Of a DNA stretch of 64,000 nt, positions 1 through 64,000 are shown piece after piece; positions within the stretch are counted from its first letter, which is position 1; every line of letters starts with the position of its first letter. The translations under genes were made by a program, and so were the position numbers. The notes below the pieces were generated by a model. That model was not told the origin of the DNA and made no database searches. It saw only the letters and a program-made list of their open reading frames with translations. The DNA comes from Gammaproteobacteria bacterium (GTDB lineage Bacteria > Pseudomonadota > Gammaproteobacteria > Ga0077536). The stretch covers positions 27,250 to 91,249 of the forward strand of contig JAURHQ010000001.1 of assembly GCA_030833185.1 (NCBI GenBank), given 5' to 3'.

Positions 1-14
1 CCGTAGCCGCCCTG

Positions 15-143
15 ATGAAACGCCTTGCGCTGCTTTCCCTGCTCAGCCTGCTGGTGCTCAACCTTAGCGCCTGCAACACGCTGAGCGGCATCGGTAAAGA
101 CCTGAAAAAAGGCGGCGAAGCCATCGAGCGGGCGGCCAAGTAA
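15..143 (+). CDS. Entericidin EcnA/EcnB family lipoprotein, 42 aa.
   Basis: ATG at 15 and TAA at 141-143. The product MKRLALLSLLSLLVLNLSACNTLSGIGKDLKKGGEAIERAAK has a signal peptide, a lipobox (LSAC) and a Gly-rich tail typical of entericidins. It is too short to appear in the ORF track. Confidence 0.65.
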   Translation: MKRLALLSLLSLLVLNLSACNTLSGIGKDLKKGGEAIERAAK

Positions 144-270
144 GCCGCTAGCCCCCCGGCGCCGCGCCAATTTCGGCACTGGGTCACAGTTCGTTCACAC
201 GAGGCTCACGGGCGTTGGCGAGCCGCCCGCAGGCTGCGTCCATCCGCTTTTGCTCTGGACGCCTACCGCC

Positions 271-1656
271 ATGCCCCGCTCGCGCCTCAGCCCTTCTACC
301 CGCCGTATCTCGCTCCTCGCTGCGCTCCTCGGGCCGCTGCTTACGGGCGCCACCAGCGCGGCAACGCCGCCGGTCAATTTTCCGGACCGCACAGGCATTT
401 GATCGAACCTGAACCTCAGCGGCCAGGCGGCCGGTCAGGGCCCTTTCTTTCAGTCGCTGGGCAGCAACGGCCGCAGCTGCGCGAGCTGTCACGCGGCCAA
501 CGACGGCTGGACCGCCACGCCTCGCCAGCTCCAGCGGCGCTTTGCAGACAGCGCCGGCGCCGACCCGATCTTCGCCGCAATTGACGGCACCAATTGCCCC
601 TCGCTCGATATTCAAACCCCCATCGCCCACGCCGCAGCGTCGAGTTTGCTGCTCGGCCGGGGCCTGATTCGGGTGGAAATGCCGGTTCCGGCCAACGCCG
701 AATTCGCAGTCTCGCGCACGACCAATCCCTACGGCTGCGGCTCGACCAGCCTGCTCTCGCTTTATCGACGGATCCCGATGTCGGCCAATCTTCATCTGTT
801 GTCGGAAGTCATGTGGGACGGGCGGGAATCAGCCCCCGGGCGCAGTACCCGCAACGCCCTTGTCCTGCAGGCCAGCCATGCGACAACCGGCCATGCAGCG
901 GCGACTTCGTCGCCCGCGAGCGCCACGCTCAACGCGCTGGTGAATTTCGAGTCCGGGCAATTCGCCGCGCAGCAGGTCGACACGCAGGCCGGAAGTCTGG
1001 TCGGCGCCGGCGCGAAAGGCGGTCCGGCCGCGCTGGCCACGGAGAAGTTCCTGGCCGGTAGCAACCCGCCGTTTCGCGCCGACGGCAGCGGCGGCGTCCC
1101 GCCCTTGCCGGTGTTCTCCCTGTATTCGGCCTGGCAAGGCCTGAACGGCGCGACCGCCGTGTCCCGGGCACGCGCCTCGATCGCCCGCGGCGAGCGGATT
1201 TTTAATACCCGTCCGGTGCTCATCCGGGGCGTGGCCGGCCTGAATGACGCGCCCGGTCCCAACGGCTTGCCGCGGACCCAAATCGTCGGCACCTGCGGCA
1301 CCTGTGACAACACGCCGAACGGCGGCGGCCACTCCACCCCGCTCAGCCTGAACATCGGGATTGCGCAAACCGACCGTGCAGGCACCGAGCTGCCGGTTTT
1401 CACGCTGATCCACAAAACCACCGGCGCCAGCCTCCGCACGACCGACCCCGGCCGCGCACTGGTCACCGGTAGATGGGCTGACGTCGGCAAGTTCAAAGTG
1501 CCGGGCCTGCGCAATCTGGCCGCCCGGGCGCCGTACTTTCACGACGGTTCGGCCGCCACCCTGGCGCAGGTCATCGGTTTCTACGAACGACGTTTCCGCC
1601 TGCAGTTAACACCCGCCGAGCGGGCAGACCTGGAGGCCTTCCTGCAGAGCCTGTAA
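271..1656 (+). CDS. Cytochrome c peroxidase (di-heme CCP/MauG-like) family protein, interrupted by an in-frame TGA at 400-402; possibly a pseudogene.
   Basis: In the frame of ORF 646..1656, ATG 271 encodes a signal peptide ([43 protein letters not shown]), then TGA at 400-402. The same frame then continues with [20 protein letters not shown] (CxxCH heme site at about 478-492) and later the family C-terminal motif [30 protein letters not shown]. There is no ATG/GTG/TTG between 403 and 646. Confidence 0.6.
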
Positions 1657-1657
1657 G

Positions 1658-1683
1658 CCCGGGCGCCGGCTGCCGGCGACGGG
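1658..1683. terminator. GC-rich hairpin between convergent genes; putative bidirectional terminator.
   Basis: Inner stem cgccggc-t-gccggcg, extended by cccg...cggg. It lies between the CCP stop (1654-1656) and the Nramp stop (1696-1698). No strong U-tract. Confidence 0.3.
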
Positions 1684-1695
1684 GCACTGAAGCCT

Positions 1696-3069
1696 TTATG
1701 CCAGCACGAACATCGCGACTGCGGCCGCGCCCATAACCAGTACCGCCAGCCAGCCCAGCCACAGGGTGAGGCCGCGCGCCACAAACGGCCCCATCACCGC
1801 AGGACGCCGGGCGAGCAGCAGAATGACCCCCATCAGCGGCACCGCCACCACACCGTTGATGACCGCGCTGTAAAACAACGCCGTCAGCGGTGCGATCGGC
1901 AGAAACTGCGCGAACAGGCCAAGCAGGACGCTGCCCGCAAGTACTGCATAGAACCCGGGCGCCTCGCGCACACGGTGTTCAAGCCCGAAGCGCCAGCCGA
2001 GCGCCTCGGCGACCGCATAGGCAGCCGAGCCGGCCAATACCGGCACGCCAATCAAGCCCACCCCGACAATACCCAGCGCAAACAGGCCGAAGGCAAACTC
2101 TCCGGCCAGCGGACGCAGGGCCTCGGCGGCCTTGGCGGCGGTGGTCACGGTGGTGATGCCCGCCGCATGCAACGTCACCGCGGTGACCAGCATCACCAGC
2201 CAGGCCGTGACGTTGGAATAGAACATGCCGCTCCAGGTATCCCAGGCAATGCGGCGGAGTTCCGCTGGGGCAGCGGCGGGGGAATCGACCAGCGCCCGTG
2301 CGTGCCGCCGCCGGCCAAGGTCTTCGACTTCCTCCGAGGCCTGCCAGAAAAACAGATACGGACTGATGGTCGTGCCGAGCAGCGCCACCACCATGGCGAG
2401 CGATTCCTTGGTCAGGGCCAGCTGTGGCCATAGGCTGTGGACCAGCACCGCGCGCCACGGCACCTCCACCGTGAACAGCACGCCGGCATAGGCCAGCAAG
2501 GACAAGGTCAGCCATTTCAGGAATTTGACGTAGCGGTGATAGGGCACAAAAACCTGCAGCACGACGGTCAGCACCACCAACAGCGTGGTCAGCAAGTGCC
2601 GGTCGACACCGGTAACCAGCGCCGCCGCCTCCCCCATGGCCGCCACATCGGCCGCGATATTGAGGGTATTGGCGAGAACCAGCAGCCCCACCACGGCGTA
2701 GAGCACCCCGGGCGGAAAATGGGCGCGGATGTTGGCGGCCAACCCCCTGCCGGTAACCCGGCCGATCCGCGCACACAGGCTTTGCATCGCCGCCATCAGC
2801 GGGAAGGCGAAAGGCATGGTCCAGAGCAGCTGCAGGCCAAACGCAGCGCCTGCCTGCGAGTAGGTCGCGATCCCGCCCGGGTCGTCGTCGGCCACGCCGG
2901 TGATCAGCCCAGGCCCCACGCGCGCCAGCGGATGCTGACGCCACCCCGGGCGACGCCGACGGGTCAAGAAATCCTTCACCGGCAAGCCGGACCGCTGGTC
3001 GACATGTCTGCTACCCCTCTGTTGTGGCGCCTCGGCCCGCCGAGCATAGCGGGCATGGGCGAAAATCAT
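1696..3069 (-). CDS. mntH: Nramp family divalent metal (Mn2+/Fe2+) transporter, MntH-like.
   Basis: The product carries the Nramp signature GPGLITGVADDDPGGIATYSQAGA and many transmembrane segments across 457 aa. The true start may lie downstream of the ORF start. Confidence 0.85.
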   Translation of the reverse strand: MIFAHARYARRAEAPQQRGSRHVDQRSGLPVKDFLTRRRRPGWRQHPLARVGPGLITGVADDDPGGIATYSQAGAAFGLQLLWTMPFAFPLMAAMQSLCARIGRVTGRGLAANIRAHFPPGVLYAVVGLLVLANTLNIAADVAAMGEAAALVTGVDRHLLTTLLVVLTVVLQVFVPYHRYVKFLKWLTLSLLAYAGVLFTVEVPWRAVLVHSLWPQLALTKESLAMVVALLGTTISPYLFFWQASEEVEDLGRRRHARALVDSPAAAPAELRRIAWDTWSGMFYSNVTAWLVMLVTAVTLHAAGITTVTTAAKAAEALRPLAGEFAFGLFALGIVGVGLIGVPVLAGSAAYAVAEALGWRFGLEHRVREAPGFYAVLAGSVLLGLFAQFLPIAPLTALFYSAVINGVVAVPLMGVILLLARRPAVMGPFVARGLTLWLGWLAVLVMGAAAVAMFVLA

Positions 3070-3246
3070 CGCCCGCTGGTGTCATGATCGTGACACCGTG
3101 TGGGGCCTTGCCTAGAATCCGCAGCAGACTCGTCGGCGCGCGCACCAGAATCGGAAATCCATGGGACACGTCTTCTCGTTAGGCAGGATGCGACGGACGG
3201 CACGACCGGTGCCCACCTCGTCGCGTGCGCGCAGACCGGGTGCGGC

Positions 3247-4221
3247 ATGAAAGTCAGATTCTGGGGCACCCGTGGCTCCCTGCCCGTCGCCCTGACGGCG
3301 CCGCAAGTGCTTCAGAAAGTCGCCAAGGCCCTGCTGGCCGCCAAGGGCCGCGAGTTTGCAGGGCTTGATGAGGCGCTAAGCTTCGCCCGCAGCCTGCCCT
3401 TTGATGTCGCCCAAACCTTCGGTGGGCACTCGAGCTGCGTGGAACTGGAGGCGGCCCCGCCGTCTGGCCCCCATCACGATTACGTCCTCTGCGATATGGG
3501 CTCGGGCCTGCGCCCCTTCGGCAGCAGCGTACTGTCACGCCACGGCGCACGCGCTGCCAACACCTTTCACATATTCATCTCGCACGTGCACTGGGACCAC
3601 ATCATGGGCTTCCCGCTGTTCGCGCCCTCCTACATGCCGGGCAATCGCATCCGGCTCTACGGCTGCCATGCCGAACTGCAAGCAGCTCTGGAACGCCAGC
3701 ATGGCGCGCCGTCGTTCCCGGTGAACTTCAAACAACTCGGCGCGACCATTGAGTTCATCCCGCTCAAACCCGGTGAGACCACCGAGGTCGCCGGCTATGC
3801 CGTCACCCCCAAGCTTCAGCTCCACGCCGGCGACTCCTACGGCTATCGCTTTGAACGCGGCGGTAAATCGTTTGTCTACTCGACCGACTCCGAGCACAAG
3901 CTGGAACGGCCAGAAGACCGCGACGGCTTCGCAGAATTTTTCAAAGATGCCGATCTCGTTTGCTTCGATGCCATGTATTCTTTCGCCGAAGCGATTTCGG
4001 TCAAGGAAGACTGGGGACACTCAAGTAACGTCATGGGCGTTGAGTTGTGCCAACAGGCGGGGGCCAAAAAGCTCGCCTTGTTTCACCATGAGCCCATACA
4101 CGATGATTCCCGACTGGTCGCCATCGAAGCCGAAACCCGGCGTTTCGAGGAAATCACCCGCGGCGCGAGCCCGGCATTGGAAGTCATCACCGCCTATGAC
4201 GGCATGGAAATCGATTTGTAA
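3247..4221 (+). CDS. MBL-fold metallo-hydrolase.
   Basis: Product has the HxHxDH zinc motif (ISHVHWDH) and an N-terminus MKVRFWGTRGS typical of MBL-fold proteins. ATG at 3247 was chosen inside ORF 3100..4221, whose own start is GTG. Confidence 0.75.
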   Translation: MKVRFWGTRGSLPVALTAPQVLQKVAKALLAAKGREFAGLDEALSFARSLPFDVAQTFGGHSSCVELEAAPPSGPHHDYVLCDMGSGLRPFGSSVLSRHGARAANTFHIFISHVHWDHIMGFPLFAPSYMPGNRIRLYGCHAELQAALERQHGAPSFPVNFKQLGATIEFIPLKPGETTEVAGYAVTPKLQLHAGDSYGYRFERGGKSFVYSTDSEHKLERPEDRDGFAEFFKDADLVCFDAMYSFAEAISVKEDWGHSSNVMGVELCQQAGAKKLALFHHEPIHDDSRLVAIEAETRRFEEITRGASPALEVITAYDGMEIDL

Positions 4222-4307
4222 GCGCCACCGGGCAACGGGTGACCAACCTGCTTATCGCGCGCAGCGAGCGTCGGACTGCACCGGCGCCATGCGCAACACT
4301 GGACGCC

Positions 4308-4712
4308 ATGGCTGACTCAGAATACGACCGCATCCGTACCGGCCTCGCGCAAGCGCTGAAGCGCGATGCCGCGCTGCACGAGCGCGCGCAATATCTGGAC
4401 ATCGGGAAAGGTTTTCTCAACCTCCGCTCCCTGCTCCGGCACGGCGGTGACCATCGCTATCAGAAACTGCTGGTGGCGATGAACTTCTGGGACGGCTGGA
4501 TTCTGGCCCGCAATACTGACTGGCTGGAATACCCGGACATCCCAGAACGACGCTGGTCAGATCTGGCCAAAACGGTCGTGGCAGATTTGGAAGCGGACCG
4601 GGAAATCTCGAGCTTTCAAGTACGCGCCCAGTTTGACCTTGAGGGCACGCTGGAACTGCCGAAGCAATTGCTACGTTCACCCAACGAGGTCTCTCCCCTC
4701 GACGACCCTTGA
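4308..4712 (+). CDS. Hypothetical protein.
   Basis: ORF 4239..4712 has no family signature I recognise. ATG 4308 (MADSEYDRIR...) was chosen as start. Its 3' end overlaps the convergent DUF455 gene by about 36 bp. Confidence 0.4.
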   Translation: MADSEYDRIRTGLAQALKRDAALHERAQYLDIGKGFLNLRSLLRHGGDHRYQKLLVAMNFWDGWILARNTDWLEYPDIPERRWSDLAKTVVADLEADREISSFQVRAQFDLEGTLELPKQLLRSPNEVSPLDDP

Positions 4713-5501
4713 GCCGTCTCCGCGTTCCCAGTCGGCCAGTTCTACGGCCGAAAACCCACCCGCAAGGCGCGCAGCCACATTGAACGGGGGCCGCGGCAAG
4801 GCTTGGCCGTACGCGCTGCAGAGCCCTGAGAAGGTGGCGTCGCTCGCCACACCCCGCGCCGCGCACAGCCAAAGAAACCAGCGATTGCCCACGGCCACGT
4901 GACCAATTTCGTCCTGCAGGATGATCTCCAGAATGCCGGCCGCGGCGTCATCGCCCGCCGCCCTCAGCCGGCTTTGCATCGCCGGCGTCACATCCAGCCC
5001 GCGCGCTTCCAGAATCCGGGGCACCAGCGCCATGCGGGCCAGCACGTCGTTGCGCGTCTTGCGCGCCGCCTCCCACAGGCCGTCGTGGGCGACGAAATCG
5101 CCGTAAGCGTGGCCCAGCGTCGCCAGATGCGTGGTCAACAACGCGAAGTGCCGCGCCTCCTCGGCGGCGACCCGCGCCCAGTCGCGATAAAAATCGACCG
5201 GCATGCCAGCGAACCGGGCCACGGCATCCAGCGCAAGATTGATGGCGTTGAACTCGATATGCGCGATGGCGTGGATCAAGGCCGCGCGGCCCGCGGGGCT
5301 GCCGGGCCGGCGCCGCGGCACCCGCTGCGGCGGGACCAGCGTCGGTTGCAGCGGGCGTCCGGGCACCTCACCGGGCGCGAGTGGCAGGTCAGGGTCGGGC
5401 CACCAGCTTGGGCCTGATAGACGCAGACTCAGCGCCACTTTCTGTGCGGGGTCGGGGCAGGCCAGTGCCGTGGCGGCCGCGGTGCGAAGTTCCTGCGTCA
5501 T
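4677..5501 (-). CDS. DUF455 / ferritin-like superfamily protein (COG2833).
   Basis: Product contains ALIHAIAHIEFNAINLALD...DWARVAAEEARHFALL, a ferritin-like ExxH pair typical of DUF455. Confidence 0.65.
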   Translation of the reverse strand: MTQELRTAAATALACPDPAQKVALSLRLSGPSWWPDPDLPLAPGEVPGRPLQPTLVPPQRVPRRRPGSPAGRAALIHAIAHIEFNAINLALDAVARFAGMPVDFYRDWARVAAEEARHFALLTTHLATLGHAYGDFVAHDGLWEAARKTRNDVLARMALVPRILEARGLDVTPAMQSRLRAAGDDAAAGILEIILQDEIGHVAVGNRWFLWLCAARGVASDATFSGLCSAYGQALPRPPFNVAARLAGGFSAVELADWERGDGSRVVEGRDLVG

Positions 5502-6541
5502 TGAGGGTGCGCGTCTGCCCGCAGGCTCGAGACAATGCCCGCCGAGGCGGGTAGCCCCAGCGTATCGCGCAGGCGAGTGACTTTGGCCGTCGGCGTCTGC
5601 GCCAGCCTAGGGCCCTGATAGGGCGCGGCAGCCCGCACACGCCAGGCATCGGTGGTCAGATGCACCGCGTAGCTGACCAGTTCCGGCGCCTCCAGATGCA
5701 GCTGATGACCGGCGTCAGGGGCGACCAGGTGCAGTGCTGTTGGCGACTCGAGTGCCAGCTCGGACTGCAGATCCAGCCACAGCTTCTCCAGCAGGTCGCC
5801 GTGCTGCCCGACCGGCCACACGCGCTTGCCGCGCGTCAGCACCACCAGCGGCAGGCTGGGCAGCGCCGGCTCGGCGCGTAATTCGGCCTCGCTGTCGCGG
5901 AAGCCCAGCAGTTCCCACGAAATCGTCCGGCGGGGTCGCCAGTTCTCGAACTGGAACTCGGCCTGACGGCGCGCGGCGGCCGTCATCAGGGGATGCAACC
6001 GGGGACCGTCCCCGAAGCGTACGATTCCCACCCGGCTCGACGGCGCCACCTGTACCCCATAGGGCGGGGCTTCGAAGCGCTCGGCCTGTTCGGGATGGGA
6101 GGCATCGACCAACACCAGACCCGCCACCAGAAACGGATAGCGACGGGCAAAAATCTGCATGCCGTAGCCGCCGTAAGAATGCCCGACCAGTACATAGGGC
6201 GGCTTCAGTTCCGCGGAGAGTTGCAGCAGGTAAAGGTCATCGGCCTGCTGGGCGCTGGTGCGCGGATAGGGCCCCATCTCGCTCCAGCCATAGCCGGCCC
6301 GTTCCAGCACACAGACCTGCTGATGGGCCGCCAGACGCTGCATCACACCGCTCCATTCCAGCGATGCCGCCCCCAGCCCGATGTCGATCAAGACCGTTGG
6401 CTGGCCCTTGCCCAGACAATTGAGATGCAGCCGCCGCCCCCCGATATCGACCATCTTGCCCGGCGGCGGCCCCATCGGATGGGCCCCGGCCGCGAAGGAC
6501 CAGCCCCACAGCAATACCAGCAATGCCATCAATCGACGCAT
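5498..6541 (-). CDS. Secreted alpha/beta-fold hydrolase.
   Basis: Internal ATG at 6541 gives a signal peptide MRRLMALLVLLWGWSFAAGAHP. The GHSYGG nucleophile elbow (VLVGHSYGGYG) and a LVDASHP motif follow. The N-terminal extension in the ORF track is probably not translated. Confidence 0.75.
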   Translation of the reverse strand: MRRLMALLVLLWGWSFAAGAHPMGPPPGKMVDIGGRRLHLNCLGKGQPTVLIDIGLGAASLEWSGVMQRLAAHQQVCVLERAGYGWSEMGPYPRTSAQQADDLYLLQLSAELKPPYVLVGHSYGGYGMQIFARRYPFLVAGLVLVDASHPEQAERFEAPPYGVQVAPSSRVGIVRFGDGPRLHPLMTAAARRQAEFQFENWRPRRTISWELLGFRDSEAELRAEPALPSLPLVVLTRGKRVWPVGQHGDLLEKLWLDLQSELALESPTALHLVAPDAGHQLHLEAPELVSYAVHLTTDAWRVRAAAPYQGPRLAQTPTAKVTRLRDTLGLPASAGIVSSLRADAHPQ

Positions 6542-6638
6542 CGTGTTGTTCTCCAGCAGGCAGGTTCGGCGCCACCGGCTTGCGGCGCGCAGAGCTAGTG
6601 TGCCAGATTCGATCCTGACTCGTTTTTTTCGCTGCCCT

Positions 6639-7085
6639 ATGTCCATCGCTGCGCCCGACCCGTCTTCCTTGCCGCCCCCGGTTGCCCTGTGGCGGCGCTT
6701 CGCTGCCATGTTTTACGACACCTTGGCCCTGATCGGGATCTGGTTCGTGGCCGGCGGTATTGCGGTGGGTCTGGAGCACGGCGTGGCCGTGCCGGCGAAC
6801 AGCCTGCTGTTCAAAGGGGTGCTGCTCCTGTCGAGCTACCTCTATTTTGCGTTCTGCTGGCGACGGGGCGGCCAGACGCTGGGCATGAAAAGCTGGCGAC
6901 TGCGGGTGGTGAATGACTCAGGGGCGCGGCTCGGTTGGGGCCAAACCCTGTTGCGCTTCGGCGTGGGACTGCTGGCCTGGCTGCCGCTGGCGTTTGGCTA
7001 CTGGTGGGCGCTGGCCGACCCACAAGGCCGCACCTGGACCGACCGGGCGTCGGCGTCCCGCCTAGTTCGGGTGGTCGGGCGTTAG
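6639..7085 (+). CDS. RDD family membrane protein.
   Basis: ATG 6639 within ORF 6381..7085. Product has two hydrophobic segments flanking WRRGGQTLGMKSWRLRVV, the RDD motif. Confidence 0.7.
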   Translation: MSIAAPDPSSLPPPVALWRRFAAMFYDTLALIGIWFVAGGIAVGLEHGVAVPANSLLFKGVLLLSSYLYFAFCWRRGGQTLGMKSWRLRVVNDSGARLGWGQTLLRFGVGLLAWLPLAFGYWWALADPQGRTWTDRASASRLVRVVGR

Positions 7086-8146
7086 CGCGTTCGCGCCAGC
7101 ATCAAGCCCGCGGCCAGCAACATGATCAACGTGGGCGCGCCGGCCGAGAACATCGGCATCACCTCGTAGACCACGCCCAAATGGCCAGCGGCCTGATTCA
7201 GCAAGTGAAAGGCCAGCCCGATCATGGCACCGACCAGCACCCGCTGCCCAACCGAGACCGAGCGGTCCGCCCGCAGCACCATCGGCACCGCCAGCACCAC
7301 CATCGCGACCAGCGCTAGCGGATAACTCAGCTTGCGCCACAGCGCATGCTCGTAGCGCTGGGCATCGCCGGCGTTTGCACTGAGGAAACGGATGTAGCGC
7401 ATCAGGCTGATCACGCCCAATCGGTCCGGATTGGTCGCCACCATCGCCAACAGGTCCGGCTTGATGGTTGAGTCCCAGTCCGCTTCCTCCAGGTGGCGCG
7501 CGCGCATGCCTTCGTCGTCCAGTTCGGTCCGGGCGATGTTCTGCAGCACCCAGCCTTCGCCTTCGTAATGTGCAGACTCCGCGTAGGTGCTCGACTGCAG
7601 GCGGTTGAGATCGTCGAACTCATAAATGAACACGTCGCGCAGCCGGTCGCCGGGCAGAATCTGCCGGATATTGACGTAGCTGCGGCCATCACGCGCCCAG
7701 AAACCGGTTTTTGACCGCGAGACGGCGCCGCTGTTGAGCGCGCTGCTGCGCAGATCTTCTGCGCGCTGCAGCCCCGGCGCCGCCAGCAGCTCACCGCAGA
7801 GTACCGCCAGCACAACCATCAGCAGGGCGGCCTTGAGCACCGCGCCGACCAGCCGTTCTTTCGAGACCCCGGCGGCCCGCACCACGGTGATTTCCCCGTT
7901 GCGCATCAAGGTGCCGAAGCCAATCAAACCGCCGATCAGCGCGGCCATCGGAAACAGCTGATAGGTCAAGGTGGGCACCGACAGCACCACGAAGGCGCCG
8001 GCTTTCCACAGGGTATAGGTCCCGCGCCCGACGTCTTCAAGCTGATCGATAAAAGCGAAAAAAGTGAAGATGGCCACCAGCACCGCGAGCACCGTGAAGG
8101 TGGCAGTGAGAATTGTCCAGCCGATGTAGCGATCGAGGATTTTCAT
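7082..8146 (-). CDS. lptG: LPS export ABC transporter permease LptG.
   Basis: N-terminus MKILDRYIGWTILT...FAFIDQLEDVG and LFPMAALIGGLIGFGTLMRNGEITVVRAAGVS closely match LptG rather than LptF. It is divergent from pepA. Confidence 0.85.
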   Translation of the reverse strand: MKILDRYIGWTILTATFTVLAVLVAIFTFFAFIDQLEDVGRGTYTLWKAGAFVVLSVPTLTYQLFPMAALIGGLIGFGTLMRNGEITVVRAAGVSKERLVGAVLKAALLMVVLAVLCGELLAAPGLQRAEDLRSSALNSGAVSRSKTGFWARDGRSYVNIRQILPGDRLRDVFIYEFDDLNRLQSSTYAESAHYEGEGWVLQNIARTELDDEGMRARHLEEADWDSTIKPDLLAMVATNPDRLGVISLMRYIRFLSANAGDAQRYEHALWRKLSYPLALVAMVVLAVPMVLRADRSVSVGQRVLVGAMIGLAFHLLNQAAGHLGVVYEVMPMFSAGAPTLIMLLAAGLMLARTR

Positions 8147-8276
8147 GATGGCGCCCGCACAGTATAGCCATGCTTTACGCCACTAAATCCGTCCGCATAC
8201 ACTGCCCCGCGCTGTGCGTGGCCGCCCCGGCCTCGATCCTTATCCCCGCAAGTCCTCATTTCCTCCGGAGCGATAC

Positions 8277-9770
8277 ATGGACATCTCCGTCAAACGCGGT
8301 CATCCGGCCGAACAGAAAACCGCCTGCCTGATCGTGGCCGTGTATGCCGGCAAGAAACTCAGTTCAGCCGGCGCCACGATCGACACCGCACTCGGCGGCA
8401 CGATCAGCAAACTCTGCAAGCGGGGCGACCTGACTGGCGCGGTGGGCGAGACGCTGATGCTGCACGAAGCGAACGGCACCGCCGCGGAACGCGTGCTTCT
8501 GATTGGCGGCGGTAAGGCCGAAGGCATCGAAGCCGCCGAATTCCAGTCGCTGGCCCAGAAGGCCGCCCGCACGGTCGTAGATGCGGGGTTACGCAATGCG
8601 GTGGCCTGTCTGGCCGATCTGGAAGTGAAAGAACGGGACGCCGGCTGGAAAGCCGCGCAAATCGCGCTGGCCTTCACCGGCGCCGCGTACCGTTTCGATC
8701 AAATGAAAAGCAAGCCGTCACGCAAGCCCGTGCTGGCCAAGCTGACGCTGCTGACCGAAGCGAGCCGGACCAGCGCTGCCGAGGCCGCCGTGACGCAGGC
8801 GCTGGGCATGGCGGAAGGGCTCGCGCTAACCCGCGATCTGGCCAATCTGCCCGGCAACCATTGCCCGCCGCGTCATCTGGCCGAGGCTGCCCGCGCGCTC
8901 GGCAAGGCGCACAAGAGCCTGAAAGTCACCGTCCTCGAGCGCGCCGAGATGCAGAAACTCGGCATGGGCTCGCTGCTGGCGGTGGCCCAGGGCAGCGCCG
9001 AGGCGCCCAAGCTCATCACGCTGGAATATCAGGGCGACGCCGCGAAATCGCGCCCGGTGGTCCTGGTGGGCAAAGGCGTCACTTTCGACTCCGGCGGCAT
9101 CTCCATCAAGCCGGGCCCCGGCATGGACGAAATGAAGTTCGACATGTGCGGCGCCGCCAGCGTGCTGGGCGTGATGAAAGCGGTGGCCACGCTGGGGCTC
9201 AAAATCAACGTGGTGGGCGTGATCCCGGCGGTGGAAAACATGCCGGACGGCAACGCCATCAAGCCCGGCGACGTGGTTACCAGCATGTCGGGTCAGACTA
9301 TCGAAATTCTCAATACCGACGCCGAAGGCCGGCTCATCCTGTGCGACGCGCTCAGCTATGCCGCGCGCTACGAGCCGGATGTCGTGATTGATATCGCCAC
9401 GCTGACCGGCGCCTGCGTGATCGCGCTGGGCAGCCACGCCAGCGGGCTCTTGAGCAATCACGACCCGCTGGCCGAGGAACTGCTCCGCGCCGGCCAGCGC
9501 AGCGGCGACCGCGCCTGGCGTCTGCCGCTGTGGGAGGACTACCAGAAGCAGCTCGACAGCAACTTCGCCGACATGGCGAACGTCGGTGGCCGCGAAGCCG
9601 GCACCATCACCGCCGCCTGCTTTCTCGCCCGCTTCACCCGCAGCTACCGCTGGGCGCATCTCGACATCGCCGGCACTGCCTGGCACTCGGGCAAGGCCAA
9701 AGGCGCCAGCGGCCGACCGGTACCGCTGTTGATGGAGTTCATCCTCAACCGGGCGCGGCGCGGAAGCTGA
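8277..9770 (+). CDS. pepA: Leucyl aminopeptidase PepA.
   Basis: Product has M17 peptidase motifs (VGKGVTFDSGGISIKP, NTDAEGRL). ATG 8277 is preceded by GGAG. Confidence 0.9.
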   Translation: MDISVKRGHPAEQKTACLIVAVYAGKKLSSAGATIDTALGGTISKLCKRGDLTGAVGETLMLHEANGTAAERVLLIGGGKAEGIEAAEFQSLAQKAARTVVDAGLRNAVACLADLEVKERDAGWKAAQIALAFTGAAYRFDQMKSKPSRKPVLAKLTLLTEASRTSAAEAAVTQALGMAEGLALTRDLANLPGNHCPPRHLAEAARALGKAHKSLKVTVLERAEMQKLGMGSLLAVAQGSAEAPKLITLEYQGDAAKSRPVVLVGKGVTFDSGGISIKPGPGMDEMKFDMCGAASVLGVMKAVATLGLKINVVGVIPAVENMPDGNAIKPGDVVTSMSGQTIEILNTDAEGRLILCDALSYAARYEPDVVIDIATLTGACVIALGSHASGLLSNHDPLAEELLRAGQRSGDRAWRLPLWEDYQKQLDSNFADMANVGGREAGTITAACFLARFTRSYRWAHLDIAGTAWHSGKAKGASGRPVPLLMEFILNRARRGS

Positions 9771-9783
9771 GCAGGGCTGGCGG

Positions 9784-10212
9784 ATGACCCGCATCGATTT
9801 CCACGTGCTGCCTGAAGACGGCGGCCGCCGGCAGCATGACCACTACCTGTGCCAGATGGTGGAACAGCTCTGGCGCGGCGGCCGGAAGGTGCATCTGCAC
9901 TGCGCGGACGAGGCCATGCAAACCGCGTTCGATGAGCTGCTCTGGACCTTCAACGACACCAGCTTCCTGCCGCACGCGGCGACCGGTACCCCGGAAGCAG
10001 ACGCGGCAGCGGTGACGCTGGGCTGTGGCACAGCGCGCCCGGCCAGCGCCGAGGTGCTGGTCAACCTGCAGCCCGAGGTGCCGGCGTTTTTCAGCCAGTT
10101 CGAAACGGTCATCGAGACCACCGGCCCCGATGAGGCCGCGCGCGCCGCCGCCCGGCTGCGCTACCGCTTTTACAAGGACCGGGGCTATCCGCTTGAGATG
10201 GTGAAGGTCTGA
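9784..10212 (+). CDS. holC: DNA polymerase III chi subunit.
   Basis: A 142-aa HolC-like protein (MTRIDFHVLPEDG...) sits at the canonical pepA-holC-valS position. Confidence 0.8.
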   Translation: MTRIDFHVLPEDGGRRQHDHYLCQMVEQLWRGGRKVHLHCADEAMQTAFDELLWTFNDTSFLPHAATGTPEADAAAVTLGCGTARPASAEVLVNLQPEVPAFFSQFETVIETTGPDEAARAAARLRYRFYKDRGYPLEMVKV

Positions 10213-10476
10213 GCTGACATGACCGAGCCGCGTGATGCCAAGACTCCGGACCTCGACGCGCCGCTGGCGCGCCTGGCCGAAGCGCTGGACGAGCGCCACC
10301 GGGCGCAGGACGAGATCGTCCGCGGCCTGCGCCCGCCAGCTGGGCTGTCGCCCCCGAAACTGATCGACCGGGTGCGGGGCATCGACCCTGCCATTTTCCT
10401 GCGCGCCCCGGCGCTGCCACCGACCACGCCCGCGCTGGCCGACCTGATCCAACCTTCCGCAACACCCGAAGCGACC

Positions 10477-13254
10477 ATGACGCCCGAACCCGCGCTCGCC
10501 AAAACTTACGACCCGCACGCCATCGAACAGGCCCGCTATGCCCGTTGGGAAGCGGCCGGCCACTTCAAGCCGCAAGGCCGCGACGCGCCCTACTGCATCA
10601 TGCTGCCGCCGCCCAACGTGACCGGCAGCCTGCACATGGGGCATGCGTTTCAGGACACCCTGATGGACGCGCTCATCCGCTATCACCGCATGCAGGGTTT
10701 CCGCACGCTCTGGCAGTGCGGCACCGACCATGCGGGCATCGCGACCCAGATGGTGGTCGAGCGCCAGCTCGGCCTGAAAGGCAGTTCGCGCCACGATCTG
10801 GGCCGCGACCGCTTTGTCGATGCGGTGTGGGACTGGAAAGCCGAGTCCGGCGGCACCATCTCGCAGCAGCTGCGCCGCATGGGCGCCTCGATGGACTGGT
10901 CGCGCGAACGCTTCACGATGGACGACGGTCTGTCGGCGGCCGTGACCGAGGTCTTCGTGCGCCTGCACGAGGAAGGGCTCATTTATCGCGGCAAGCGGCT
11001 GGTGAACTGGGATCCGGTGCTGAACACCGCCATCTCGGATCTGGAAGTGGTGGCGACCGAAGAGCAGGGTCACCTGTGGCACATCCGCTATCCGCTGGAA
11101 GACGGTTCCGGCTACGTGGTGGTCGCCACCACCCGCCCGGAAACCCTGCTGGGCGACGCGGCGGTGGCCGTCCATCCTGACGACGAGCGCTATCAGGCAC
11201 TGATCGGCAAGCGCGTCGCGCTGCCGCTCTGCGACCGGACCATCCCCGTGATTGCCGACACCTACGTCGACCCGGCGTTCGGCTCGGGCTGCGTGAAAAT
11301 CACCCCGGCGCATGATTTCAACGACTACGCGGTGGGCGAACGGCACGACCTGCCCAAAATCAACATCTTCACCGACAACGCCGCGATCAACGACGCCGCG
11401 CCCGCGGCCTACCGCGGCCTCGACCGGGTGGTCGCGCGCCAACGCGTGGTGGCCGATCTGGAAGCGCTGGGTCTGATCGACAAAATTGACCCGCATAAGC
11501 TGATGGTGCCGCGCGGAGATCGCTCGCAGGCGGTCATCGAACCCTATCTGACCGACCAGTGGTTTGTGCGCATCGCGCCGCTGGCGGAGCCCGCGATTGC
11601 CTGCGTGGAAGACGGCCGCATCCGCTTCGTGCCGGAAAACTGGTCGAAAACCTATTTCGAGTGGATGCGGAACATCGAGGACTGGTGCATCAGCCGCCAG
11701 CTCTGGTGGGGCCACCGCATCCCGGCCTGGTATGCGCCGGACGGCAGCATCCACGTCGGCCGCACGGAGCGCGAGGCGCGCGCCAAGTCTGGCCTCGGCG
11801 CCGACGTGCCGCTGCGGCAGGACGAAGACGTGCTGGACACCTGGTTCTCCAGCGCCCTGTGGCCCTTCTCTACCCTCGGCTGGCCGGAGAAAACGCCGGA
11901 GCTCGAGACCTTCTACCCGACGAGCGTGCTGGTCACCGGCTTCGACATCATTTTCTTCTGGGTCGCCCGGATGATCATGATGGGGCTTAAGTTCATGGGC
12001 GATGTGCCCTTCCACGAGGTCTATATCCACGGGCTGGTGCGCGACGCCGACGGCAACAAGATGTCGAAGTCGAAGGGCAACATTCTTGATCCCATCGACC
12101 TCATCGACGGCATTGAGCTGGAACCGCTGGTTGGCAAGCGCACCAGCGGCCTGATGCGCCCGGAAGACGCGCCCAAAATTGCGGCCGCCACGCGCCGCCA
12201 GTTCGCCGACGGTATCCCGAGCTATGGCACCGATGCGCTGCGCTTCACCTTCGCGTCGATGGCCACCCAGGGCCGGGATGTGCGCTTCGATTTGGGCCGC
12301 ATCGAGGGCTATCGCAACTTCTGCAACAAAATCTGGAACGCCAGTCGCTACGTCCTGATGACGGTCGGCAGCGAGCCCCTGCCCGCCAGCGGCAATGCCC
12401 GCGGCGGTCTGGCCGAACGCTGGATCCGCCATCGGCTGGGGCAGGCGCTGACCGCGGTGCGCGACGGTTTTGACGCCTACCGCTTCGACCTCTCGGCGCA
12501 GGCCATTTATGAGTTCATCTGGGACGAGTTCTGCGACTGGTACATCGAACTGGCGAAGGTCACGCTGAACGACAGCACGGCCAGCGAGGCCGACAAGCTG
12601 CTGGTCCGGCGCACCCTGCTGGAGGTGCTGGAAGCGGCGCTCCGCGCGCTACATCCGCTGATGCCGTTCATTACCGAGGAGCTGTGGCTGAAAATCGCGC
12701 AGCTGCTGGGTAAGGCCGGCGACACCATCATGACCCAGACCTATCCGCGGGCCGCCGAATATCCGCTGGACCCCAAGGCGGCAGCCGAAGTGGACTGGCT
12801 GAAGACGGTGGTGCTCGGCGTGCGCCGGATCCGGGCAGAAAGCAATCTGGAACCGGCGCGCCGGATCCCCCTGCAGGTCAAAGGCGGCAGCGCCGACGAA
12901 CAGCAGTGGCTGGACGAGTGCGCCCCGTTTATTCAGCAGTTGGCGCGGGTGGAACGAATCGAGCGCGTCCCCCACGCCCGGAGCGATGCGACCACCGCGC
13001 TGGCCGGCGAAACCACACTGCTGGTGCCCTTGATGGACCTTATCGACCCGGCGGTCGAAGCCGACCGACTGGCCAAGGAGATTGCCAGGCTGGAACAGGA
13101 TCTGGCGCGGGTGAGCGCCAAGCTGGCGAACGACTCGTTCGTCGCGCGCGCGCCGGCCGAGGTGGTCAACAAGGAACGGAAACGCGCCGCCGACAACACG
13201 GACGCCATCGATCGCCTGCAGAGCCAGTTGCGTCGACTGCGACCGGACGGCTGA
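10477..13254 (+). CDS. valS: Valine--tRNA ligase.
   Basis: Product has HMGH and KMSKS motifs and a C-terminal coiled coil. ATG 10477 gives the canonical N-terminus [25 protein letters not shown]. The frame is also open back to ATG 10219. Confidence 0.9.
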
Positions 13255-13266
13255 GGCCGCGCTGAC

Positions 13267-13494
13267 TTAGCCGGTGGCGGCGCCCAGCACCAGGCGCACC
13301 ACCAGCACCACGGTCGCAACGAACAACACCGTGCCGATAATCCCGGCAATGATGAACGCCTTGGCCGAGCCGCGACGGAAATCCCGCTCGCGGTTGCGCG
13401 AACTCTGCACGCCGAAGGCGGCCGCGATTACGCTCTGCGCGACCTGCCAGAGTGTCATCTTGGGTTCGTTTTCGGGAGAATTCTGGTCTTTCAT
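13267..13494 (-). CDS. DUF2970 family small membrane protein.
   Basis: Product [32 protein letters not shown]...[19 protein letters not shown] matches the DUF2970 pattern. Confidence 0.5.
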
Positions 13495-13548
13495 CGGGGG
13501 CTCGCCGCGTACGCGGCCACCTCGCCGCAATCAGGACATGCTGACATC

Positions 13549-14265
13549 ATGCTCGGACAACTAAAAGAAGACCTGAACAGCATCTTTGCCCGCGACCCTG
13601 CGGCGCGAAACCTGTTTGAAGTGCTGACCACCTACCCCGGCGTCCATGCGCTGATCTTTCACCGGGCCAGCCACGCCCTGTGGCAACGCGGCTTCAAATG
13701 GCCGGCCCGCATGCTGTCGCATCTGGGCCGCTTTCTCACCGGCATCGAAATTCACCCCGGCGCCACTATCGGCCGGCGCTTTTTTATCGACCACGGCATG
13801 GGCGTGGTGATTGGCGAGACGGCGGAAATTGGCGATGACTGCACGCTCTATCACGGCGTCACGCTGGGCGGCACCAGCTGGAACAAGGGCAAACGCCATC
13901 CCACGCTGGGTAACGGGGTAGTGATCGGGGCGGGCGCCAAAGTGCTCGGCCCGATTCGGGTCGGCCACAACGCGCGGGTGGGGTCGAATGCGGTGGTGGT
14001 CAAGGATGTGCCCGATGAGGCGACCGTGGTCGGCATCCCGGCCCGCGAGGCCAGCAGCAAAACGGCCAGCGCGGATCTCTCGCTTGGCGAAGCCGGCCCC
14101 GGCGCGCCCGCCAGCTGCGCATTCAACGCCTATGGCGAAGCGCAGGACCTCAAGGACCCGCTGCTCATCAAACTCGAACAGCTCGCCAACCAGACCCGCG
14201 CGCTCGAAGAAAAGCTGGCCCGCCTGGAAAACCTGCTGCCGCCGGACGACGTAAACAGGCCCTGA
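13549..14265 (+). CDS. cysE: Serine O-acetyltransferase (short form) with a C-terminal coiled-coil extension.
   Basis: Product has the left-handed beta-helix hexapeptide region ([24 protein letters not shown]...) and the conserved DPA motif. It sits at the cysE-iscR position seen in Pseudomonas. Confidence 0.85.
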
Positions 14266-14278
14266 AAGCAGCGGAAAA

Positions 14279-14305
14279 AATAGTTGACCCTTTTACTAGG
14301 GATCA
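14279..14305 (+). promoter_or_regulatory. Putative IscR type-1 binding site in the iscR-suf promoter.
   Basis: aaATAGTTGACCCTTTTACTAGGGATcac nearly matches the E. coli iscR promoter site ATAGTTGACCAATTTACTCGGGAAT. It contains a TTGACC -35-like hexamer. Confidence 0.55.
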
Positions 14306-14353
14306 CGGACAATTCCCGACCTCAATTGTTGGTAATCATCCGGCAGGGCACAC

Positions 14354-14827
14354 ATGAGACTTACTACCAAAGGTCGTTACGCCGTCACCGCCATGGTGGA
14401 GTTGGCGTTACATCAGGACAAAGGCCGTATCTCTCTGGCGGAAATCGCCGAGCGCCACGGCATTTCGCAGTCCTATCTGGAACAGCTCTTCGCATCCTTG
14501 CGGCGTCGCGGCTTAGTTGACGGCACCCGCGGGCCGGGTGGCGGTTATCGTCTGGCCCGCCGGCGTACCGAAATCTCGGTAGCCGACGTCATCGACGCGG
14601 TCGACGAATCGGTCGACGCTACGCGCTGCGGCGGCAAGCGGAACTGCAAAGGCGAACAGGGCTGCATCACGCACAACCTGTGGGCCGAACTGAGCGACCA
14701 GATTCGCCACCATCTGGCCAGCGTCAGTCTGGAGAACGTAGTCGATAAAGCCGACGCGCCAGATGAAGTCCGAATCCTGAAGAAGTGGCCCATGACCAGC
14801 GCGCAGCCGTCGGCCATCTCGCCCTGA
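14354..14827 (+). CDS. iscR: Rrf2 family Fe-S cluster assembly transcriptional regulator IscR.
   Basis: N-terminal wHTH ([18 protein letters not shown]) and cluster-ligand cysteines (C92, C98, C104 type: [15 protein letters not shown]). Confidence 0.9.
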
Positions 14828-14847
14828 TCGCGCGAAGGAGAAAGACC

Positions 14848-15171
14848 ATGTCCATTACGCTTACCGAACGCGCCGCACAACACGTGCAGCGCTTTCTGGC
14901 GTCCAGCGGCGAAGGCAATCGCTTGCGGCTGGGCGTCAAACCCACCGGCTGCTCGGGCTACGCCTACGTGGTGAAGCCGGTGCAGGACGTGGGCGAGCAC
15001 GATCAGGTGTTTGTCTCGCACGGTGTGCAGGTGGTGGTCGATGACCAGAGTCTCGACTTCCTCAACGGCACCGAAGTGGACTTCACCCGCGAAGGCCTGA
15101 ATGAAGGCTTCAAGTTCAACAATCCCAACGTGGCCGCCACCTGCGGCTGCGGCGAGAGCTTCAGCGTCTAG
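14848..15171 (+). CDS. sufA: A-type Fe-S cluster carrier (SufA/IscA/ErpA family).
   Basis: HesB fold with C-x-GCG-SF C-terminal motif ([10 protein letters not shown]). ATG 14848 is preceded by AAGGAG. Confidence 0.85.
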
Positions 15172-15175
15172 ACCC

Positions 15176-16624
15176 ATGGCTGCTACTTCGAGCGACGTCC
15201 AGTCCCTGATCGGCCAGAAATACGAGGCCGGTTTCATTACCGATATCGAGCAGGAGCACCTGCCGCCGGGGCTGAGCGAAGACACCGTCCGCTTCATTTC
15301 AGGCAAGAAAGGCGAACCCGCCTGGCTGCTGGAATGGCGCCTCAAGGCCTTCCGCCGCTGGCAGGAGATGCAGGAGCCGGCGTGGGCGCACGTCGACTAC
15401 CCGAAGATCGACTACCAGTCGATCTCCTACTGGGCAGCCCCAAAGTCTGCCGGTGATGGCCCGAAAAGCCTGTCCGAGGTCGACCCCAAGCTGATCGAGA
15501 CCTACAACAAGCTGGGCATTCCGCTCGAAGAGCAGAAGATGCTGGCCGGTGTGGCGGTTGACGTGGTGTTCGACAGCGTCTCCGTGCACACCACCTTCAA
15601 GGACAAACTGGCGGCAGCCGGGGTCATCTTCTGCTCGTTCTCCGAAGCCGTGCGCGAACACCCGGAGCTTATCCGGCAATATCTCGGCTCGGTCGTGCCG
15701 CAGCACGACAACTACTTCGCGGCACTCAATTCGGCGGTGTTTTCCGACGGGTCTTTCGTCTACATCCCGAAGAACACCCGCTGCCCGATGGAGCTGTCGA
15801 CCTATTTCCGCATGAACGCGCGCAACACCGGGCAGTTCGAGCGCACGCTGATCGTGGCGGATGCCGGCAGCTATGTGAGCTACCTCGAAGGCTGCACCGC
15901 GCCCCAGCGCGACGACAACCAGCTGCACGCGGCGGTGGTCGAACTGGTGGTGCTGGACGACGCCGAAATCAAATACTCCACCGTGCAGAACTGGTATCCG
16001 GGCGACGAAGAAGGCCGCGGCGGCATCTACAACTTCGTCACCAAGCGGGCCGACTGCCGCGGGCGCAACGCGAAAGTCTCCTGGACGCAGGTCGAGACCG
16101 GCTCGGCGATTACCTGGAAGTACCCCAGTTGCGTGCTGCGCGGGGAAAACTCGGTGGGCGAGTTCTACTCGGTCGCCCTGACCCACAATCGTCAGCAGGC
16201 CGACACCGGCACGAAGATGATTCACCTCGGGCGCAATACCCGCAGCACCATCGTCTCCAAGGGTATTTCGGCCGGGCGCGGCCAGAACGCCTATCGCGGA
16301 CTGGTGCGTATCGCGCGCAGCGCCGAAGGCGCCCGCAACTACACCCAGTGCGACTCCCTGCTGATCGGCGACCAGTGCGGCGCTCACACCTTCCCCTATG
16401 TGGAAGTGAAAAACAGCAGCGCTAAGGTCGAGCACGAAGCCTCGACCTCCAAAATCAGCGAAGACCAGCTGTTCTACCTGCGCAGCCGCGGCATCGGTCA
16501 GGAAGACGCGGTCAATCTCATCGTCAACGGCTTCTGCAAGCAGGTCTTCAAGGAACTGCCCATGGAGTTCGCGGTGGAAGCCCAGAAATTGCTGAGTGTG
16601 AGCCTTGAAGGCGCAGTCGGCTGA
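15176..16624 (+). CDS. sufB: Fe-S cluster assembly scaffold SufB.
   Basis: Length and sequence are typical of SufB. ATG 15176 gives the N-terminus [20 protein letters not shown]. Confidence 0.9.
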
Positions 16625-16643
16625 ACGATACGGATCCCTCACC

Positions 16644-17393
16644 ATGCTTCAAATCGAAAATCTCCAGGTCGAAGTCGACGGCAAACCCATTTTGCGCGGG
16701 CTCAATCTGGACGTCCCGGCGGGTCAGGTCCACGCGATCATGGGTCCCAACGGCTCGGGCAAGAGCACGCTGGCCCACGTGTTGGCCGGCAAGCCGGGCT
16801 ATACCGTCACCGGCGGCTCGGTGCGCTTCAACGGCCGCGATCTGCTGGCGTTGTCACCGGAAGAACGCGCCGGCGAAGGCGTATTTCTGGCCTTTCAGTA
16901 CCCGGTTGAAATCCCGGGCGTGAACAACGTCTACATGCTGAAGGCGGCGCTGAACGGGATTCGCAAGCACCGTGGCCTGCCGGAAATCAACGCGGTGGAG
17001 TTTCTGCAGCAGGTGAAGGCCAAGACGGCCGCGCTGGGCCTGAAAGAAAGCCTGCTGAACCGGCCGGTCAATCAGGGCTTTTCCGGCGGCGAAAAGAAGC
17101 GCAACGAAATCTTCCAGATGAGCGTGCTGGAACCGCAGCTGGCGGTGCTGGACGAAACCGACTCGGGGCTGGATATCGACGCGCTGCGCATCGTGGCGGA
17201 AGGCGTGAACCAGCTGCGCGACCCCGCGCGTTCCTTTCTGGTGGTCACGCACTACCAGCGCCTGCTCGACTACATCGTGCCCGACGTGGTGCACGTGCTG
17301 GCTCAGGGCCGCATCATCAAGTCCGGCCCGCGCGAACTGGCGCTGGAACTGGAAGCCCGCGGCTACGACTGGCTCCTCCAAGCGGTGGCGTGA
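16644..17393 (+). CDS. sufC: Fe-S cluster assembly ATPase SufC.
   Basis: Product has Walker A GPNGSGKST, the ABC signature FSGGEKKR and Walker B LAVLDETDSGLD. Confidence 0.9.
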   Translation: MLQIENLQVEVDGKPILRGLNLDVPAGQVHAIMGPNGSGKSTLAHVLAGKPGYTVTGGSVRFNGRDLLALSPEERAGEGVFLAFQYPVEIPGVNNVYMLKAALNGIRKHRGLPEINAVEFLQQVKAKTAALGLKESLLNRPVNQGFSGGEKKRNEIFQMSVLEPQLAVLDETDSGLDIDALRIVAEGVNQLRDPARSFLVVTHYQRLLDYIVPDVVHVLAQGRIIKSGPRELALELEARGYDWLLQAVA

Positions 17394-18688
17394 TGGACTG
17401 GCTGGCTGCCCTTTCGCGCGAGTTCGCACCCGACGCCACCGCGCCTTACGCCGACATCCGGCAAGCGGCCCTGCGCCGCGTCGGCGCGCGCGGCTTGCCC
17501 ACGCCCCGTGAAGAGGCCTGGAAATACACCGACCTCAAGCCCTACGACGGCGCCGGCGACGCCGCCCGTTCACAAGCGCAGCCAAGCCCGCTGGCCTTGC
17601 TGGAGACCGGTGGACCGCAGCTGGTATTTGTCGACGGGGTGCTGGATGCCGCGCGCTCGTCGCTCTCCGCCTTACCGGCCGGTGTGCGGGTCCGAACGCT
17701 CTCGCAGGTACTACGGGAAGAGCCGGATGCGATAGCGCAGGCGATGGCGCGCTACACCGCCGAAGACGCGCAGATTTTTGCCGCGCTCAACGCCGCCTGC
17801 GCGCGCGACGGCGCGGTGGTTGAACTGGCCGCCGGCGCCACGTTGGCGCAGCCGCTGGTCGTCGCCTTCCTGAACACCGCCGCAGCCACGCGGCTCTTCA
17901 CGCTGCCGCTGGTGGTGGTGAAAGCCGGCGCGCAGAGCGCCTTGAGCCTGCTTGAACTGCACTACGGCGCCGCCGGCGCGACCAATCACAGCAACGCGCT
18001 CTGCGACATCGAGGCCGACACCGGCAGCCGGGTCGAGCACTACCGCCTGCAGGCTGAGGCGAGCGGCGCGGTACACATCGGCAATCTGCGGCTGGGGATT
18101 GGCCGCGATGCACGCGTCGCCAGTCATTCCCTCGCCTTTGGCGGCCGTCTGGCCCGGCTCGACATCAATGCCGAGCTCACGGCGCCGGGTGGCGAGGTGG
18201 TGCTGAACGGCCTGTTCCAGGCCGGCGCCGGCCAGCACATCGACCACCAGACCCGCATCGACCACGCGGCCCCGCATACCACCAGCCACGAGCTCTACAA
18301 GGGGCTGGCCGGCGGCGACGGTCGGGGCGTCTTCCGGGGGCAGGTGCTGGTGCGCAAACACGCGCAGAAAATTGCCGCGCGTCAGGCCAGCCATAACCTG
18401 CTGCTCTCGCCGCTGGCCGAAATCGACACCAAGCCGGAACTGGAAATCTACGCCGACGACGTGACCTGCGCGCACGGTGCGACGGTCGGTCAGTTGGACG
18501 ACACGGCGCTCTTCTACCTGCGCTCGCGCGGCATTGCAGAAGCCGAGGCCCGCGCGCTGCTGGTGTTCGGCTTCACGCAGGAAGTGGTGGAGCAGGTCGC
18601 CTTTGAACCCTTGCGCAACTGGCTCGCAGAAACCCTGGCCGGCAGCGCCGACGTCCCCCTGCCCGAACGGGTCGAGCTTGCGTCATGA
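17393..18688 (+). CDS. sufD: Fe-S cluster assembly protein SufD.
   Basis: Follows sufC with an ATGA-type overlap, and has a SufB/D family C-terminal region. Confidence 0.85.
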
Positions 18689-19932
18689 CGGCCCCGGTAC
18701 AGCCCCCGGTAGCGCCCTTCGCGGTCGATAAGGTACGCGCCGACTTCCCGATTCTCAGCACTCAGGTGCATGGCAAACCGCTGGTGTATCTCGACAACGC
18801 CGCGACCACGCAAAAGCCGCGCGCGGTGATCGATGCGCTTTCGCGCTATTACGAAACGACCAACGCCAACATCCACCGTGGCGTGCACAGCCTGAGCCAG
18901 CGCGCGACCGACGAGTTCGAGGCCGGCCGCGAAGCCGTGCGCCGATTTCTGAACGCCGGTAGCACCCGGGAAATCATTTTCACGCGCGGCACCACCGAGT
19001 CGATCAACCTCGTGGCCCAGACCTACGCCCGCATGCAACTCAAGGCGGGCGACGAAGTCCTGATCGGCGAGGCCGAGCACCACGCGAACATCGTGCCCTG
19101 GCAGCAGCTGCGTGATCTGCAGGGCGTCGTGCTAAAAGTTGCGCCGATCAACGAGGCCGGCGAACTCGACATGGCGGCCTTTGAGCGCCTGTTGACCGCG
19201 CGCACCCGACTGGTCGCAATTGGTCACGTGTCGAACGCGCTGGGCAGCATCAATCCGGTCGCACAAATTATCGAACTGGCCCATGCCCGGGGCGCCAAAG
19301 TGCTGGTGGACGGCGCGCAATCGGTCGCCCACGGGCCGGTCGACGTCACCGCGCTGGACTGCGATTTCTTCGCCTTCTCCGGCCACAAGCTGTTTGGGCC
19401 GACCGGCATAGGCGTGCTGTATGGCAAGGCCGAGTTGCTGGAAGCGATGCCGCCCTGGCAGGGCGGCGGCGACATGATTCGGACCGTCAGCTTCGAGCGT
19501 TCGGAGTGGAACGACCTGCCGTGGAAGTTCGAAGCCGGCACCCCGGACATTGCCGGCGGCATCGGCCTCAAAGCGGCGCTCGATTACCTCGCCGCGCTCG
19601 ATTTTGACGGCGCGCTGCGTCATGAACACGCCTTGCTGGCCTACGCGACGGCGCGGGCGGCCGAAGTCCCGGGCCTGCGCATCATTGGCACCGCGCGCGA
19701 GAAGGCCGGCGTGCTGTCGTTCGTGATCGACGGCCTGCATCCGCAAGATCTGGGCGTGCTGCTGGACAGTCAGGGCGTCGCCATCCGTACCGGCCACCAT
19801 TGCGCCATGCCGGTGCTGAGCCGCTATGGCCTGTCCGGCACCGCGCGCGCGTCGTTCGCGTTCTATAACACCCATGAAGACGTCGACCGCTTCTACGCCG
19901 CGCTCGCCAAAGCCTGCCAAATCCTCGCCTGA
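18685..19932 (+). CDS. sufS: Cysteine desulfurase SufS.
   Basis: Class II aminotransferase with the PLP lysine region SGHKL and catalytic Cys region RTGHHCA. Its start overlaps the sufD stop. Confidence 0.9.
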
Positions 19933-19945
19933 AAGAGCCGCCGCC

Positions 19946-20506
19946 ATGACTCTCCCCACCTTTGATAGCCACACGCCCATCGCCCTGTTACACGACTGCC
20001 AGGCGGTGCTCATTCCCGAAGGCACGCCCGTCACGCTGAGCGAAGGCACAGCGGTCTACATCACGCAGGCACTGGGCGGGTCGGTGACGGTGAATGTGAA
20101 CGGGAATCTGGCGCGGATCGCCGCCGCCCACGTGGACGCGCTGGGTATGGAGCCCGACCGCGGCCCGGCGCAGGGCGACAGCAGCGACGGCGAAGTCGAT
20201 GAAGGCCTGATCTGGGCCCAGCTCCAGACCTGCTACGACCCGGAGATCCCGATCAACATCGTGGAACTGGGGCTGATTTACCGCTGCGAAGTCGTGCCGG
20301 ACGAACAGGGCGGCAAGCGCGTGGAAATCGACATGACCCTCACCGCGCCCGGCTGCGGCATGGGCCCGATTCTGGTCGACGACGTGCGCGGCAAGGTCAG
20401 CACGGTGCCCAACGTCAGCGCGGTGGCGGTCGAGCTGACCTTCGACCCACCCTGGAATTCCGAGATGATGTCCGAGGCCGCGCGCCTGCAGACCGGGATG
20501 TATTGA
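19946..20506 (+). CDS. sufT: SufT-like / DUF59 (MIP18) Fe-S assembly protein with an extra N-terminal domain.
   Basis: C-terminal half has the DUF59 motif ([15 protein letters not shown]...TAPGCGMG). ATG 19946 within ORF 19826..20506. Confidence 0.7.
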
Positions 20507-20547
20507 ACCGAGCGCAATCCGGGCGGTCACAAAACCCCGCGCGCACC

Positions 20548-20576
20548 GTGCTTTCGCACGCCGCAGCCAATATAAT
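20548..20576 (+). promoter_or_regulatory. Putative sigma70 promoter for ndk.
   Basis: Perfect TATAAT at 20571-20576, with a weak -35 (gtgctt) 17 nt upstream. This AT-rich element stands out in a roughly 68% GC region. Confidence 0.35.
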
Positions 20577-20630
20577 CTCCGCCCACTTTTCAAGCCCTTA
20601 CCTTATTTCATTTCAGGAGTCTCTCAGGCC

Positions 20631-21056
20631 ATGGCCAGCGAACGCACCCTCTCTATCGTCAAACCTGACGCGGTCAAGAAAAATCACATCGGTGGCATCC
20701 TCGCCAAACTCGAGGGCGCCGGCCTCACCATCATCGGGGCCAAGCTGATCAAACTCTCGCCCGAGCAGGCTGGTGCGTTCTACGGCGTCCACCGCGAGCG
20801 TCCGTTCTTTCAGGAACTCGTGGATTTCATGACTTCCGGCCCGATCATGGTTCAGGTGCTGGAAGGCGAAAACGCGATCCTGCGCAACCGCGAAGTCATG
20901 GGCGCCACCGACCCGGCGAAGGCCGAGGCCGGCACCATCCGCGCCGCCTTCGGCGCCAGCATCGGCGAGAACGCGGTACATGGTTCGGACGGCCCGGACA
21001 CCGCGCGCGGCGAAATCGCGTTCTTTTTCGCTGAATCCGAGCTTCAGTCCCGTTAA
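20631..21056 (+). CDS. ndk: Nucleoside diphosphate kinase.
   Basis: Product has NIIHGSD-type active-site region ([10 protein letters not shown]), and [15 protein letters not shown] is a canonical N-terminus. Confidence 0.9.
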
Positions 21057-21074
21057 GCCGCAACGCGCCCTGCG

Positions 21075-22169
21075 ATGACTGCCCAGCGCCCCAACCTGCT
21101 CGACTTCGACGCCGAGTCGTTGGCCGGCTTCTTCACGGCGCATGGGCAGCCGGCCTATCGGGCCACCCAGCTCATCAAGTGGGTGCATCAGCAGGGCGTG
21201 CTCGATCTGGATTTGATGACCAATTTCGGGCGCGGGCTGCGGGAACTCCTGCGGGAAACCGGCGAGTTCCGTCTGCCTGAAATCATCAGCGCGCACGAGT
21301 CCAACGACGGCACGCTGAAATGGCTCTTGCGGGTGGACAACGGCAACGCCATCGAAACCGTGTTCATCCCGGAAATTGACCGCGGCACGCTGTGTGTCTC
21401 CTCGCAGGTCGGCTGTGCGCTGAACTGCAGTTTCTGCGCGACCGCGCGGCAGGGCTTCAGCCGCAACCTGTCGACCGGCGAAATCATCGGCCAGCTGTGG
21501 GTGGCGGCGCGCCATCTGGGCCAGCACCCCAAAACCCAGCGCCGCATCACCAACGTGGTGATGATGGGCATGGGCGAGCCGCTGCTGAATTTCGACGCCG
21601 TCATCCCCGCCATGCGGCTGATGATGGACGACAACAGCTATAACCTGGGCCGCAAGCGTGTGACGCTGAGCACGGCCGGCCATGTGCCGGGCATCGACCG
21701 CTTGCGCGAGGAATGCCCGGTCAGCCTCGCCGTGTCGCTGCATGCGCCGGATGACGCGCTACGCGACGAACTGGTCCCGCTCAACAAGACCTATCCCATC
21801 GCCGAGTTGCTGGACGCCTGCCGGCGCTATGTCTCCAACAACCCGCACGACCAGATCACCTTCGAGTACGTGATGCTGGACGGCATCAACGACAGCCCGG
21901 CGCACGCGCGCCAGCTGGCCCGCATCCTGCGCGGCATCCCGTCGAAGATGAACCTGATCCCGTTCAACCCGGTGGTGGGCGCGAACTATCGCCGCTCCAC
22001 CCCGGAGGCCATCAACGCCTTCCGCCGTGAACTGGCCAACGCCGGGCTGCTGACGATCACGCGGAAAACGCGTGGCGAAGACATTGACGCCGCCTGCGGT
22101 CAGTTGGTGGGTAAGGTGGCCGCACGGGCCGCCCGCCATCGACGGCCAACGGAGGCGCTCGATGCCTAG
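21075..22169 (+). CDS. rlmN: 23S rRNA / tRNA adenine C2 methyltransferase RlmN (radical SAM).
   Basis: CxxxCxxC motif ([10 protein letters not shown]); position ndk-rlmN is conserved. Confidence 0.9.
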
Positions 22170-22935
22170 CCCCGGGCTGAGGCTAGGCACCGGCCTGTTC
22201 GCGCTCGGTCTGCTCGCTGCCTGCGCCAATCAGCCCGAGACCCAGCCGGGAGAGACGCGCGCCGAAGAACGCACCCGGGTGGCGGACCTCAACACCCAGC
22301 TGGGGCTGGAGTACATGCGCGACGGCAACAACGAAACCGCGCTGAAACGACTCGAAAAAGCCGTTGAGACCGACCCCAAGCACGCGCCCGCCTATACCGC
22401 GCTGGCCCTGCTCTACAGCCGGCTGGGCGAAGTCGGCAAGGCCGAAGCAAATTTTCAGACCGCGCTGCGGCTGGCCCCCAATAACGGCAATACGCTCAAC
22501 AACTACGGCATGTTCCTGTGCCAGCAGAAGCGCTATGCCGAGGGCGAAGCGGCCTTGCTGAAGGCGGTGAAGAACCCGCTGTACGCCGCGCCAGCGATCG
22601 CCTACACCAATGCCGGGCTGTGCGCCGAACAGGCCGGCAACCCGAAAGCCGCTGAAGACTATTTCCGGCAGGCGCTGGAAATAAACCCCAACATCGCGCC
22701 CGCGCTGTTTGGTATGGCCGAACTCAGCTTCAAGCGTGGGGATGCCGAAGGCGCTGCCCAGTACCTCAACCGGCACATCAAGAGCGCGGGTGCCAGCGCA
22801 CGCGCACTCGCGCTCGGTGTGCAGATCGAAAAGCAAACCGCCAACCATGACCGCCAGGCCAGCTACGAGATGATGTTGCGCAACCAGTTTCCGGACTCGC
22901 CCGAAACCGGCCAGCTCCAGCGGGGAGAGCTCTAG
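22162..22935 (+). CDS. pilF: Type IV pilus assembly TPR lipoprotein PilF / PilW.
   Basis: Lipobox LLAAC, then TPR repeats. The Pseudomonas rlmN-pilF-rodZ context matches. Confidence 0.75.
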
Positions 22936-22938
22936 CCC

Positions 22939-23919
22939 ATGGCAAGTTCAAGCGAGCACGAGCCCAGCGCCGCGCGGGTCGCCATCGGCCCCGGGGTGAT
23001 GCTGAAAAAAGCGCGCGAAGCCGCCGGCATGTCGCGCGAGGAATTGGCCCGACGTACCCGTCTGGAATTGAAGGTGCTCGACGCAATCGAGTCCGAGTCC
23101 TGGGAGCGTCTGGCCGGTCCCGCCTTCATCAAGGGCTACATTCGGGGAATTGCCCGCGAACTGGGCATGGACCCCGCCCTGCCGCTCGCCGAATACAACG
23201 CGCAGTTCCATACCGGTGAGCCGGTATTGAGCGACTTTGAATCCCGCGCGCCGCTGGAACTGACCAGCGCCAGCCGCTGGATCAAATCCACCAGCTACGC
23301 GCTGGCGGTGGTCGTAGTCGTCCTGATCGCACTGTGGTGGCAGCATAACTACGTGCAGTCGGCGCCACCGCCCGGCCCCGAGGGTCTTAATCAGGCCGGC
23401 GCACCTGCCGCCGACCCGGGGACGCCCTTGCCCTACGCCTGGACGGTGGTCGAACATGCCGGGCTGCCGCTGGAAGCACCGCAAAGCTGGCGCCGCCAGA
23501 CCGATGGCTCGGCGCCGCCACCGCTCAACCCGCCGCCTACGGAGAACGCGACGGCCGAATCCGAGCCTGCCGAGGCGAAGGCGCCTGAGACGCCGCCCGC
23601 GAAAACTACCGCCGTCGTGCCGCCGCCTGCCCCGGCGGAACCCGCCCCGGTCGCCGTCAATGAGCCCGCGCCCACCGGCGACCTGATCGTCAAGGCGAGC
23701 AAGGACTCCTGGGTGCGGGTCAGGGACGTCAAAGGCCGCGAACTCTTTTCCGGCGTGCTCAAAGCCGGTCGCAGCATCGGCCTCAACGGCCGCGCACCGC
23801 TCGATCTGGTGATCGGCAACGCGCCCTTTGTGGCGGTCAGCTTCCGCGGCGAAACCCAGAATCTGTCCAATCATTCAATCAATGGCGTGGCCCGACTGAC
23901 CGTTGGCGACGTGCGCTGA
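22939..23919 (+). CDS. rodZ: Cytoskeleton protein RodZ (HTH_XRE N-terminus, TM segment, Pro/Ala-rich linker, C-terminal DUF4115).
   Basis: N-terminal HTH ([21 protein letters not shown]), TM segment ([15 protein letters not shown]), Pro-rich linker and C-terminal DUF4115-like region. Confidence 0.75.
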
Positions 23920-23942
23920 AGGGCACGCGCCCGGAGACTCAG

Positions 23943-25220
23943 GTGAAAGAACAGTTACGCGCCATCCGCGGCATGAACGACATCCTGCCCGGCGCCAGCG
24001 AGCGCTGGCAGCAGTTCGAGCAGACCGTCGCCCAGGTGCTGGCGGCTTACGGCTACCAGCAAATTCGCTTGCCCATTGTGGAGCAGACGGCGGTGTTCGA
24101 GCGCTCCATCGGCGACACCACCGACATCGTCCAGAAAGAGATGTACACCTTCGCCGACCGTAACGGCGACCGCCTGACGCTGCGTCCCGAGGGCACCGCC
24201 GGTTGCGTGCGTGCGGTGCTGGAACACGGACTATTGAACGTGCAGCCCCAGCTGCGGCTCTGGTACAACGGCCCGATGTTCCGGCATGAGCGGCCACAAA
24301 AGGGCCGCTACCGGCAGTTTCACCAGATTGGCGTTGAAACCTACGGCATGGCCGGCCCGGATATTGATGCGGAAATTCTGCTCCTGACCGCGCGCCTGTG
24401 GCAGGCGCTGGGCCTGTCGGGGCTGCGACTGGAGATCAATACCCTGGGCGTGGCGGCCGAGCGCGAGCATTACCGCGCGGCCCTCACCGCCTATTTCAGC
24501 GCCCACCGCGACGCGCTGGACGCCGACAGCCTGCTGCGACTGGAGCGCAATCCGCTGCGGATCCTCGATTCCAAGAACCCGGCGATGCAGGCGCTGGTCA
24601 GCAACGCGCCGCGGCTGGACGAGTTTCTTGAAGCCGAGTCGCGCGCGCACTTCGCAAGCGTCTGCGCCACACTGGATGCCGCCGGCATTGCCTATGTCGT
24701 TAACCCGACCCTGGTGCGCGGCCTCGACTACTACTCCCGGACCGTCTTTGAATGGATCACCACCGAACTCGGCGCGCAGGGCACGGTCTGCGCCGGTGGG
24801 CGCTACGACGCGCTGGTGGAATTGATGGGCGGCAAGCCGGTGCCCGCCATCGGCTTCGCGATGGGTATCGAACGGCTGGTGGAGTTACTGGCGGTACAGG
24901 CCGGCGAACGCAGCGAGGCGAGCGCCGAACTCTGCGTGGTCAGTGCCAGCGAGGCCGAGTCGCAGGCCGCCCTGCTGCTCGCCGAACGCTTGCGCGATGC
25001 GCATCCGGGCTGGCGCGTGGTGACGGTCTGCGGCGGCGGCAGCCTGAAGTCACAAATGAAGCGGGCCGACCGCACGGGCGCGGCGATTGCGCTGATTCTG
25101 GGCGAGGACGAAGTCGCGACCGCCACGGTCAGCGTCAAACCCATGCGCGGCCAGGGCGAGCAGCAGCGCATCGCGCTGAGCGAGCTGCCGACGAAACTCG
25201 CCGCCTTGCTCACGGCCTGA
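23943..25220 (+). CDS. hisS: Histidine--tRNA ligase.
   Basis: GTG start gives [17 protein letters not shown], matching E. coli MAKNIQAIRGMNDYLPG. Class II motifs are present. Confidence 0.9.
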
Positions 25221-25298
25221 CCGGGAATCCGGCGCGCTAAGGCTATAATCCCCGGCCCGGCGCGAATCCGGACCGAATCACCCAAAAGGATTACTGAC

Positions 25299-25940
25299 GT
25301 GGAAGGCTACTCCTCCGAAAGTGAACAAGTCGAAGTCATCCGCAAATGGTGGAAAGACAACGGCAAGTCCCTGCTGCTCGGGCTGGCGCTGGGCCTGTCG
25401 GGTCTCGCCGGCTATCGCTACTGGGATGACACCCGCAACCTGAAAGCGGAAAGCGCGTCGGTCAACTACGAACAATTTCTCGCCCTGACCGAGAAAAAAT
25501 CGGTGGACGACGCCCGCAAGGCCGGACAGACCATCCTCGATAACTACGCCGACACCACCTACGCGCGACTTACCGCGCTGCTGATGGCGAAAACCGAAAT
25601 CACCGACGGCAAGCCCGACGCCGCCAAACAGCGGCTGCAGTGGGTGCTGGATCATCCGGGCAAGGACCATCTTGAGGCGGTCGCGCGCTCGCGCCTTGCC
25701 CAGTTGGCGCTGGCCGAAGGCAAAGCGGACGACGCCTGGCGTTTATTGGAACAGGGCGGTCTGACCACCGGCGAGGATTACGCCGAACTGCAGGGCGATA
25801 TTCTGGCCGCGCGGGGCAAAACCGATGAGGCCGTCGCGCGCTATCTGAAGGCGCAGCAGCAGGCACTGGCCAGCGGTGGCAATCCGGCCGTGCTGGAACT
25901 GAAACTTGAACGCCTCGGACACACGGGCGACGGAGCTTGA
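25299..25940 (+). CDS. yfgM: YfgM family membrane-anchored TPR-like protein (UPF0070).
   Basis: GTG start MEGYSSESEQVEVIRKWWKDNGK aligns to E. coli YfgM MEIYENENDQVEAVKRFF, followed by a single TM segment. Confidence 0.8.
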   Translation: MEGYSSESEQVEVIRKWWKDNGKSLLLGLALGLSGLAGYRYWDDTRNLKAESASVNYEQFLALTEKKSVDDARKAGQTILDNYADTTYARLTALLMAKTEITDGKPDAAKQRLQWVLDHPGKDHLEAVARSRLAQLALAEGKADDAWRLLEQGGLTTGEDYAELQGDILAARGKTDEAVARYLKAQQQALASGGNPAVLELKLERLGHTGDGA

Positions 25941-27151
25941 TGATGACGCGCCCCGCCTTGCTGCTGCTGGCAGCCGCTCTCACCCTTGCCGGTTGTGCCG
26001 AACAACGCGCCTCGCTCAAAAACACCTTCGACGGCGTGCTTGACGAAAAGAACGAACAGGCGACGACAATCAAAAAAGCCGCCGAGCCACGCAAACTGAG
26101 CAAGGACTTCGAGTCCAAAATCGCGCTGAAAGAAGTCTGGTCTGGGCGGTTTGGCAAAGGCTACGAGAAGCTCTACCTGAAACTGCTGCCCGCGCCCGCC
26201 GAGGACCGCGTCTATGTCGCCGACCGCGACGGCCGCGTGCTGGCCGTGGACGCGGCAAACGGCAAGGTCGTATGGGAAGAGCGCGACAAGAAGCGGCCGA
26301 TTTCCGGCGGCCCCGGCGTGGGCGACGGCATGGTGTTCGTCGGCACGTCCGATGCCCAGGTCGTGGCCCGGGATGCCGCCACCGGCAAGAAAGTCTGGAT
26401 CGCAGAAGTCTCCAGCGAAGTGCTCTCCGCGCCGCGTGCGGCCAAGGGCACGGTCATCATCCGCACCGGGGATGGCAAGCTCTATGCGCTGAACAGCGCC
26501 ACCGGCGTCCAGAAATGGGTGCTTGACCGCACGGTCCCCACCCTCACCCTGCGCGGTACCGCGACGCCGGTCATCCATGAAGACATGGTGCTGGCAGGCT
26601 TCGACAACGGCCGCCTGTCGGCGCTGGACCTGCAGACGGGTCAGGAACTGTGGGAAGCACGCCTCGCCGAGCCTACGGGACGCACCGACCTCGAACGCCT
26701 GATCGATGTGGATGCCGAGCCCGTGATCCGCGAAAACACCGCCTATATCGACAGCTTTCAGGGTAAGGTCGCGGCGGTCTCGCTGGACGATGGCAGCCTC
26801 GAATGGACGCGCGACATCTCCTCCCATGAAAACGTGGCGGTCGACGACAAACACGTCTACGTCACCGACGACCGGGGCACCGTGTGGGCGCTGGCGCGTG
26901 GCGACGGGGCCACGGTGTGGCGGCAGAAAGCTTTTCGCAACCGCAAGGTCACCGGCCCGGCCCGCTACGACAACTACGTGGTAGTCGGCGATTTCGAAGG
27001 GTATATGCACTGGATGGATACCAACACGGGTGAAGTGGTGGGCCGCGAGCGGATCGACGACGAGCGCATCATCACCCCGCCGCTCGAGATTGGCGGGGCG
27101 CTGGCGGGCTATAGCTCGACCGGCGAACTTGCCGTCTGGCGCGTGCAGTAA
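25940..27151 (+). CDS. bamB: Outer membrane protein assembly factor BamB (PQQ-repeat beta-propeller lipoprotein).
   Basis: Lipobox LAGCA and repeated PQQ-like blades (YVADRDGRVLAVDAANGKVVW...). Conserved yfgM-bamB-der order. Confidence 0.9.
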   Translation: MMTRPALLLLAAALTLAGCAEQRASLKNTFDGVLDEKNEQATTIKKAAEPRKLSKDFESKIALKEVWSGRFGKGYEKLYLKLLPAPAEDRVYVADRDGRVLAVDAANGKVVWEERDKKRPISGGPGVGDGMVFVGTSDAQVVARDAATGKKVWIAEVSSEVLSAPRAAKGTVIIRTGDGKLYALNSATGVQKWVLDRTVPTLTLRGTATPVIHEDMVLAGFDNGRLSALDLQTGQELWEARLAEPTGRTDLERLIDVDAEPVIRENTAYIDSFQGKVAAVSLDDGSLEWTRDISSHENVAVDDKHVYVTDDRGTVWALARGDGATVWRQKAFRNRKVTGPARYDNYVVVGDFEGYMHWMDTNTGEVVGRERIDDERIITPPLEIGGALAGYSSTGELAVWRVQ

Positions 27152-27189
27152 GCCGCCAGGACGGCCCCGCCGTCGGCTTGCCACCCCAC

Positions 27190-28611
27190 ATGACCCAGGA
27201 ACTTCGCAATCAGGCCAAACCGGCGTTCGCCATTCTTGGCCGGCCGAACGTCGGCAAATCCACCCTGTTTAATCGCATTACCCGCACCCGTAACGCGCTC
27301 GTGGCCGATGTACCCGGCGTGACCCGCGACGTCCAACTGGGCGTGGGCCGCGTGGGCCGCGCCGGCTATCTGGTGGTCGACACCGGCGGAATCGCCAACG
27401 ATCAGGGCGAGTTGGGCGAGATGGTCAGCCGGCAGGCCATGCAGGCGCTGGAAGAATGCGCCGCCGGCGTCTTCGTGGTCGACGCCCGCGAAGGCCTGAA
27501 CGCCACCGATGAAGCGCTGGCCAGAAGCCTGCGACGGAGCGGCAAGCCGCTGTTTCTGGCCGTCAACAAGGCGGAAGGCAGCGACGCCAGCACGCTACGC
27601 GCGGAGTTTTCGCGTCTTGGTCTCGGCCAGCCCTGGCCGATTTCAGCGGCCCACGGGCTGGGGGTAGACGAGCTTGTCGCCGCCGTTACCGCCACCTGGC
27701 CGCGTCGCGAAGAAACCGAGGTCGAACACGACCCCGAGACCATCCGGGTGGCCATCGTTGGCCGTCCGAACGTCGGCAAGTCCACGCTGGTCAACCGCAT
27801 GCTGGGCGAGGAACGGATGATCACCTGCGACATGCCGGGCACCACCCACGACAGCGTGACCGTGCCGCTGACCCGGCACGGCCGCAATTACACGATCATC
27901 GACACCGCCGGGATCAGGCGCCGGGCGCGGGTGACGGACGTGGTGGAGAAGTTCAGCGCGGTCAAAACCCTGCAGGCCATCGACCTTGCGCAGGTCGTGG
28001 TGGTGGTGCTGGACGCGCGCGATTCCCTGACCGAGCAGGATTTGACGGTACTGGGCGCGGTGCTGGAAGTCGGCCGTTCGCTGGTGGTGGCGGTCAACAA
28101 ATGGGACGGCCTGCCGCCCGACCAGCGGGCCGAAATGTACCGCCAAATCGATCGGCGCCTCGAGTTTGTGGACTTCGCCGAAGTGCGGACCATCTCTGCG
28201 CTGCACGGCACCGGCGTGGGGGAACTCTTCGGCGCCATCGACGACGCCTGGCGCTCGGCGCGGATTGAAGTCCCGACCAGTCTGCTGACCGACCTGCTTT
28301 ATCGGGCGCTGGAAGCGCACACGCCGCCGCTGATCAACGGCCGGCGCATCAAGCTGCGCTATGCGCATATGGGCGGGCGCAATCCGCCCACCATCATCAT
28401 CCACGGTAACCAGACCGAATCAGTGCCCGGCAGCTACCGACGCTACCTGTCGAACTTCTACCGCAAGTCTCTGAAGCTGGTCGGCACCCCGGTGGTCATT
28501 GAGCTTCGCCAGGGCGAAAACCCCTTCGAGGGGCGGCGCAACGTGCTGACCGCGCGTCAGGTCAAAAAACGTCAGCGCCTGCGGGAACACATCCGGAAAC
28601 GGGGCGGCTAG
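27190..28611 (+). CDS. der: Ribosome-associated GTPase Der (EngA), tandem GTPase domains.
   Basis: Two G-domains (GRPNVGKSTLFNR and GRPNVGKSTLVNR) plus a KH-like C-terminus. Confidence 0.9.
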   Translation: MTQELRNQAKPAFAILGRPNVGKSTLFNRITRTRNALVADVPGVTRDVQLGVGRVGRAGYLVVDTGGIANDQGELGEMVSRQAMQALEECAAGVFVVDAREGLNATDEALARSLRRSGKPLFLAVNKAEGSDASTLRAEFSRLGLGQPWPISAAHGLGVDELVAAVTATWPRREETEVEHDPETIRVAIVGRPNVGKSTLVNRMLGEERMITCDMPGTTHDSVTVPLTRHGRNYTIIDTAGIRRRARVTDVVEKFSAVKTLQAIDLAQVVVVVLDARDSLTEQDLTVLGAVLEVGRSLVVAVNKWDGLPPDQRAEMYRQIDRRLEFVDFAEVRTISALHGTGVGELFGAIDDAWRSARIEVPTSLLTDLLYRALEAHTPPLINGRRIKLRYAHMGGRNPPTIIIHGNQTESVPGSYRRYLSNFYRKSLKLVGTPVVIELRQGENPFEGRRNVLTARQVKKRQRLREHIRKRGG

Positions 28612-29375
28612 GCCGCCCTCACGTCAAACCAGGGCACCACGCCCTCCTGCGGCGCTATCGTCGCCGGCACCGCCGGCAGCTGCGCCGCCAGACAGTCGGC
28701 CACCAGCCCCGGCCTATTGGTCTTCTCGCTTAGGTGCGCCGCGACCAGACATTGCAGCCGGGACGTATCCAGCCGCGCCAGCAGATCCAGCGACTGCACA
28801 TTGCTGAGATGACCGTAGGCGCTGCTGATCCGGCGCTTGAGCGAGGTGGGATACACGCTGCCTTCAAGCAGTGCGGGGTCGTGGTTGAACTCCAGCACCA
28901 GCGCATCACAGCCCGCATAGGCGGCCACCACATGCGGGGTGATGCTGCCCAAGTCGGTCAGCAGGCCAAGGCGGGCGCCTTCATGCGCAAAAACAAACTG
29001 CGCCGGCTCGCGGGCATCGTGCGGCACGGCGACCGGCAGGATATCGAGATCGCCAATCGCAAACCCGGTGTGGGGGGAGAACTCGACCTCACGCGCCGCA
29101 GCGCTGTGGCGCTCAAGCGCCGCCAGCCGGGTGCCGCGCGTCCAGTGAATGGTCAGGTCGTACTTGCGGGAGAGGGGGAGCACGCCGCCCAGATGATCGT
29201 CGTGTTCGTGGGTGACCAGAATGGCGTCGAGCGCGGCGAGGTCAAACTCGATTGCCGCCGCGCGAGCTTCCAGCGCCTTGACCGAGTATCCGCTGTCGAC
29301 CAGCACCGTGGTCTGGCCGGTCGACACCAGCAACGCGTTGCCCGCGCTGCCGCTGCCCAGAACCGCACAGCGCAC
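28608..29375 (-). CDS. MBL-fold metallo-hydrolase.
   Basis: Product starts MRCAVLGSGSAGN and has HEHDDH. It lies 8 bp downstream of bamC on the same strand and overlaps the der 3' end convergently. Confidence 0.7.
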   Translation of the reverse strand: MRCAVLGSGSAGNALLVSTGQTTVLVDSGYSVKALEARAAAIEFDLAALDAILVTHEHDDHLGGVLPLSRKYDLTIHWTRGTRLAALERHSAAAREVEFSPHTGFAIGDLDILPVAVPHDAREPAQFVFAHEGARLGLLTDLGSITPHVVAAYAGCDALVLEFNHDPALLEGSVYPTSLKRRISSAYGHLSNVQSLDLLARLDTSRLQCLVAAHLSEKTNRPGLVADCLAAQLPAVPATIAPQEGVVPWFDVRAA

Positions 29376-29383
29376 GGGGTTCC

Positions 29384-30499
29384 TCAGCCTTCGGCCCGCG
29401 CCTCCAGGCCGCGCTTCAGGTCATCCAGAATCTTCCGGGCAATGTCGCCGGTTTCCCAACGGCCTTCGCGGTCCAGCACCACCGCTTCGGTGTGGCTGCC
29501 AACTTCCGTCAGGTTGATTTGCAGGCGATGGTCCTCGTCGCCGCCCCAGAACTTCATCTTCGACAGCCAGCCGCGCTTTTTCACGCCGCCCTTCTCGGGC
29601 GAAACCCTGAGGTAGTAGGTGCCCTTGCTGCGATCGGATTCATCCACCGCATAGCCCGCGCGTTCCAGCGCCACGCCGGTGTCGCTCCAGCAGTCTTCAA
29701 GCCGACGGTTGATCGACAGGTAGATTTTCTCGCCGCCGGCGCTGACGATTGAGGCCAGTCCGGTGCCCGCCGCAGTCGCCGCAGCGCCCGCGCCATAGGC
29801 TTCGTCGGCCGTGAGTTGCGACGCCGCTGCCGGCTCGACGGTGCCGCCGGCGCTGGCAACGGGCGCGCGGGCGCCGACCAGGAAGGCCTGCAGGCGACTG
29901 ACGAGTTCGCGTTCCTGCGCCGGATCGCGGTCCTGCGACTGCCACACCATCTGGTCGCCCTTCTTGACCAGCCCCTCGACCCGCTGGGAGACGTACAGCA
30001 CGGTCGTACCGGTTTCCTGCCCGGGCTCGGCGAAAATCTTGAACTTCTGGCGGGTCAAGGCTTCCGCGTCTTCATCCCACACGGTTTCGATGACGCCCAG
30101 TTCTTCGTCATCGAGCTCGAGCTTGTAGTTGGCACCGCTCATGAACTTCTGCAGCTGCGGCCACACCTGCTTGGGTGCGCCTTCCACCGCCAGAATGTGC
30201 TCGCTATCCAGCACCTTGATGGCGTCATTGGCCGAGCGTTCCAGTTCGCGCTGCTGTTTGCGCTTGGCGACACGCTCCTGATAAGAGGAGTAGGTCGCAC
30301 TATCGCCGCCGTCCGGAATGGCCATCCGGTCCTTGATGGCATCGGTGGTCAGGTCGGGAGGGACTTCCAGATCGGGCATGCTCCGGCTCTTGCGATACTC
30401 GGTACGGGTATCGGGCAGAACCTTGTCGAGCTTGGGCATGATCTTGGAGCAACCTGCCAGCGCCACGAGAGCGGCCAGCAGCAGAAGTTTGTGCGTCAT
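29384..30499 (-). CDS. bamC: Outer membrane protein assembly factor BamC (NlpB) lipoprotein.
   Basis: ATG at 30499 gives MTHKLLLLAALVALAGCS (lipobox). It is downstream of dapA as in E. coli dapA-bamC. The long upstream extension in the ORF track is not supported. Confidence 0.8.
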   Translation of the reverse strand: MTHKLLLLAALVALAGCSKIMPKLDKVLPDTRTEYRKSRSMPDLEVPPDLTTDAIKDRMAIPDGGDSATYSSYQERVAKRKQQRELERSANDAIKVLDSEHILAVEGAPKQVWPQLQKFMSGANYKLELDDEELGVIETVWDEDAEALTRQKFKIFAEPGQETGTTVLYVSQRVEGLVKKGDQMVWQSQDRDPAQERELVSRLQAFLVGARAPVASAGGTVEPAAASQLTADEAYGAGAAATAAGTGLASIVSAGGEKIYLSINRRLEDCWSDTGVALERAGYAVDESDRSKGTYYLRVSPEKGGVKKRGWLSKMKFWGGDEDHRLQINLTEVGSHTEAVVLDREGRWETGDIARKILDDLKRGLEARAEG

Positions 30500-30591
30500 A
30501 AGCGGTTCGGACCTCACGGCGAAAGGCGTTCGGCGGGTAATTGCGTAACGGAGAGGACTGACTGTGCCGGCTCGGGTTCCCTGCACGGTCA

Positions 30592-31494
30592 TCAAATATG
30601 GATCTTGATCCCGGCCGCCTGCAGGGCAGCCCGGACCTTGGGCTCGGCAGCCGCCGACAGCCAGGTCAAAGGCAGGCGGATGCCCGCGTCGATCAGGCCC
30701 ATGGCGTGCACGCCCCATTTGACCGGGATGGGATTGGACTCGCAAAAGAGGTCGCGGTGCAGCGCCGCCAAGGGGACATCCAGCGCAGCGGCACGCGCGG
30801 CGTCGCCGGCGGCGGCCGCGGCACACATCTCATGCATGGCGCGCGGCGCCACATTGGCCGTGACCGAAATTACCCCGTGACCGCCGGCCAGGATGAACTC
30901 CCGTGCGGTGGCGTCATCGCCGCTCAACAGCACAAAGTTGTCCACGCAGTGTTCGCGCAGGGCGGCGACCCGGGCGACTTCGCCGGTCGCTTCCTTGACC
31001 CCGATGATATTGGGCACCCGCGACAGGCGGGCAATGGTCGCCGGCTGCATATCGCAGGCGGTGCGGCCGGGCACGTTATACAGAATCTGCGGAATGGCCA
31101 CCGCCTCGGCGACCGCCTTGAAGTGCAGAAACAGGCCTTCTTGCGTCGGCTTGTTGTAATAAGGCGTGACCAGCAGGCAGGCGTCGGCGCCCACTTCCTT
31201 CGCGTGGCGGGTGAGTTCGATGGCTTCGGTCGTGGAATTGGCGCCGGTGCCGGCGATGACCGGGACCCGACCGCGGACGATCTCGACGGTGCGCCGGATG
31301 GCTTCGCAATGCTCGGCCTCGTTCAGCGTGGCCGATTCCCCGGTGGTACCGACCGCGACAATGCCGTCGGTGCCTTCCGCGATGTGGAATTCGATCAGGT
31401 TCGCCAGTTGGTCCCAGGCCAGCGGGGCGTCGGCTGCAACTCCACCCCGCATCGGGGTGACGATCGCAACGATGCTGCCGTGAAATTCGCTCAT
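30592..31494 (-). CDS. dapA: 4-hydroxy-tetrahydrodipicolinate synthase.
   Basis: ATG 31494 gives [15 protein letters not shown]. DapA family motifs are present (GTTGES, catalytic-Lys region IIGVKEATG). Confidence 0.9.
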
Positions 31495-31665
31495 GCCGGA
31501 CCCTTCCAAAACGGTCGTGCATGGTAGCTTCACCCCTGCATCTACATCAAGCCAATGAGCCGGCTGGCAATTTAGGCCTTGATCGACGCAGCTTGCGGCG
31601 CCTTGCAGTGAACATGCACAATGCGGGCGTCCATGAGATCAAGTAGCCGGCCCTCCTCCGAACCC

Positions 31666-32193
31666 ATGCAGAACCACATCGCGGTCGCCGTGATGGGTGC
31701 TAATCGGCATGGGCTGCTGGAGGCCTTCGCCAAAGCCGTGAAGGACTGCGGTTGCAGCATCGGCGACAGCCGGATGACGGTCCTCGGCGACCGATTCACC
31801 CTGATGCTCATGCTCTCCGGCAGCTGGGACGCCATCGCCAAAATCGAAAGCATGTTGCCGCGGCTCGAGAACCAGCTGCAGGTCAAGGCGCTGGCCCAGC
31901 GCACCGAACCCCGCCGCCGTCAGGGCGACCTGATGCCCTACGCGATAGAAGTGGTGTCGGTCGACCATCCGGGCATCGTCCACGAAATCACCCAGTTCTT
32001 TGCCCAGCGCGACATTGGCGTGGAAGACATGTACTCCGGCAGCTATGCCGCCGCGCACACCGCAACCCCGATGTTCTCGCTGCACATGACCATCAGCGTG
32101 CCGACCAACCTCTCGATTGCGGGCCTACGCGGGGAATTCATGGACTTCTGCGACCATCTGAACCTTGACGCCATCATGGAGCCGGTCAAGTAA
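31666..32193 (+). CDS. gcvR: Glycine cleavage system transcriptional repressor GcvR (tandem ACT domains).
   Basis: ATG 31666 gives MQNHIAVAVMGANRHGLL. It is divergent from dapA as in E. coli. Confidence 0.8.
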   Translation: MQNHIAVAVMGANRHGLLEAFAKAVKDCGCSIGDSRMTVLGDRFTLMLMLSGSWDAIAKIESMLPRLENQLQVKALAQRTEPRRRQGDLMPYAIEVVSVDHPGIVHEITQFFAQRDIGVEDMYSGSYAAAHTATPMFSLHMTISVPTNLSIAGLRGEFMDFCDHLNLDAIMEPVK

Positions 32194-32244
32194 GCGTCCG
32201 ACATACCGTGCTCTCCTAAGTCCTGACCGCGCTGGAGCAAACCG

Positions 32245-33672
32245 ATGTCTGGTCCCGGGAAAAAGCACAAGAAAAAGTCCGCGCAGCGACTTTTCGTCCT
32301 CGACACCAACGTGCTCCTGCACGATCCCTCCTGCCTGTTCCGATTCGCGGAACACGACCTGTTCATTCCGATGATGGTGCTGGAGGAACTCGACGCCGCC
32401 AAAAAAGGCGTCTCCGAAGTGGCTCGCAATGCCCGTCAGGTCAGCCGCACGCTTGACGATCTCATCGGCCCGGCGGACCGCGAGGCGATCGAAGCCGGTC
32501 TCGACCTGCCCTCCCCGATCAACACCACCGGCGCCCACCCCGCCAGCGGCAAGCTCTTTCTGCAAACCAGCCCGCTGACCAACGCGATGCCTGCCGGCCT
32601 GCCCGGCAACACCCCGGACAACAGCATCCTCGGCACCGCGCTTGCCCTCCGCGCCGCGCAGCCGAAGCGGGACGTCACGCTGGTGTCCAAAGACATCAAC
32701 CTGCGTATCAAGGCGCGGGTGGTCGGCGTTACGGCAGAGGACTACTACAACGACAAGGTGCTGGACGACATCAATCTGCTCTACACCGGCACCCGCGAAC
32801 TGCCGCCCGGCTTCTGGGCCGCGCAGGGCAAGGGGCTGGAATGCTGGCAGGCCGACGCCCGCACCTGGTACGCGGTGCCCGCCGCCAGCTACGAACATTT
32901 CTATCCCAACGAATTCGTCTACGGCCCGACCGACACCGATCTGGAACTGATTGCCCGCCGGGTGGAGCGCGAGCGGGTGGTGTTTGAACGGGCCCGCGAC
33001 TTCCGCAACCCGCGCAACGCCGTGTGGGGCATGGTGGCGCGCAACCGCGAGCAGAGTTTCGCGCTCAACCTGCTGATGGATCCGGACATCGACTTCGTAA
33101 GCCTGCTGGGCGCGGCCGGCACCGGCAAAACCCTGCTCGCGCTGGCGGCAGGCCTCGCCCAGTCGCTGGACGACAAGCGCTATCGCGAAATCATCGTCAC
33201 CCGCGAAACCGTACCGCTGGGCGAAGACATCGGCTTCCTGCCGGGCACCGAAGAAGAAAAGATGACGCCCTGGATGGGCGCGCTGATGGACAATCTGGAA
33301 GCGCTGGCGGAAACGCAGGAAGGCGGCGAGTGGGGCCGCGCGGCCACCGCCGACCTGCTCGCGAAGCGGGTAAAGGTGCGCTCCATGAACTTCATGCGCG
33401 GCCGCACCTTCTTCAACCGCTATATCGTGATCGACGAGGCGCAGAACCTGACCGCCAAGCAAATGCGCACGCTCATCACGCGCGCCGGGCCGGGGTCAAA
33501 AATTGTCTGCTGCGGCAATATTGCCCAGATCGACACGCCTTACTTAAGCGAAACCACTTCCGGGCTCACCTACATCGTCGACCGCTTCAAACATTGGGAA
33601 CACGCGGGACACATCACGCTGATGCGCGGCGAGCGTTCCCGACTGGCCGATTTCGCCGTCCAGAATCTTTAG
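32245..33672 (+). CDS. PhoH-like ATPase with N-terminal PIN domain (YlaK family).
   Basis: N-terminal PIN region (VLDTNVLLHDP...MMVLEELD) and C-terminal PhoH P-loop GAAGTGKT. Confidence 0.85.
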   Translation: MSGPGKKHKKKSAQRLFVLDTNVLLHDPSCLFRFAEHDLFIPMMVLEELDAAKKGVSEVARNARQVSRTLDDLIGPADREAIEAGLDLPSPINTTGAHPASGKLFLQTSPLTNAMPAGLPGNTPDNSILGTALALRAAQPKRDVTLVSKDINLRIKARVVGVTAEDYYNDKVLDDINLLYTGTRELPPGFWAAQGKGLECWQADARTWYAVPAASYEHFYPNEFVYGPTDTDLELIARRVERERVVFERARDFRNPRNAVWGMVARNREQSFALNLLMDPDIDFVSLLGAAGTGKTLLALAAGLAQSLDDKRYREIIVTRETVPLGEDIGFLPGTEEEKMTPWMGALMDNLEALAETQEGGEWGRAATADLLAKRVKVRSMNFMRGRTFFNRYIVIDEAQNLTAKQMRTLITRAGPGSKIVCCGNIAQIDTPYLSETTSGLTYIVDRFKHWEHAGHITLMRGERSRLADFAVQNL

Positions 33673-33777
33673 GGCGAAAGCCCGATTTCTCCTGATCCCG
33701 CGCGGTGACAGCGAGGCAGGCTGTCAGGCTACCATCGGGCGCGTTACCCAACCGTCCGCAGCGCCCGGAGCAATGCC

Positions 33778-35289
33778 TTGACCTGTCACTTCCAACTCGC
33801 GCCGGGCGCCCGGGTGACCACGCTGCGCGCCGCGCTGCGTGAAATCGCCGGTAACAGCGACAGCACGCCGCAGCGTCTGGAACGACTGTACCTGGACAGC
33901 TTCGACCGGCGACTGGCCGCTGCCGGCTGGGTGATGGAAGCCGATCGCAGCGACGCCGGCAGCACGAATCTGCGGCTGCGGCCGTGCCGGGGAGAAAGTG
34001 ACGAACCCCTCCTCTGCGACCCGCCGCTGCCGCGCACGGCGGGCGACTGCTCGCGCCCGCGTCTGCGCGCGCGGCTCGAGCGCTTGCTGGAGGGTCGTGC
34101 GCTGCTGGTGGAATCCATCGGCATGCTGCGCATCGAAGCGTTTCCCTGTCTGGATGCGCACGGCAAGCTGGTCGCCATCCTCAGGCTGGAACAGCCGGCG
34201 GCGGCGAAGCGCGCGGCGGTGCTCCGCGTGCACGCGATTACCGGGTTTGAAGGGGCGACGCGACGGATCACAAGGCAGCTGCGCGCGAGCGGTCTGCTCC
34301 GGCCCTTGCGGGTAGATTGCGCCGTGCCGCTGGGCCTGAGCCTGCCCACCTACGCGGCCAAACCGGTGGTTCGCCTGCGCCCAGGCAACCGCGCCGCACG
34401 GGCACTGGCCCATCTGCTGCTCGCCTACACGGCAACGCTGCGCGCCAACGAACCCGGCATCCTCAATGACTGGGACAGCGAGTTTCTGCACGATTACCGG
34501 GTCGCCTTGCGCAGCATCCGGTCCTGGCTGGGCGAGCTTAAATCCTGCATCGAGCCGGTGGCCCGGCGCGAGGTCAAGGCAAGTCTGGCGCACCTCAACC
34601 GAATGACCGGCGCGTTGCGCGATCTGGACGTGCTCTGCGCGCGCCTGCCGGACTATGTGAGCGATAACGTCGGGGCTGCGGCTCACCGGCTCGCGGTCCG
34701 GGCCAAAGCCGCCCGCGCCGATGCCCGTGCGGACCTCGTCGACTACCTGCAGAGCGCGAGCTATGTCGCCGCCATGGCCCGCTGGTCGGACTTCCTGAGC
34801 GCACTGACCAAAGGTGAGCACGCCGGCCGCCGGGGCCGTGAGCGGGTGGATGGGGTGCTGGACCGCGCGCTGGCCCGACGGCGCGCCAGCATTCTTGCCT
34901 TCGACGCCGACAAAGCGCGGGAAGACGCCACGGTGATGCACGAGCTGCGCAAGGAATGCAAAAAGCTGCGCTACCTGCTGGAAGGATTTCAGTCCCTGTT
35001 TGAGCCCGCCGCCCGCGAGCGCGCGGTGCTGGAACTCAAAACCCTGCAGAGCGCGACCGGCGAAATTCAGGACCTGCACGTCCATCTTGGCTTGCTCACA
35101 CAACTGGCGCAGACCGTCCGGGATGGCGATGATGAGCCGGCGGCACTGGACGCCTTGCTGCAGCAACTCCGCGCGCGACTGCGGACGCTGGAACAAGCCC
35201 AGCTCGCGCGGGTGACCACCGCGCTGGCGCGCTTCGGCAGCCGGCGAGTGCAGCGGATTTTTGACCGATTGCAGGAGAAAGCGGCGTGA
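33778..35289 (+). CDS. CHAD domain protein with an N-terminal CYTH-like domain (YgiF-type architecture).
   Basis: C-terminal half has CHAD-type conserved His/Arg helices (LHDYRVALRSIRSWL, MHELRKECKKLRYLLE). N-terminal half resembles the CYTH beta-barrel of YgiF (RLYLDSFDRRL...LRLR) but lacks the ExExK motif. Its stop overlaps the next gene's start (GTGA). Confidence 0.7.
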   Translation: MTCHFQLAPGARVTTLRAALREIAGNSDSTPQRLERLYLDSFDRRLAAAGWVMEADRSDAGSTNLRLRPCRGESDEPLLCDPPLPRTAGDCSRPRLRARLERLLEGRALLVESIGMLRIEAFPCLDAHGKLVAILRLEQPAAAKRAAVLRVHAITGFEGATRRITRQLRASGLLRPLRVDCAVPLGLSLPTYAAKPVVRLRPGNRAARALAHLLLAYTATLRANEPGILNDWDSEFLHDYRVALRSIRSWLGELKSCIEPVARREVKASLAHLNRMTGALRDLDVLCARLPDYVSDNVGAAAHRLAVRAKAARADARADLVDYLQSASYVAAMARWSDFLSALTKGEHAGRRGRERVDGVLDRALARRRASILAFDADKAREDATVMHELRKECKKLRYLLEGFQSLFEPAARERAVLELKTLQSATGEIQDLHVHLGLLTQLAQTVRDGDDEPAALDALLQQLRARLRTLEQAQLARVTTALARFGSRRVQRIFDRLQEKAA

Positions 35290-36062
35290 AAGTATTCGCC
35301 ACGTACAACGTCAAGGGCGGGGTTGGCAAAACCGCCGCCACGGTCAATCTGAGCTATCTGGCCAGCCGCGCCGGCTATCGCTGCGTGGTCTGGGACCTCG
35401 ATCCACAGGGAGCGGCCGGCTTCTACTTCCGCATCGAACCGGAAACCACCACCGACCCGGCGGCGTTTCTGGAAAAAAAGCGCGGGCTCAAGGCCGCCGT
35501 CCGCGGCACCAATTACCCCGGACTCGACCTTATTCCGGCCGATCTGGGGCATCGCAACCTCGACATCGCGCTGGCCGAGTTTCGCAAGCCGGGCAGCCGG
35601 CTGGGCAAGATGCTGGACGTGCTGGCCGACGATTACGACCTCGCCTTCGTTGACTGCGCGCCGCATCTGTCGCTGGTCTCGGAAAACATTTTCGACATGG
35701 CCGACCACCTGCTGGTGCCGGTCATCCCCACCCCGCTGTCGGTCCGGGCCTACGCCCAGCTGCGGGAGTTCTGCGGCGCGCACGGCCTCGGCCGCGACAA
35801 GCTGCTGCCGTTCTTTTCGATGGTCGACCGCCGGCGCCAGCTGCATTGCGAGCTCATCACCAGCTTTGCCGCCGAGCACCCGGAAGTGCTGCGCAGCTTC
35901 ATTCCCTACACCAGCCAGGTCGAGAAAATGGGCGAGCAGCGGGCACCGGTCCAGACCTTCGCCCCCGGCAGCCCCGGCGCGCGCGCCTTTCAGGCGCTAT
36001 GGCGGGCCTTGTGCGCGCGGGTTGGGCTGGACGACGGTCTGCCGGCGGCGGATGAGGCCTGA
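35286..36062 (+). CDS. Orphan ParA/MinD family P-loop ATPase.
   Basis: Product has the deviant Walker A motif NVKGGVGKTAATVNLS. There is no parB or parS nearby. GTG start overlaps the CHAD stop. Confidence 0.85.
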   Translation: MKVFATYNVKGGVGKTAATVNLSYLASRAGYRCVVWDLDPQGAAGFYFRIEPETTTDPAAFLEKKRGLKAAVRGTNYPGLDLIPADLGHRNLDIALAEFRKPGSRLGKMLDVLADDYDLAFVDCAPHLSLVSENIFDMADHLLVPVIPTPLSVRAYAQLREFCGAHGLGRDKLLPFFSMVDRRRQLHCELITSFAAEHPEVLRSFIPYTSQVEKMGEQRAPVQTFAPGSPGARAFQALWRALCARVGLDDGLPAADEA

Positions 36063-37113
36063 TCCGGCCGAACTGGTCGCCGCGCTGAAGGGCTGGGGGC
36101 TTGAGCTCGGCTTTCAGCAAATTGGCGTGACCGGGCTCGAACTCGGCGCCGACGCGGGCCGGCTCAAGGACTGGTTGGCCCGGCAGTATCACGGCGAGAT
36201 GCACTGGCTCACCGCCCACGGCGAGAAACGCTACACGCCCGACGCGCTGGTGCCGGGCACGCTATCGGTCATTTGCGCACGCTGCGACTATCTGCCGGAA
36301 TCGATGGACGCGATGCAGGCCCAGCTCGAAAACCCGCGCGGCGCCTACATCTCGCGCTATGCGCTGGGCCGCGACTATCACAAGACCCTGCGCGGACGGC
36401 TGCGCACGCTGGCCCGCCGGCTGGAAGCGGCGATTGGCCCGTTCGGCCACCGCGTGTTCACCGACAGCGCGCCGGTGCTGGAAAAGCCACTGGCGCGCAA
36501 CGCCGGCCTCGGCTGGATTGGCAAACACACCAATCTCATCAACCGGCACGACGGCTCGTGGTTTTTTCTCGGGGAGATTTACACCGACCTCGCGCTGCCC
36601 GCGGACCCGCCGCAGACAGCCGACCATTGCGGCAGCTGCCAGCGCTGTATCGACATCTGCCCGACGGCGGCCATCGTTGCGCCCTACGTGCTGGATGCCC
36701 GACGCTGCATCAGCTACCTGACGATCGAGCTGAAAGGCGCGATCCCAAGCGAACTGCGGCCGCTGATCGGGAACCGGATCTACGGCTGCGACGACTGCCA
36801 GCTCTGCTGCCCCTGGAATCGCTACGCCAAACGCAGCGCCCTGCCCGATTTTGACCCCCGCCACGGGCTGGACCGCGCAAGCCTGCTCACGCTGTTCGCG
36901 TGGACCGCGAGCGAATTTGAGGCACGGACCGAAGGCTCGGCGATGCGTCGGGTGAGCTTTGAACAATGGCAACGGAATCTGGCCGTCGCGCTCGGCAATG
37001 CCCCGCCGGATGCCGCCATCATCAACGCCCTTGAGGCGCAGCGGCCCCAGGCGTCCCCCCTGGTGCAGGAACACATCGACTGGGCGCTGGCGCGGCTCCG
37101 CACCGCGGCCTGA
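36052..37113 (+). CDS. queG: tRNA epoxyqueuosine(34) reductase QueG.
   Basis: N-terminus MRPDPAELVAALKGWGLELGFQQIGVT matches E. coli QueG. Two 4Fe-4S ferredoxin motifs are present (CGSCQRCIDICP, CDDCQLCCP). Its start lies 11 nt inside the ParA-like gene. Confidence 0.9.
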   Translation: MRPDPAELVAALKGWGLELGFQQIGVTGLELGADAGRLKDWLARQYHGEMHWLTAHGEKRYTPDALVPGTLSVICARCDYLPESMDAMQAQLENPRGAYISRYALGRDYHKTLRGRLRTLARRLEAAIGPFGHRVFTDSAPVLEKPLARNAGLGWIGKHTNLINRHDGSWFFLGEIYTDLALPADPPQTADHCGSCQRCIDICPTAAIVAPYVLDARRCISYLTIELKGAIPSELRPLIGNRIYGCDDCQLCCPWNRYAKRSALPDFDPRHGLDRASLLTLFAWTASEFEARTEGSAMRRVSFEQWQRNLAVALGNAPPDAAIINALEAQRPQASPLVQEHIDWALARLRTAA

Positions 37114-37119
37114 AGCAGG

Positions 37120-38100
37120 CTAACCCGAGACTTTCGGCGGCTTGTCGGTCGGGGGCGGCGGCACCGGGAGTTTTTCGAGCCATCCGCGCAGGCGCTTCGC
37201 GAGTTCGGCTTCGGCGCCGCCAAACTGCCGCGTGGCGGCGTCGAGTTCCACCAGCCGATGGGGCGGGGCTTTCGCCTCGCGCGGGGCCGCGGCGCGGCGC
37301 GCGGCTTCCCGGCGCGCAACCGGATCAAGACTCGCCACAAACTCGATGCTCGGCACCTTGATCGCCGCGAGCTTGCCGGACCAGCGCCCGATGCTGGCGA
37401 AGGCGCGAATCTCGGCCGGCAGGCCGTCGGCGTAGCAGGCCAGCACGCGGGCGGCGTTGTCGTCCTGCGCCACCAGCGCGATCAGCGGCGGCGAAGTCGA
37501 TTGCAGCAGGGCCAGCGCCGCAGCCACCCGCGCGCAAAGCGGGTCGAGCGTCGGGGCGGCATCGGCTGGCGCGATAGCCGGCGGGCTGGTGGCATCGGTC
37601 GCTGGCGGTGTGACCGCGGCCGGCGCCGCCATCGCAGCCGCCAGTGGCACCTGCAACGCGAGCGTCTGCCACGCGCCGCGCGCCGGAATCTCGCGCAGCG
37701 CCCGGGTCACCGCCTGCTGATCGATAAAGGCCTTGGGGTCCGGCACGATCAGCAGCGCACCGCGCAGGGGCTGACCGTCGGCCGGACTGCGCCGGAACGC
37801 GAAAAAGCGCCCGTCGGGCGCGTTCAGCCAGACCAGTTCCTCGTCGCCCACCAGCGCCGGCAGCCGCGGCACAAGCTCCCCTTCGCGTCCGGGCAGCCCT
37901 TTGTCTTCTGGCACCGCCGTCGCGACCGGCGCCGCGGCCGCCGGATCCGCATCCGGCGTCACTGGCGCTGTGGCCTCGGCGGCGGGCGCGACCTCGGCCG
38001 GCGCGCTGTCGGGCGCCGTCGCCTTGGCAGCGGGCTCGGCCGCACGCGCCGGCAAGCTCACCGCCAGCAGACCGCAGAGGACAAGAATGAGTGCTTGCAT
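37120..38100 (-). CDS. Secreted hypothetical protein with Ala/Pro-rich linker; possibly DUF3530-like alpha/beta fold.
   Basis: ATG 38100 gives signal peptide MQALILVLCGLLAVSLPARAAEP. The + strand ORF 37258..38400 is Arg-rich antisense junk. Confidence 0.45.
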   Translation of the reverse strand: MQALILVLCGLLAVSLPARAAEPAAKATAPDSAPAEVAPAAEATAPVTPDADPAAAAPVATAVPEDKGLPGREGELVPRLPALVGDEELVWLNAPDGRFFAFRRSPADGQPLRGALLIVPDPKAFIDQQAVTRALREIPARGAWQTLALQVPLAAAMAAPAAVTPPATDATSPPAIAPADAAPTLDPLCARVAAALALLQSTSPPLIALVAQDDNAARVLACYADGLPAEIRAFASIGRWSGKLAAIKVPSIEFVASLDPVARREAARRAAAPREAKAPPHRLVELDAATRQFGGAEAELAKRLRGWLEKLPVPPPPTDKPPKVSG

Positions 38101-38203
38101 GCGCGGGCTATCGACCCGCCAGCGCGCTTCTGGAGCGCGCTGACCGGCGCGCGCGCTTTGGGGTACAGTGCGGCGCCTTTCTCTCATTACGGATCGAATC
38201 CCC

Positions 38204-38881
38204 ATGCAAGCCGCCGTCATTGCGCCGTCCATCCTTTCTGCCAATTTTGCGCGCCTCGGCGAAGAGGTCGACGCGGTGGTCGCCGCCGGCGCCGAGTTCA
38301 TCCACTTCGACGTGATGGACAACCACTACGTGCCCAATCTGACGATCGGGCCAATGGTCTGCGCGGCGCTGCGCAAGCACGGCGTGACGGCGACCATTGA
38401 CGTGCACCTGATGGTCGAACCCGTCGACCATCTGATCGGCGAGTTTGCCAAAGCCGGGGCGAGCTATATCACGTTTCATCCCGAAGCCAGCCGGCATATC
38501 GACCGCAGCCTGCAGCTGGTACGCGATCTGGGCTGCAAAGCGGGGCTGGTGTTCAATCCGGCGACGCCGTTGGACGCCATGCGTCACGTGATGGACAAGC
38601 TCGACATGGTGCTGTTGATGTCGGTCAACCCGGGCTTTGGCGGGCAGTCTTTTATTCCATCGGCGTTGCCGAAGCTGCGCGAGGCGCGCCAGCTGATTGA
38701 TGCCTCCGGCTTGCCGATTCGGCTGGAAATCGACGGCGGGGTCAAAGTCGACAATATCGGCGAAATTGCCGCCGCCGGGGCCGACACCTTCGTCGCCGGC
38801 TCGGCCATTTTCAACGGCGGGGATTACGCCACCACCATCGCCGCCATGCGCGCCGCGATCGCCAAGGGTCGTAGCGCGTGA
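38204..38881 (+). CDS. rpe: Ribulose-phosphate 3-epimerase.
   Basis: Product starts [22 protein letters not shown]. The rpe-gph arrangement is conserved. Confidence 0.9.
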
Positions 38882-39549
38882 ACACCTCCCCGCGCGTCGT
38901 GCTGTTCGATCTTGACGGCACGCTGGTCGATAGCGCGCCGGATATCGCACACGCGGCCGACAGCGCGTTGGTCGCCTGCGGTTTTCCGCCGCGCGGTGCG
39001 GAAGCGGTCCGCGGCTACATCGGCAACGGCGCCGAGCGCCTGATCCACCGCTGTCTGACCGGCGAGATGGACGGGCAGGCCAAGGCCGAGGATTTCGCCC
39101 GGACCTATGCCGCCTGGCAGTTGAGCTACCAAGCCGGTCTGACCACGCGCACGGTGGTTTATCCCGGCGTGCTGGCGACCTTGCGCGCGCTACGCGCGGC
39201 CGGCGTTCGGCTGGGGGTGGTCACCAACAAGCCGGAACGCTTTACCCTGCCGCTGCTGGCCGCGCTCGATTTGGCGCAGTGGTTTGAGGTGACCTTGTCG
39301 GGCGATTCGCTGCCGGTGAAAAAGCCCGACCCGCTGCCGCTGCAAACCGCCATCGAACGACTGGGCGGCCGCGCCGCACACGCGGCGATGGTGGGCGATT
39401 CACTGGCCGATCTGAAGGCCGCCAAGGCGGCCGGGGTGCGGGCGCTCTGCGTCAGCTACGGCTACTCGCCGAACGTCGACCTGCGGGATTACGCGCCCGA
39501 TGCGTTGGTCGACCGCATGGACGCGCTATTGCCGTTGCTCCTGGCCTGA
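38878..39549 (+). CDS. gph: Phosphoglycolate phosphatase (HAD superfamily).
   Basis: HAD motif [16 protein letters not shown] start overlaps the rpe stop. Confidence 0.85.
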
Positions 39550-39558
39550 AGGGCGCGT

Positions 39559-39957
39559 CTAGCCGAAGGCGCGGGTGACCAGTTCGGTGTCGAGGTATTC
39601 GGTCAACGCCTTGATCTTGCCCTGCTCGAAGCGGTACACCCAGCAGTAGGTGTTGTTGTAGGCCACACCCCGCTTGGTCATCGCGACGCCATGACCTTGC
39701 ACGACCACGAAATCGCCGTCGGCCAGCAGGTTGTCCACATGGATATGGATATGCCCATCGACCAGCGCTTCTCGAAACGGCACCAGCAGGCCGTCGATCA
39801 CATCCTGTTTGCCCTTGAAGGTTTTGGACAGGCAGGTGGTCCCGATGATGGTCCACTGCACGTCGTCATCCAGACTCTCCAGCAGCGGCGCGCCGTTACC
39901 CTTCGCCAGTTCGGCAAAATTGTGGCGGACAGTTTCCTTGTTAGCGGCTGCAGTCAT
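39559..39957 (-). CDS. SnoaL-like / NTF2 superfamily protein (ketosteroid isomerase-like).
   Basis: A 132-aa protein with an NTF2-like pattern. RBS GGGGGAGA lies upstream of ATG at 39957. Confidence 0.65.
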   Translation of the reverse strand: MTAAANKETVRHNFAELAKGNGAPLLESLDDDVQWTIIGTTCLSKTFKGKQDVIDGLLVPFREALVDGHIHIHVDNLLADGDFVVVQGHGVAMTKRGVAYNNTYCWVYRFEQGKIKALTEYLDTELVTRAFG

Positions 39958-40037
39958 GCGCGTCTCCCCCGTGCTGTTTTTTTGGTACGGGCGAGCCTAA
40001 GCGCTGGCCGGGGGCGACACAACGGGGGAAAAAATTT

Positions 40038-40075
40038 CGGGGCGGAGACCGCCCCGGGGCTATTGCCACAGGAGG
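40038..40075 (-). terminator. Putative Rho-independent terminator on the minus strand, orphan.
   Basis: Perfect 8-bp GC stem cggggcgg-aga-ccgccccg (40038-40056). On the minus strand it is followed by gaaaTTTTTT. No minus-strand gene ends there. Confidence 0.3.
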
Positions 40076-40217
40076 AGCGCGATGGCGTCGCGCTATTAGG
40101 CCAGTGTTGCAGGAGATGAATAACTCAGGTCAGGCGCCGCTCATCGCCGTCTCCCCGGCGTGCGATGAGGCATTTCCCTGCGCTGGCATCCGGCGCATCG
40201 CCACGTAGAATTGGCGC

Positions 40218-40790
40218 ATGGTACGGACGACCACTAAAAAACCTCTCGACCGCGATGCCTGGTTGCGCAAGGCGCTCGACGTGCTGTTTGCCAGTGGCAT
40301 CTCCCAGATCAAGGTGGAGGTGCTTGCCCGCAAACTGAAGCTGACCAAAGGCAGCTTTTACTGGCACTTCAAAAATCGCGACGAACTGCTGCGTTCCATG
40401 GTCGACTGGTGGCGCGACCAGCAGCTGTCTTTCCTCGCCGCCCTTGCCGCCCGGCAAGTGGCCGATCCCGCCGGTCAGATCAAGGCGGTGATCGATTTCA
40501 CCCAGCACACTGAAGACTCGCATCACGATGTCGCGATGCGCGAATTCGCGCGCTTCAACAAAGTCGCCGCGCAGGCCGTGGCCACCGTTGACCAGCAGCG
40601 CGTGGACTATCTGGCGGGCCTCTTTCGGGCCGCTGATTTCACCGAGCAGGAGGCCCTGCTCCGCGCCCGTGCGCTCTATTTCTATCAGGTCGGCGAGTAC
40701 ACGACCTCGCTCGCGATCGACCCCGGCCTGCGCGATGAACTGGCCGAACGCCAGTTCAAATTGCTGATTTGTCGTCCGCTTGATGGCTGA
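40218..40790 (+). CDS. TetR/AcrR family transcriptional regulator.
   Basis: N-terminal HTH: ISQIKVEVLARKLKLTKGSFYWHFKNRDELL. Confidence 0.8.
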   Translation: MVRTTTKKPLDRDAWLRKALDVLFASGISQIKVEVLARKLKLTKGSFYWHFKNRDELLRSMVDWWRDQQLSFLAALAARQVADPAGQIKAVIDFTQHTEDSHHDVAMREFARFNKVAAQAVATVDQQRVDYLAGLFRAADFTEQEALLRARALYFYQVGEYTTSLAIDPGLRDELAERQFKLLICRPLDG

Positions 40791-41580
40791 CGAAAATCCC
40801 TCCATACGCAGGCGTATAGTCCCCGTACGGTACCGTCTTGAACGACCCGAGACAAGCCTGCGCCTGACGCTGGGCGGGAGCTTGCTGGGCTGCGCCCTGC
40901 TCGCCACGGCAGCGGAACTGCAGCGGCCCACGCCCGTCGTGGGCACCGAAACAAGCTACGCCGGCGCCTTGATGAGCGTGGACTGCCCCCGCTGGACCAC
41001 CGGCACCTTGACCGAGGACGGCCTGCTGCTCACCACTTGTCAGGGCTACACCATTGAGTCTGACCACGCGCACGACATGAACCCCGTGCGGCTGCGCGAC
41101 GCCGCCGGCAAGACGCTGGTCGAGTTCAAGCCCTACACGCCTTCGCTGTCTTTTCCGCTCAGCGTGGGCAAACGCTGGCGCGGTCATTACACGGGTTTCA
41201 CGGCGTTCAATAATCTGGTGTGGGACGGCGAGACCACGTGCAAGGCCGAGGCCGAAGAAAAAATCACCGTGCCCGCCGGCGAGTTCGACACCCTGCGCAT
41301 TGAATGCGAGAACGGCTGGCGAGTGGGACCAAAGACCGGCAGTTCGCACGCCACCCGCTGGTACGCGCCGGCGATTGGTGCGGTGGTGAAAGAAGTCCAC
41401 GCCCGCGATCCCGAGCGCTGGAACTTTGAACTCGCGCACTACGGTCTGCCCGGCTTGAGCCCGGCGGTCCTGCCCACGCCAAGTCCGGCGCCCGCCGTGC
41501 CACCTGCCGTCGCCGCGCCCGCGCCGACCACGCCGGCGGCACCACCGGCGCCAGAAATCCTCGACCCCAACGAATACTAG
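40783..41580 (+). CDS. Hypothetical protein with possible lipobox (LLGC) and a C-terminal Pro/Ala-rich tail.
   Basis: ATG 40783 overlaps the TetR stop by 8 nt. The body has no family signature I recognise. The C-terminus is PAVLPTPSPAPAVPPAVAAPAPTTPAAPPAPEILDPNEY. Confidence 0.5.
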   Translation: MADENPSIRRRIVPVRYRLERPETSLRLTLGGSLLGCALLATAAELQRPTPVVGTETSYAGALMSVDCPRWTTGTLTEDGLLLTTCQGYTIESDHAHDMNPVRLRDAAGKTLVEFKPYTPSLSFPLSVGKRWRGHYTGFTAFNNLVWDGETTCKAEAEEKITVPAGEFDTLRIECENGWRVGPKTGSSHATRWYAPAIGAVVKEVHARDPERWNFELAHYGLPGLSPAVLPTPSPAPAVPPAVAAPAPTTPAAPPAPEILDPNEY

Positions 41581-41597
41581 CCACAAGGGCCTTTCCC

Positions 41598-42284
41598 ATG
41601 AGCGAGACCGCTGCCGCCGTTGACGCGGCCCTCACTTCACGCCGTTCCGTCCGCGCGTTCCTGCCCACCTCGGTGCCGCGCAACACGGTCGAACATTTGC
41701 TGACGGTGTCTGCCCGCAGCGCCTCCGGCACCAATATCCAGCCCTGGCAGGCGCATGTGCTGACCGGCGCGGCCAAAGCGCGGCTGTCGGAAAAAATTAT
41801 CGCCGCGTTCGACGACCCGGCGGTGGCAGCCACGCATCAGTCGGAGTTTCCGATTTATCCCAGCGAATGGGTGTCGCCCTACATCGACCGCCGACGCAAG
41901 GTGGGCTGGGATCTTTATGGCCTGCTGGGGATCGGCAAGGGTGACTTCGAGCGCACCCACCGGCAGCACGCGCGCAACTACGCGTTCTTTGACGCACCGG
42001 TGGGCTTCATTTTCACCATCCACCGCTCGCTGGGCTACGCGGCGTGGATCGACTACGGCATGTTTCTGGGCAATCTGATGACCGCCGCCCGCGGCCACGG
42101 CCTGCACACCTGCCCGCAGTTCGCGTTTACCCAGTTCCACACGATCATTCGCGAGACGCTGGGACTGGGCGAGGAACACAAAGTCATTTGCGGGATGGCG
42201 CTGGGCTATGAAGACACCAGCGCGGTCGAGAACAGCCTGCGCACCGAGCGCGCGCCGCTGTCGGACTGGGCGACGTTCTACTAG
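41598..42284 (+). CDS. Nitroreductase family protein (FMN-dependent).
   Basis: Nitroreductase fold N-terminus ([24 protein letters not shown]). Confidence 0.8.
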
Positions 42285-43186
42285 GCGCTGGCCGTGAGGC
42301 GCTCGAGCGCCTCGCGGTATTTGGCAGCGGTCTTCGCGATGATCTCGGGCGGCAGGCGCGGGCCGGGCGCGCGCTTGTCCCAGTCCAGCGTTTCCAGATA
42401 GTCGCGCACAAACTGCTTGTCGAAGGACGGCGGGCTGCTGCCCACGCGGTAGCCCTCCAGCGGCCAGAAGCGGGAAGAATCCGGCGTCAGGGCCTCGTCG
42501 ATCAGCACAACTTCCCCGTTGCGGTCGACGCCGAACTCAAACTTGGTGTCCGCGATGATGATGCCGCGCGCGCGGGCGTAGGCCGCCGCGCCGCCGTACA
42601 GGCGGAGCGCCAGTTCGCGCACCTTGTGCGCATAGTCGCGGCCGAGGATGGTTTCGGCCTGCGCAAAATCGATGTTCTCGTCGTGGCTGCCCAACTCGGC
42701 CTTGGTCGAAGGCGTGAAAATCGGCGCCGGCAGCTGCTCCGCCTGGCGCAGGCCCGGCGGCAGCGCGATGCCACAGATTTCGCCGCCGGCCTGATAGTCC
42801 TTCCAGCCAGATCCAATGAGGTAGCCGCGGACCACCGCTTCGACCAGCAGCGGCCGCAGGCGCTTGACCACCATGGCGCGGCCTTCCACCTCTGCCCGCT
42901 CGACCGGATCCGGCAGCACCTCTTCGAGGCTGAGGCGGGAAAGGTGATGCGGCACCGTGTCTTCGAAATGCCGGAACCAGAACAGCGACATCGCGGTCAG
43001 GATTTCGCCTTTGCCCGGGATCGGGTCGGGCAGGACCACGTCGAAAGCGGACAGCCGGTCGGTGGTCACGATCAGCAGGTTGTCTTCGCCCACGGCGTAG
43101 ATGTCACGCACCTTGCCCCGGCCAAGCAGCGGCAGACTTTTGATGGTCGATTCAAACAAGGGCGGACGAACAGGGCTTTCCAGCAT
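42281..43186 (-). CDS. purC: Phosphoribosylaminoimidazole-succinocarboxamide synthase (long form).
   Basis: The 301-aa product carries SAICAR synthetase motifs ([21 protein letters not shown]). Confidence 0.9.
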
Positions 43187-43221
43187 CGGGGCTACTCGGC
43201 TTCGTGAAACGGGGCGCGGAT

Positions 43222-44421
43222 TCAGGGGCGGGCGAGGCGCGGCAGATCGCCAACGTCACCCATCGCATAGGCCATCAGGCAGCGCTTCAGCGGGTCTATG
43301 CGATCGGTCAGGCGTAGCCCCGCGCGGCGCAAACGGCCGGCCCAGGGCGAATGGTACAGAAAGAGGCGATTGAGGCGATCGGTCGCGCTCAACATCGCCA
43401 GCACTTCGCCGCGGCGCTGTCGCTCGTAACGTCGGAACAGGGCCTGGGGTTCGACGAGCCCCGCGTGGCCCGCGGCGGCGGCCTGTTCGGCCAGCACGGC
43501 GGCGTCCAGCAGCCCCAGATTCAGGCCTTGGCCGGCCAGCGGATGCACGCCGTGGGCCGCATCGCCGACCAGCACCACGCGGCCTTCGCTGTAGCGACGG
43601 GCGTGACGCCGAATCAGCGGCAGGGCAAGCCGCGGGCTGGTCTTAAGGATGGCCCCGAGCCGATGCTCGAAGGCACGCCCCAGACTCGCACAGAAACTGG
43701 CGTCATCCGCGTTGACCGCGTCGGCCGCTTCCGCCGGCGTGGTGGACCATACGATGGCGCAGGTGTTCGCCGGCGGCAGGGGCAGGAAAGCCAGCGGGCC
43801 GGTGGGCAGAAAACATTGGCGGGCGGTCGCCTGATGCGGAAGAGCGGTCTGCACGTTCGCCACCACCGCGCTTTGCGGATAGGCGAGGATTTCGCAGTCG
43901 ATGCCGGCCAGCACGCGCAGCGGCGAGTCGCCGCCGTCGCAGGCCGCGATTGCGCGGGCGCGCCAGCGGCGCGCGTCGGTGGCCAGCAGTTCGAGCGCGT
44001 CGTCGGCCGGTTGCAGCGCGGCGGGCGTGCCGGCCACGCGTTCGATCGACGGCCGCGCCCCCAGGGCGGCGTGCAGCGCGCCCAGCAAGCGCGACTGTTC
44101 AAGCATGTAACCCAGCGCCGGCCGCGCATTGGCCGCGGCATCGAAGGTGATGCCCGCCTCCTCGCCCTGTTCCCACACCGCCATGCGGTCATACGGCGCG
44201 ACGCGCGCGGGATCGAGCCGCGACCAGACGCCAATGGCGCGCAGAATCCGCCGCGACGCGGGGGTTAGCGAATAGGTCTTCAGGTCCCAGTCCTCGCCGG
44301 ACGGTAGCGGGCGCGGCTGGGTGTCGAGCAGGGTGACGCTGAAGCCGGCGTCAGCCAGCAGGCAGGCGGTCGTCGCACCTACCACACCGTTGCCGACGAT
44401 GAGCCAGTCAGTCGTGCGCAT
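43222..44421 (-). CDS. ubiI: FAD-dependent ubiquinone biosynthesis hydroxylase (UbiH/UbiF/UbiI family), UbiI position.
   Basis: N-terminal FAD fold ([15 protein letters not shown]). It is the second monooxygenase downstream of pepP-ubiH, as for E. coli visC. Confidence 0.75.
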
Positions 44422-45631
44422 AGGCCGCGCGCAGCCAGTCCGGGGGCGGCGCGCCCAGTCCCATCAGGCGACGCATCACGGCCCGCCGCAAGCCCGGCAG
44501 CGCATCGCAGGCCACCAGCGCCGCGCCGCGCGCGACGCCCAGCAAGGGCCAGTCCAGCGCGAAGAGCCGCGCCAGGCCATCGGAAAATTGCACGGTGCGC
44601 GCGTGGTCGGCGCGCCGTCGCTCGGCGTAGGCGGCGAGCCGCGTCGCCTCACCCGGATCCTCTCCCGCAAGGCTGCAGTCTTTGAGGCTTTCGAGCAAAA
44701 CCGCCACGTCGCGCAGCGCGAGATTCAGCCCCTGCGCGGCGTTGGGGTGGATGGTGTTTGCGGCGTTGCCGACCAGCACCGCGCGCGGCGCGGTCAGCGC
44801 GTTTGCGCGATTCAATACCAGCGGGTGCGCACGGCGTTCGCCCAAACCTGAGAATCGCCCCAGCCGCCAGCCAAAATCCTGCTGCACATCGGCGAGAAAA
44901 TCGTCTGCCGACGCGGCCAGCCAGCGGTCTGCCTGTTCGCGCGGCACCGTGCGCACCAGCACCTGCCGCGTGCCGCCCAGCGGCAGCAAGGCACAGGGGC
45001 CGTGCGCGGTCAGGCGCTCGCAGGCGGTATCGGGCTGTGCCCGCGCGATGTCGACATTCGCCACGATGGCGGTCTGCTGGTAATCGTGATGCGTCGCCTC
45101 GATGCCGTAATGGCGCCGCACTGCCGACTGGCTGCCATCGGCCGCGATCACCAGCCGGCATCTGAGCGCGGCATCCGGCTCGCTGCCGGCCAGTCGCAGT
45201 TGCACCGCGGACCCGTCGACCGTTAATTGCGCCAGCGCCGCGCCGAAAAACGGCGTCAGCCCGGGCGTGTTGAGCAGCGCGGTATCGAGCGTGGATTGCA
45301 GATGATCCGCCGGGCAGATGTGACCCAGCGCGGGCAGGCCAACGTCTTCCGCGCACAGCGTGCTACCGCCGAAATGCCCACGGGCGCTGACTTCAATGCG
45401 GCGGATAGGCGTCAGGCGTGGCGCCAGCTTTGGCCACAGGTCCAGCGCGCTCAACAGGCGCTGCGAGGACACCGCCAGCGCCAGTCCGCGTACGTCGCCG
45501 CCCTGCACCAGCGCGACCGGCTTGCGCGCATCGACCGCCGCCACCTTCAGGCCAAAGCGGGCCAGCCCAATGGCAAGCGCGGCGCCGGCCAGCCCGGCGC
45601 CCACCACCACACAGTCAAATTCACGCGGCAC
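44408..45631 (-). CDS. ubiH: 2-octaprenyl-6-methoxyphenol hydroxylase UbiH.
   Basis: FAD fold (CVVVGAGLAGAALA). It immediately follows pepP. Confidence 0.8.
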   Translation of the reverse strand: MPREFDCVVVGAGLAGAALAIGLARFGLKVAAVDARKPVALVQGGDVRGLALAVSSQRLLSALDLWPKLAPRLTPIRRIEVSARGHFGGSTLCAEDVGLPALGHICPADHLQSTLDTALLNTPGLTPFFGAALAQLTVDGSAVQLRLAGSEPDAALRCRLVIAADGSQSAVRRHYGIEATHHDYQQTAIVANVDIARAQPDTACERLTAHGPCALLPLGGTRQVLVRTVPREQADRWLAASADDFLADVQQDFGWRLGRFSGLGERRAHPLVLNRANALTAPRAVLVGNAANTIHPNAAQGLNLALRDVAVLLESLKDCSLAGEDPGEATRLAAYAERRRADHARTVQFSDGLARLFALDWPLLGVARGAALVACDALPGLRRAVMRRLMGLGAPPPDWLRAAYAHD

Positions 45632-46940
45632 GGGCGTGCTGCATGACCGCTTCGATTTCCGCCACCGACTTCGGTGCGCCTTCGCTCAGCACGTCGTGAC
45701 CATTGGCGGTGACGAGCACATCGTCTTCAATCCGCACGCCGATGTTCCAGAAACGCTTGGGCAAACCCTTGATGCTGGGCGCGAGATAAAGACCCGGTTC
45801 GACGGTCGTCACCATGCCGGGTTCGAGCAGGCGCCATTCGTCGCCGATTTTGTAATCGCCCACATCGTGCACATCCATGCCCAGCCAGTGCCCGGTGCGG
45901 TGCATGTAATACGGGCGATAGGCTTCTTCCTTGACCAGCGTCTTCCAGCGGCCTTTGAGCAGGCCCAAATCGACCAGCCCGCGGGTGATCACCTCCACCG
46001 CCGCCATGTGCGGATCGTTCCAATGGTTGCCCGGACGCACCTTGGCGATCGCGGCAAGCTGCGCGTCGAGCACGATTTCATACACCGCGCGCTGTTCGGG
46101 CGTGAAGCGGCCGTTGACCGGAAAGGTGCGGGTGATGTCGCTGGCGTAGTGGTCGAGTTCGCAGCCGGCGTCGATCAGCAGCATATCGCCGTCGCGCAGG
46201 GCTTCGTTGTTTTCGTGGTAATGCAGGATGCAGGTGTTGGGGCCGCCGCCCACGATGCTCGGATAGGCCGGGGAGCGGCTGCCCTGCTGCGTGAAGGTGT
46301 GCAGCAGCTCGGCTTCAATCTGGTACTCGTACATGCCGGGCCGGCAGACTTCCATCGCCCGCTGGTGTGCGACGGCGGAAATTTGCGCCGCCTGCCGCAT
46401 GGTGCGCACCTCGTCCTTGCTCTTGTACAGGCGCATCTCGTGCAGGTGATGCGCCAGCGAGTGGAACTGGTCCGGCGCATGCACGCCCGCGCGACCTTTG
46501 CTGGTCACGCGGTTCAGCCAACCGACCAGCCGCTGGTCGAAGTCGCGGTAGCGGCCCATGGTGTAGAAGATGCGGGTCTTGTTTTCGAGCAGACCCGGCA
46601 GGATGTCGTCGAGATCCGAGATGGGGAAGGCGTCGTCCGCGCCATACAGCTCGCAGGCCCCTTCCAGACCGGCGCGTCGTCCGTGCCAGGTTTCGGCTTC
46701 CGGGTCGCGCTCGCGACAAAACAGCAGGAACTCGCCCTGCGGGCGGTCCGGCACCAGCACCATCACGGCTTCGGGTTCGGGAAAGCCGGTGAGATAGTGA
46801 AAGTCGCTGTCGGCGCGGAAGGGGTAGTACACATCCCGGTTACGCACCTGCTCGGGCGCCGTCGGCTGGATCGCAATCCCGCCCCGGTCGACCATATCCA
46901 TCAGCCGTTTGCGACGGCGGGCAAATTCACGTTTGTTCAT
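45621..46940 (-). CDS. pepP: Xaa-Pro aminopeptidase.
   Basis: M24B motifs (HRTGHWLGMDVHD). ygfB-pepP-ubiH-ubiI synteny. Confidence 0.9.
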   Translation of the reverse strand: MNKREFARRRKRLMDMVDRGGIAIQPTAPEQVRNRDVYYPFRADSDFHYLTGFPEPEAVMVLVPDRPQGEFLLFCRERDPEAETWHGRRAGLEGACELYGADDAFPISDLDDILPGLLENKTRIFYTMGRYRDFDQRLVGWLNRVTSKGRAGVHAPDQFHSLAHHLHEMRLYKSKDEVRTMRQAAQISAVAHQRAMEVCRPGMYEYQIEAELLHTFTQQGSRSPAYPSIVGGGPNTCILHYHENNEALRDGDMLLIDAGCELDHYASDITRTFPVNGRFTPEQRAVYEIVLDAQLAAIAKVRPGNHWNDPHMAAVEVITRGLVDLGLLKGRWKTLVKEEAYRPYYMHRTGHWLGMDVHDVGDYKIGDEWRLLEPGMVTTVEPGLYLAPSIKGLPKRFWNIGVRIEDDVLVTANGHDVLSEGAPKSVAEIEAVMQHARAA

Positions 46941-46947
46941 GGCTTGC

Positions 46948-47511
46948 TCAATGGAGGCTGGAAGATTCGCCTTCCAGCGGGTTGCGATTTTCCGCCTGCA
47001 GCATCAAGGCGCCGAGGCGGACGTATTCCAATACGTCGAGAAAATCCCGTTCGCCTACATCATCGGCACGCTCATCGGGGTCGATGCGGCTGATGTTGAT
47101 CAGGTCGCGCAGTAATTCCTGCCCATCCTCCGTCAGCGCCCGGTCCCCGACCTGCATGCCGAAGCCGCTTAAAAAGCCGCGACACCAGGCGCCCAGCGCG
47201 GTCGTGCGTTCAACCAGCGGTGTGTCATCGTCCGGCAACACCAAACGCAGGCTGAAGCCCTCATCGGACAGTTCGCGCAGCGTGCCAGCCAGCATCTGCA
47301 CCAGCGGACTGTCTTTCGGCAATTCGCTGAAGCGCGGCGCCTCGGCCTCATCGGTCAGTTGCGCCAGCCAGACATCAACCTCGAAGCGAGCGGGATCGCA
47401 CAACAGGCCACACAGCAGACCGTGGGCCTCGGCGGCTTCCAGATCGCTGGTCAGCGCGGCCAGCGCCTCGCTGACGGCGGGATAAAGCGGGCGCGACGCG
47501 CGGCTCGTCAT
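46948..47511 (-). CDS. ygfB: UPF0149 family protein YgfB.
   Basis: AEAHGLLCGLLCD resembles E. coli YgfB AEMHGLISGMICG. Position upstream of pepP. Confidence 0.75.
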   Translation of the reverse strand: MTSRASRPLYPAVSEALAALTSDLEAAEAHGLLCGLLCDPARFEVDVWLAQLTDEAEAPRFSELPKDSPLVQMLAGTLRELSDEGFSLRLVLPDDDTPLVERTTALGAWCRGFLSGFGMQVGDRALTEDGQELLRDLINISRIDPDERADDVGERDFLDVLEYVRLGALMLQAENRNPLEGESSSLH

Positions 47512-47595
47512 AGGGAGTTTCCTTGCAGATCAGGCCGGATTATCACACGGGCGCTGCGGGCGCAGGAACCGCCGAAAAGCTGCGGGCAAGTCCCG

Positions 47596-47624
47596 TTGAC
47601 CCTGTCATAGGGCGGCTCTATATT
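47596..47624 (+). promoter_or_regulatory. Putative sigma70 promoter for the coiled-coil gene, zapA and ssrS.
   Basis: TTGACC (47596-47601), 17-nt spacer, TATATT (47619-47624), about 35 nt upstream of ATG 47660. Confidence 0.45.
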
Positions 47625-47659
47625 GCCCCGCAGTCTCAGCATGGCGGCGCGCAGTTTTC

Positions 47660-47881
47660 ATGGCGAACAATCCCACCGACACGTTAGACATCGCCGCTCT
47701 GGAAGCGCGGGTGGATGCCCTCATCCGCACGATCGACACGCTACAGCACGAGAACGACGCCCTGCGCTCACAGCAGGCTACGCTGACCGCCGACCGCGCA
47801 TCGCTGATCGAGAAAACCGAGCAGGCGCGCAGCCGGGTCGAGGCCATGATCGCGCGCCTCAAGGCCATGGAAACCCGCTGA
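47660..47881 (+). CDS. Small coiled-coil protein (TIGR02449-like) upstream of zapA.
   Basis: A 73-aa all-helical heptad protein (LDIAALEARVDALIRTIDTLQHENDALRSQ...) in the position such a gene occupies upstream of zapA in Pseudomonas-like genomes. Confidence 0.6.
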   Translation: MANNPTDTLDIAALEARVDALIRTIDTLQHENDALRSQQATLTADRASLIEKTEQARSRVEAMIARLKAMETR

Positions 47882-47948
47882 TTATCCGGCGCAGAGGCAA
47901 ACCCGCGCAGTACCCGGCAACCGCTACTGCCCCGGAGGCAACAAACGC

Positions 47949-48275
47949 ATGAACTCGGCCGTCAAACCGATCACGCTGACCATCCTGGACAAGGACTATG
48001 TGGTTGGCTGTACCGAAGAAGAACGCGTCGCCCTCTTTGCCAGCGTTGATTTTCTGAATCACAAACTGAAAGAGCAGCGCGAAAGCGGCAAGGTAATCGG
48101 CAACGAGCGCGTCGCCGTGATGGCAGCGCTCAATATCGCGCACGAGCTGCTGGCGAATCGGCAGCAACTGGAAGCCACCGCCGCCGGTGTGGGCGATGGA
48201 CTTGAACGAATTCAGCAAAAAATTGATGCCGCGTTGGCGCGCACCGGCAGTTTGTCGAGCTCGGGCACAAACTGA
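47949..48275 (+). CDS. zapA: Cell division protein ZapA.
   Basis: ITLTILDKDYVVGCTEEERVALFASVDFLNHKL and AALNIAHEL match ZapA. Position ahead of 6S RNA. Confidence 0.8.
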   Translation: MNSAVKPITLTILDKDYVVGCTEEERVALFASVDFLNHKLKEQRESGKVIGNERVAVMAALNIAHELLANRQQLEATAAGVGDGLERIQQKIDAALARTGSLSSSGTN

Positions 48276-48299
48276 GTCAATCGCGTTATGATGGCCTCG

Positions 48300-48490
48300 G
48301 TGTCCTCTGCGGTGTTCGCCAGGGGTTTGAAATCCTTGAGCCAATATTCGCATCCAAAGGAACCGATCTGGATTGTGACCGTGTGCAGGTCCGCCCCGTC
48401 GCGGAAAGCCTTCGTCGCGCCGAGAGGTTCCAATCTTGAGCCCTAGGTTCAAGATTACAAACTCCAGCGGCACTTTGGAGGACACCCCTC
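48300..48490 (+). ncRNA. ssrS: 6S RNA (SsrS).
   Basis: Direct similarity to E. coli 6S RNA at both ends: UGUUCGCCAGGGG...CCUUGAGCCAAUAUUCGCAUCC versus UGUUCGCAAGCGGG...CCCUGAGCCGAUAUUUCAUACC, and CUUGAGCCCUAGGUUCAAGAUUACA...GCGGCACUUUGGAG versus CUUGAACCAAGGGUUCAAGGGUUACA...GCGGCAUCUCGGAG. It is downstream of zapA as in E. coli. The ends are approximate (about 5 nt either way). Confidence 0.75.
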
Positions 48491-48517
48491 TTCTTCTTGC
48501 CTCGGATTCGGATCGCA

Positions 48518-48982
48518 ATGCCGCAGCAGTTCTGGCTGATGAAATCAGAGCCCGACGTATTCGGGATTGAAACCCTGGCCGCGCAGCCCGCCCAGACCAC
48601 CGCCTGGGACGGCGTGCGCAACTATCAGGCGCGCAACATGATACGCGACCAGATGAAGCGGGGCGACCTCGCGTTTTTCTACCACTCGAACTGCGCCGAG
48701 CCGGGCATCGTCGGCATCGTCGAAATCGTGCGCGAAGCCTACCCGGACGCCACCGCCGGCAATCCGACCAGCGAATACTTCGACCCCAAGCACAGCGTCG
48801 ACAACCCGCGCTGGTTCGTCGTGGAAGTCCAACTTCAGCGCCGCCTGAAGCAGACCATCACGCTGGCAGCCATGAAAGACGACCCGGCGCTAGCTGAAAT
48901 GCCGCTCGTCCGGCGTGGGAACCGATTGTCGGTTATGCCGGTCACAGCGGCCGAGTGGCAGCACATCCTGTCGCTGGAATAA
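48518..48982 (+). CDS. EVE domain (PUA-like) protein.
   Basis: FWLMKSEPDVF...WDGVRNYQARNMIRDQMKRGDLAFFYHS is a typical EVE / DUF55 N-terminus. ATG chosen within ORF 48497..48982. Confidence 0.7.
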   Translation: MPQQFWLMKSEPDVFGIETLAAQPAQTTAWDGVRNYQARNMIRDQMKRGDLAFFYHSNCAEPGIVGIVEIVREAYPDATAGNPTSEYFDPKHSVDNPRWFVVEVQLQRRLKQTITLAAMKDDPALAEMPLVRRGNRLSVMPVTAAEWQHILSLE

Positions 48983-49043
48983 GCGGTACATCGCGCTCGC
49001 GCAAGGCCGCTGCTTGACTGAGACCACCCGCAGGACAACCCGC

Positions 49044-51524
49044 ATGGACCGCAGATTTTCACTCGGCCGCACGCTGCTGGTGCTCGCCAGCAGTGTGCCG
49101 TACCTGACGCCCGCACAGGCCGGGGAGGGCGCCGGCTTCGACGCCGAAATCCTCATCGTCGCCCCCACCCCGCTCGGCCAGCACGGCGGTATCAAGCCCG
49201 AACGTCTCCCTTTCAGCACACAGTCGGCAGACGCCGACGCGCTGACCCGCGCGCAGAGCCTCGACCTGACCGAGCACATGAACCAGAACCTCGGCAGCGT
49301 CTCGGTCAATTCGGCGCAGAACAATCCGCTACAGGCCGACGTGCAATTCCGCGGCTATTCGGCCTCGCCCCTGCTGGGCCTGCCGATGGGTGTGTCGGTG
49401 TACCAGAACGGCGTGCGCATCAACGAGCCGCTGGGCGATGCCGTGAACTGGGACCTGATCCCTGAATCGGCCGTCCACAGCATGACGCTGGTGGGCGGGG
49501 CTAACCCGCTGTTCGGCCTCAACACGCTGGGCGGCGCGCTGTCGATCACGATGAAAAACGGCTTCAACTTTCAGGGCCATCAGGCAGAGGCGTCTGGCGG
49601 ATCCTGGGGGCGTGCGGTCACCAGCGTGGAGAGCGGCAACCACAACGGCACCTTCGGCTACTACGTCAACGCCAGCTATTTTCGCGAAGACGGCTGGCGC
49701 GATGACTCGGCGTCCGACGCGGTAAACGTCTACGGCAGCGGCAGCTGGCGCGGCGACGCGAGTGCGCTGGATATCGACTACCAGTTCGGCAATTCGGATT
49801 TGCGCGGCAATGGGCCGGCACCGCAGGGTCTGCTGGCGCTCGATCGCGCGCAGGTCTTCACCGCCCCGGATATCACCGAGAACCACATGCACATGGTGTC
49901 GCTGGAGTTCTCGCATCAGTTGGTGGAACAGCTGGAATTCGTCGCTAACGGGTTCTACCGCCAGAACACCACCGACAGCTTCAACGGCGACACCTCCGAC
50001 CTGTCGGTCTGCGCACTCGGTGGCGGCAGTTTTCTGCTGGATGAAATCGACGAGGCCGGCCTTGAGTCCCTGGGGCTTGATGAGGAGGTGTGCGCCAACA
50101 ACTCGCTGGGCGTGAACGACCCGCAGGCACTGGAAGCGGCGCTGAACGCGCTTGCCGGCGACCCGCAGGCGTTCAATCTCGACGACCTGACGGGCGACGT
50201 GAGCGGCAGCGGCCTGCTGTCTGACGAAGCGCTCAACAACATCAGCACCCGCCAACAGGAAACCTACGGCACCGACCTGCAGCTGGTGTTCACCCGCAGC
50301 CTGTGGGCGCGGGAAAATTATCTGGTTACGGGTTTTAACTATTTCCGCGGTAACGGCGACTTCGTCGGCAAGGTGGAACTTGCCAGACTCAATCCCCTCA
50401 CTCGCAGCACAGAAGGCCTGGGGCTGGGCAGCTTTCTGGCCGAGGGCGCGGCCGATATCCGCACCGGCAATGAAACCTGGAGCTTCTATTTTCTCGACAA
50501 TTTCGCGCTGACCGAGCGCTTTACGCTGACCTTTGGCGGGCGCTTCAACCACACCGACGTTCGCATTCGCGACCAGTCGGGTCAGCGCCGCGAGCTGAAC
50601 GGCGACCACAGCTTCAGCCGCTTCAATCCCACCGTTGGCGGCACCTACGAGCTCAACAAAGCGGCCAACTTTTATATCAGCTACAGCGAGTCCGCCCGTG
50701 CGCCGACGCCTATCGAGCTCTCCTGCAACGAAGGCGTGTTCGAAGTTGCCAGACGCATCGCCATTGAAGACGGCGAAGACCCCAACGACATCCCGTTTGA
50801 GTGCCGCCTGCCGAATGCTTTTCTGGCCGACCCGCCGTTAGATCAGGTCGTGGCAAAAGGCGTGGAACTGGGCGTGCGCGGGGTCTGGCACGGTGTACAG
50901 CACCGGCTGGGCTATTTCCGCACCAGCAATTTCGACGACATCATCTTTCAGGCGACCGGGCGTTCGACCGGGCTCTTTGCCAACGTCGACGAGACGCGCC
51001 GCGAGGGGCTAGAGCTTGCCTTCTCCGGTCGTGCGTTCGGCCTTGACTGGTTTGCCGCCTACAGCCTTATCGAGGCCACGTTCGAGACGAGCTTCAAGGC
51101 GCTAAGCCCCAATCATCAGCAGGCCGACGCCAACGGCGAAATCCAGGTGCGAGCGGGCGATTACGTGCCCGGCGTGCCGCGCCATCAGTTGAAACTGGGC
51201 GCCGACTATCGGCTGCCGTTTGGGCTATCGGTGGGCGCGGATCTGCTATTCAACGCCGAGCAATTCCTGCGCGGCGATGAATCAAATCAACTGGCGCCGG
51301 TCGACGGCTACGCGCTGGTTAACCTGCGCGGCGCCTACCTGATGGGCGACCATCTGGAGTTCTTCGCGCGCGTAAACAATCTCTTTGACACCGACTACGC
51401 CAACTTCGGGCTCATCGGCGAAGACCCGACCGAAGTACTGCCCAACCTCGCCGACGCCTCACCGCGCTTCCTCGGCGTTGGCGCGCCGCGCGCCGGCTGG
51501 GTCGGCGTGCGAATGATGTTCTAG
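49044..51524 (+). CDS. TonB-dependent outer membrane receptor.
   Basis: ATG 49044 gives signal peptide MDRRFSLGRTLLVLASSVPYLTPAQA. It has a plug region, a long beta-barrel and a C-terminal aromatic residue (…GVRMMF). Confidence 0.85.
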   Translation: MDRRFSLGRTLLVLASSVPYLTPAQAGEGAGFDAEILIVAPTPLGQHGGIKPERLPFSTQSADADALTRAQSLDLTEHMNQNLGSVSVNSAQNNPLQADVQFRGYSASPLLGLPMGVSVYQNGVRINEPLGDAVNWDLIPESAVHSMTLVGGANPLFGLNTLGGALSITMKNGFNFQGHQAEASGGSWGRAVTSVESGNHNGTFGYYVNASYFREDGWRDDSASDAVNVYGSGSWRGDASALDIDYQFGNSDLRGNGPAPQGLLALDRAQVFTAPDITENHMHMVSLEFSHQLVEQLEFVANGFYRQNTTDSFNGDTSDLSVCALGGGSFLLDEIDEAGLESLGLDEEVCANNSLGVNDPQALEAALNALAGDPQAFNLDDLTGDVSGSGLLSDEALNNISTRQQETYGTDLQLVFTRSLWARENYLVTGFNYFRGNGDFVGKVELARLNPLTRSTEGLGLGSFLAEGAADIRTGNETWSFYFLDNFALTERFTLTFGGRFNHTDVRIRDQSGQRRELNGDHSFSRFNPTVGGTYELNKAANFYISYSESARAPTPIELSCNEGVFEVARRIAIEDGEDPNDIPFECRLPNAFLADPPLDQVVAKGVELGVRGVWHGVQHRLGYFRTSNFDDIIFQATGRSTGLFANVDETRREGLELAFSGRAFGLDWFAAYSLIEATFETSFKALSPNHQQADANGEIQVRAGDYVPGVPRHQLKLGADYRLPFGLSVGADLLFNAEQFLRGDESNQLAPVDGYALVNLRGAYLMGDHLEFFARVNNLFDTDYANFGLIGEDPTEVLPNLADASPRFLGVGAPRAGWVGVRMMF

Positions 51525-51717
51525 GTCGCAACAACTTGCGCCAAATCAAGCCGCCGCATATTCCATAATAAATTTCTGGTTTTATTCAACGCAAAGCCCG
51601 TTTCCTTCAATACCCGCCCCTGACAGACCGCAAAAATCGACCCACTGCCTGCTCGCCGGATCCGCTCCGCGGTCGTCGGAGGCTTGGGTGGTCTACAAAA
51701 ATCAGGAGGAAACGCAC

Positions 51718-53346
51718 ATGAACGCATCCGCAAGCGCCCCGGCGACCGCCGGGATTGATTTTGATGCCGTGATCGTCGGCGCTGGTGTCGCCGGCCTGTA
51801 CCAGCTTTACCGGCTGCGCGAGCTCGGTCTCAAGGTTCGCTCGATCGACGCGGCCAGCGAAGTCGGCGGCACCTGGTACTGGAACTGCTACCCGGGCGCG
51901 CGGGTCGATTCGCAGTCCTACATCTACCAGTACTGGTTCTCGCAGGACCTGATTAACGAATGGAACTGGAGCGAGCGGTTTCCGGGACAGGGCGAGGCCG
52001 AGAAGTACTTCAACTTCGTGGCCGACAAGCTCGATCTGCGCAAGGACATCACGTTCAACACGCGGGTGACCGGCGCCGACTGGCTTGAGGATCAGCAGTG
52101 CTGGGCGGTGAGCACCGACAAGGGCGAGACGCTCCGCTGCCGCTTTCTCATCAGCTGCACGGGCATGCTCTCGGCGCCGATGGTGCCGCCCTTCCCCGGG
52201 CACGAGAAATTCAAGGGCATCATCGCCCACACCGCGCGCTATCCGCGCGCAGGCATCGACCTGAAGGGCAAGCGGGTGGGCGTGGTCGGCACCGGCGCGA
52301 CCGCCATTCAGGTCATTCAGACCATCGCCAAGAACGTGGCCGAGCTCAAAGTCTTCCAGCGCACGCCGCAATACGCGGTGCCAATGCGCAACCCCAAGTA
52401 CAACGACGAAGACCGCGCGCACTGGCGCGCCAAAGCCAGCGAGCTCTACCAGCGGGTGAACAGCACCTTCGCCGGCTTTGACTTCGATCTGGACCACGGC
52501 TCCTGGTACGACAAGACGCCCGCGCAGCGCCTGGCGATCCTCGAAGAAATCTGGGCCGACGGATCCTTAAGCTTCTGGGTGGGCAGCTTCCCGGAAGTAC
52601 TGACCGACGAGCAGGTGAACGCGGAGGTCTCCGAGTTCGTGCGCAAGAAAATCCGCGCCCGCATCAAGGATCCGGCGGTCGCCGAGAAGCTTATTCCCCG
52701 CAGCTACGGCTTCGGCACCTACCGCGTGCCGCTGGAGACTGGCTACTACGACGTCTACAACCAGCCCAACGTGGAACTGGTTGATGTCAGCCAGGCGCCG
52801 ATTGAGGCCTTCACCGAAAACGGCTTGAAAACCGCCGCCGGCGAATACCCGCTGGACGTCATCATTCTCGCCACTGGCTTTGACGCCGGCACCGGCTCGC
52901 TGACGCAGATGAACATCCACGGCCGCAGCGGTCGCTCGCTGACCGAGGAATGGCGGCAGGACATTCGCAGCACGCTGGGCCTGCAGGTGAACGGCTTCCC
53001 CAACCTCTTCACCATCGCCGGGCCGCTCGCGCCGTCCACCGCGTTCTGCAATATGACGACCTGTCTGCAGCAGCAGGTGGACTGGGTGACCGACACCATC
53101 CGGTATCTGCGCGAACACCATCAAACGGTGATTGAGCCGACGGTGGCGCGACAGGACGCATGGGTGAAACACCACGATGAAATCGCCAACGCCACGCTGC
53201 TGGTGCGCACCAAGTCCTGGTACACCGGCGCCAACATCAAGGGCAAACCGATTCGGCTCTTGTCCTACATCGGGGGTGCGGCCAAGTACCGGCAGATCTG
53301 CGACGAGGTGAAGACCAAGGGCTATCCGGGCTTCGCGCTCGCCTGA
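51718..53346 (+). CDS. Flavin-dependent Baeyer-Villiger monooxygenase (class B, cyclohexanone monooxygenase-like).
   Basis: Two Rossmann GxGxxG sites (GAGVAGL, GTGATAI). The BVMO fingerprint FxGxxxHxxxW-type region (FKGIIAHTARYP) is present. ATG 51718 has an AGGAGG RBS. Confidence 0.85.
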   Translation: MNASASAPATAGIDFDAVIVGAGVAGLYQLYRLRELGLKVRSIDAASEVGGTWYWNCYPGARVDSQSYIYQYWFSQDLINEWNWSERFPGQGEAEKYFNFVADKLDLRKDITFNTRVTGADWLEDQQCWAVSTDKGETLRCRFLISCTGMLSAPMVPPFPGHEKFKGIIAHTARYPRAGIDLKGKRVGVVGTGATAIQVIQTIAKNVAELKVFQRTPQYAVPMRNPKYNDEDRAHWRAKASELYQRVNSTFAGFDFDLDHGSWYDKTPAQRLAILEEIWADGSLSFWVGSFPEVLTDEQVNAEVSEFVRKKIRARIKDPAVAEKLIPRSYGFGTYRVPLETGYYDVYNQPNVELVDVSQAPIEAFTENGLKTAAGEYPLDVIILATGFDAGTGSLTQMNIHGRSGRSLTEEWRQDIRSTLGLQVNGFPNLFTIAGPLAPSTAFCNMTTCLQQQVDWVTDTIRYLREHHQTVIEPTVARQDAWVKHHDEIANATLLVRTKSWYTGANIKGKPIRLLSYIGGAAKYRQICDEVKTKGYPGFALA

Positions 53347-53361
53347 GCGACTAATCGCCAT

Positions 53362-53378
53362 GCCCGGCAGTGCCGGGC
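53362..53378. terminator. GC hairpin between convergent monooxygenase and Rieske genes.
   Basis: gcccggca-g-tgccgggc is a perfect 8-bp inverted repeat. There is no U-tract. Confidence 0.25.
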
Positions 53379-53404
53379 GTGGCGGGGTCTGGCGTTGAAC
53401 CGCC

Positions 53405-54736
53405 CTAGCGCTGCGCCGGCGCTGCCGGCCGGTCGAGCGTAGGGAACGTGCCGCGCGCCCGCGCCGCCAGATAGCGCTGGATCAGCCACACCGGCATATC
53501 GAGGTGGCTCAGGCGCCCACGCTGGTAGCCGGTTGCATGCAGGCCGCGCTGGATACCGGTACACACCCGCATGTCCTCCAGATGGAAGTCGATCAGCATC
53601 TGATCGGCGGCGGCAATCTTGGCCGCGTAGTCCGGCTCGGCCGCAAGGCTCGCCGGCACCAGCATGGTGGTGACGAGCCGGCTGCGGTCCGGCCCCAGCG
53701 GATCGATCCGGTACCAGAACAGGCGATCAGGCCCGGTGAACAGCATGAAGCCGGGATAAGCCAGGAACACCGACATCTGCTGCTGGTCGGCCGGCGGCAG
53801 GCCCTCGATGGTCGGAAAATCCGTCGCCGGGTTCGGCGTGTAGTGCTGCTTGAACGGCAGGTTCACCCGTATGTGATGCGGCCGCTCAGCCTCGGCCCAG
53901 GTGTCTTGCGCCGGCATCAGCGACTGGAAGGTCTGACTGTGGGCGCCCAGATGGTGGTAGGCCTCCATGAAGTTCTCCACCAGCACCTTCCAGTTGAAAG
54001 GGCAGTCCCATTCCCGGTAGATGGCGACCTTCATCTCCGCCGGCTGCCAGGGCGCGAGATCTGCCGCCATGCCGGCGAGTTGGGTCGCCAGCGGCGCGGC
54101 CTTGCCGTCCAGATTCACAAACACCCAGCCGTGCCAGATTTCCGTGCGGAAGGCGGTGAGCTGAATGTTTTCGCGGCAGAAGCCTTCGGCCTGCTGCATT
54201 TCCGGCGCGGCCTTCAGCTGCCCGGTCAGGTCGAAACTCCAGAAGTGGTAGGGGCACATGAAAAACCGCGCGTGCCCGCAGCCCGCCGGCCCTTCGGCTT
54301 CCGCGCAAGCGCGCTGTCCTTCATAGGTGTAGCCCGGCGGCATGATGTCGGCGCCGCGATGCGCGCAGACGCGCGAGAGCACCCGCACCACCTCGTCCTT
54401 GCCGCGCACCAGCACCAGCGGCTCGCCCAGCAGGTCGAGCTTGATGAAGTCGCCCGCCTTCGGCACCTGCGAGACGTGCGCGAGACACAGCCAGCCCGGG
54501 CGCAGCACGTGCTCGAGCTCCCATTTAAGAAAAGCCTCGTCGGTGTAGACCTCCGGCGGCAGGGTCATGGCCTGCGGCAGCGGGCGCGCCGCCGTGGCCT
54601 CGAGATCGGCCAGCGTCTCCGTCAGCGGCCGCGGCGTGCGCGCCAGCCGGAACAGCGGTTCGGGTTCGGCCACGGCCGCCACCGTCGGCACGATGGTGGC
54701 GTCCATTTTCAGGTTGGTATCGAGGGAAAGGGTCAT
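53405..54736 (-). CDS. Rieske [2Fe-2S] non-heme iron oxygenase alpha subunit.
   Basis: Rieske ligands CAHRG ... CPYHFW, plus the mononuclear iron motif ENFMEAYHHLGAH. Confidence 0.85.
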   Translation of the reverse strand: MTLSLDTNLKMDATIVPTVAAVAEPEPLFRLARTPRPLTETLADLEATAARPLPQAMTLPPEVYTDEAFLKWELEHVLRPGWLCLAHVSQVPKAGDFIKLDLLGEPLVLVRGKDEVVRVLSRVCAHRGADIMPPGYTYEGQRACAEAEGPAGCGHARFFMCPYHFWSFDLTGQLKAAPEMQQAEGFCRENIQLTAFRTEIWHGWVFVNLDGKAAPLATQLAGMAADLAPWQPAEMKVAIYREWDCPFNWKVLVENFMEAYHHLGAHSQTFQSLMPAQDTWAEAERPHHIRVNLPFKQHYTPNPATDFPTIEGLPPADQQQMSVFLAYPGFMLFTGPDRLFWYRIDPLGPDRSRLVTTMLVPASLAAEPDYAAKIAAADQMLIDFHLEDMRVCTGIQRGLHATGYQRGRLSHLDMPVWLIQRYLAARARGTFPTLDRPAAPAQR

Positions 54737-54827
54737 GGGGGACTCCGCGATAGGGGCAGGCCGTTCGGGCCGAGCCAGATGCGCCTATCTTCCGCAGCGC
54801 CACCCATCCACCAATAGGAAATCTGTC

Positions 54828-55541
54828 CTATGTGCTCGTGTGGCTTAAGCGCACGGCCTCGACGCGGTTGTGCACGCCGAGTTTCTGAAAGATATGGTCG
54901 AGGTGGTTTTTCACCGTGTGCGGGCTGATGCCGAGGATGGTCGCGATTTCTTCATTCGCCTTGCCCTGCGCCAGCCAGTGAAAGACTTCGCGCTCGCGCG
55001 GACTTAACGCGGCCAGCCGATCGGCCTGCACGGCGGTGGCCGTCGCACGCTGGCGCGAACGCCCCGGACCGCCGCTCTCGCGCACGGGACTGCCGGGCGC
55101 GCGCTGATCAACGCCCACCGCGCCGTGGAACCGGCCCTCGAGAATGATCGGCACGATGTGACTGGTAATCACCAGCACCACCCCGCCGAAACGGTATTCC
55201 ATGGGCTCCAGATCGCAGGCGCTGAGTTGCCGCTTCGGCACCCAGTACCAGTCCCCTTCGCCCGGATGTTCGTAGCCGGTGGTCGCAATCAACGCCGGCG
55301 CCCCCTCCGCCCGGTGCCAGCAGGGCAGGAAGCGTCCGGTGTGGTCGTGACCTTCGGTATCGCGAAAGCGCGCGTCCTGCCCGTCCAGCGCCTCCGGCTC
55401 CCACACCGTCCACACCGAGAGCGCAGCCGGATTGGCCTCCAGCACGCCGCGCAGCAGTTGCGAATAGCTGTCGCGCGCCCGCAGGCCGGCGGCGTGCAGG
55501 GCGCAAAAGGCGGCGGCGAGATGGTGGGCGAGGGGTTTCAC
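54828..55541 (-). CDS. LuxR family transcriptional regulator with N-terminal sensor-like domain.
   Basis: C-terminal HTH_LuxR ([36 protein letters not shown]). Confidence 0.8.
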
Positions 55542-55554
55542 CGCGCCCGCGCCG

Positions 55555-56646
<1,092 letters not shown>

Positions 56647-56648
56647 GG

Positions 56649-57242
56649 CTAGTGCTTTCCTGTGTCGCCTGCGCGGCGATTGAGCTGATTCATGATTTTG
56701 TCGGTCTGGCCGGCCACGACCTCGGGCAATACGCTCACGCCGCGGGCAATGGCGTCTTCGATCGCAAGCCGGTCGTCGGTGGGCGGATTGCCCAGCACGT
56801 ATTCCACCACCTTGTCGGCGCTGCCCGGATGACCAATGCCGAGTCGCAGGCGCAGAAACTCCGCGCCGATCTGGGCGGTAATGTCGCGCAGGCCGTTGTG
56901 GCCGCCGTGACCGCCGCCGCGTTTAAGCCGCACCGTGCCCGGCGCCAGATCGAGTTCATCATGCACCACCAGAATGGCCGCCGGCGGGATCTTGTAATAG
57001 CGCGCATAGGCGCCGACGGCCTGGCCGCTCAGGTTCATGAAAGTGGTGGGTTTGAGCAGCGCCACGCGGCGCCCGCCGAGCTTGAGCGTGCCGACCTCGG
57101 CCTGAAATTTGGACTCCGTGCGCAAGTCAGCGCCCGCCTCGGCCAGCCGATCAAGCAGCCAGAAGCCAACGTTGTGCCGCGTCCGGACGTACTGCGAGCC
57201 CGGATTGCCGAGGCCCACGATGAGATCGATCTCGCCCGCCAT
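56649..57242 (-). CDS. pth: Peptidyl-tRNA hydrolase.
   Basis: [21 protein letters not shown] is a canonical Pth N-terminus. Confidence 0.9.
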
Positions 57243-57302
57243 GGAGGCCAGACCCGGAACCTCCGCCAGACGCTCGTCCGGCGGAGGTCCTGACGGGACC
57301 TG

Positions 57303-57962
57303 CTACTTTTTGGCCGCCGGCTTGGCAGCCGCCTTGCCTTTGCCCTTGGCCGCTGCGGCCGCCGGGGCTTCTTCCACAATCTTCGGCGCCTGGATGTGCA
57401 CCACCGGCAGTTGCGGATCGCCACCACGGGAGATGGAGTACACCTGTACGCCCTCGGGCAGGTTCAGGTCGCCCAGATGCAGGGTCTGCCCCAGCGCCAC
57501 GGTGTTCATGTCGACCGTCACGTATTCCGGCAGGTCCTTCGGCAGGCAGGTCAACTCCACGTCGCTCAGGTAGCGAATGATGGTGCCGCCGCCGGATTTG
57601 ACCGCCGGGCAGGTGTCTTCATGGATGAAGTGCACCGGCACGCGCAGCACCAGCTTCTGGGTGTCGCTGACGCGCAGGAAGTCGGCGTGCAGGATGACCG
57701 GACGCACCGGGTGACGCTGCATGTCCTTGATGATGACCTGCTGGTCGGCGCTGCCCGCCACCTTCAGCGTGAGGATGGTGGAGTAGAACGCCTCGTGGTC
57801 GGACTGCAGCATCAGGTGGTTGTGCTCGATCTGCAGCGACACAGGCGCTTGGCCAGCGCCGTAAAGAATGGCCGGCACTTTGCCGTCACGGCGCAGGCAG
57901 CGGCTCGCACTCTTGCCCTGCACGGTACGCGGCGCTGCCGAGACCTCAAATTTGTGGGACAT
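57303..57962 (-). CDS. rplY: 50S ribosomal protein L25 / general stress protein Ctc (long form with Ala/Lys-rich tail).
   Basis: L25 fold N-terminus, and position between pth and prs. Confidence 0.85.
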   Translation of the reverse strand: MSHKFEVSAAPRTVQGKSASRCLRRDGKVPAILYGAGQAPVSLQIEHNHLMLQSDHEAFYSTILTLKVAGSADQQVIIKDMQRHPVRPVILHADFLRVSDTQKLVLRVPVHFIHEDTCPAVKSGGGTIIRYLSDVELTCLPKDLPEYVTVDMNTVALGQTLHLGDLNLPEGVQVYSISRGGDPQLPVVHIQAPKIVEEAPAAAAAKGKGKAAAKPAAKK

Positions 57963-58035
57963 AGTTATTTCTCCTGAAGTAATGGAATGCCGACCCGTTG
58001 TCGTCCGCGACCAGACGGCAGGGGCCTCTGTTGCC

Positions 58036-58995
58036 TCAATCGATGAACATCGAACTCAATGACTGGCCCGAGCTCATCCGATTGATACTTTCACCGAGCA
58101 AACCCGCCACCGACAGCGCGCGGATCCGGCCACAGGCCGCCGCCGCTTCGGTCAGCGGAATGGTGTCGGTCACCACGAGCTCGTCGAGCTCGGAGTTGTT
58201 GATATTGTCGAGCGCCTTGCCCGAGAGCACGGCGTGCGTGCAGTAGGCGGCGACCGAAATGGCGCCGCGCGCTTTGAGCGCCTTGGCCGCCGCGCAGAGC
58301 GTGCCGGCGGTATCGACCATGTCGTCGACCAGCACGCAGGAGCGGCCGGAGACGTCGCCGATGATGTTCATGATTTCGGCCTCGTTGGCCCGCGGCCGCC
58401 GCTTGTCGATGATGGCGAGGTCGGCGTTGTCGAGCCGCCGGGCCACCGCGCGGGCGCGCACCACGCCGCCGACGTCGGGCGACACCACCATCAGATTGCG
58501 ATATTCGTTTTTCCAGATGTCGCCCAGCAGCACCGGCGAGGCGTAGACGTTGTCCATCGGGATGTCGTAGAAGCCCTGAATCTGGTCGGCGTGCAGGTCA
58601 ACCGTCAGCACGCGGTCGGTCCCGACCGTGGTCAGCATATTGGCCACCACCTTGGCGGTAATGGGCACGCGGGCAGAGCGCGGACGGCGGTCCTGGCGGG
58701 AGTAGCCCAGATAAGGCAGTACCGCCGTGATGCTGGCCGCCGAGGCGCGCCGCAGGGCGTCGATCAACACCAGCACTTCCATCAGGTTGTCGTTGGTCGG
58801 CGCGCAGATCGACTGGATCACAAAGACGTCGCGGGCACGCACGTTTTCCGCGATCTCGACCTGCACTTCGCCGTCGCTGAAGCGACTGACGGTCGCTTTG
58901 CCCAGCGGGATCTGCAAATGGCCCGCGATCGACTTGGCCAGCACCGGGTTGGAGTTGCCGGAGAACAGCATCATGGCCGAACGATTGGGGAACAT
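58036..58995 (-). CDS. prs: Ribose-phosphate pyrophosphokinase.
   Basis: PRPP synthetase motifs ([23 protein letters not shown]). ATG 58995 gives [14 protein letters not shown]; ATG 58974 is an alternative. Confidence 0.9.
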
Positions 58996-59017
58996 GTCTG
59001 CTGGTCCTGCTTTCAAT

Positions 59018-59092
59018 TGGCTGGGGAGCCAGGATTCGAACCTGGGAATGCCGGGATCAAAACCCGGTGCCTTACCACTTGGCGACTCCCCA
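59018..59092 (-). tRNA. tRNA-Gln (anticodon UUG).
   Basis: The reverse complement TGGGGAGTCGCCAAGTGGTAAGGCACCGGGTTTTGATCCCGGCATTCCCAGGTTCGAATCCTGGCTCCCCAGCCA closely matches E. coli tRNA-Gln. Anticodon loop is CTTTTGAT with anticodon TTG, and CCA is encoded. It lies between ispE and prs. Confidence 0.85.
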
Positions 59093-59109
59093 ATGTTCTT
59101 GGTGTCTGT

Positions 59110-59955
59110 CTAGGCCTGCGCGTCGAGTCGCACGAGCAGGGGCGAACGGTTAGCCCGTTTGGCCACGAACCAGCGCCAGCCGTCGGGCACATGCTGTCCG
59201 GTGTCCTCTGCCGCTTGCTGCGAGGGGAAACTCGCAAAAATGCACGCACCGGTACCGCTCATCCGGGCTGGCGCAAACGCGTTGAGCCAGTCCAGCGCTT
59301 CGTTGACCGCCGGGAACAGCCGCCGGGTGACCGGCTCGCAGTCGTTATGGGTGGTGGTCGACGAAAGGCGGTGGATTTTGATGGGGGGCGTATGACGTGT
59401 CAATTGAGAATCACCGAACACCGCCGCCGTGGGCACCTCGCAGCCCGGATGAATGACCAGCGTCCACGGCTCCTCGGCGTCCAGCGGCACCAGTACTTCG
59501 CCCACGCCTTCGGCAAAGGCCGCATGACCGCGGACGAACACCGGCACATCGGCGCCCAGTTTCAGGCCAATCTCGGCCAGTCGGTCGACGCCCAGACCCG
59601 TCTGCCACAGGCGATCGAGCACCCGCAGGACCGTGGCCGCGTTCGAGCTGCCGCCACCTAGCCCGCCGCCCATGGGAATGCGCTTCACCACACCGATGCG
59701 AGCCCCCAGCGCACAGCCACTGGCCGCCTGCAGGGCGCGCGCGGCCCGCACCACGAGATCCTGTTCGGGTGCAACGCCGGTCAATTCGCTGGCGCGTGTG
59801 ATCAGCCGGTCGGTGGTGATCTCAATGCTGATGTCGTCGCCATAGTCCAGAAACTGGAAATGCGTTTGCAGCAGGTGATAGCCATCGGCGCGACGCCCGG
59901 TGACGTGGAGAAAAAGGTTGATCTTGGCCGGTGCCGGCCAGGTCGTCGTGCTCAT
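59110..59955 (-). CDS. ispE: 4-diphosphocytidyl-2-C-methyl-D-erythritol kinase.
   Basis: GHMP kinase motif PMGGGLGGGSSNAA, and WPAPAKINLFLHVTGRR at the N-terminus. Confidence 0.9.
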   Translation of the reverse strand: MSTTTWPAPAKINLFLHVTGRRADGYHLLQTHFQFLDYGDDISIEITTDRLITRASELTGVAPEQDLVVRAARALQAASGCALGARIGVVKRIPMGGGLGGGSSNAATVLRVLDRLWQTGLGVDRLAEIGLKLGADVPVFVRGHAAFAEGVGEVLVPLDAEEPWTLVIHPGCEVPTAAVFGDSQLTRHTPPIKIHRLSSTTTHNDCEPVTRRLFPAVNEALDWLNAFAPARMSGTGACIFASFPSQQAAEDTGQHVPDGWRWFVAKRANRSPLLVRLDAQA

Positions 59956-60554
59956 GCGTGGTTCAGTTCCCAGCGGTCAATCACCAGTCGGATTTGCACT
60001 TTGCCGGCAGTCAGCAGGAGGCGCGACGGCAAGGTGTAGCCGCCCGCGTCCTGATAGGCCAGCACGCTGATGCGCCAGCCGGACTGGTCCAGATCGCTAA
60101 GCCGCCCCTGCGCATCCAGCGCCAGATGGTCGATGCGGGCCCCGGGGTCGGGAATGCCGCGCACCCAGTAGCGGGCGCCGTCGACCGGAAAGGTCCACTT
60201 CAGATGGGTTTGCATCAAGGTCTCGAAACTGGCTGCGGTGTGCCGCTGGCCGTCAGCGGTGGTCAGCGTCACGCCATCCGGGTTGCGGGCCAGCTGGAAC
60301 CCGCCCTGCCCCAGAGGGGCGCGCAGGCGCAGATCGGTGGTGGTGACGGCTTCTTGCCAGCGCAGCTTCAAGCTGCCGCCCTCGCTGTCGCGCTTAATCG
60401 CAACCCGCCCCTCCAGCGTGAAACCCGCCAGCGCGGCCAGCGCGGCACGATGCGTTTCCCAGTTGAGTTTCTCCGGCGCTGCCGGCGGCGCGGGTCGCCA
60501 CATCGCGCACGCGCTCAGGCACAGACACAGCACGCCGAGTCCGAGCGCGCGCAT
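59952..60554 (-). CDS. lolB: Outer membrane lipoprotein LolB.
   Basis: Lipobox LSAC, and position after ispE. Confidence 0.8.
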   Translation of the reverse strand: MRALGLGVLCLCLSACAMWRPAPPAAPEKLNWETHRAALAALAGFTLEGRVAIKRDSEGGSLKLRWQEAVTTTDLRLRAPLGQGGFQLARNPDGVTLTTADGQRHTAASFETLMQTHLKWTFPVDGARYWVRGIPDPGARIDHLALDAQGRLSDLDQSGWRISVLAYQDAGGYTLPSRLLLTAGKVQIRLVIDRWELNHA

Positions 60555-62293
60555 CAGGGGTCCAGACGCTTGATGGTATCCAGCAGTTTGGGCTGCCCGG
60601 GATGCTGTTTAAGGGCCTTGTTCCAGACCTCGCGCGCTTCTTTGCGCCGACCGAGCGACCACAAGACCTCGCCCAGATGGGCGGCAACCTCCGGGTCGTC
60701 GCGGATCTTGCGGGCCTCTTCCAGGTACGGGATGGCCGCCTCGGCCTGCCCGAGCTTGAACAACACCCAGCCCATGCTGTCGAGCACGTAGAAGTCGCGC
60801 GGCCCAACTTGCAGCGCCTTCTCAATGAGCCCACGCGCTTCCTCGTAGCGGGTCGTGCGGTCGGCGAGCGTGAAGCCCAGCGCATTGAGCGCCTGCGCGT
60901 TATCGGGCTCCCGCGCCAGCACCGCCTTGAGGTCGGACTCGAGCAGCTCAAGCTTGCCCATCCGCTCGGCCAGCATGGCGCGGTTGTAGAGCAGGGCCAT
61001 GTCGTAGACGCCGTTCAGCGCCTGGTCGTAGACCGCCATGGCCTCGTCGAGCCGCTCATTGGCGACCAGAATCTCGGCGTGGGTGAGTGCCAGCTGCGAG
61101 CGCTCGGCCTGATCCTCGGCCTTGATCCCGGTGAGCAGCGTGCGCGCCTCATCCAGCCGCGACAGCGAGGCCAGCAGCACCGCACGCCGCAGCTGCGCGG
61201 GAAAAACGTTGCTGCCGGTGGTCACCGACTGGTAGCGCGCCAGCGCCGCCTCCTGCTTACCGCGCGACTCCTCGATCTGGCCCAGATAGAACGCGGCATC
61301 GCTTTCGCGATCGGGCACCTTGGCCAGCTTCAGGAAATTCCCTTCGGCCTCCGACACCTTGTTGGCCTGCAGGTTGAGCAGGCCCAGCGCGTACAGCACA
61401 TCGGCGTTATCCGGCGCTTTACGCTCCAGCAGGCCGAACTGGCGCCGGGCCGCTTCAAACTGACGGTCGTCGGCCAGTAGCCGCGCATAGAGCAGGCGCA
61501 GGCCCAAATCCTCGGGCGCCCGCTTCAGGGCACGTTCCAGAAAATCGACGCCGGCCGCCGCCTGACCCTGCTTCTGCAAGAGCGCAACGTAGGCCAGCGC
61601 GAGGTTGGGATTGATGTCGGTCTTGCTGACCAGCCGCTCCATCGCTTCCTGCGCCTTCGGCAGATTCTCGGCCCGCATCGCGAGCAGCGCGTAGGCAACC
61701 TGGGCATCGGTGTCGCCGGCGCGGGTCGCCACCAGCGCTTCCATCACCGACAGCGCGACCTGACGGTCGGCCTCGCTGCCCAGCAGATTGGCGATGGCGC
61801 GAAAACGGTTCCCGTCGTTGCTGCGGTCTTTGGCGAGCACGTATTTCAGGTGCTCCAGCGCCGCCGCGCCGTCCCCGGATCGGATCAGACTTGCCGCCAG
61901 CAACTGGCGGGCATCGAGGTTTTCCGGCGCCACCGCAACCCACAGCCGCGATGCCTTCAGCGCCGCGTCGTTGTCATCGGCGTACACCGCGATGCGGGCG
62001 GCGCGCTCTACGATGTCGCGGTCGCGGGTCTGTTCGGCCATCGCCAGATAATGCGTGACGGCCAGCGGCAACTGGTCGCGCTTGCCGGCAAACTCGGCAA
62101 CGAGGAGCTGATAGACAGGATCGCGGTCGAGGTCTGCTGCCGCCACCGGCACGTCGCGGACGGCGGCGGTTTCGGTTTCGGTGCGGAAGGGTTCGAGGCC
62201 AGCGGCGCCCGACGCGACGACCGGGGCCAGCTGACACCCGGTGAGGCCGAGCAATAGCGCCAGCCCGGCGGCGTGGCGCAGGGCTTTAAGCAT
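60554..62293 (-). CDS. TPR-repeat lipoprotein (PA4667-like) between lolB and hemA.
   Basis: ATG 62293 gives MLKALRHAAGLALLLGLTGC (lipobox), followed by many TPR repeats. Confidence 0.75.
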   Translation of the reverse strand: MLKALRHAAGLALLLGLTGCQLAPVVASGAAGLEPFRTETETAAVRDVPVAAADLDRDPVYQLLVAEFAGKRDQLPLAVTHYLAMAEQTRDRDIVERAARIAVYADDNDAALKASRLWVAVAPENLDARQLLAASLIRSGDGAAALEHLKYVLAKDRSNDGNRFRAIANLLGSEADRQVALSVMEALVATRAGDTDAQVAYALLAMRAENLPKAQEAMERLVSKTDINPNLALAYVALLQKQGQAAAGVDFLERALKRAPEDLGLRLLYARLLADDRQFEAARRQFGLLERKAPDNADVLYALGLLNLQANKVSEAEGNFLKLAKVPDRESDAAFYLGQIEESRGKQEAALARYQSVTTGSNVFPAQLRRAVLLASLSRLDEARTLLTGIKAEDQAERSQLALTHAEILVANERLDEAMAVYDQALNGVYDMALLYNRAMLAERMGKLELLESDLKAVLAREPDNAQALNALGFTLADRTTRYEEARGLIEKALQVGPRDFYVLDSMGWVLFKLGQAEAAIPYLEEARKIRDDPEVAAHLGEVLWSLGRRKEAREVWNKALKQHPGQPKLLDTIKRLDP

Positions 62294-62459
62294 GGAAGCC
62301 TGACCGGCGCACAGATGGGGCAATTACGGCATGGGCTTTCATGGTTAAACTATAAACGACTCGAAATCCTTCTGTTCAGCCCGGCAGCGCGTCCCGGCGC
62401 GCGCTGTGGGGCGCGCGCCAAGCGGCGTGCCGCACTTCAGGTGTCACCCTAGCACGAGC

Positions 62460-63728
62460 ATGGCCATTCTTGTTTTTGGTGTTAACCACCGCACCGCGCC
62501 GATTGATGTGCGCGAGCAGGTGGCGCTGGACGCCGGGCAATTGCCGTCGGCGCTGGCTGGCGCGCTTGAAGCGGCGGGCAGCGCTGAGGCCGTTATTCTG
62601 TCGACCTGCAACCGCACGGAGTTTTATCTGGCGGGCGAGCACTTGTCGCAGGAATCCATGCGGCGCTGGCTAGTCGCCTTCAAGGACCTCGACCCCTCGG
62701 CGGTCGGCGGCCATTTCTATGCGCTGGAAGACGCGGCCGCGGTCCGCCACGCCCGGCGCGTGGCCTGTGGACTCGACTCCATGGTGCTGGGCGAGCCCCA
62801 GATTCTGGGTCAGCTCAAACAAGCCTATGAAACCTCCGTCAGCGGCAAAGCGGTCGGCAAGACGCTGGGCAAGCTGATGCAGTACGCCTTTTCGGTGGCC
62901 AAGAAAGTGCGTACCGAGACCGCCATCGGCCAGACACCGGTCTCGGTGGCCTATGCGGCGGTTCGCCTCGCGCGGCAGATCCACGGCGACCTGGGCACCC
63001 GCACCGCGCTGCTGATTGGCGCCGGTGACACCATCAGCCTGGTGGCCGCGCATCTGCGCCGGCAGGGCATCGGGCGGATGATCATCGCCAATCGGACCTT
63101 CGCCCGATCAGAAGAGCTCGCGCGCGAGGTCAACGCCACCGCCGTGCCGTTTACGGAGCTCGCGCAGCATCTGCCGGCGGCGGACATCGTGGTCACCTCC
63201 ACCGCCAGCCGACTGCCGATCCTCACCCGCGATGCGGTGCAGGCGGCGGTCAAGGCACGGCGCTATGCGCCGGTTTTCATCGTGGATTTGGCCGTGCCGC
63301 GGGATGTCGAACCCGCCGTCGCCAAACTGGACGATGTCTACCTCTACACGGTGGACGACCTGAATAACGTCATCACCGAAAACATGGAACTCAGGGCCGC
63401 CGCCGCCGTGCAGGCCGAGGAGATCGTCAACCTGCACGCGCAGGGCTTTCTGGACTGGCTGCAGTCGCTGGACGGTAACGCCACCATCGTGCGCTATCGC
63501 GAACAGGCCGAAGCCGTGCGCGAGGAGCTGCTGCAGAAAGCCCAGGCCAGACTCGCGAAGGGCGAAGACGCCGCCGCCGTGCTCAAAAGCCTGGCGCATG
63601 GGCTGACCAATCGCCTCATTCACCCCCCTACCGCCAAAATTCGTGAAGCGAGCATCGAGGGTCGTCAGGAGCTGGTGCTGGCCGCCCGCGAACTGCTGGG
63701 CCTGGACCACGCCGGAGATCCCGAATGA
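62460..63728 (+). CDS. hemA: Glutamyl-tRNA reductase.
   Basis: MAILVFGVNHRTAPIDVREQVAL, the catalytic Cys region STCNRTEFY, and the NADPH site GAGDTISL. Confidence 0.9.
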   Translation: MAILVFGVNHRTAPIDVREQVALDAGQLPSALAGALEAAGSAEAVILSTCNRTEFYLAGEHLSQESMRRWLVAFKDLDPSAVGGHFYALEDAAAVRHARRVACGLDSMVLGEPQILGQLKQAYETSVSGKAVGKTLGKLMQYAFSVAKKVRTETAIGQTPVSVAYAAVRLARQIHGDLGTRTALLIGAGDTISLVAAHLRRQGIGRMIIANRTFARSEELAREVNATAVPFTELAQHLPAADIVVTSTASRLPILTRDAVQAAVKARRYAPVFIVDLAVPRDVEPAVAKLDDVYLYTVDDLNNVITENMELRAAAAVQAEEIVNLHAQGFLDWLQSLDGNATIVRYREQAEAVREELLQKAQARLAKGEDAAAVLKSLAHGLTNRLIHPPTAKIREASIEGRQELVLAARELLGLDHAGDPE

Positions 63729-64000
63729 AAGACTCACTGCTGCGCCGGCTGGAACAGCTGACCGAGCGCCGCGAAGAAATTGATGCCCTGCTGGCTACCC
63801 CGGAAGTCATCGGGGTGCAGGACCGCTTTCGCGCCCTGTCGCGGGAACGCGCCGAAATTGACCCGCTGGTGCGCGCCTTCGGTGATTTCCGGCGAGTCGA
63901 AGCCGCCTGCGCGGAGGCGCTCGCCATGCAGCAGGACGAAGACCCCGAACTGCGCGCGATGGCCGATGACGAACTGGCCAGCAGCCGCGAGCGCCTCGCG
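63725..64000 (+). CDS. prfA: Peptide chain release factor 1, N-terminal part; continues beyond the window.
   Basis: MKDSLLRRLEQLTERREEIDALLATPEV matches the RF1 N-terminus. ATGA overlap with hemA. Confidence 0.85.
   Translation, partial: MKDSLLRRLEQLTERREEIDALLATPEVIGVQDRFRALSRERAEIDPLVRAFGDFRRVEAACAEALAMQQDEDPELRAMADDELASSRERLA

Follow-up and report, generated by a model that had tools for sequence, protein, structure and literature searches.

A conserved CHAD-ParA gene pair as a candidate module for positioning polyphosphate granules

Introduction

A gene for a ParA-like ATPase that lies between a gene for a CHAD-domain protein and queG, with overlaps at both junctions, raises the question of which of these genes belong together and what such an ATPase might act upon. 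The locus sits in a 64-kb window, the term used here for the whole stretch of DNA analyzed, and the first-pass annotation had read its three genes as a possible granule-positioning module with the CHAD protein as adaptor. Our findings narrow this reading to the first two genes. The pairing of CHAD and ParA genes across phyla, taken with the polyphosphate kinase genes found as their neighbors, points to a system, not described so far, that places polyphosphate (polyP) granules at the expense of ATP. We judge it somewhat better than an even bet that the conserved pair is a ParA-type positioning module for these granules, with the CHAD protein as its adaptor.

Results

Gene layout and family assignments

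Three open reading frames encoding the CHAD protein, the ParA-like ATPase and QueG are present on the + strand where they had been placed by the first-pass annotation (Table 1), and its picture of tight overlap, with a CHAD stop and a ParA GTG start sharing GTGA and the queG ATG lying inside the end of the ParA gene, is borne out at both junctions. GGAG Shine-Dalgarno boxes lie 7-8 nt 5' of both the CHAD and the ParA starts, the N-termini from the assigned starts match those of homologues, and the sole conserved block in an alignment of the upstream intergenic region with loci L005, L006 and L008 is the GGAG plus the start codon; these three observations support the assigned starts. Profile searches agree with the proposed families, as Pfam CHAD (PF05235) matches aa 214-440 of the first protein (E=2.5e-42) and the ATPase is matched by AAA_31 (E=3.4e-27) and CbiA (E=1e-11). 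Genes for PIN-PhoH and QueG flank the pair, and no ppk or ppx gene was found within the 64-kb window, which counts against reading this locus as a granule module.

Table 1. Coordinates of genes, junctions, domains and key codons at the CHAD-ParA-queG locus
Feature	Position	Strand	Basis or remark
GGAG Shine-Dalgarno box	33767..33770	+	7 nt ahead of the CHAD gene TTG
CHAD protein gene, 503 aa	33778..35289	+	TTG 33778 to TGA 35287-35289; ORF and Pfam CHAD
N-terminal beta-rich domain, aa 1-176	33778..34305	+	predicted triphosphate-tunnel (CYTH/TTM) fold, without ExExK
CHAD domain, aa 195-498, two four-helix bundles	34360..35271	+	predicted polyP-binding module
Codons H238, R241, R245 (CtCHAD H253, R256, R260)	34489..34512	+	conserved in 59-60 of 60
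Codon R281 (CtCHAD R296)	34618..34620	+	conserved in 60 of 60
Codons R398, Y399 (CtCHAD R418, Y419)	34969..34974	+	conserved in 59 of 60 and 60 of 60
GTGA junction, CHAD TGA stop and ParA GTG start	35286..35289	+	4-nt overlap, translational-coupling signature
ParA-like ATPase gene, 258 aa	35286..36062	+	GTG 35286 to TGA 36060-36062
Deviant Walker A, K10-G-G-V-G-K15-T16, signature lysine K10	35313..35333	+	sequence, aa 10-16
Basic triplet R182-R183-R184	35829..35837	+	R183 aligns with B. subtilis Soj R189 (1wcv, 8ray alignment)
Overlap of ParA 3' end with queG start	36052..36062	+	11 nt, sequence
queG (tRNA epoxyqueuosine reductase)	36052..37113	+	ATG 36052, stop 37111-37113; TIGR00276 E=4.5e-141

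Conservation of the CHAD-ParA pair

A scan of 185,579 species genomes (one genome per species) matched at least 594 relatives, and pairing was counted over the best 80 of these at least 594 loci, 74 of which were assessable. At 59 of the 74 a CHAD gene lies immediately upstream of the ParA orthologue, in the same orientation; when the window's clade is left out, the pairing holds at 52 of 62 loci. The scan-derived loci span Gamma-, Beta- and Alphaproteobacteria, Desulfuromonadota and Actinomycetota, with paired taxa that include Sedimenticola, Thiodiazotropha, Nitrosomonas, Rhodospirillales, Trichloromonas, Actinomycetota and, among the Methylococcales, Methylotuvimicrobium buryatense 5G. Searches that started from the CHAD side also found the pair in Chlorobiota (Chlorobaculum) and in Paracoccus type strains, and at one Acidobacteriota locus (L062) the CHAD gene lies 5 kb off within the same cluster. 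Adjacency across genomes, a check set beforehand, is therefore conserved over several phyla. The two genes overlap by 4 or 1 nt in 47 of the 59 paired loci from other species, so the overlap seen in the window is not a local accident; counted over 65 paired loci, the overlap is 4 nt in 44 and 1 nt in 8 more. The pairwise identity matrices of the CHAD and ParA proteins are moreover correlated (r=0.85, Mantel p=0.001, 60 pairs), and the genetic coupling of the two genes is strongly supported.

Two observations count against the module, namely that approximately 20% of the ParA orthologues are without an adjacent CHAD gene (Methylobacter-type loci, for example) and that many CHAD proteins built like that of the window have no neighboring ParA (Mameliella, Thiodictyon, Chloroflexi and several Chlorobium). 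Other than CHAD and ParA, no conserved third gene was found among the neighbor families. Compact high-GC genomes often overlap start and stop codons, and queG provides a case of tight overlap with no conserved link, so one might regard the CHAD-ParA adjacency as chance synteny between functionally unlinked genes. Its persistence over several phyla, for the most part with overlapping codons, and the co-evolution of the two proteins while other neighbors vary make this explanation extremely improbable.

The third gene does not share this history. ParA is followed by queG in the syntenic clade of the window alone (L001-L014, L016, L021, L022 and L048); the 66 scan loci beyond this clade show no case of it. 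Because of this restriction we place queG outside the conserved module, and the proposal that it forms part of it is not sustained. Local synteny suggests that queG is a lineage-specific neighbor, probably co-transcribed with ParA in the window's lineage. Within the clade, CHAD proteins share 48-50% identity where the ParA proteins share 85-88%, which counts against the module here. In sister genomes that keep phoH2-ParA-queG, the CHAD gene is reduced to one for a CHAD-only protein (L002 and L004), cleanly deleted (L001, L007 and L011) or replaced or displaced (L016, L021 and L048). These sister genomes, the much faster evolution of CHAD and the loss of four peripheral basic residues from the clade's CHAD domain would fit an ATPase with a CHAD-independent job, linked with queG or with some other cargo, beside a CHAD gene that is a decaying remnant. 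We consider this improbable for the window's lineage, as its CHAD protein is full length and confidently modeled, with its six core polyP residues and the GTGA junction kept, queG follows ParA nowhere beyond the clade, and the ATPase sequence is without the CxxC found in Fe-S carriers of the Mrp/NBP35 type, a class that could have served QueG; the genomes without CHAD at this locus may also carry it at another site.

The CHAD protein

The AF2 model of the 503-aa protein, whose homologues are approximately 500-530 aa long, is of high confidence (pLDDT 94.7, pTM 0.92). Its N-terminal domain is predicted to adopt an eight-stranded CYTH/TTM tunnel fold, a call drawn from the predicted structure alone. 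The CYTH+CHAD architecture that had been proposed thus stands for CHAD, by Pfam, and for the CYTH fold, in the model, but fails for CYTH at the level of profiles: Pfam CYTH (PF01928) has no match in aa 1-213, and hhalign against canonical CYTH returns a probability of 0.16%. The accompanying claim that the catalytic ExExK has been lost holds well beyond the window, as the motif is absent from the window protein (which starts MTCHFQL) and from every aligned family member examined. It is plausible that the N-terminal domain is a non-catalytic binder. The YgiF-like architecture could instead be taken to indicate a polyP-regulated triphosphatase or class IV adenylate cyclase with ParA as an unrelated or merely regulatory neighbor, which is how PMC6416229 takes the Acidithiobacillus folD-ppk-parA-CYTH/CHAD ('ACAci') cluster. 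The missing motif and the failed profile comparisons render such an enzyme very improbable here, and they are joined by canonical CYTH proteins, EIERKF intact, that are separately encoded near the pair in several genomes and by the CHAD-only proteins that stay coupled to ParA in L002 and L004.

The CHAD domain itself is of the 'long', pore-forming type. In CtCHAD, H253, R256, R260, R296, R418 and Y419 are polyP contacts validated by mutagenesis (PMC6537752). The window protein retains all six but not four residues of the peripheral basic patch, and each of the six is kept in at least 59 of the 60 ParA-linked CHAD proteins over which residue conservation was counted. By analogy with the CtCHAD biochemistry (PMC6537752), the window protein would be expected to bind polyP. 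Sequence comparison found no CHAD motif specific to the ParA-linked members, which counts against the module reading.

Polyphosphate genes beside the pair

Genes for ppk1, ppk2, ppx, phoBR, canonical CYTH and NUDIX proteins recur as neighbors of the CHAD-ParA pair, in line with the proposed link of the pair to polyphosphate. A ppk1 gene lies at most 8 kb from the pair in L023, L042, L043, L062 and L077, and also in L089 and in L091/92, the latter with ppx and phoBR beside ppk1; ppk2 is near the pair in L022, L023 and L042, an H+-PPase gene in L084, and canonical CYTH and NUDIX genes are downstream of it in L062, L093/94 and Paracoccus. The CtCHAD fragment, crystallized with polyP, derives from a 522-aa protein with the same architecture as the window CHAD protein, and a homologue 98% identical to it is encoded in a Chlorobaculum genome within a ppk1-265aa-CHAD-ParA cluster.

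The ParA-like ATPase

The ATPase, at 258 aa, has neither an N-terminal extension nor a C-terminal membrane helix. Its deviant Walker A motif, KGGVGKT, is intact as had been annotated, and K10, K15, T16, D37, D39 and D123 are invariant among 60 CHAD-linked ParAs. The family profile matches the ParA-ATP structure 8ray (E=3.6e-31) as well as Soj in the PDB, the best matches by sequence and fold being 8ray, 1wcv/2bek and 6iub. Foldseek places the AF2 model (pLDDT 88.5) at a query-normalised TM of 0.82-0.86 to Soj, 8ray and HpSoj, with McdA (6non and 6nop, query-normalised TM 0.79) among the top structural matches; the protein is a Soj/McdA-like ParA. No NCBIfam equivalog, those for partition included, reaches its cut-off for the ATPase. 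A ParB-family gene was found neither among the flanking genes of the window nor among the 25 most frequent neighbor families per side at approximately 60 related loci, which agrees with the earlier description of an ATPase without a partner parB. A ParABS partition system was considered for the ATPase and rejected because no ParB gene is adjacent in the window or appears among these neighbor families.

Residues R189 and R218 of B. subtilis Soj are DNA-binding (PMC3778016). The R189 equivalent, R183, is kept in 59 of 60 CHAD-linked ParAs within an RR(K/R) cluster, and R219 is conserved, whereas the position equivalent to R218 (Q211 in the window, assigned by counting along the Soj sequences) is mostly D or E. 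As this position is acidic or neutral, nucleoid binding by the ATPase is uncertain. This leaves room for a polyP-associated ATPase module that is no nucleoid ratchet, in which a ParA-ATP dimer would bind polyP itself as its polyanionic matrix, or the CHAD coat, and control granule nucleation, size, fusion or the recruitment of PPK. Conservation of the RR(K/R) cluster and R219 despite the non-basic R218-type position would suit such a module, as would the tight association of the pair with ppk1, ppk2 and ppx and the oligomerisation of CtCHAD on long polyP (PMC6537752). We nonetheless think it unlikely, since the nearest relatives of the ATPase by structure and sequence are the nucleoid-binding Soj, ParA and McdA and the R189-equivalent arginine is retained. 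To our knowledge, no member of the ParA family uses polyP as its matrix.

Discussion

The positioning module that we favor involves four things that we infer from these patterns, namely polyP binding by the window protein, an interaction between CHAD and ParA, the identity of the matrix and the positioning of granules itself, and the mechanism proposed is modeled by analogy on McdAB and ParABS. The CHAD domain would bind polyP via its basic central pore and thus coat the granules, while the ParA-like ATPase would form ATP-sandwich dimers on a polyanionic matrix, for which the nucleoid is the likeliest candidate. The granule-bound CHAD protein would then trigger ATP hydrolysis and release of ParA, and the resulting ParA depletion zones would keep the granules spaced along the nucleoid and safeguard their inheritance. 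The N-terminal CYTH/TTM-like domain, which is degenerate, may serve as a non-canonical ligand- or partner-binding domain. A bolder proposal, which strikes us as distinctly unlikely, is that this ParA subfamily reads polyP, a DNA-mimicking polyanion, via RR(K/R) and R219 while the TTM-like domain senses a phosphorylated ligand and gates the ATPase. Were this true, the number, size and position of granules would be tuned to the phosphate and energy state of the cell, and the pair would use ATP to regulate an inorganic condensate instead of being another nucleoid ratchet.

Among known systems, the McdA/McdB carboxysome system offers a close parallel. It has a small Soj-like ParA with no ParB or parS, encoded next to its cargo-bound partner and sometimes beside genes for cargo synthesis, and here likewise a ParA-type ATPase is genetically coupled to a putative cargo-binding partner. 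The two differ in the proposed cargo (polyP granules), in the partner, a 500-aa TTM-like and CHAD protein instead of McdB, and in the signature lysine K10 of the CHAD-linked ParA family; carboxysome families are absent from the top 25 neighbor families of the related loci. With ParA(Soj)-ParB-parS the ATPase shares the deviant Walker A motif and the R189-equivalent arginine, but no ParB gene lies beside it in the window or in the frequent neighbor families, the R218 equivalent is not basic, and the 'IPRNVR' of Soj reads 'IPY(A/T)S(D/E/Q)VE' in CHAD-linked ParAs.

On the CHAD side, CtCHAD (Chlorobium tepidum Q8KE09; PDB 3e0s, 6qv7 and 6qva), which we compared alongside the phosins (PptA), was studied as an isolated domain, and a term search of the corresponding paper returned no mention of an N-terminal domain or a ParA neighbor (PMC6537752). 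YgiF of E. coli has the catalytic ExExK and a 'short' CHAD domain that has no central pore (PMC6537752). On both counts the window protein differs, being without ExExK and with a 'long', pore-forming CHAD domain. No ParA partner of YgiF is known to us. The conserved 'ACAci' cluster of Acidithiobacillus, which has been read in terms of cAMP signaling or copper resistance, resembles our loci in bringing together ppk1, parA and a CYTH-CHAD gene, yet its CYTH active-site residues are reported to be conserved, which is not so in the ParA-linked CHAD family (PMC6416229, PMC10892726). These papers name parA in one figure legend and one sentence only, and in the searchable literature parA beside CHAD is mentioned only in passing, for Acidithiobacillus.

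For storage granules, the first-pass annotation had treated ParA/MinD ATPases as established positioners of PHB granules, a claim that a 2025 review does not bear out, as it credits the tethers PhaM, PhaF and PhaH (PMC13052382). Polyphosphate is not among the cargoes named in a 2024 review of ParA/MinD proteins. AlgP, which spaces polyP granules in P. aeruginosa, and PhaM/PhaF/PhaH, which act on PHB granules (PMC9239181, PMC13052382), resemble the proposed module in its expected outcome, with storage granules evenly spaced over the nucleoid and inherited. They differ in being single DNA-binding tethers whose ATP dependence is open, whereas here the conserved partner is an ATPase. Papers from 2025 and 2026 (including PMC13052382) state that the positioning factors of polyP and the energy or ATP dependence of the process are open, and the CHAD-ParA pair is a candidate for the polyP positioning factor that the field lacks.

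Organization of the locus

Our analysis indicates with good confidence that the CHAD protein gene and the ParA-like ATPase gene adjoining it on the same strand, the CHAD-ParA pair, represent a real, widespread and translationally coupled module tied to polyphosphate (polyP) metabolism. The three open reading frames with overlapping starts and stops described at 33778-37113 in the first-pass annotation were confirmed by the sequence itself, Pfam and NCBIfam. The stop codon of the CHAD gene overlaps the start of the ATPase gene, the queG ATG lies 11 nt inside the end of the ATPase gene, and GGAG boxes are present upstream of both the CHAD and ATPase starts, where homologues begin at the equivalent residue, consistent with the called starts. 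The domain assignments were likewise upheld by HMM searches, with a Pfam CHAD match spanning aa 214-440 (E=2.5e-42), AAA_31 and CbiA matches together with a KGGVGKT motif (a ParA-type P-loop) in the ATPase, for which the NCBIfam search reached no equivalog, and a TIGR00276 match in QueG (E=4.5e-141). The genes bamC, dapA, a gcvR-like ACT gene and a PIN-PhoH gene (phoH2) lie upstream, with a convergent DUF3530 gene, rpe and gph downstream; no ppk, ppx or second ParA gene was found within the 64-kb window.

No sigma-70-like promoters were found by the promoter scan of 31400-38500, terminator-like sites in this interval were at background level only, and comparison with relatives revealed no shared regulatory element ahead of the CHAD gene, conservation of this intergenic stretch being limited to the Shine-Dalgarno sequence and start codon. 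phoH2 and the CHAD start are 105 nt apart, and this gap contains a perfect 7-bp inverted repeat, which includes CTGTCA, resembling a Pho-box half-site, and is not conserved in three relatives (L005, L006 and L008; L-numbers denote relatives' loci carrying ParA and/or CHAD homologues). Directly after the phoH2 stop is a small hairpin, uncalled in the terminator scan, that may act weakly as a terminator, setting phoH2 apart from the CHAD operon. Antisense shadow ORFs are typical of high-GC DNA, and one of 490 aa over the CHAD gene was rejected, having no homology support while GC3 and all homologues favor the plus-strand gene.

Table. Positions of features in the window and in relatives' loci (coordinates within each locus)
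Locus	Feature	Position	Strand	Details
Window	CHAD protein gene, 503 aa	33778-35289	+	TTG start, TGA 35287-35289; ORF, Pfam CHAD
Window	ParA-like ATPase gene, 258 aa	35286-36062	+	GTG start, TGA 36060-36062; ORF, AAA_31, CbiA
Window	queG	36052-37113	+	ATG start; TIGR00276
Window	CHAD stop/ATPase start overlap	35286-35289		GTGA
Window	Hairpin	33672-33689		GGGC-GAAA-GCCC, then GATTTC
Window	Inverted repeat	33706-33726		TGACAGC-N7-GCTGTCA
Window	Antisense ORF, rejected	33724-35196	-
L054, L056, L083	ParA gene, no CHAD	~8001-8770
L070	ParA gene, no CHAD	5750-6499
L084	Membrane H+-pyrophosphatase gene	4219-6333
L062	Canonical CYTH gene	8782-9243		EIERKF intact
L093/L094	Canonical CYTH gene	6276-6749		EIERKF intact
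L098	Canonical CYTH genes	6230-6724 and 7214-7711		EIERKF intact
L099	Canonical CYTH gene	5624-6118		EIERKF intact
L100	Canonical CYTH gene	5564-6055		EIERKF intact
L046	His_Phos_1 gene	8769-9290
L074	His_Phos_1 gene	8756-9265
L091	His_Phos_1 gene	6348-6860
L072	HU-like DNA-binding protein gene	8917-9249
L053	HHH_5 gene	8948-9391

Conservation of the CHAD-ParA pair

A scan with an ATPase profile, taking one genome for each of 185,579 species, yielded at least 594 matching relatives. The best 80 were kept and annotated with purpose-built HMMs, and 74 of these loci had enough upstream sequence for assessment. Among these best-matching loci, a CHAD gene lies directly upstream on the same strand in 59 of 74 (80%), and in 52 of 62 once the window clade (syntenic relatives sharing dapA-gcvR-phoH2-[CHAD]-ParA-queG and downstream DUF3530-rpe) is excluded, so that the adjacency is strongly conserved in other genomes. 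Of the 59 upstream CHAD genes, 57 also showed the N-terminal domain, and 47 have a stop codon that shares 4 or 1 nt with the ParA start. Paired loci occur in Sedimenticola, Thiodiazotropha, Methylococcales (Methylomonas lenta and Methylotuvimicrobium buryatense 5G), Thiotrichales, Chromatiaceae, Nitrosomonas, Rhodospirillales, Trichloromonas and several Actinomycetota, and an acidobacteriotal locus (L062) has CHAD 5 kb downstream within one cluster with ParA. Searches from the CHAD side added Chlorobaculum (ATPase 46% identical to that of the window), uncultured Gammaproteobacteria and three Paracoccus species on chromids (41% in Paracoccus marcusii). The Paracoccus operons were exposed by a plasmid collection search with CtCHAD, the crystallized Chlorobium tepidum CHAD domain, which matched nine records; RefSeq names their products 'CHAD domain-containing protein' and 'AAA family ATPase'. 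Pairwise identities of CHAD and ParA co-vary (r=0.85, Mantel p=0.001), with ParA the slower-evolving partner (median identity 55% versus 33%).

The two genes also occur apart. In a CHAD-anchored sample of 11 contexts ParA adjoins in six and is missing from five, and CHAD proteins of the same architecture are found with no adjacent ParA in Mameliella, Thiodictyon, a Chloroflexi MAG and several Chlorobium genomes, the last with the gene order pstCAB-phoU-x-CHAD-ppk1. Conversely, ParA orthologues with no adjacent CHAD occur in Methylobacter- and Crenothrix-type loci. In four loci of the Methylobacter type (L054, L056, L070 and L083) the ParA gene follows genes for a 1205-aa hybrid histidine kinase and a 619-aa HDOD-REC-GGDEF protein and precedes a glycogen phosphorylase gene (834-835 aa), an arrangement in which members of this ATPase family could serve another cargo or be regulated differently.

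Within the window clade, only 7 of the 12 scan loci that could be assessed carry CHAD. In L001, L007 and L011 the gene is missing cleanly, phoH2 abutting ParA; L016, L021 and L048 also lack it, next to an AI-2E transporter gene on the opposite strand; and L002 and L004 encode a version cut down to the CHAD domain alone (308-327 aa). ParA-queG is kept in all of these relatives. Where ParA is 85-88% identical to that of the window, CHAD is only 48-50% identical. The CHAD partner shows signs of relaxed constraint in the window lineage, and Paracoccus, Chlorobaculum, Methylotuvimicrobium and Sedimenticola are therefore cleaner test organisms. The inclusion of queG in the module, as first proposed, did not survive this comparison: queG directly follows the ATPase gene only in the window clade, none of the other 66 scan loci showing this order, and is a lineage-specific neighbor rather than a module component. 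The overlap of ParA and queG in the window probably reflects co-transcription; in L022 a ppk2 gene lies between the two. The possibility that the ATPase delivers Fe-S clusters to QueG in the manner of Mrp/NBP35 was rejected, as the PF10609 match is weak and confined to the Walker A region and there is no CxxC motif.

Genes neighboring the pair

No third conserved gene accompanies the pair, and its other neighbors vary. Genes with a polyP connection turn up beside it repeatedly. A ppk1 gene lies within 8 kb in five loci (L023, L042, L043, L062 and L077), and L022, L023 and L042 have a two-domain ppk2 gene next to the pair. The Chlorobaculum cluster reads ppk1-265aa-CHAD-ParA, its CHAD protein being 98% identical to the parent protein of CtCHAD, and the order in L091/92 is phoB-phoR-mgtC-CHAD-ParA-His_Phos_1-ppk1-ppx. 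In a Methylococcaceae MAG (L084), the gene immediately upstream of the pair encodes a membrane H+-pyrophosphatase, an enzyme that marks polyP organelles of the acidocalcisome type. Canonical CYTH genes, often followed by NUDIX, lie directly downstream in L062, L093/94 and Paracoccus, as though loci with a degenerate fused N-terminal domain encoded a catalytic tunnel enzyme in trans.

A gene for a small SixA-like histidine phosphatase (His_Phos_1, ~170 aa) is directly 3' of the ATPase gene in two Nitrosomonas genomes and in the gammaproteobacterial phoBR-CHAD-ParA-x-ppk1-ppx locus (L091). HU-like and HHH_5 genes, found after the ATPase gene in one locus each, are possible nucleoid links. The aminopeptidase N gene pepN is a conserved upstream neighbor in Sedimenticolaceae and Thiodiazotropha (L017, L019, L025, L026, L028, L032-L034, L038, L040 and L065), and is also listed beside the Acidithiobacillus CHAD cluster (PMC10892726).

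Features of the two proteins

The AlphaFold2 model of the CHAD protein, made with 104 homologues as input (pLDDT 94.7, pTM 0.92), comprises a beta-rich domain (aa 1-176) and a helical domain (aa 206-498). Pfam CYTH did not match this protein, hhalign against canonical CYTH proteins gave a probability of 0.16% (no signal) for the N-terminal domain, and ExExK is absent from every family member aligned, whereas the canonical CYTH genes near the pair in other genomes carry EIERKF. Sequence-level membership of the CYTH family was consequently rejected, and it is in the predicted structure only that the domain appears CYTH-like. The earlier description of a YgiF-like CYTH domain with a lost catalytic motif therefore holds at the level of the fold. 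The polyP contacts of CtCHAD, established by crystallography and mutagenesis, are H253, R256, R260, R296, R418 and Y419 (Lorenzo-Orts et al., PMC6537752). These correspond to H238, R241, R245, R281, R398 and Y399 in the window protein, and the six are kept in at least 59 of 60 ParA-linked CHAD homologues; the window protein has lost four residues of the basic patch at its periphery. The protein of which CtCHAD is a fragment is 522 aa long and shares the two-domain architecture. Comparison of 62 ParA-linked with five unlinked CHAD proteins yielded weak candidate columns (R45, K130 and Y/F157) and no decisive motif specific to the linked proteins.

In the ATPase, K10, K15, T16, D37, D39 and D123 are invariant across 60 orthologues. 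Its nearest solved structures are ParA-ATP (8ray) and Soj proteins, the AlphaFold2 model (pLDDT 88.5) giving query-normalized TM scores of 0.82-0.86 to Soj, 8ray and HpSoj and 0.79 to McdA. It has no N-terminal extension, MinD-like C-terminal helix or CxxC motif. DNA binding by Soj involves R189 and R218 (PMC3778016). The equivalent of R189 is R183, conserved inside an RR(K/R) triplet of the family, while the position of R218 is mostly Asp/Glu in the CHAD-linked ATPases as counted from Soj alignments; judged by these residues, binding to the nucleoid is thus plausible without being certain. A ParA-type system that positions or segregates polyP granules and uses the CHAD protein as its adaptor to this cargo is what we consider the most likely mechanism, a reading in which we place moderate confidence, and its main rival is a polyP-centered role for the pair that does not involve a ratchet.

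Discussion

For the positioning and inheritance of bacterial polyP granules, the CHAD-ParA pair offers a concrete and testable candidate on the grounds of its translational coupling, its conservation across many phyla and its repeated placement beside ppk1, ppk2 and ppx. It would also assign to the 'phosin' CHAD proteins a function beyond polyP binding. Polyphosphate-accumulating bacteria are relevant to phosphorus removal, stress survival and virulence. Culturable or tractable carriers include Paracoccus type strains, M. buryatense 5G, Nitrosomonas marina and Sedimenticola selenatireducens, in addition to Chlorobaculum, whose CHAD protein is near-identical to the crystallized one.

A ParA-like mechanism was one of three models of polyP granule partitioning put forward by Henry & Crosson in 2013 (PMC3806658). 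Papers from 2024-2026 describe the positioning proteins as unidentified outside Pseudomonas AlgP and energy use as unsettled (PMC13052382, PMC13081873), and a 2026 study describes the mechanism as undefined, and as ParA-independent in Synechococcus elongatus. The first-pass annotation had counted PHB granules among the established cargoes of ParA/MinD ATPases; this was not borne out, as a 2025 review of organelle positioning instead assigns PHB spacing to PhaM, PhaF and PhaH and polyP spacing to AlgP, with ATP dependence unsettled (PMC13052382). Polyphosphate is unmentioned as a cargo in a 2024 review of ParA/MinD ATPases (PMC11407121). The conserved folD-ppk-parA-CYTH/CHAD cluster of Acidithiobacillus has been interpreted in terms of cAMP signaling or in a copper context, with parA merely named (PMC6416229, PMC10892726). 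Allowing for possible mention of the ParA neighbor in older literature, the proposed system would extend ParA/MinD positioning to a new cargo through a new class of adaptor.
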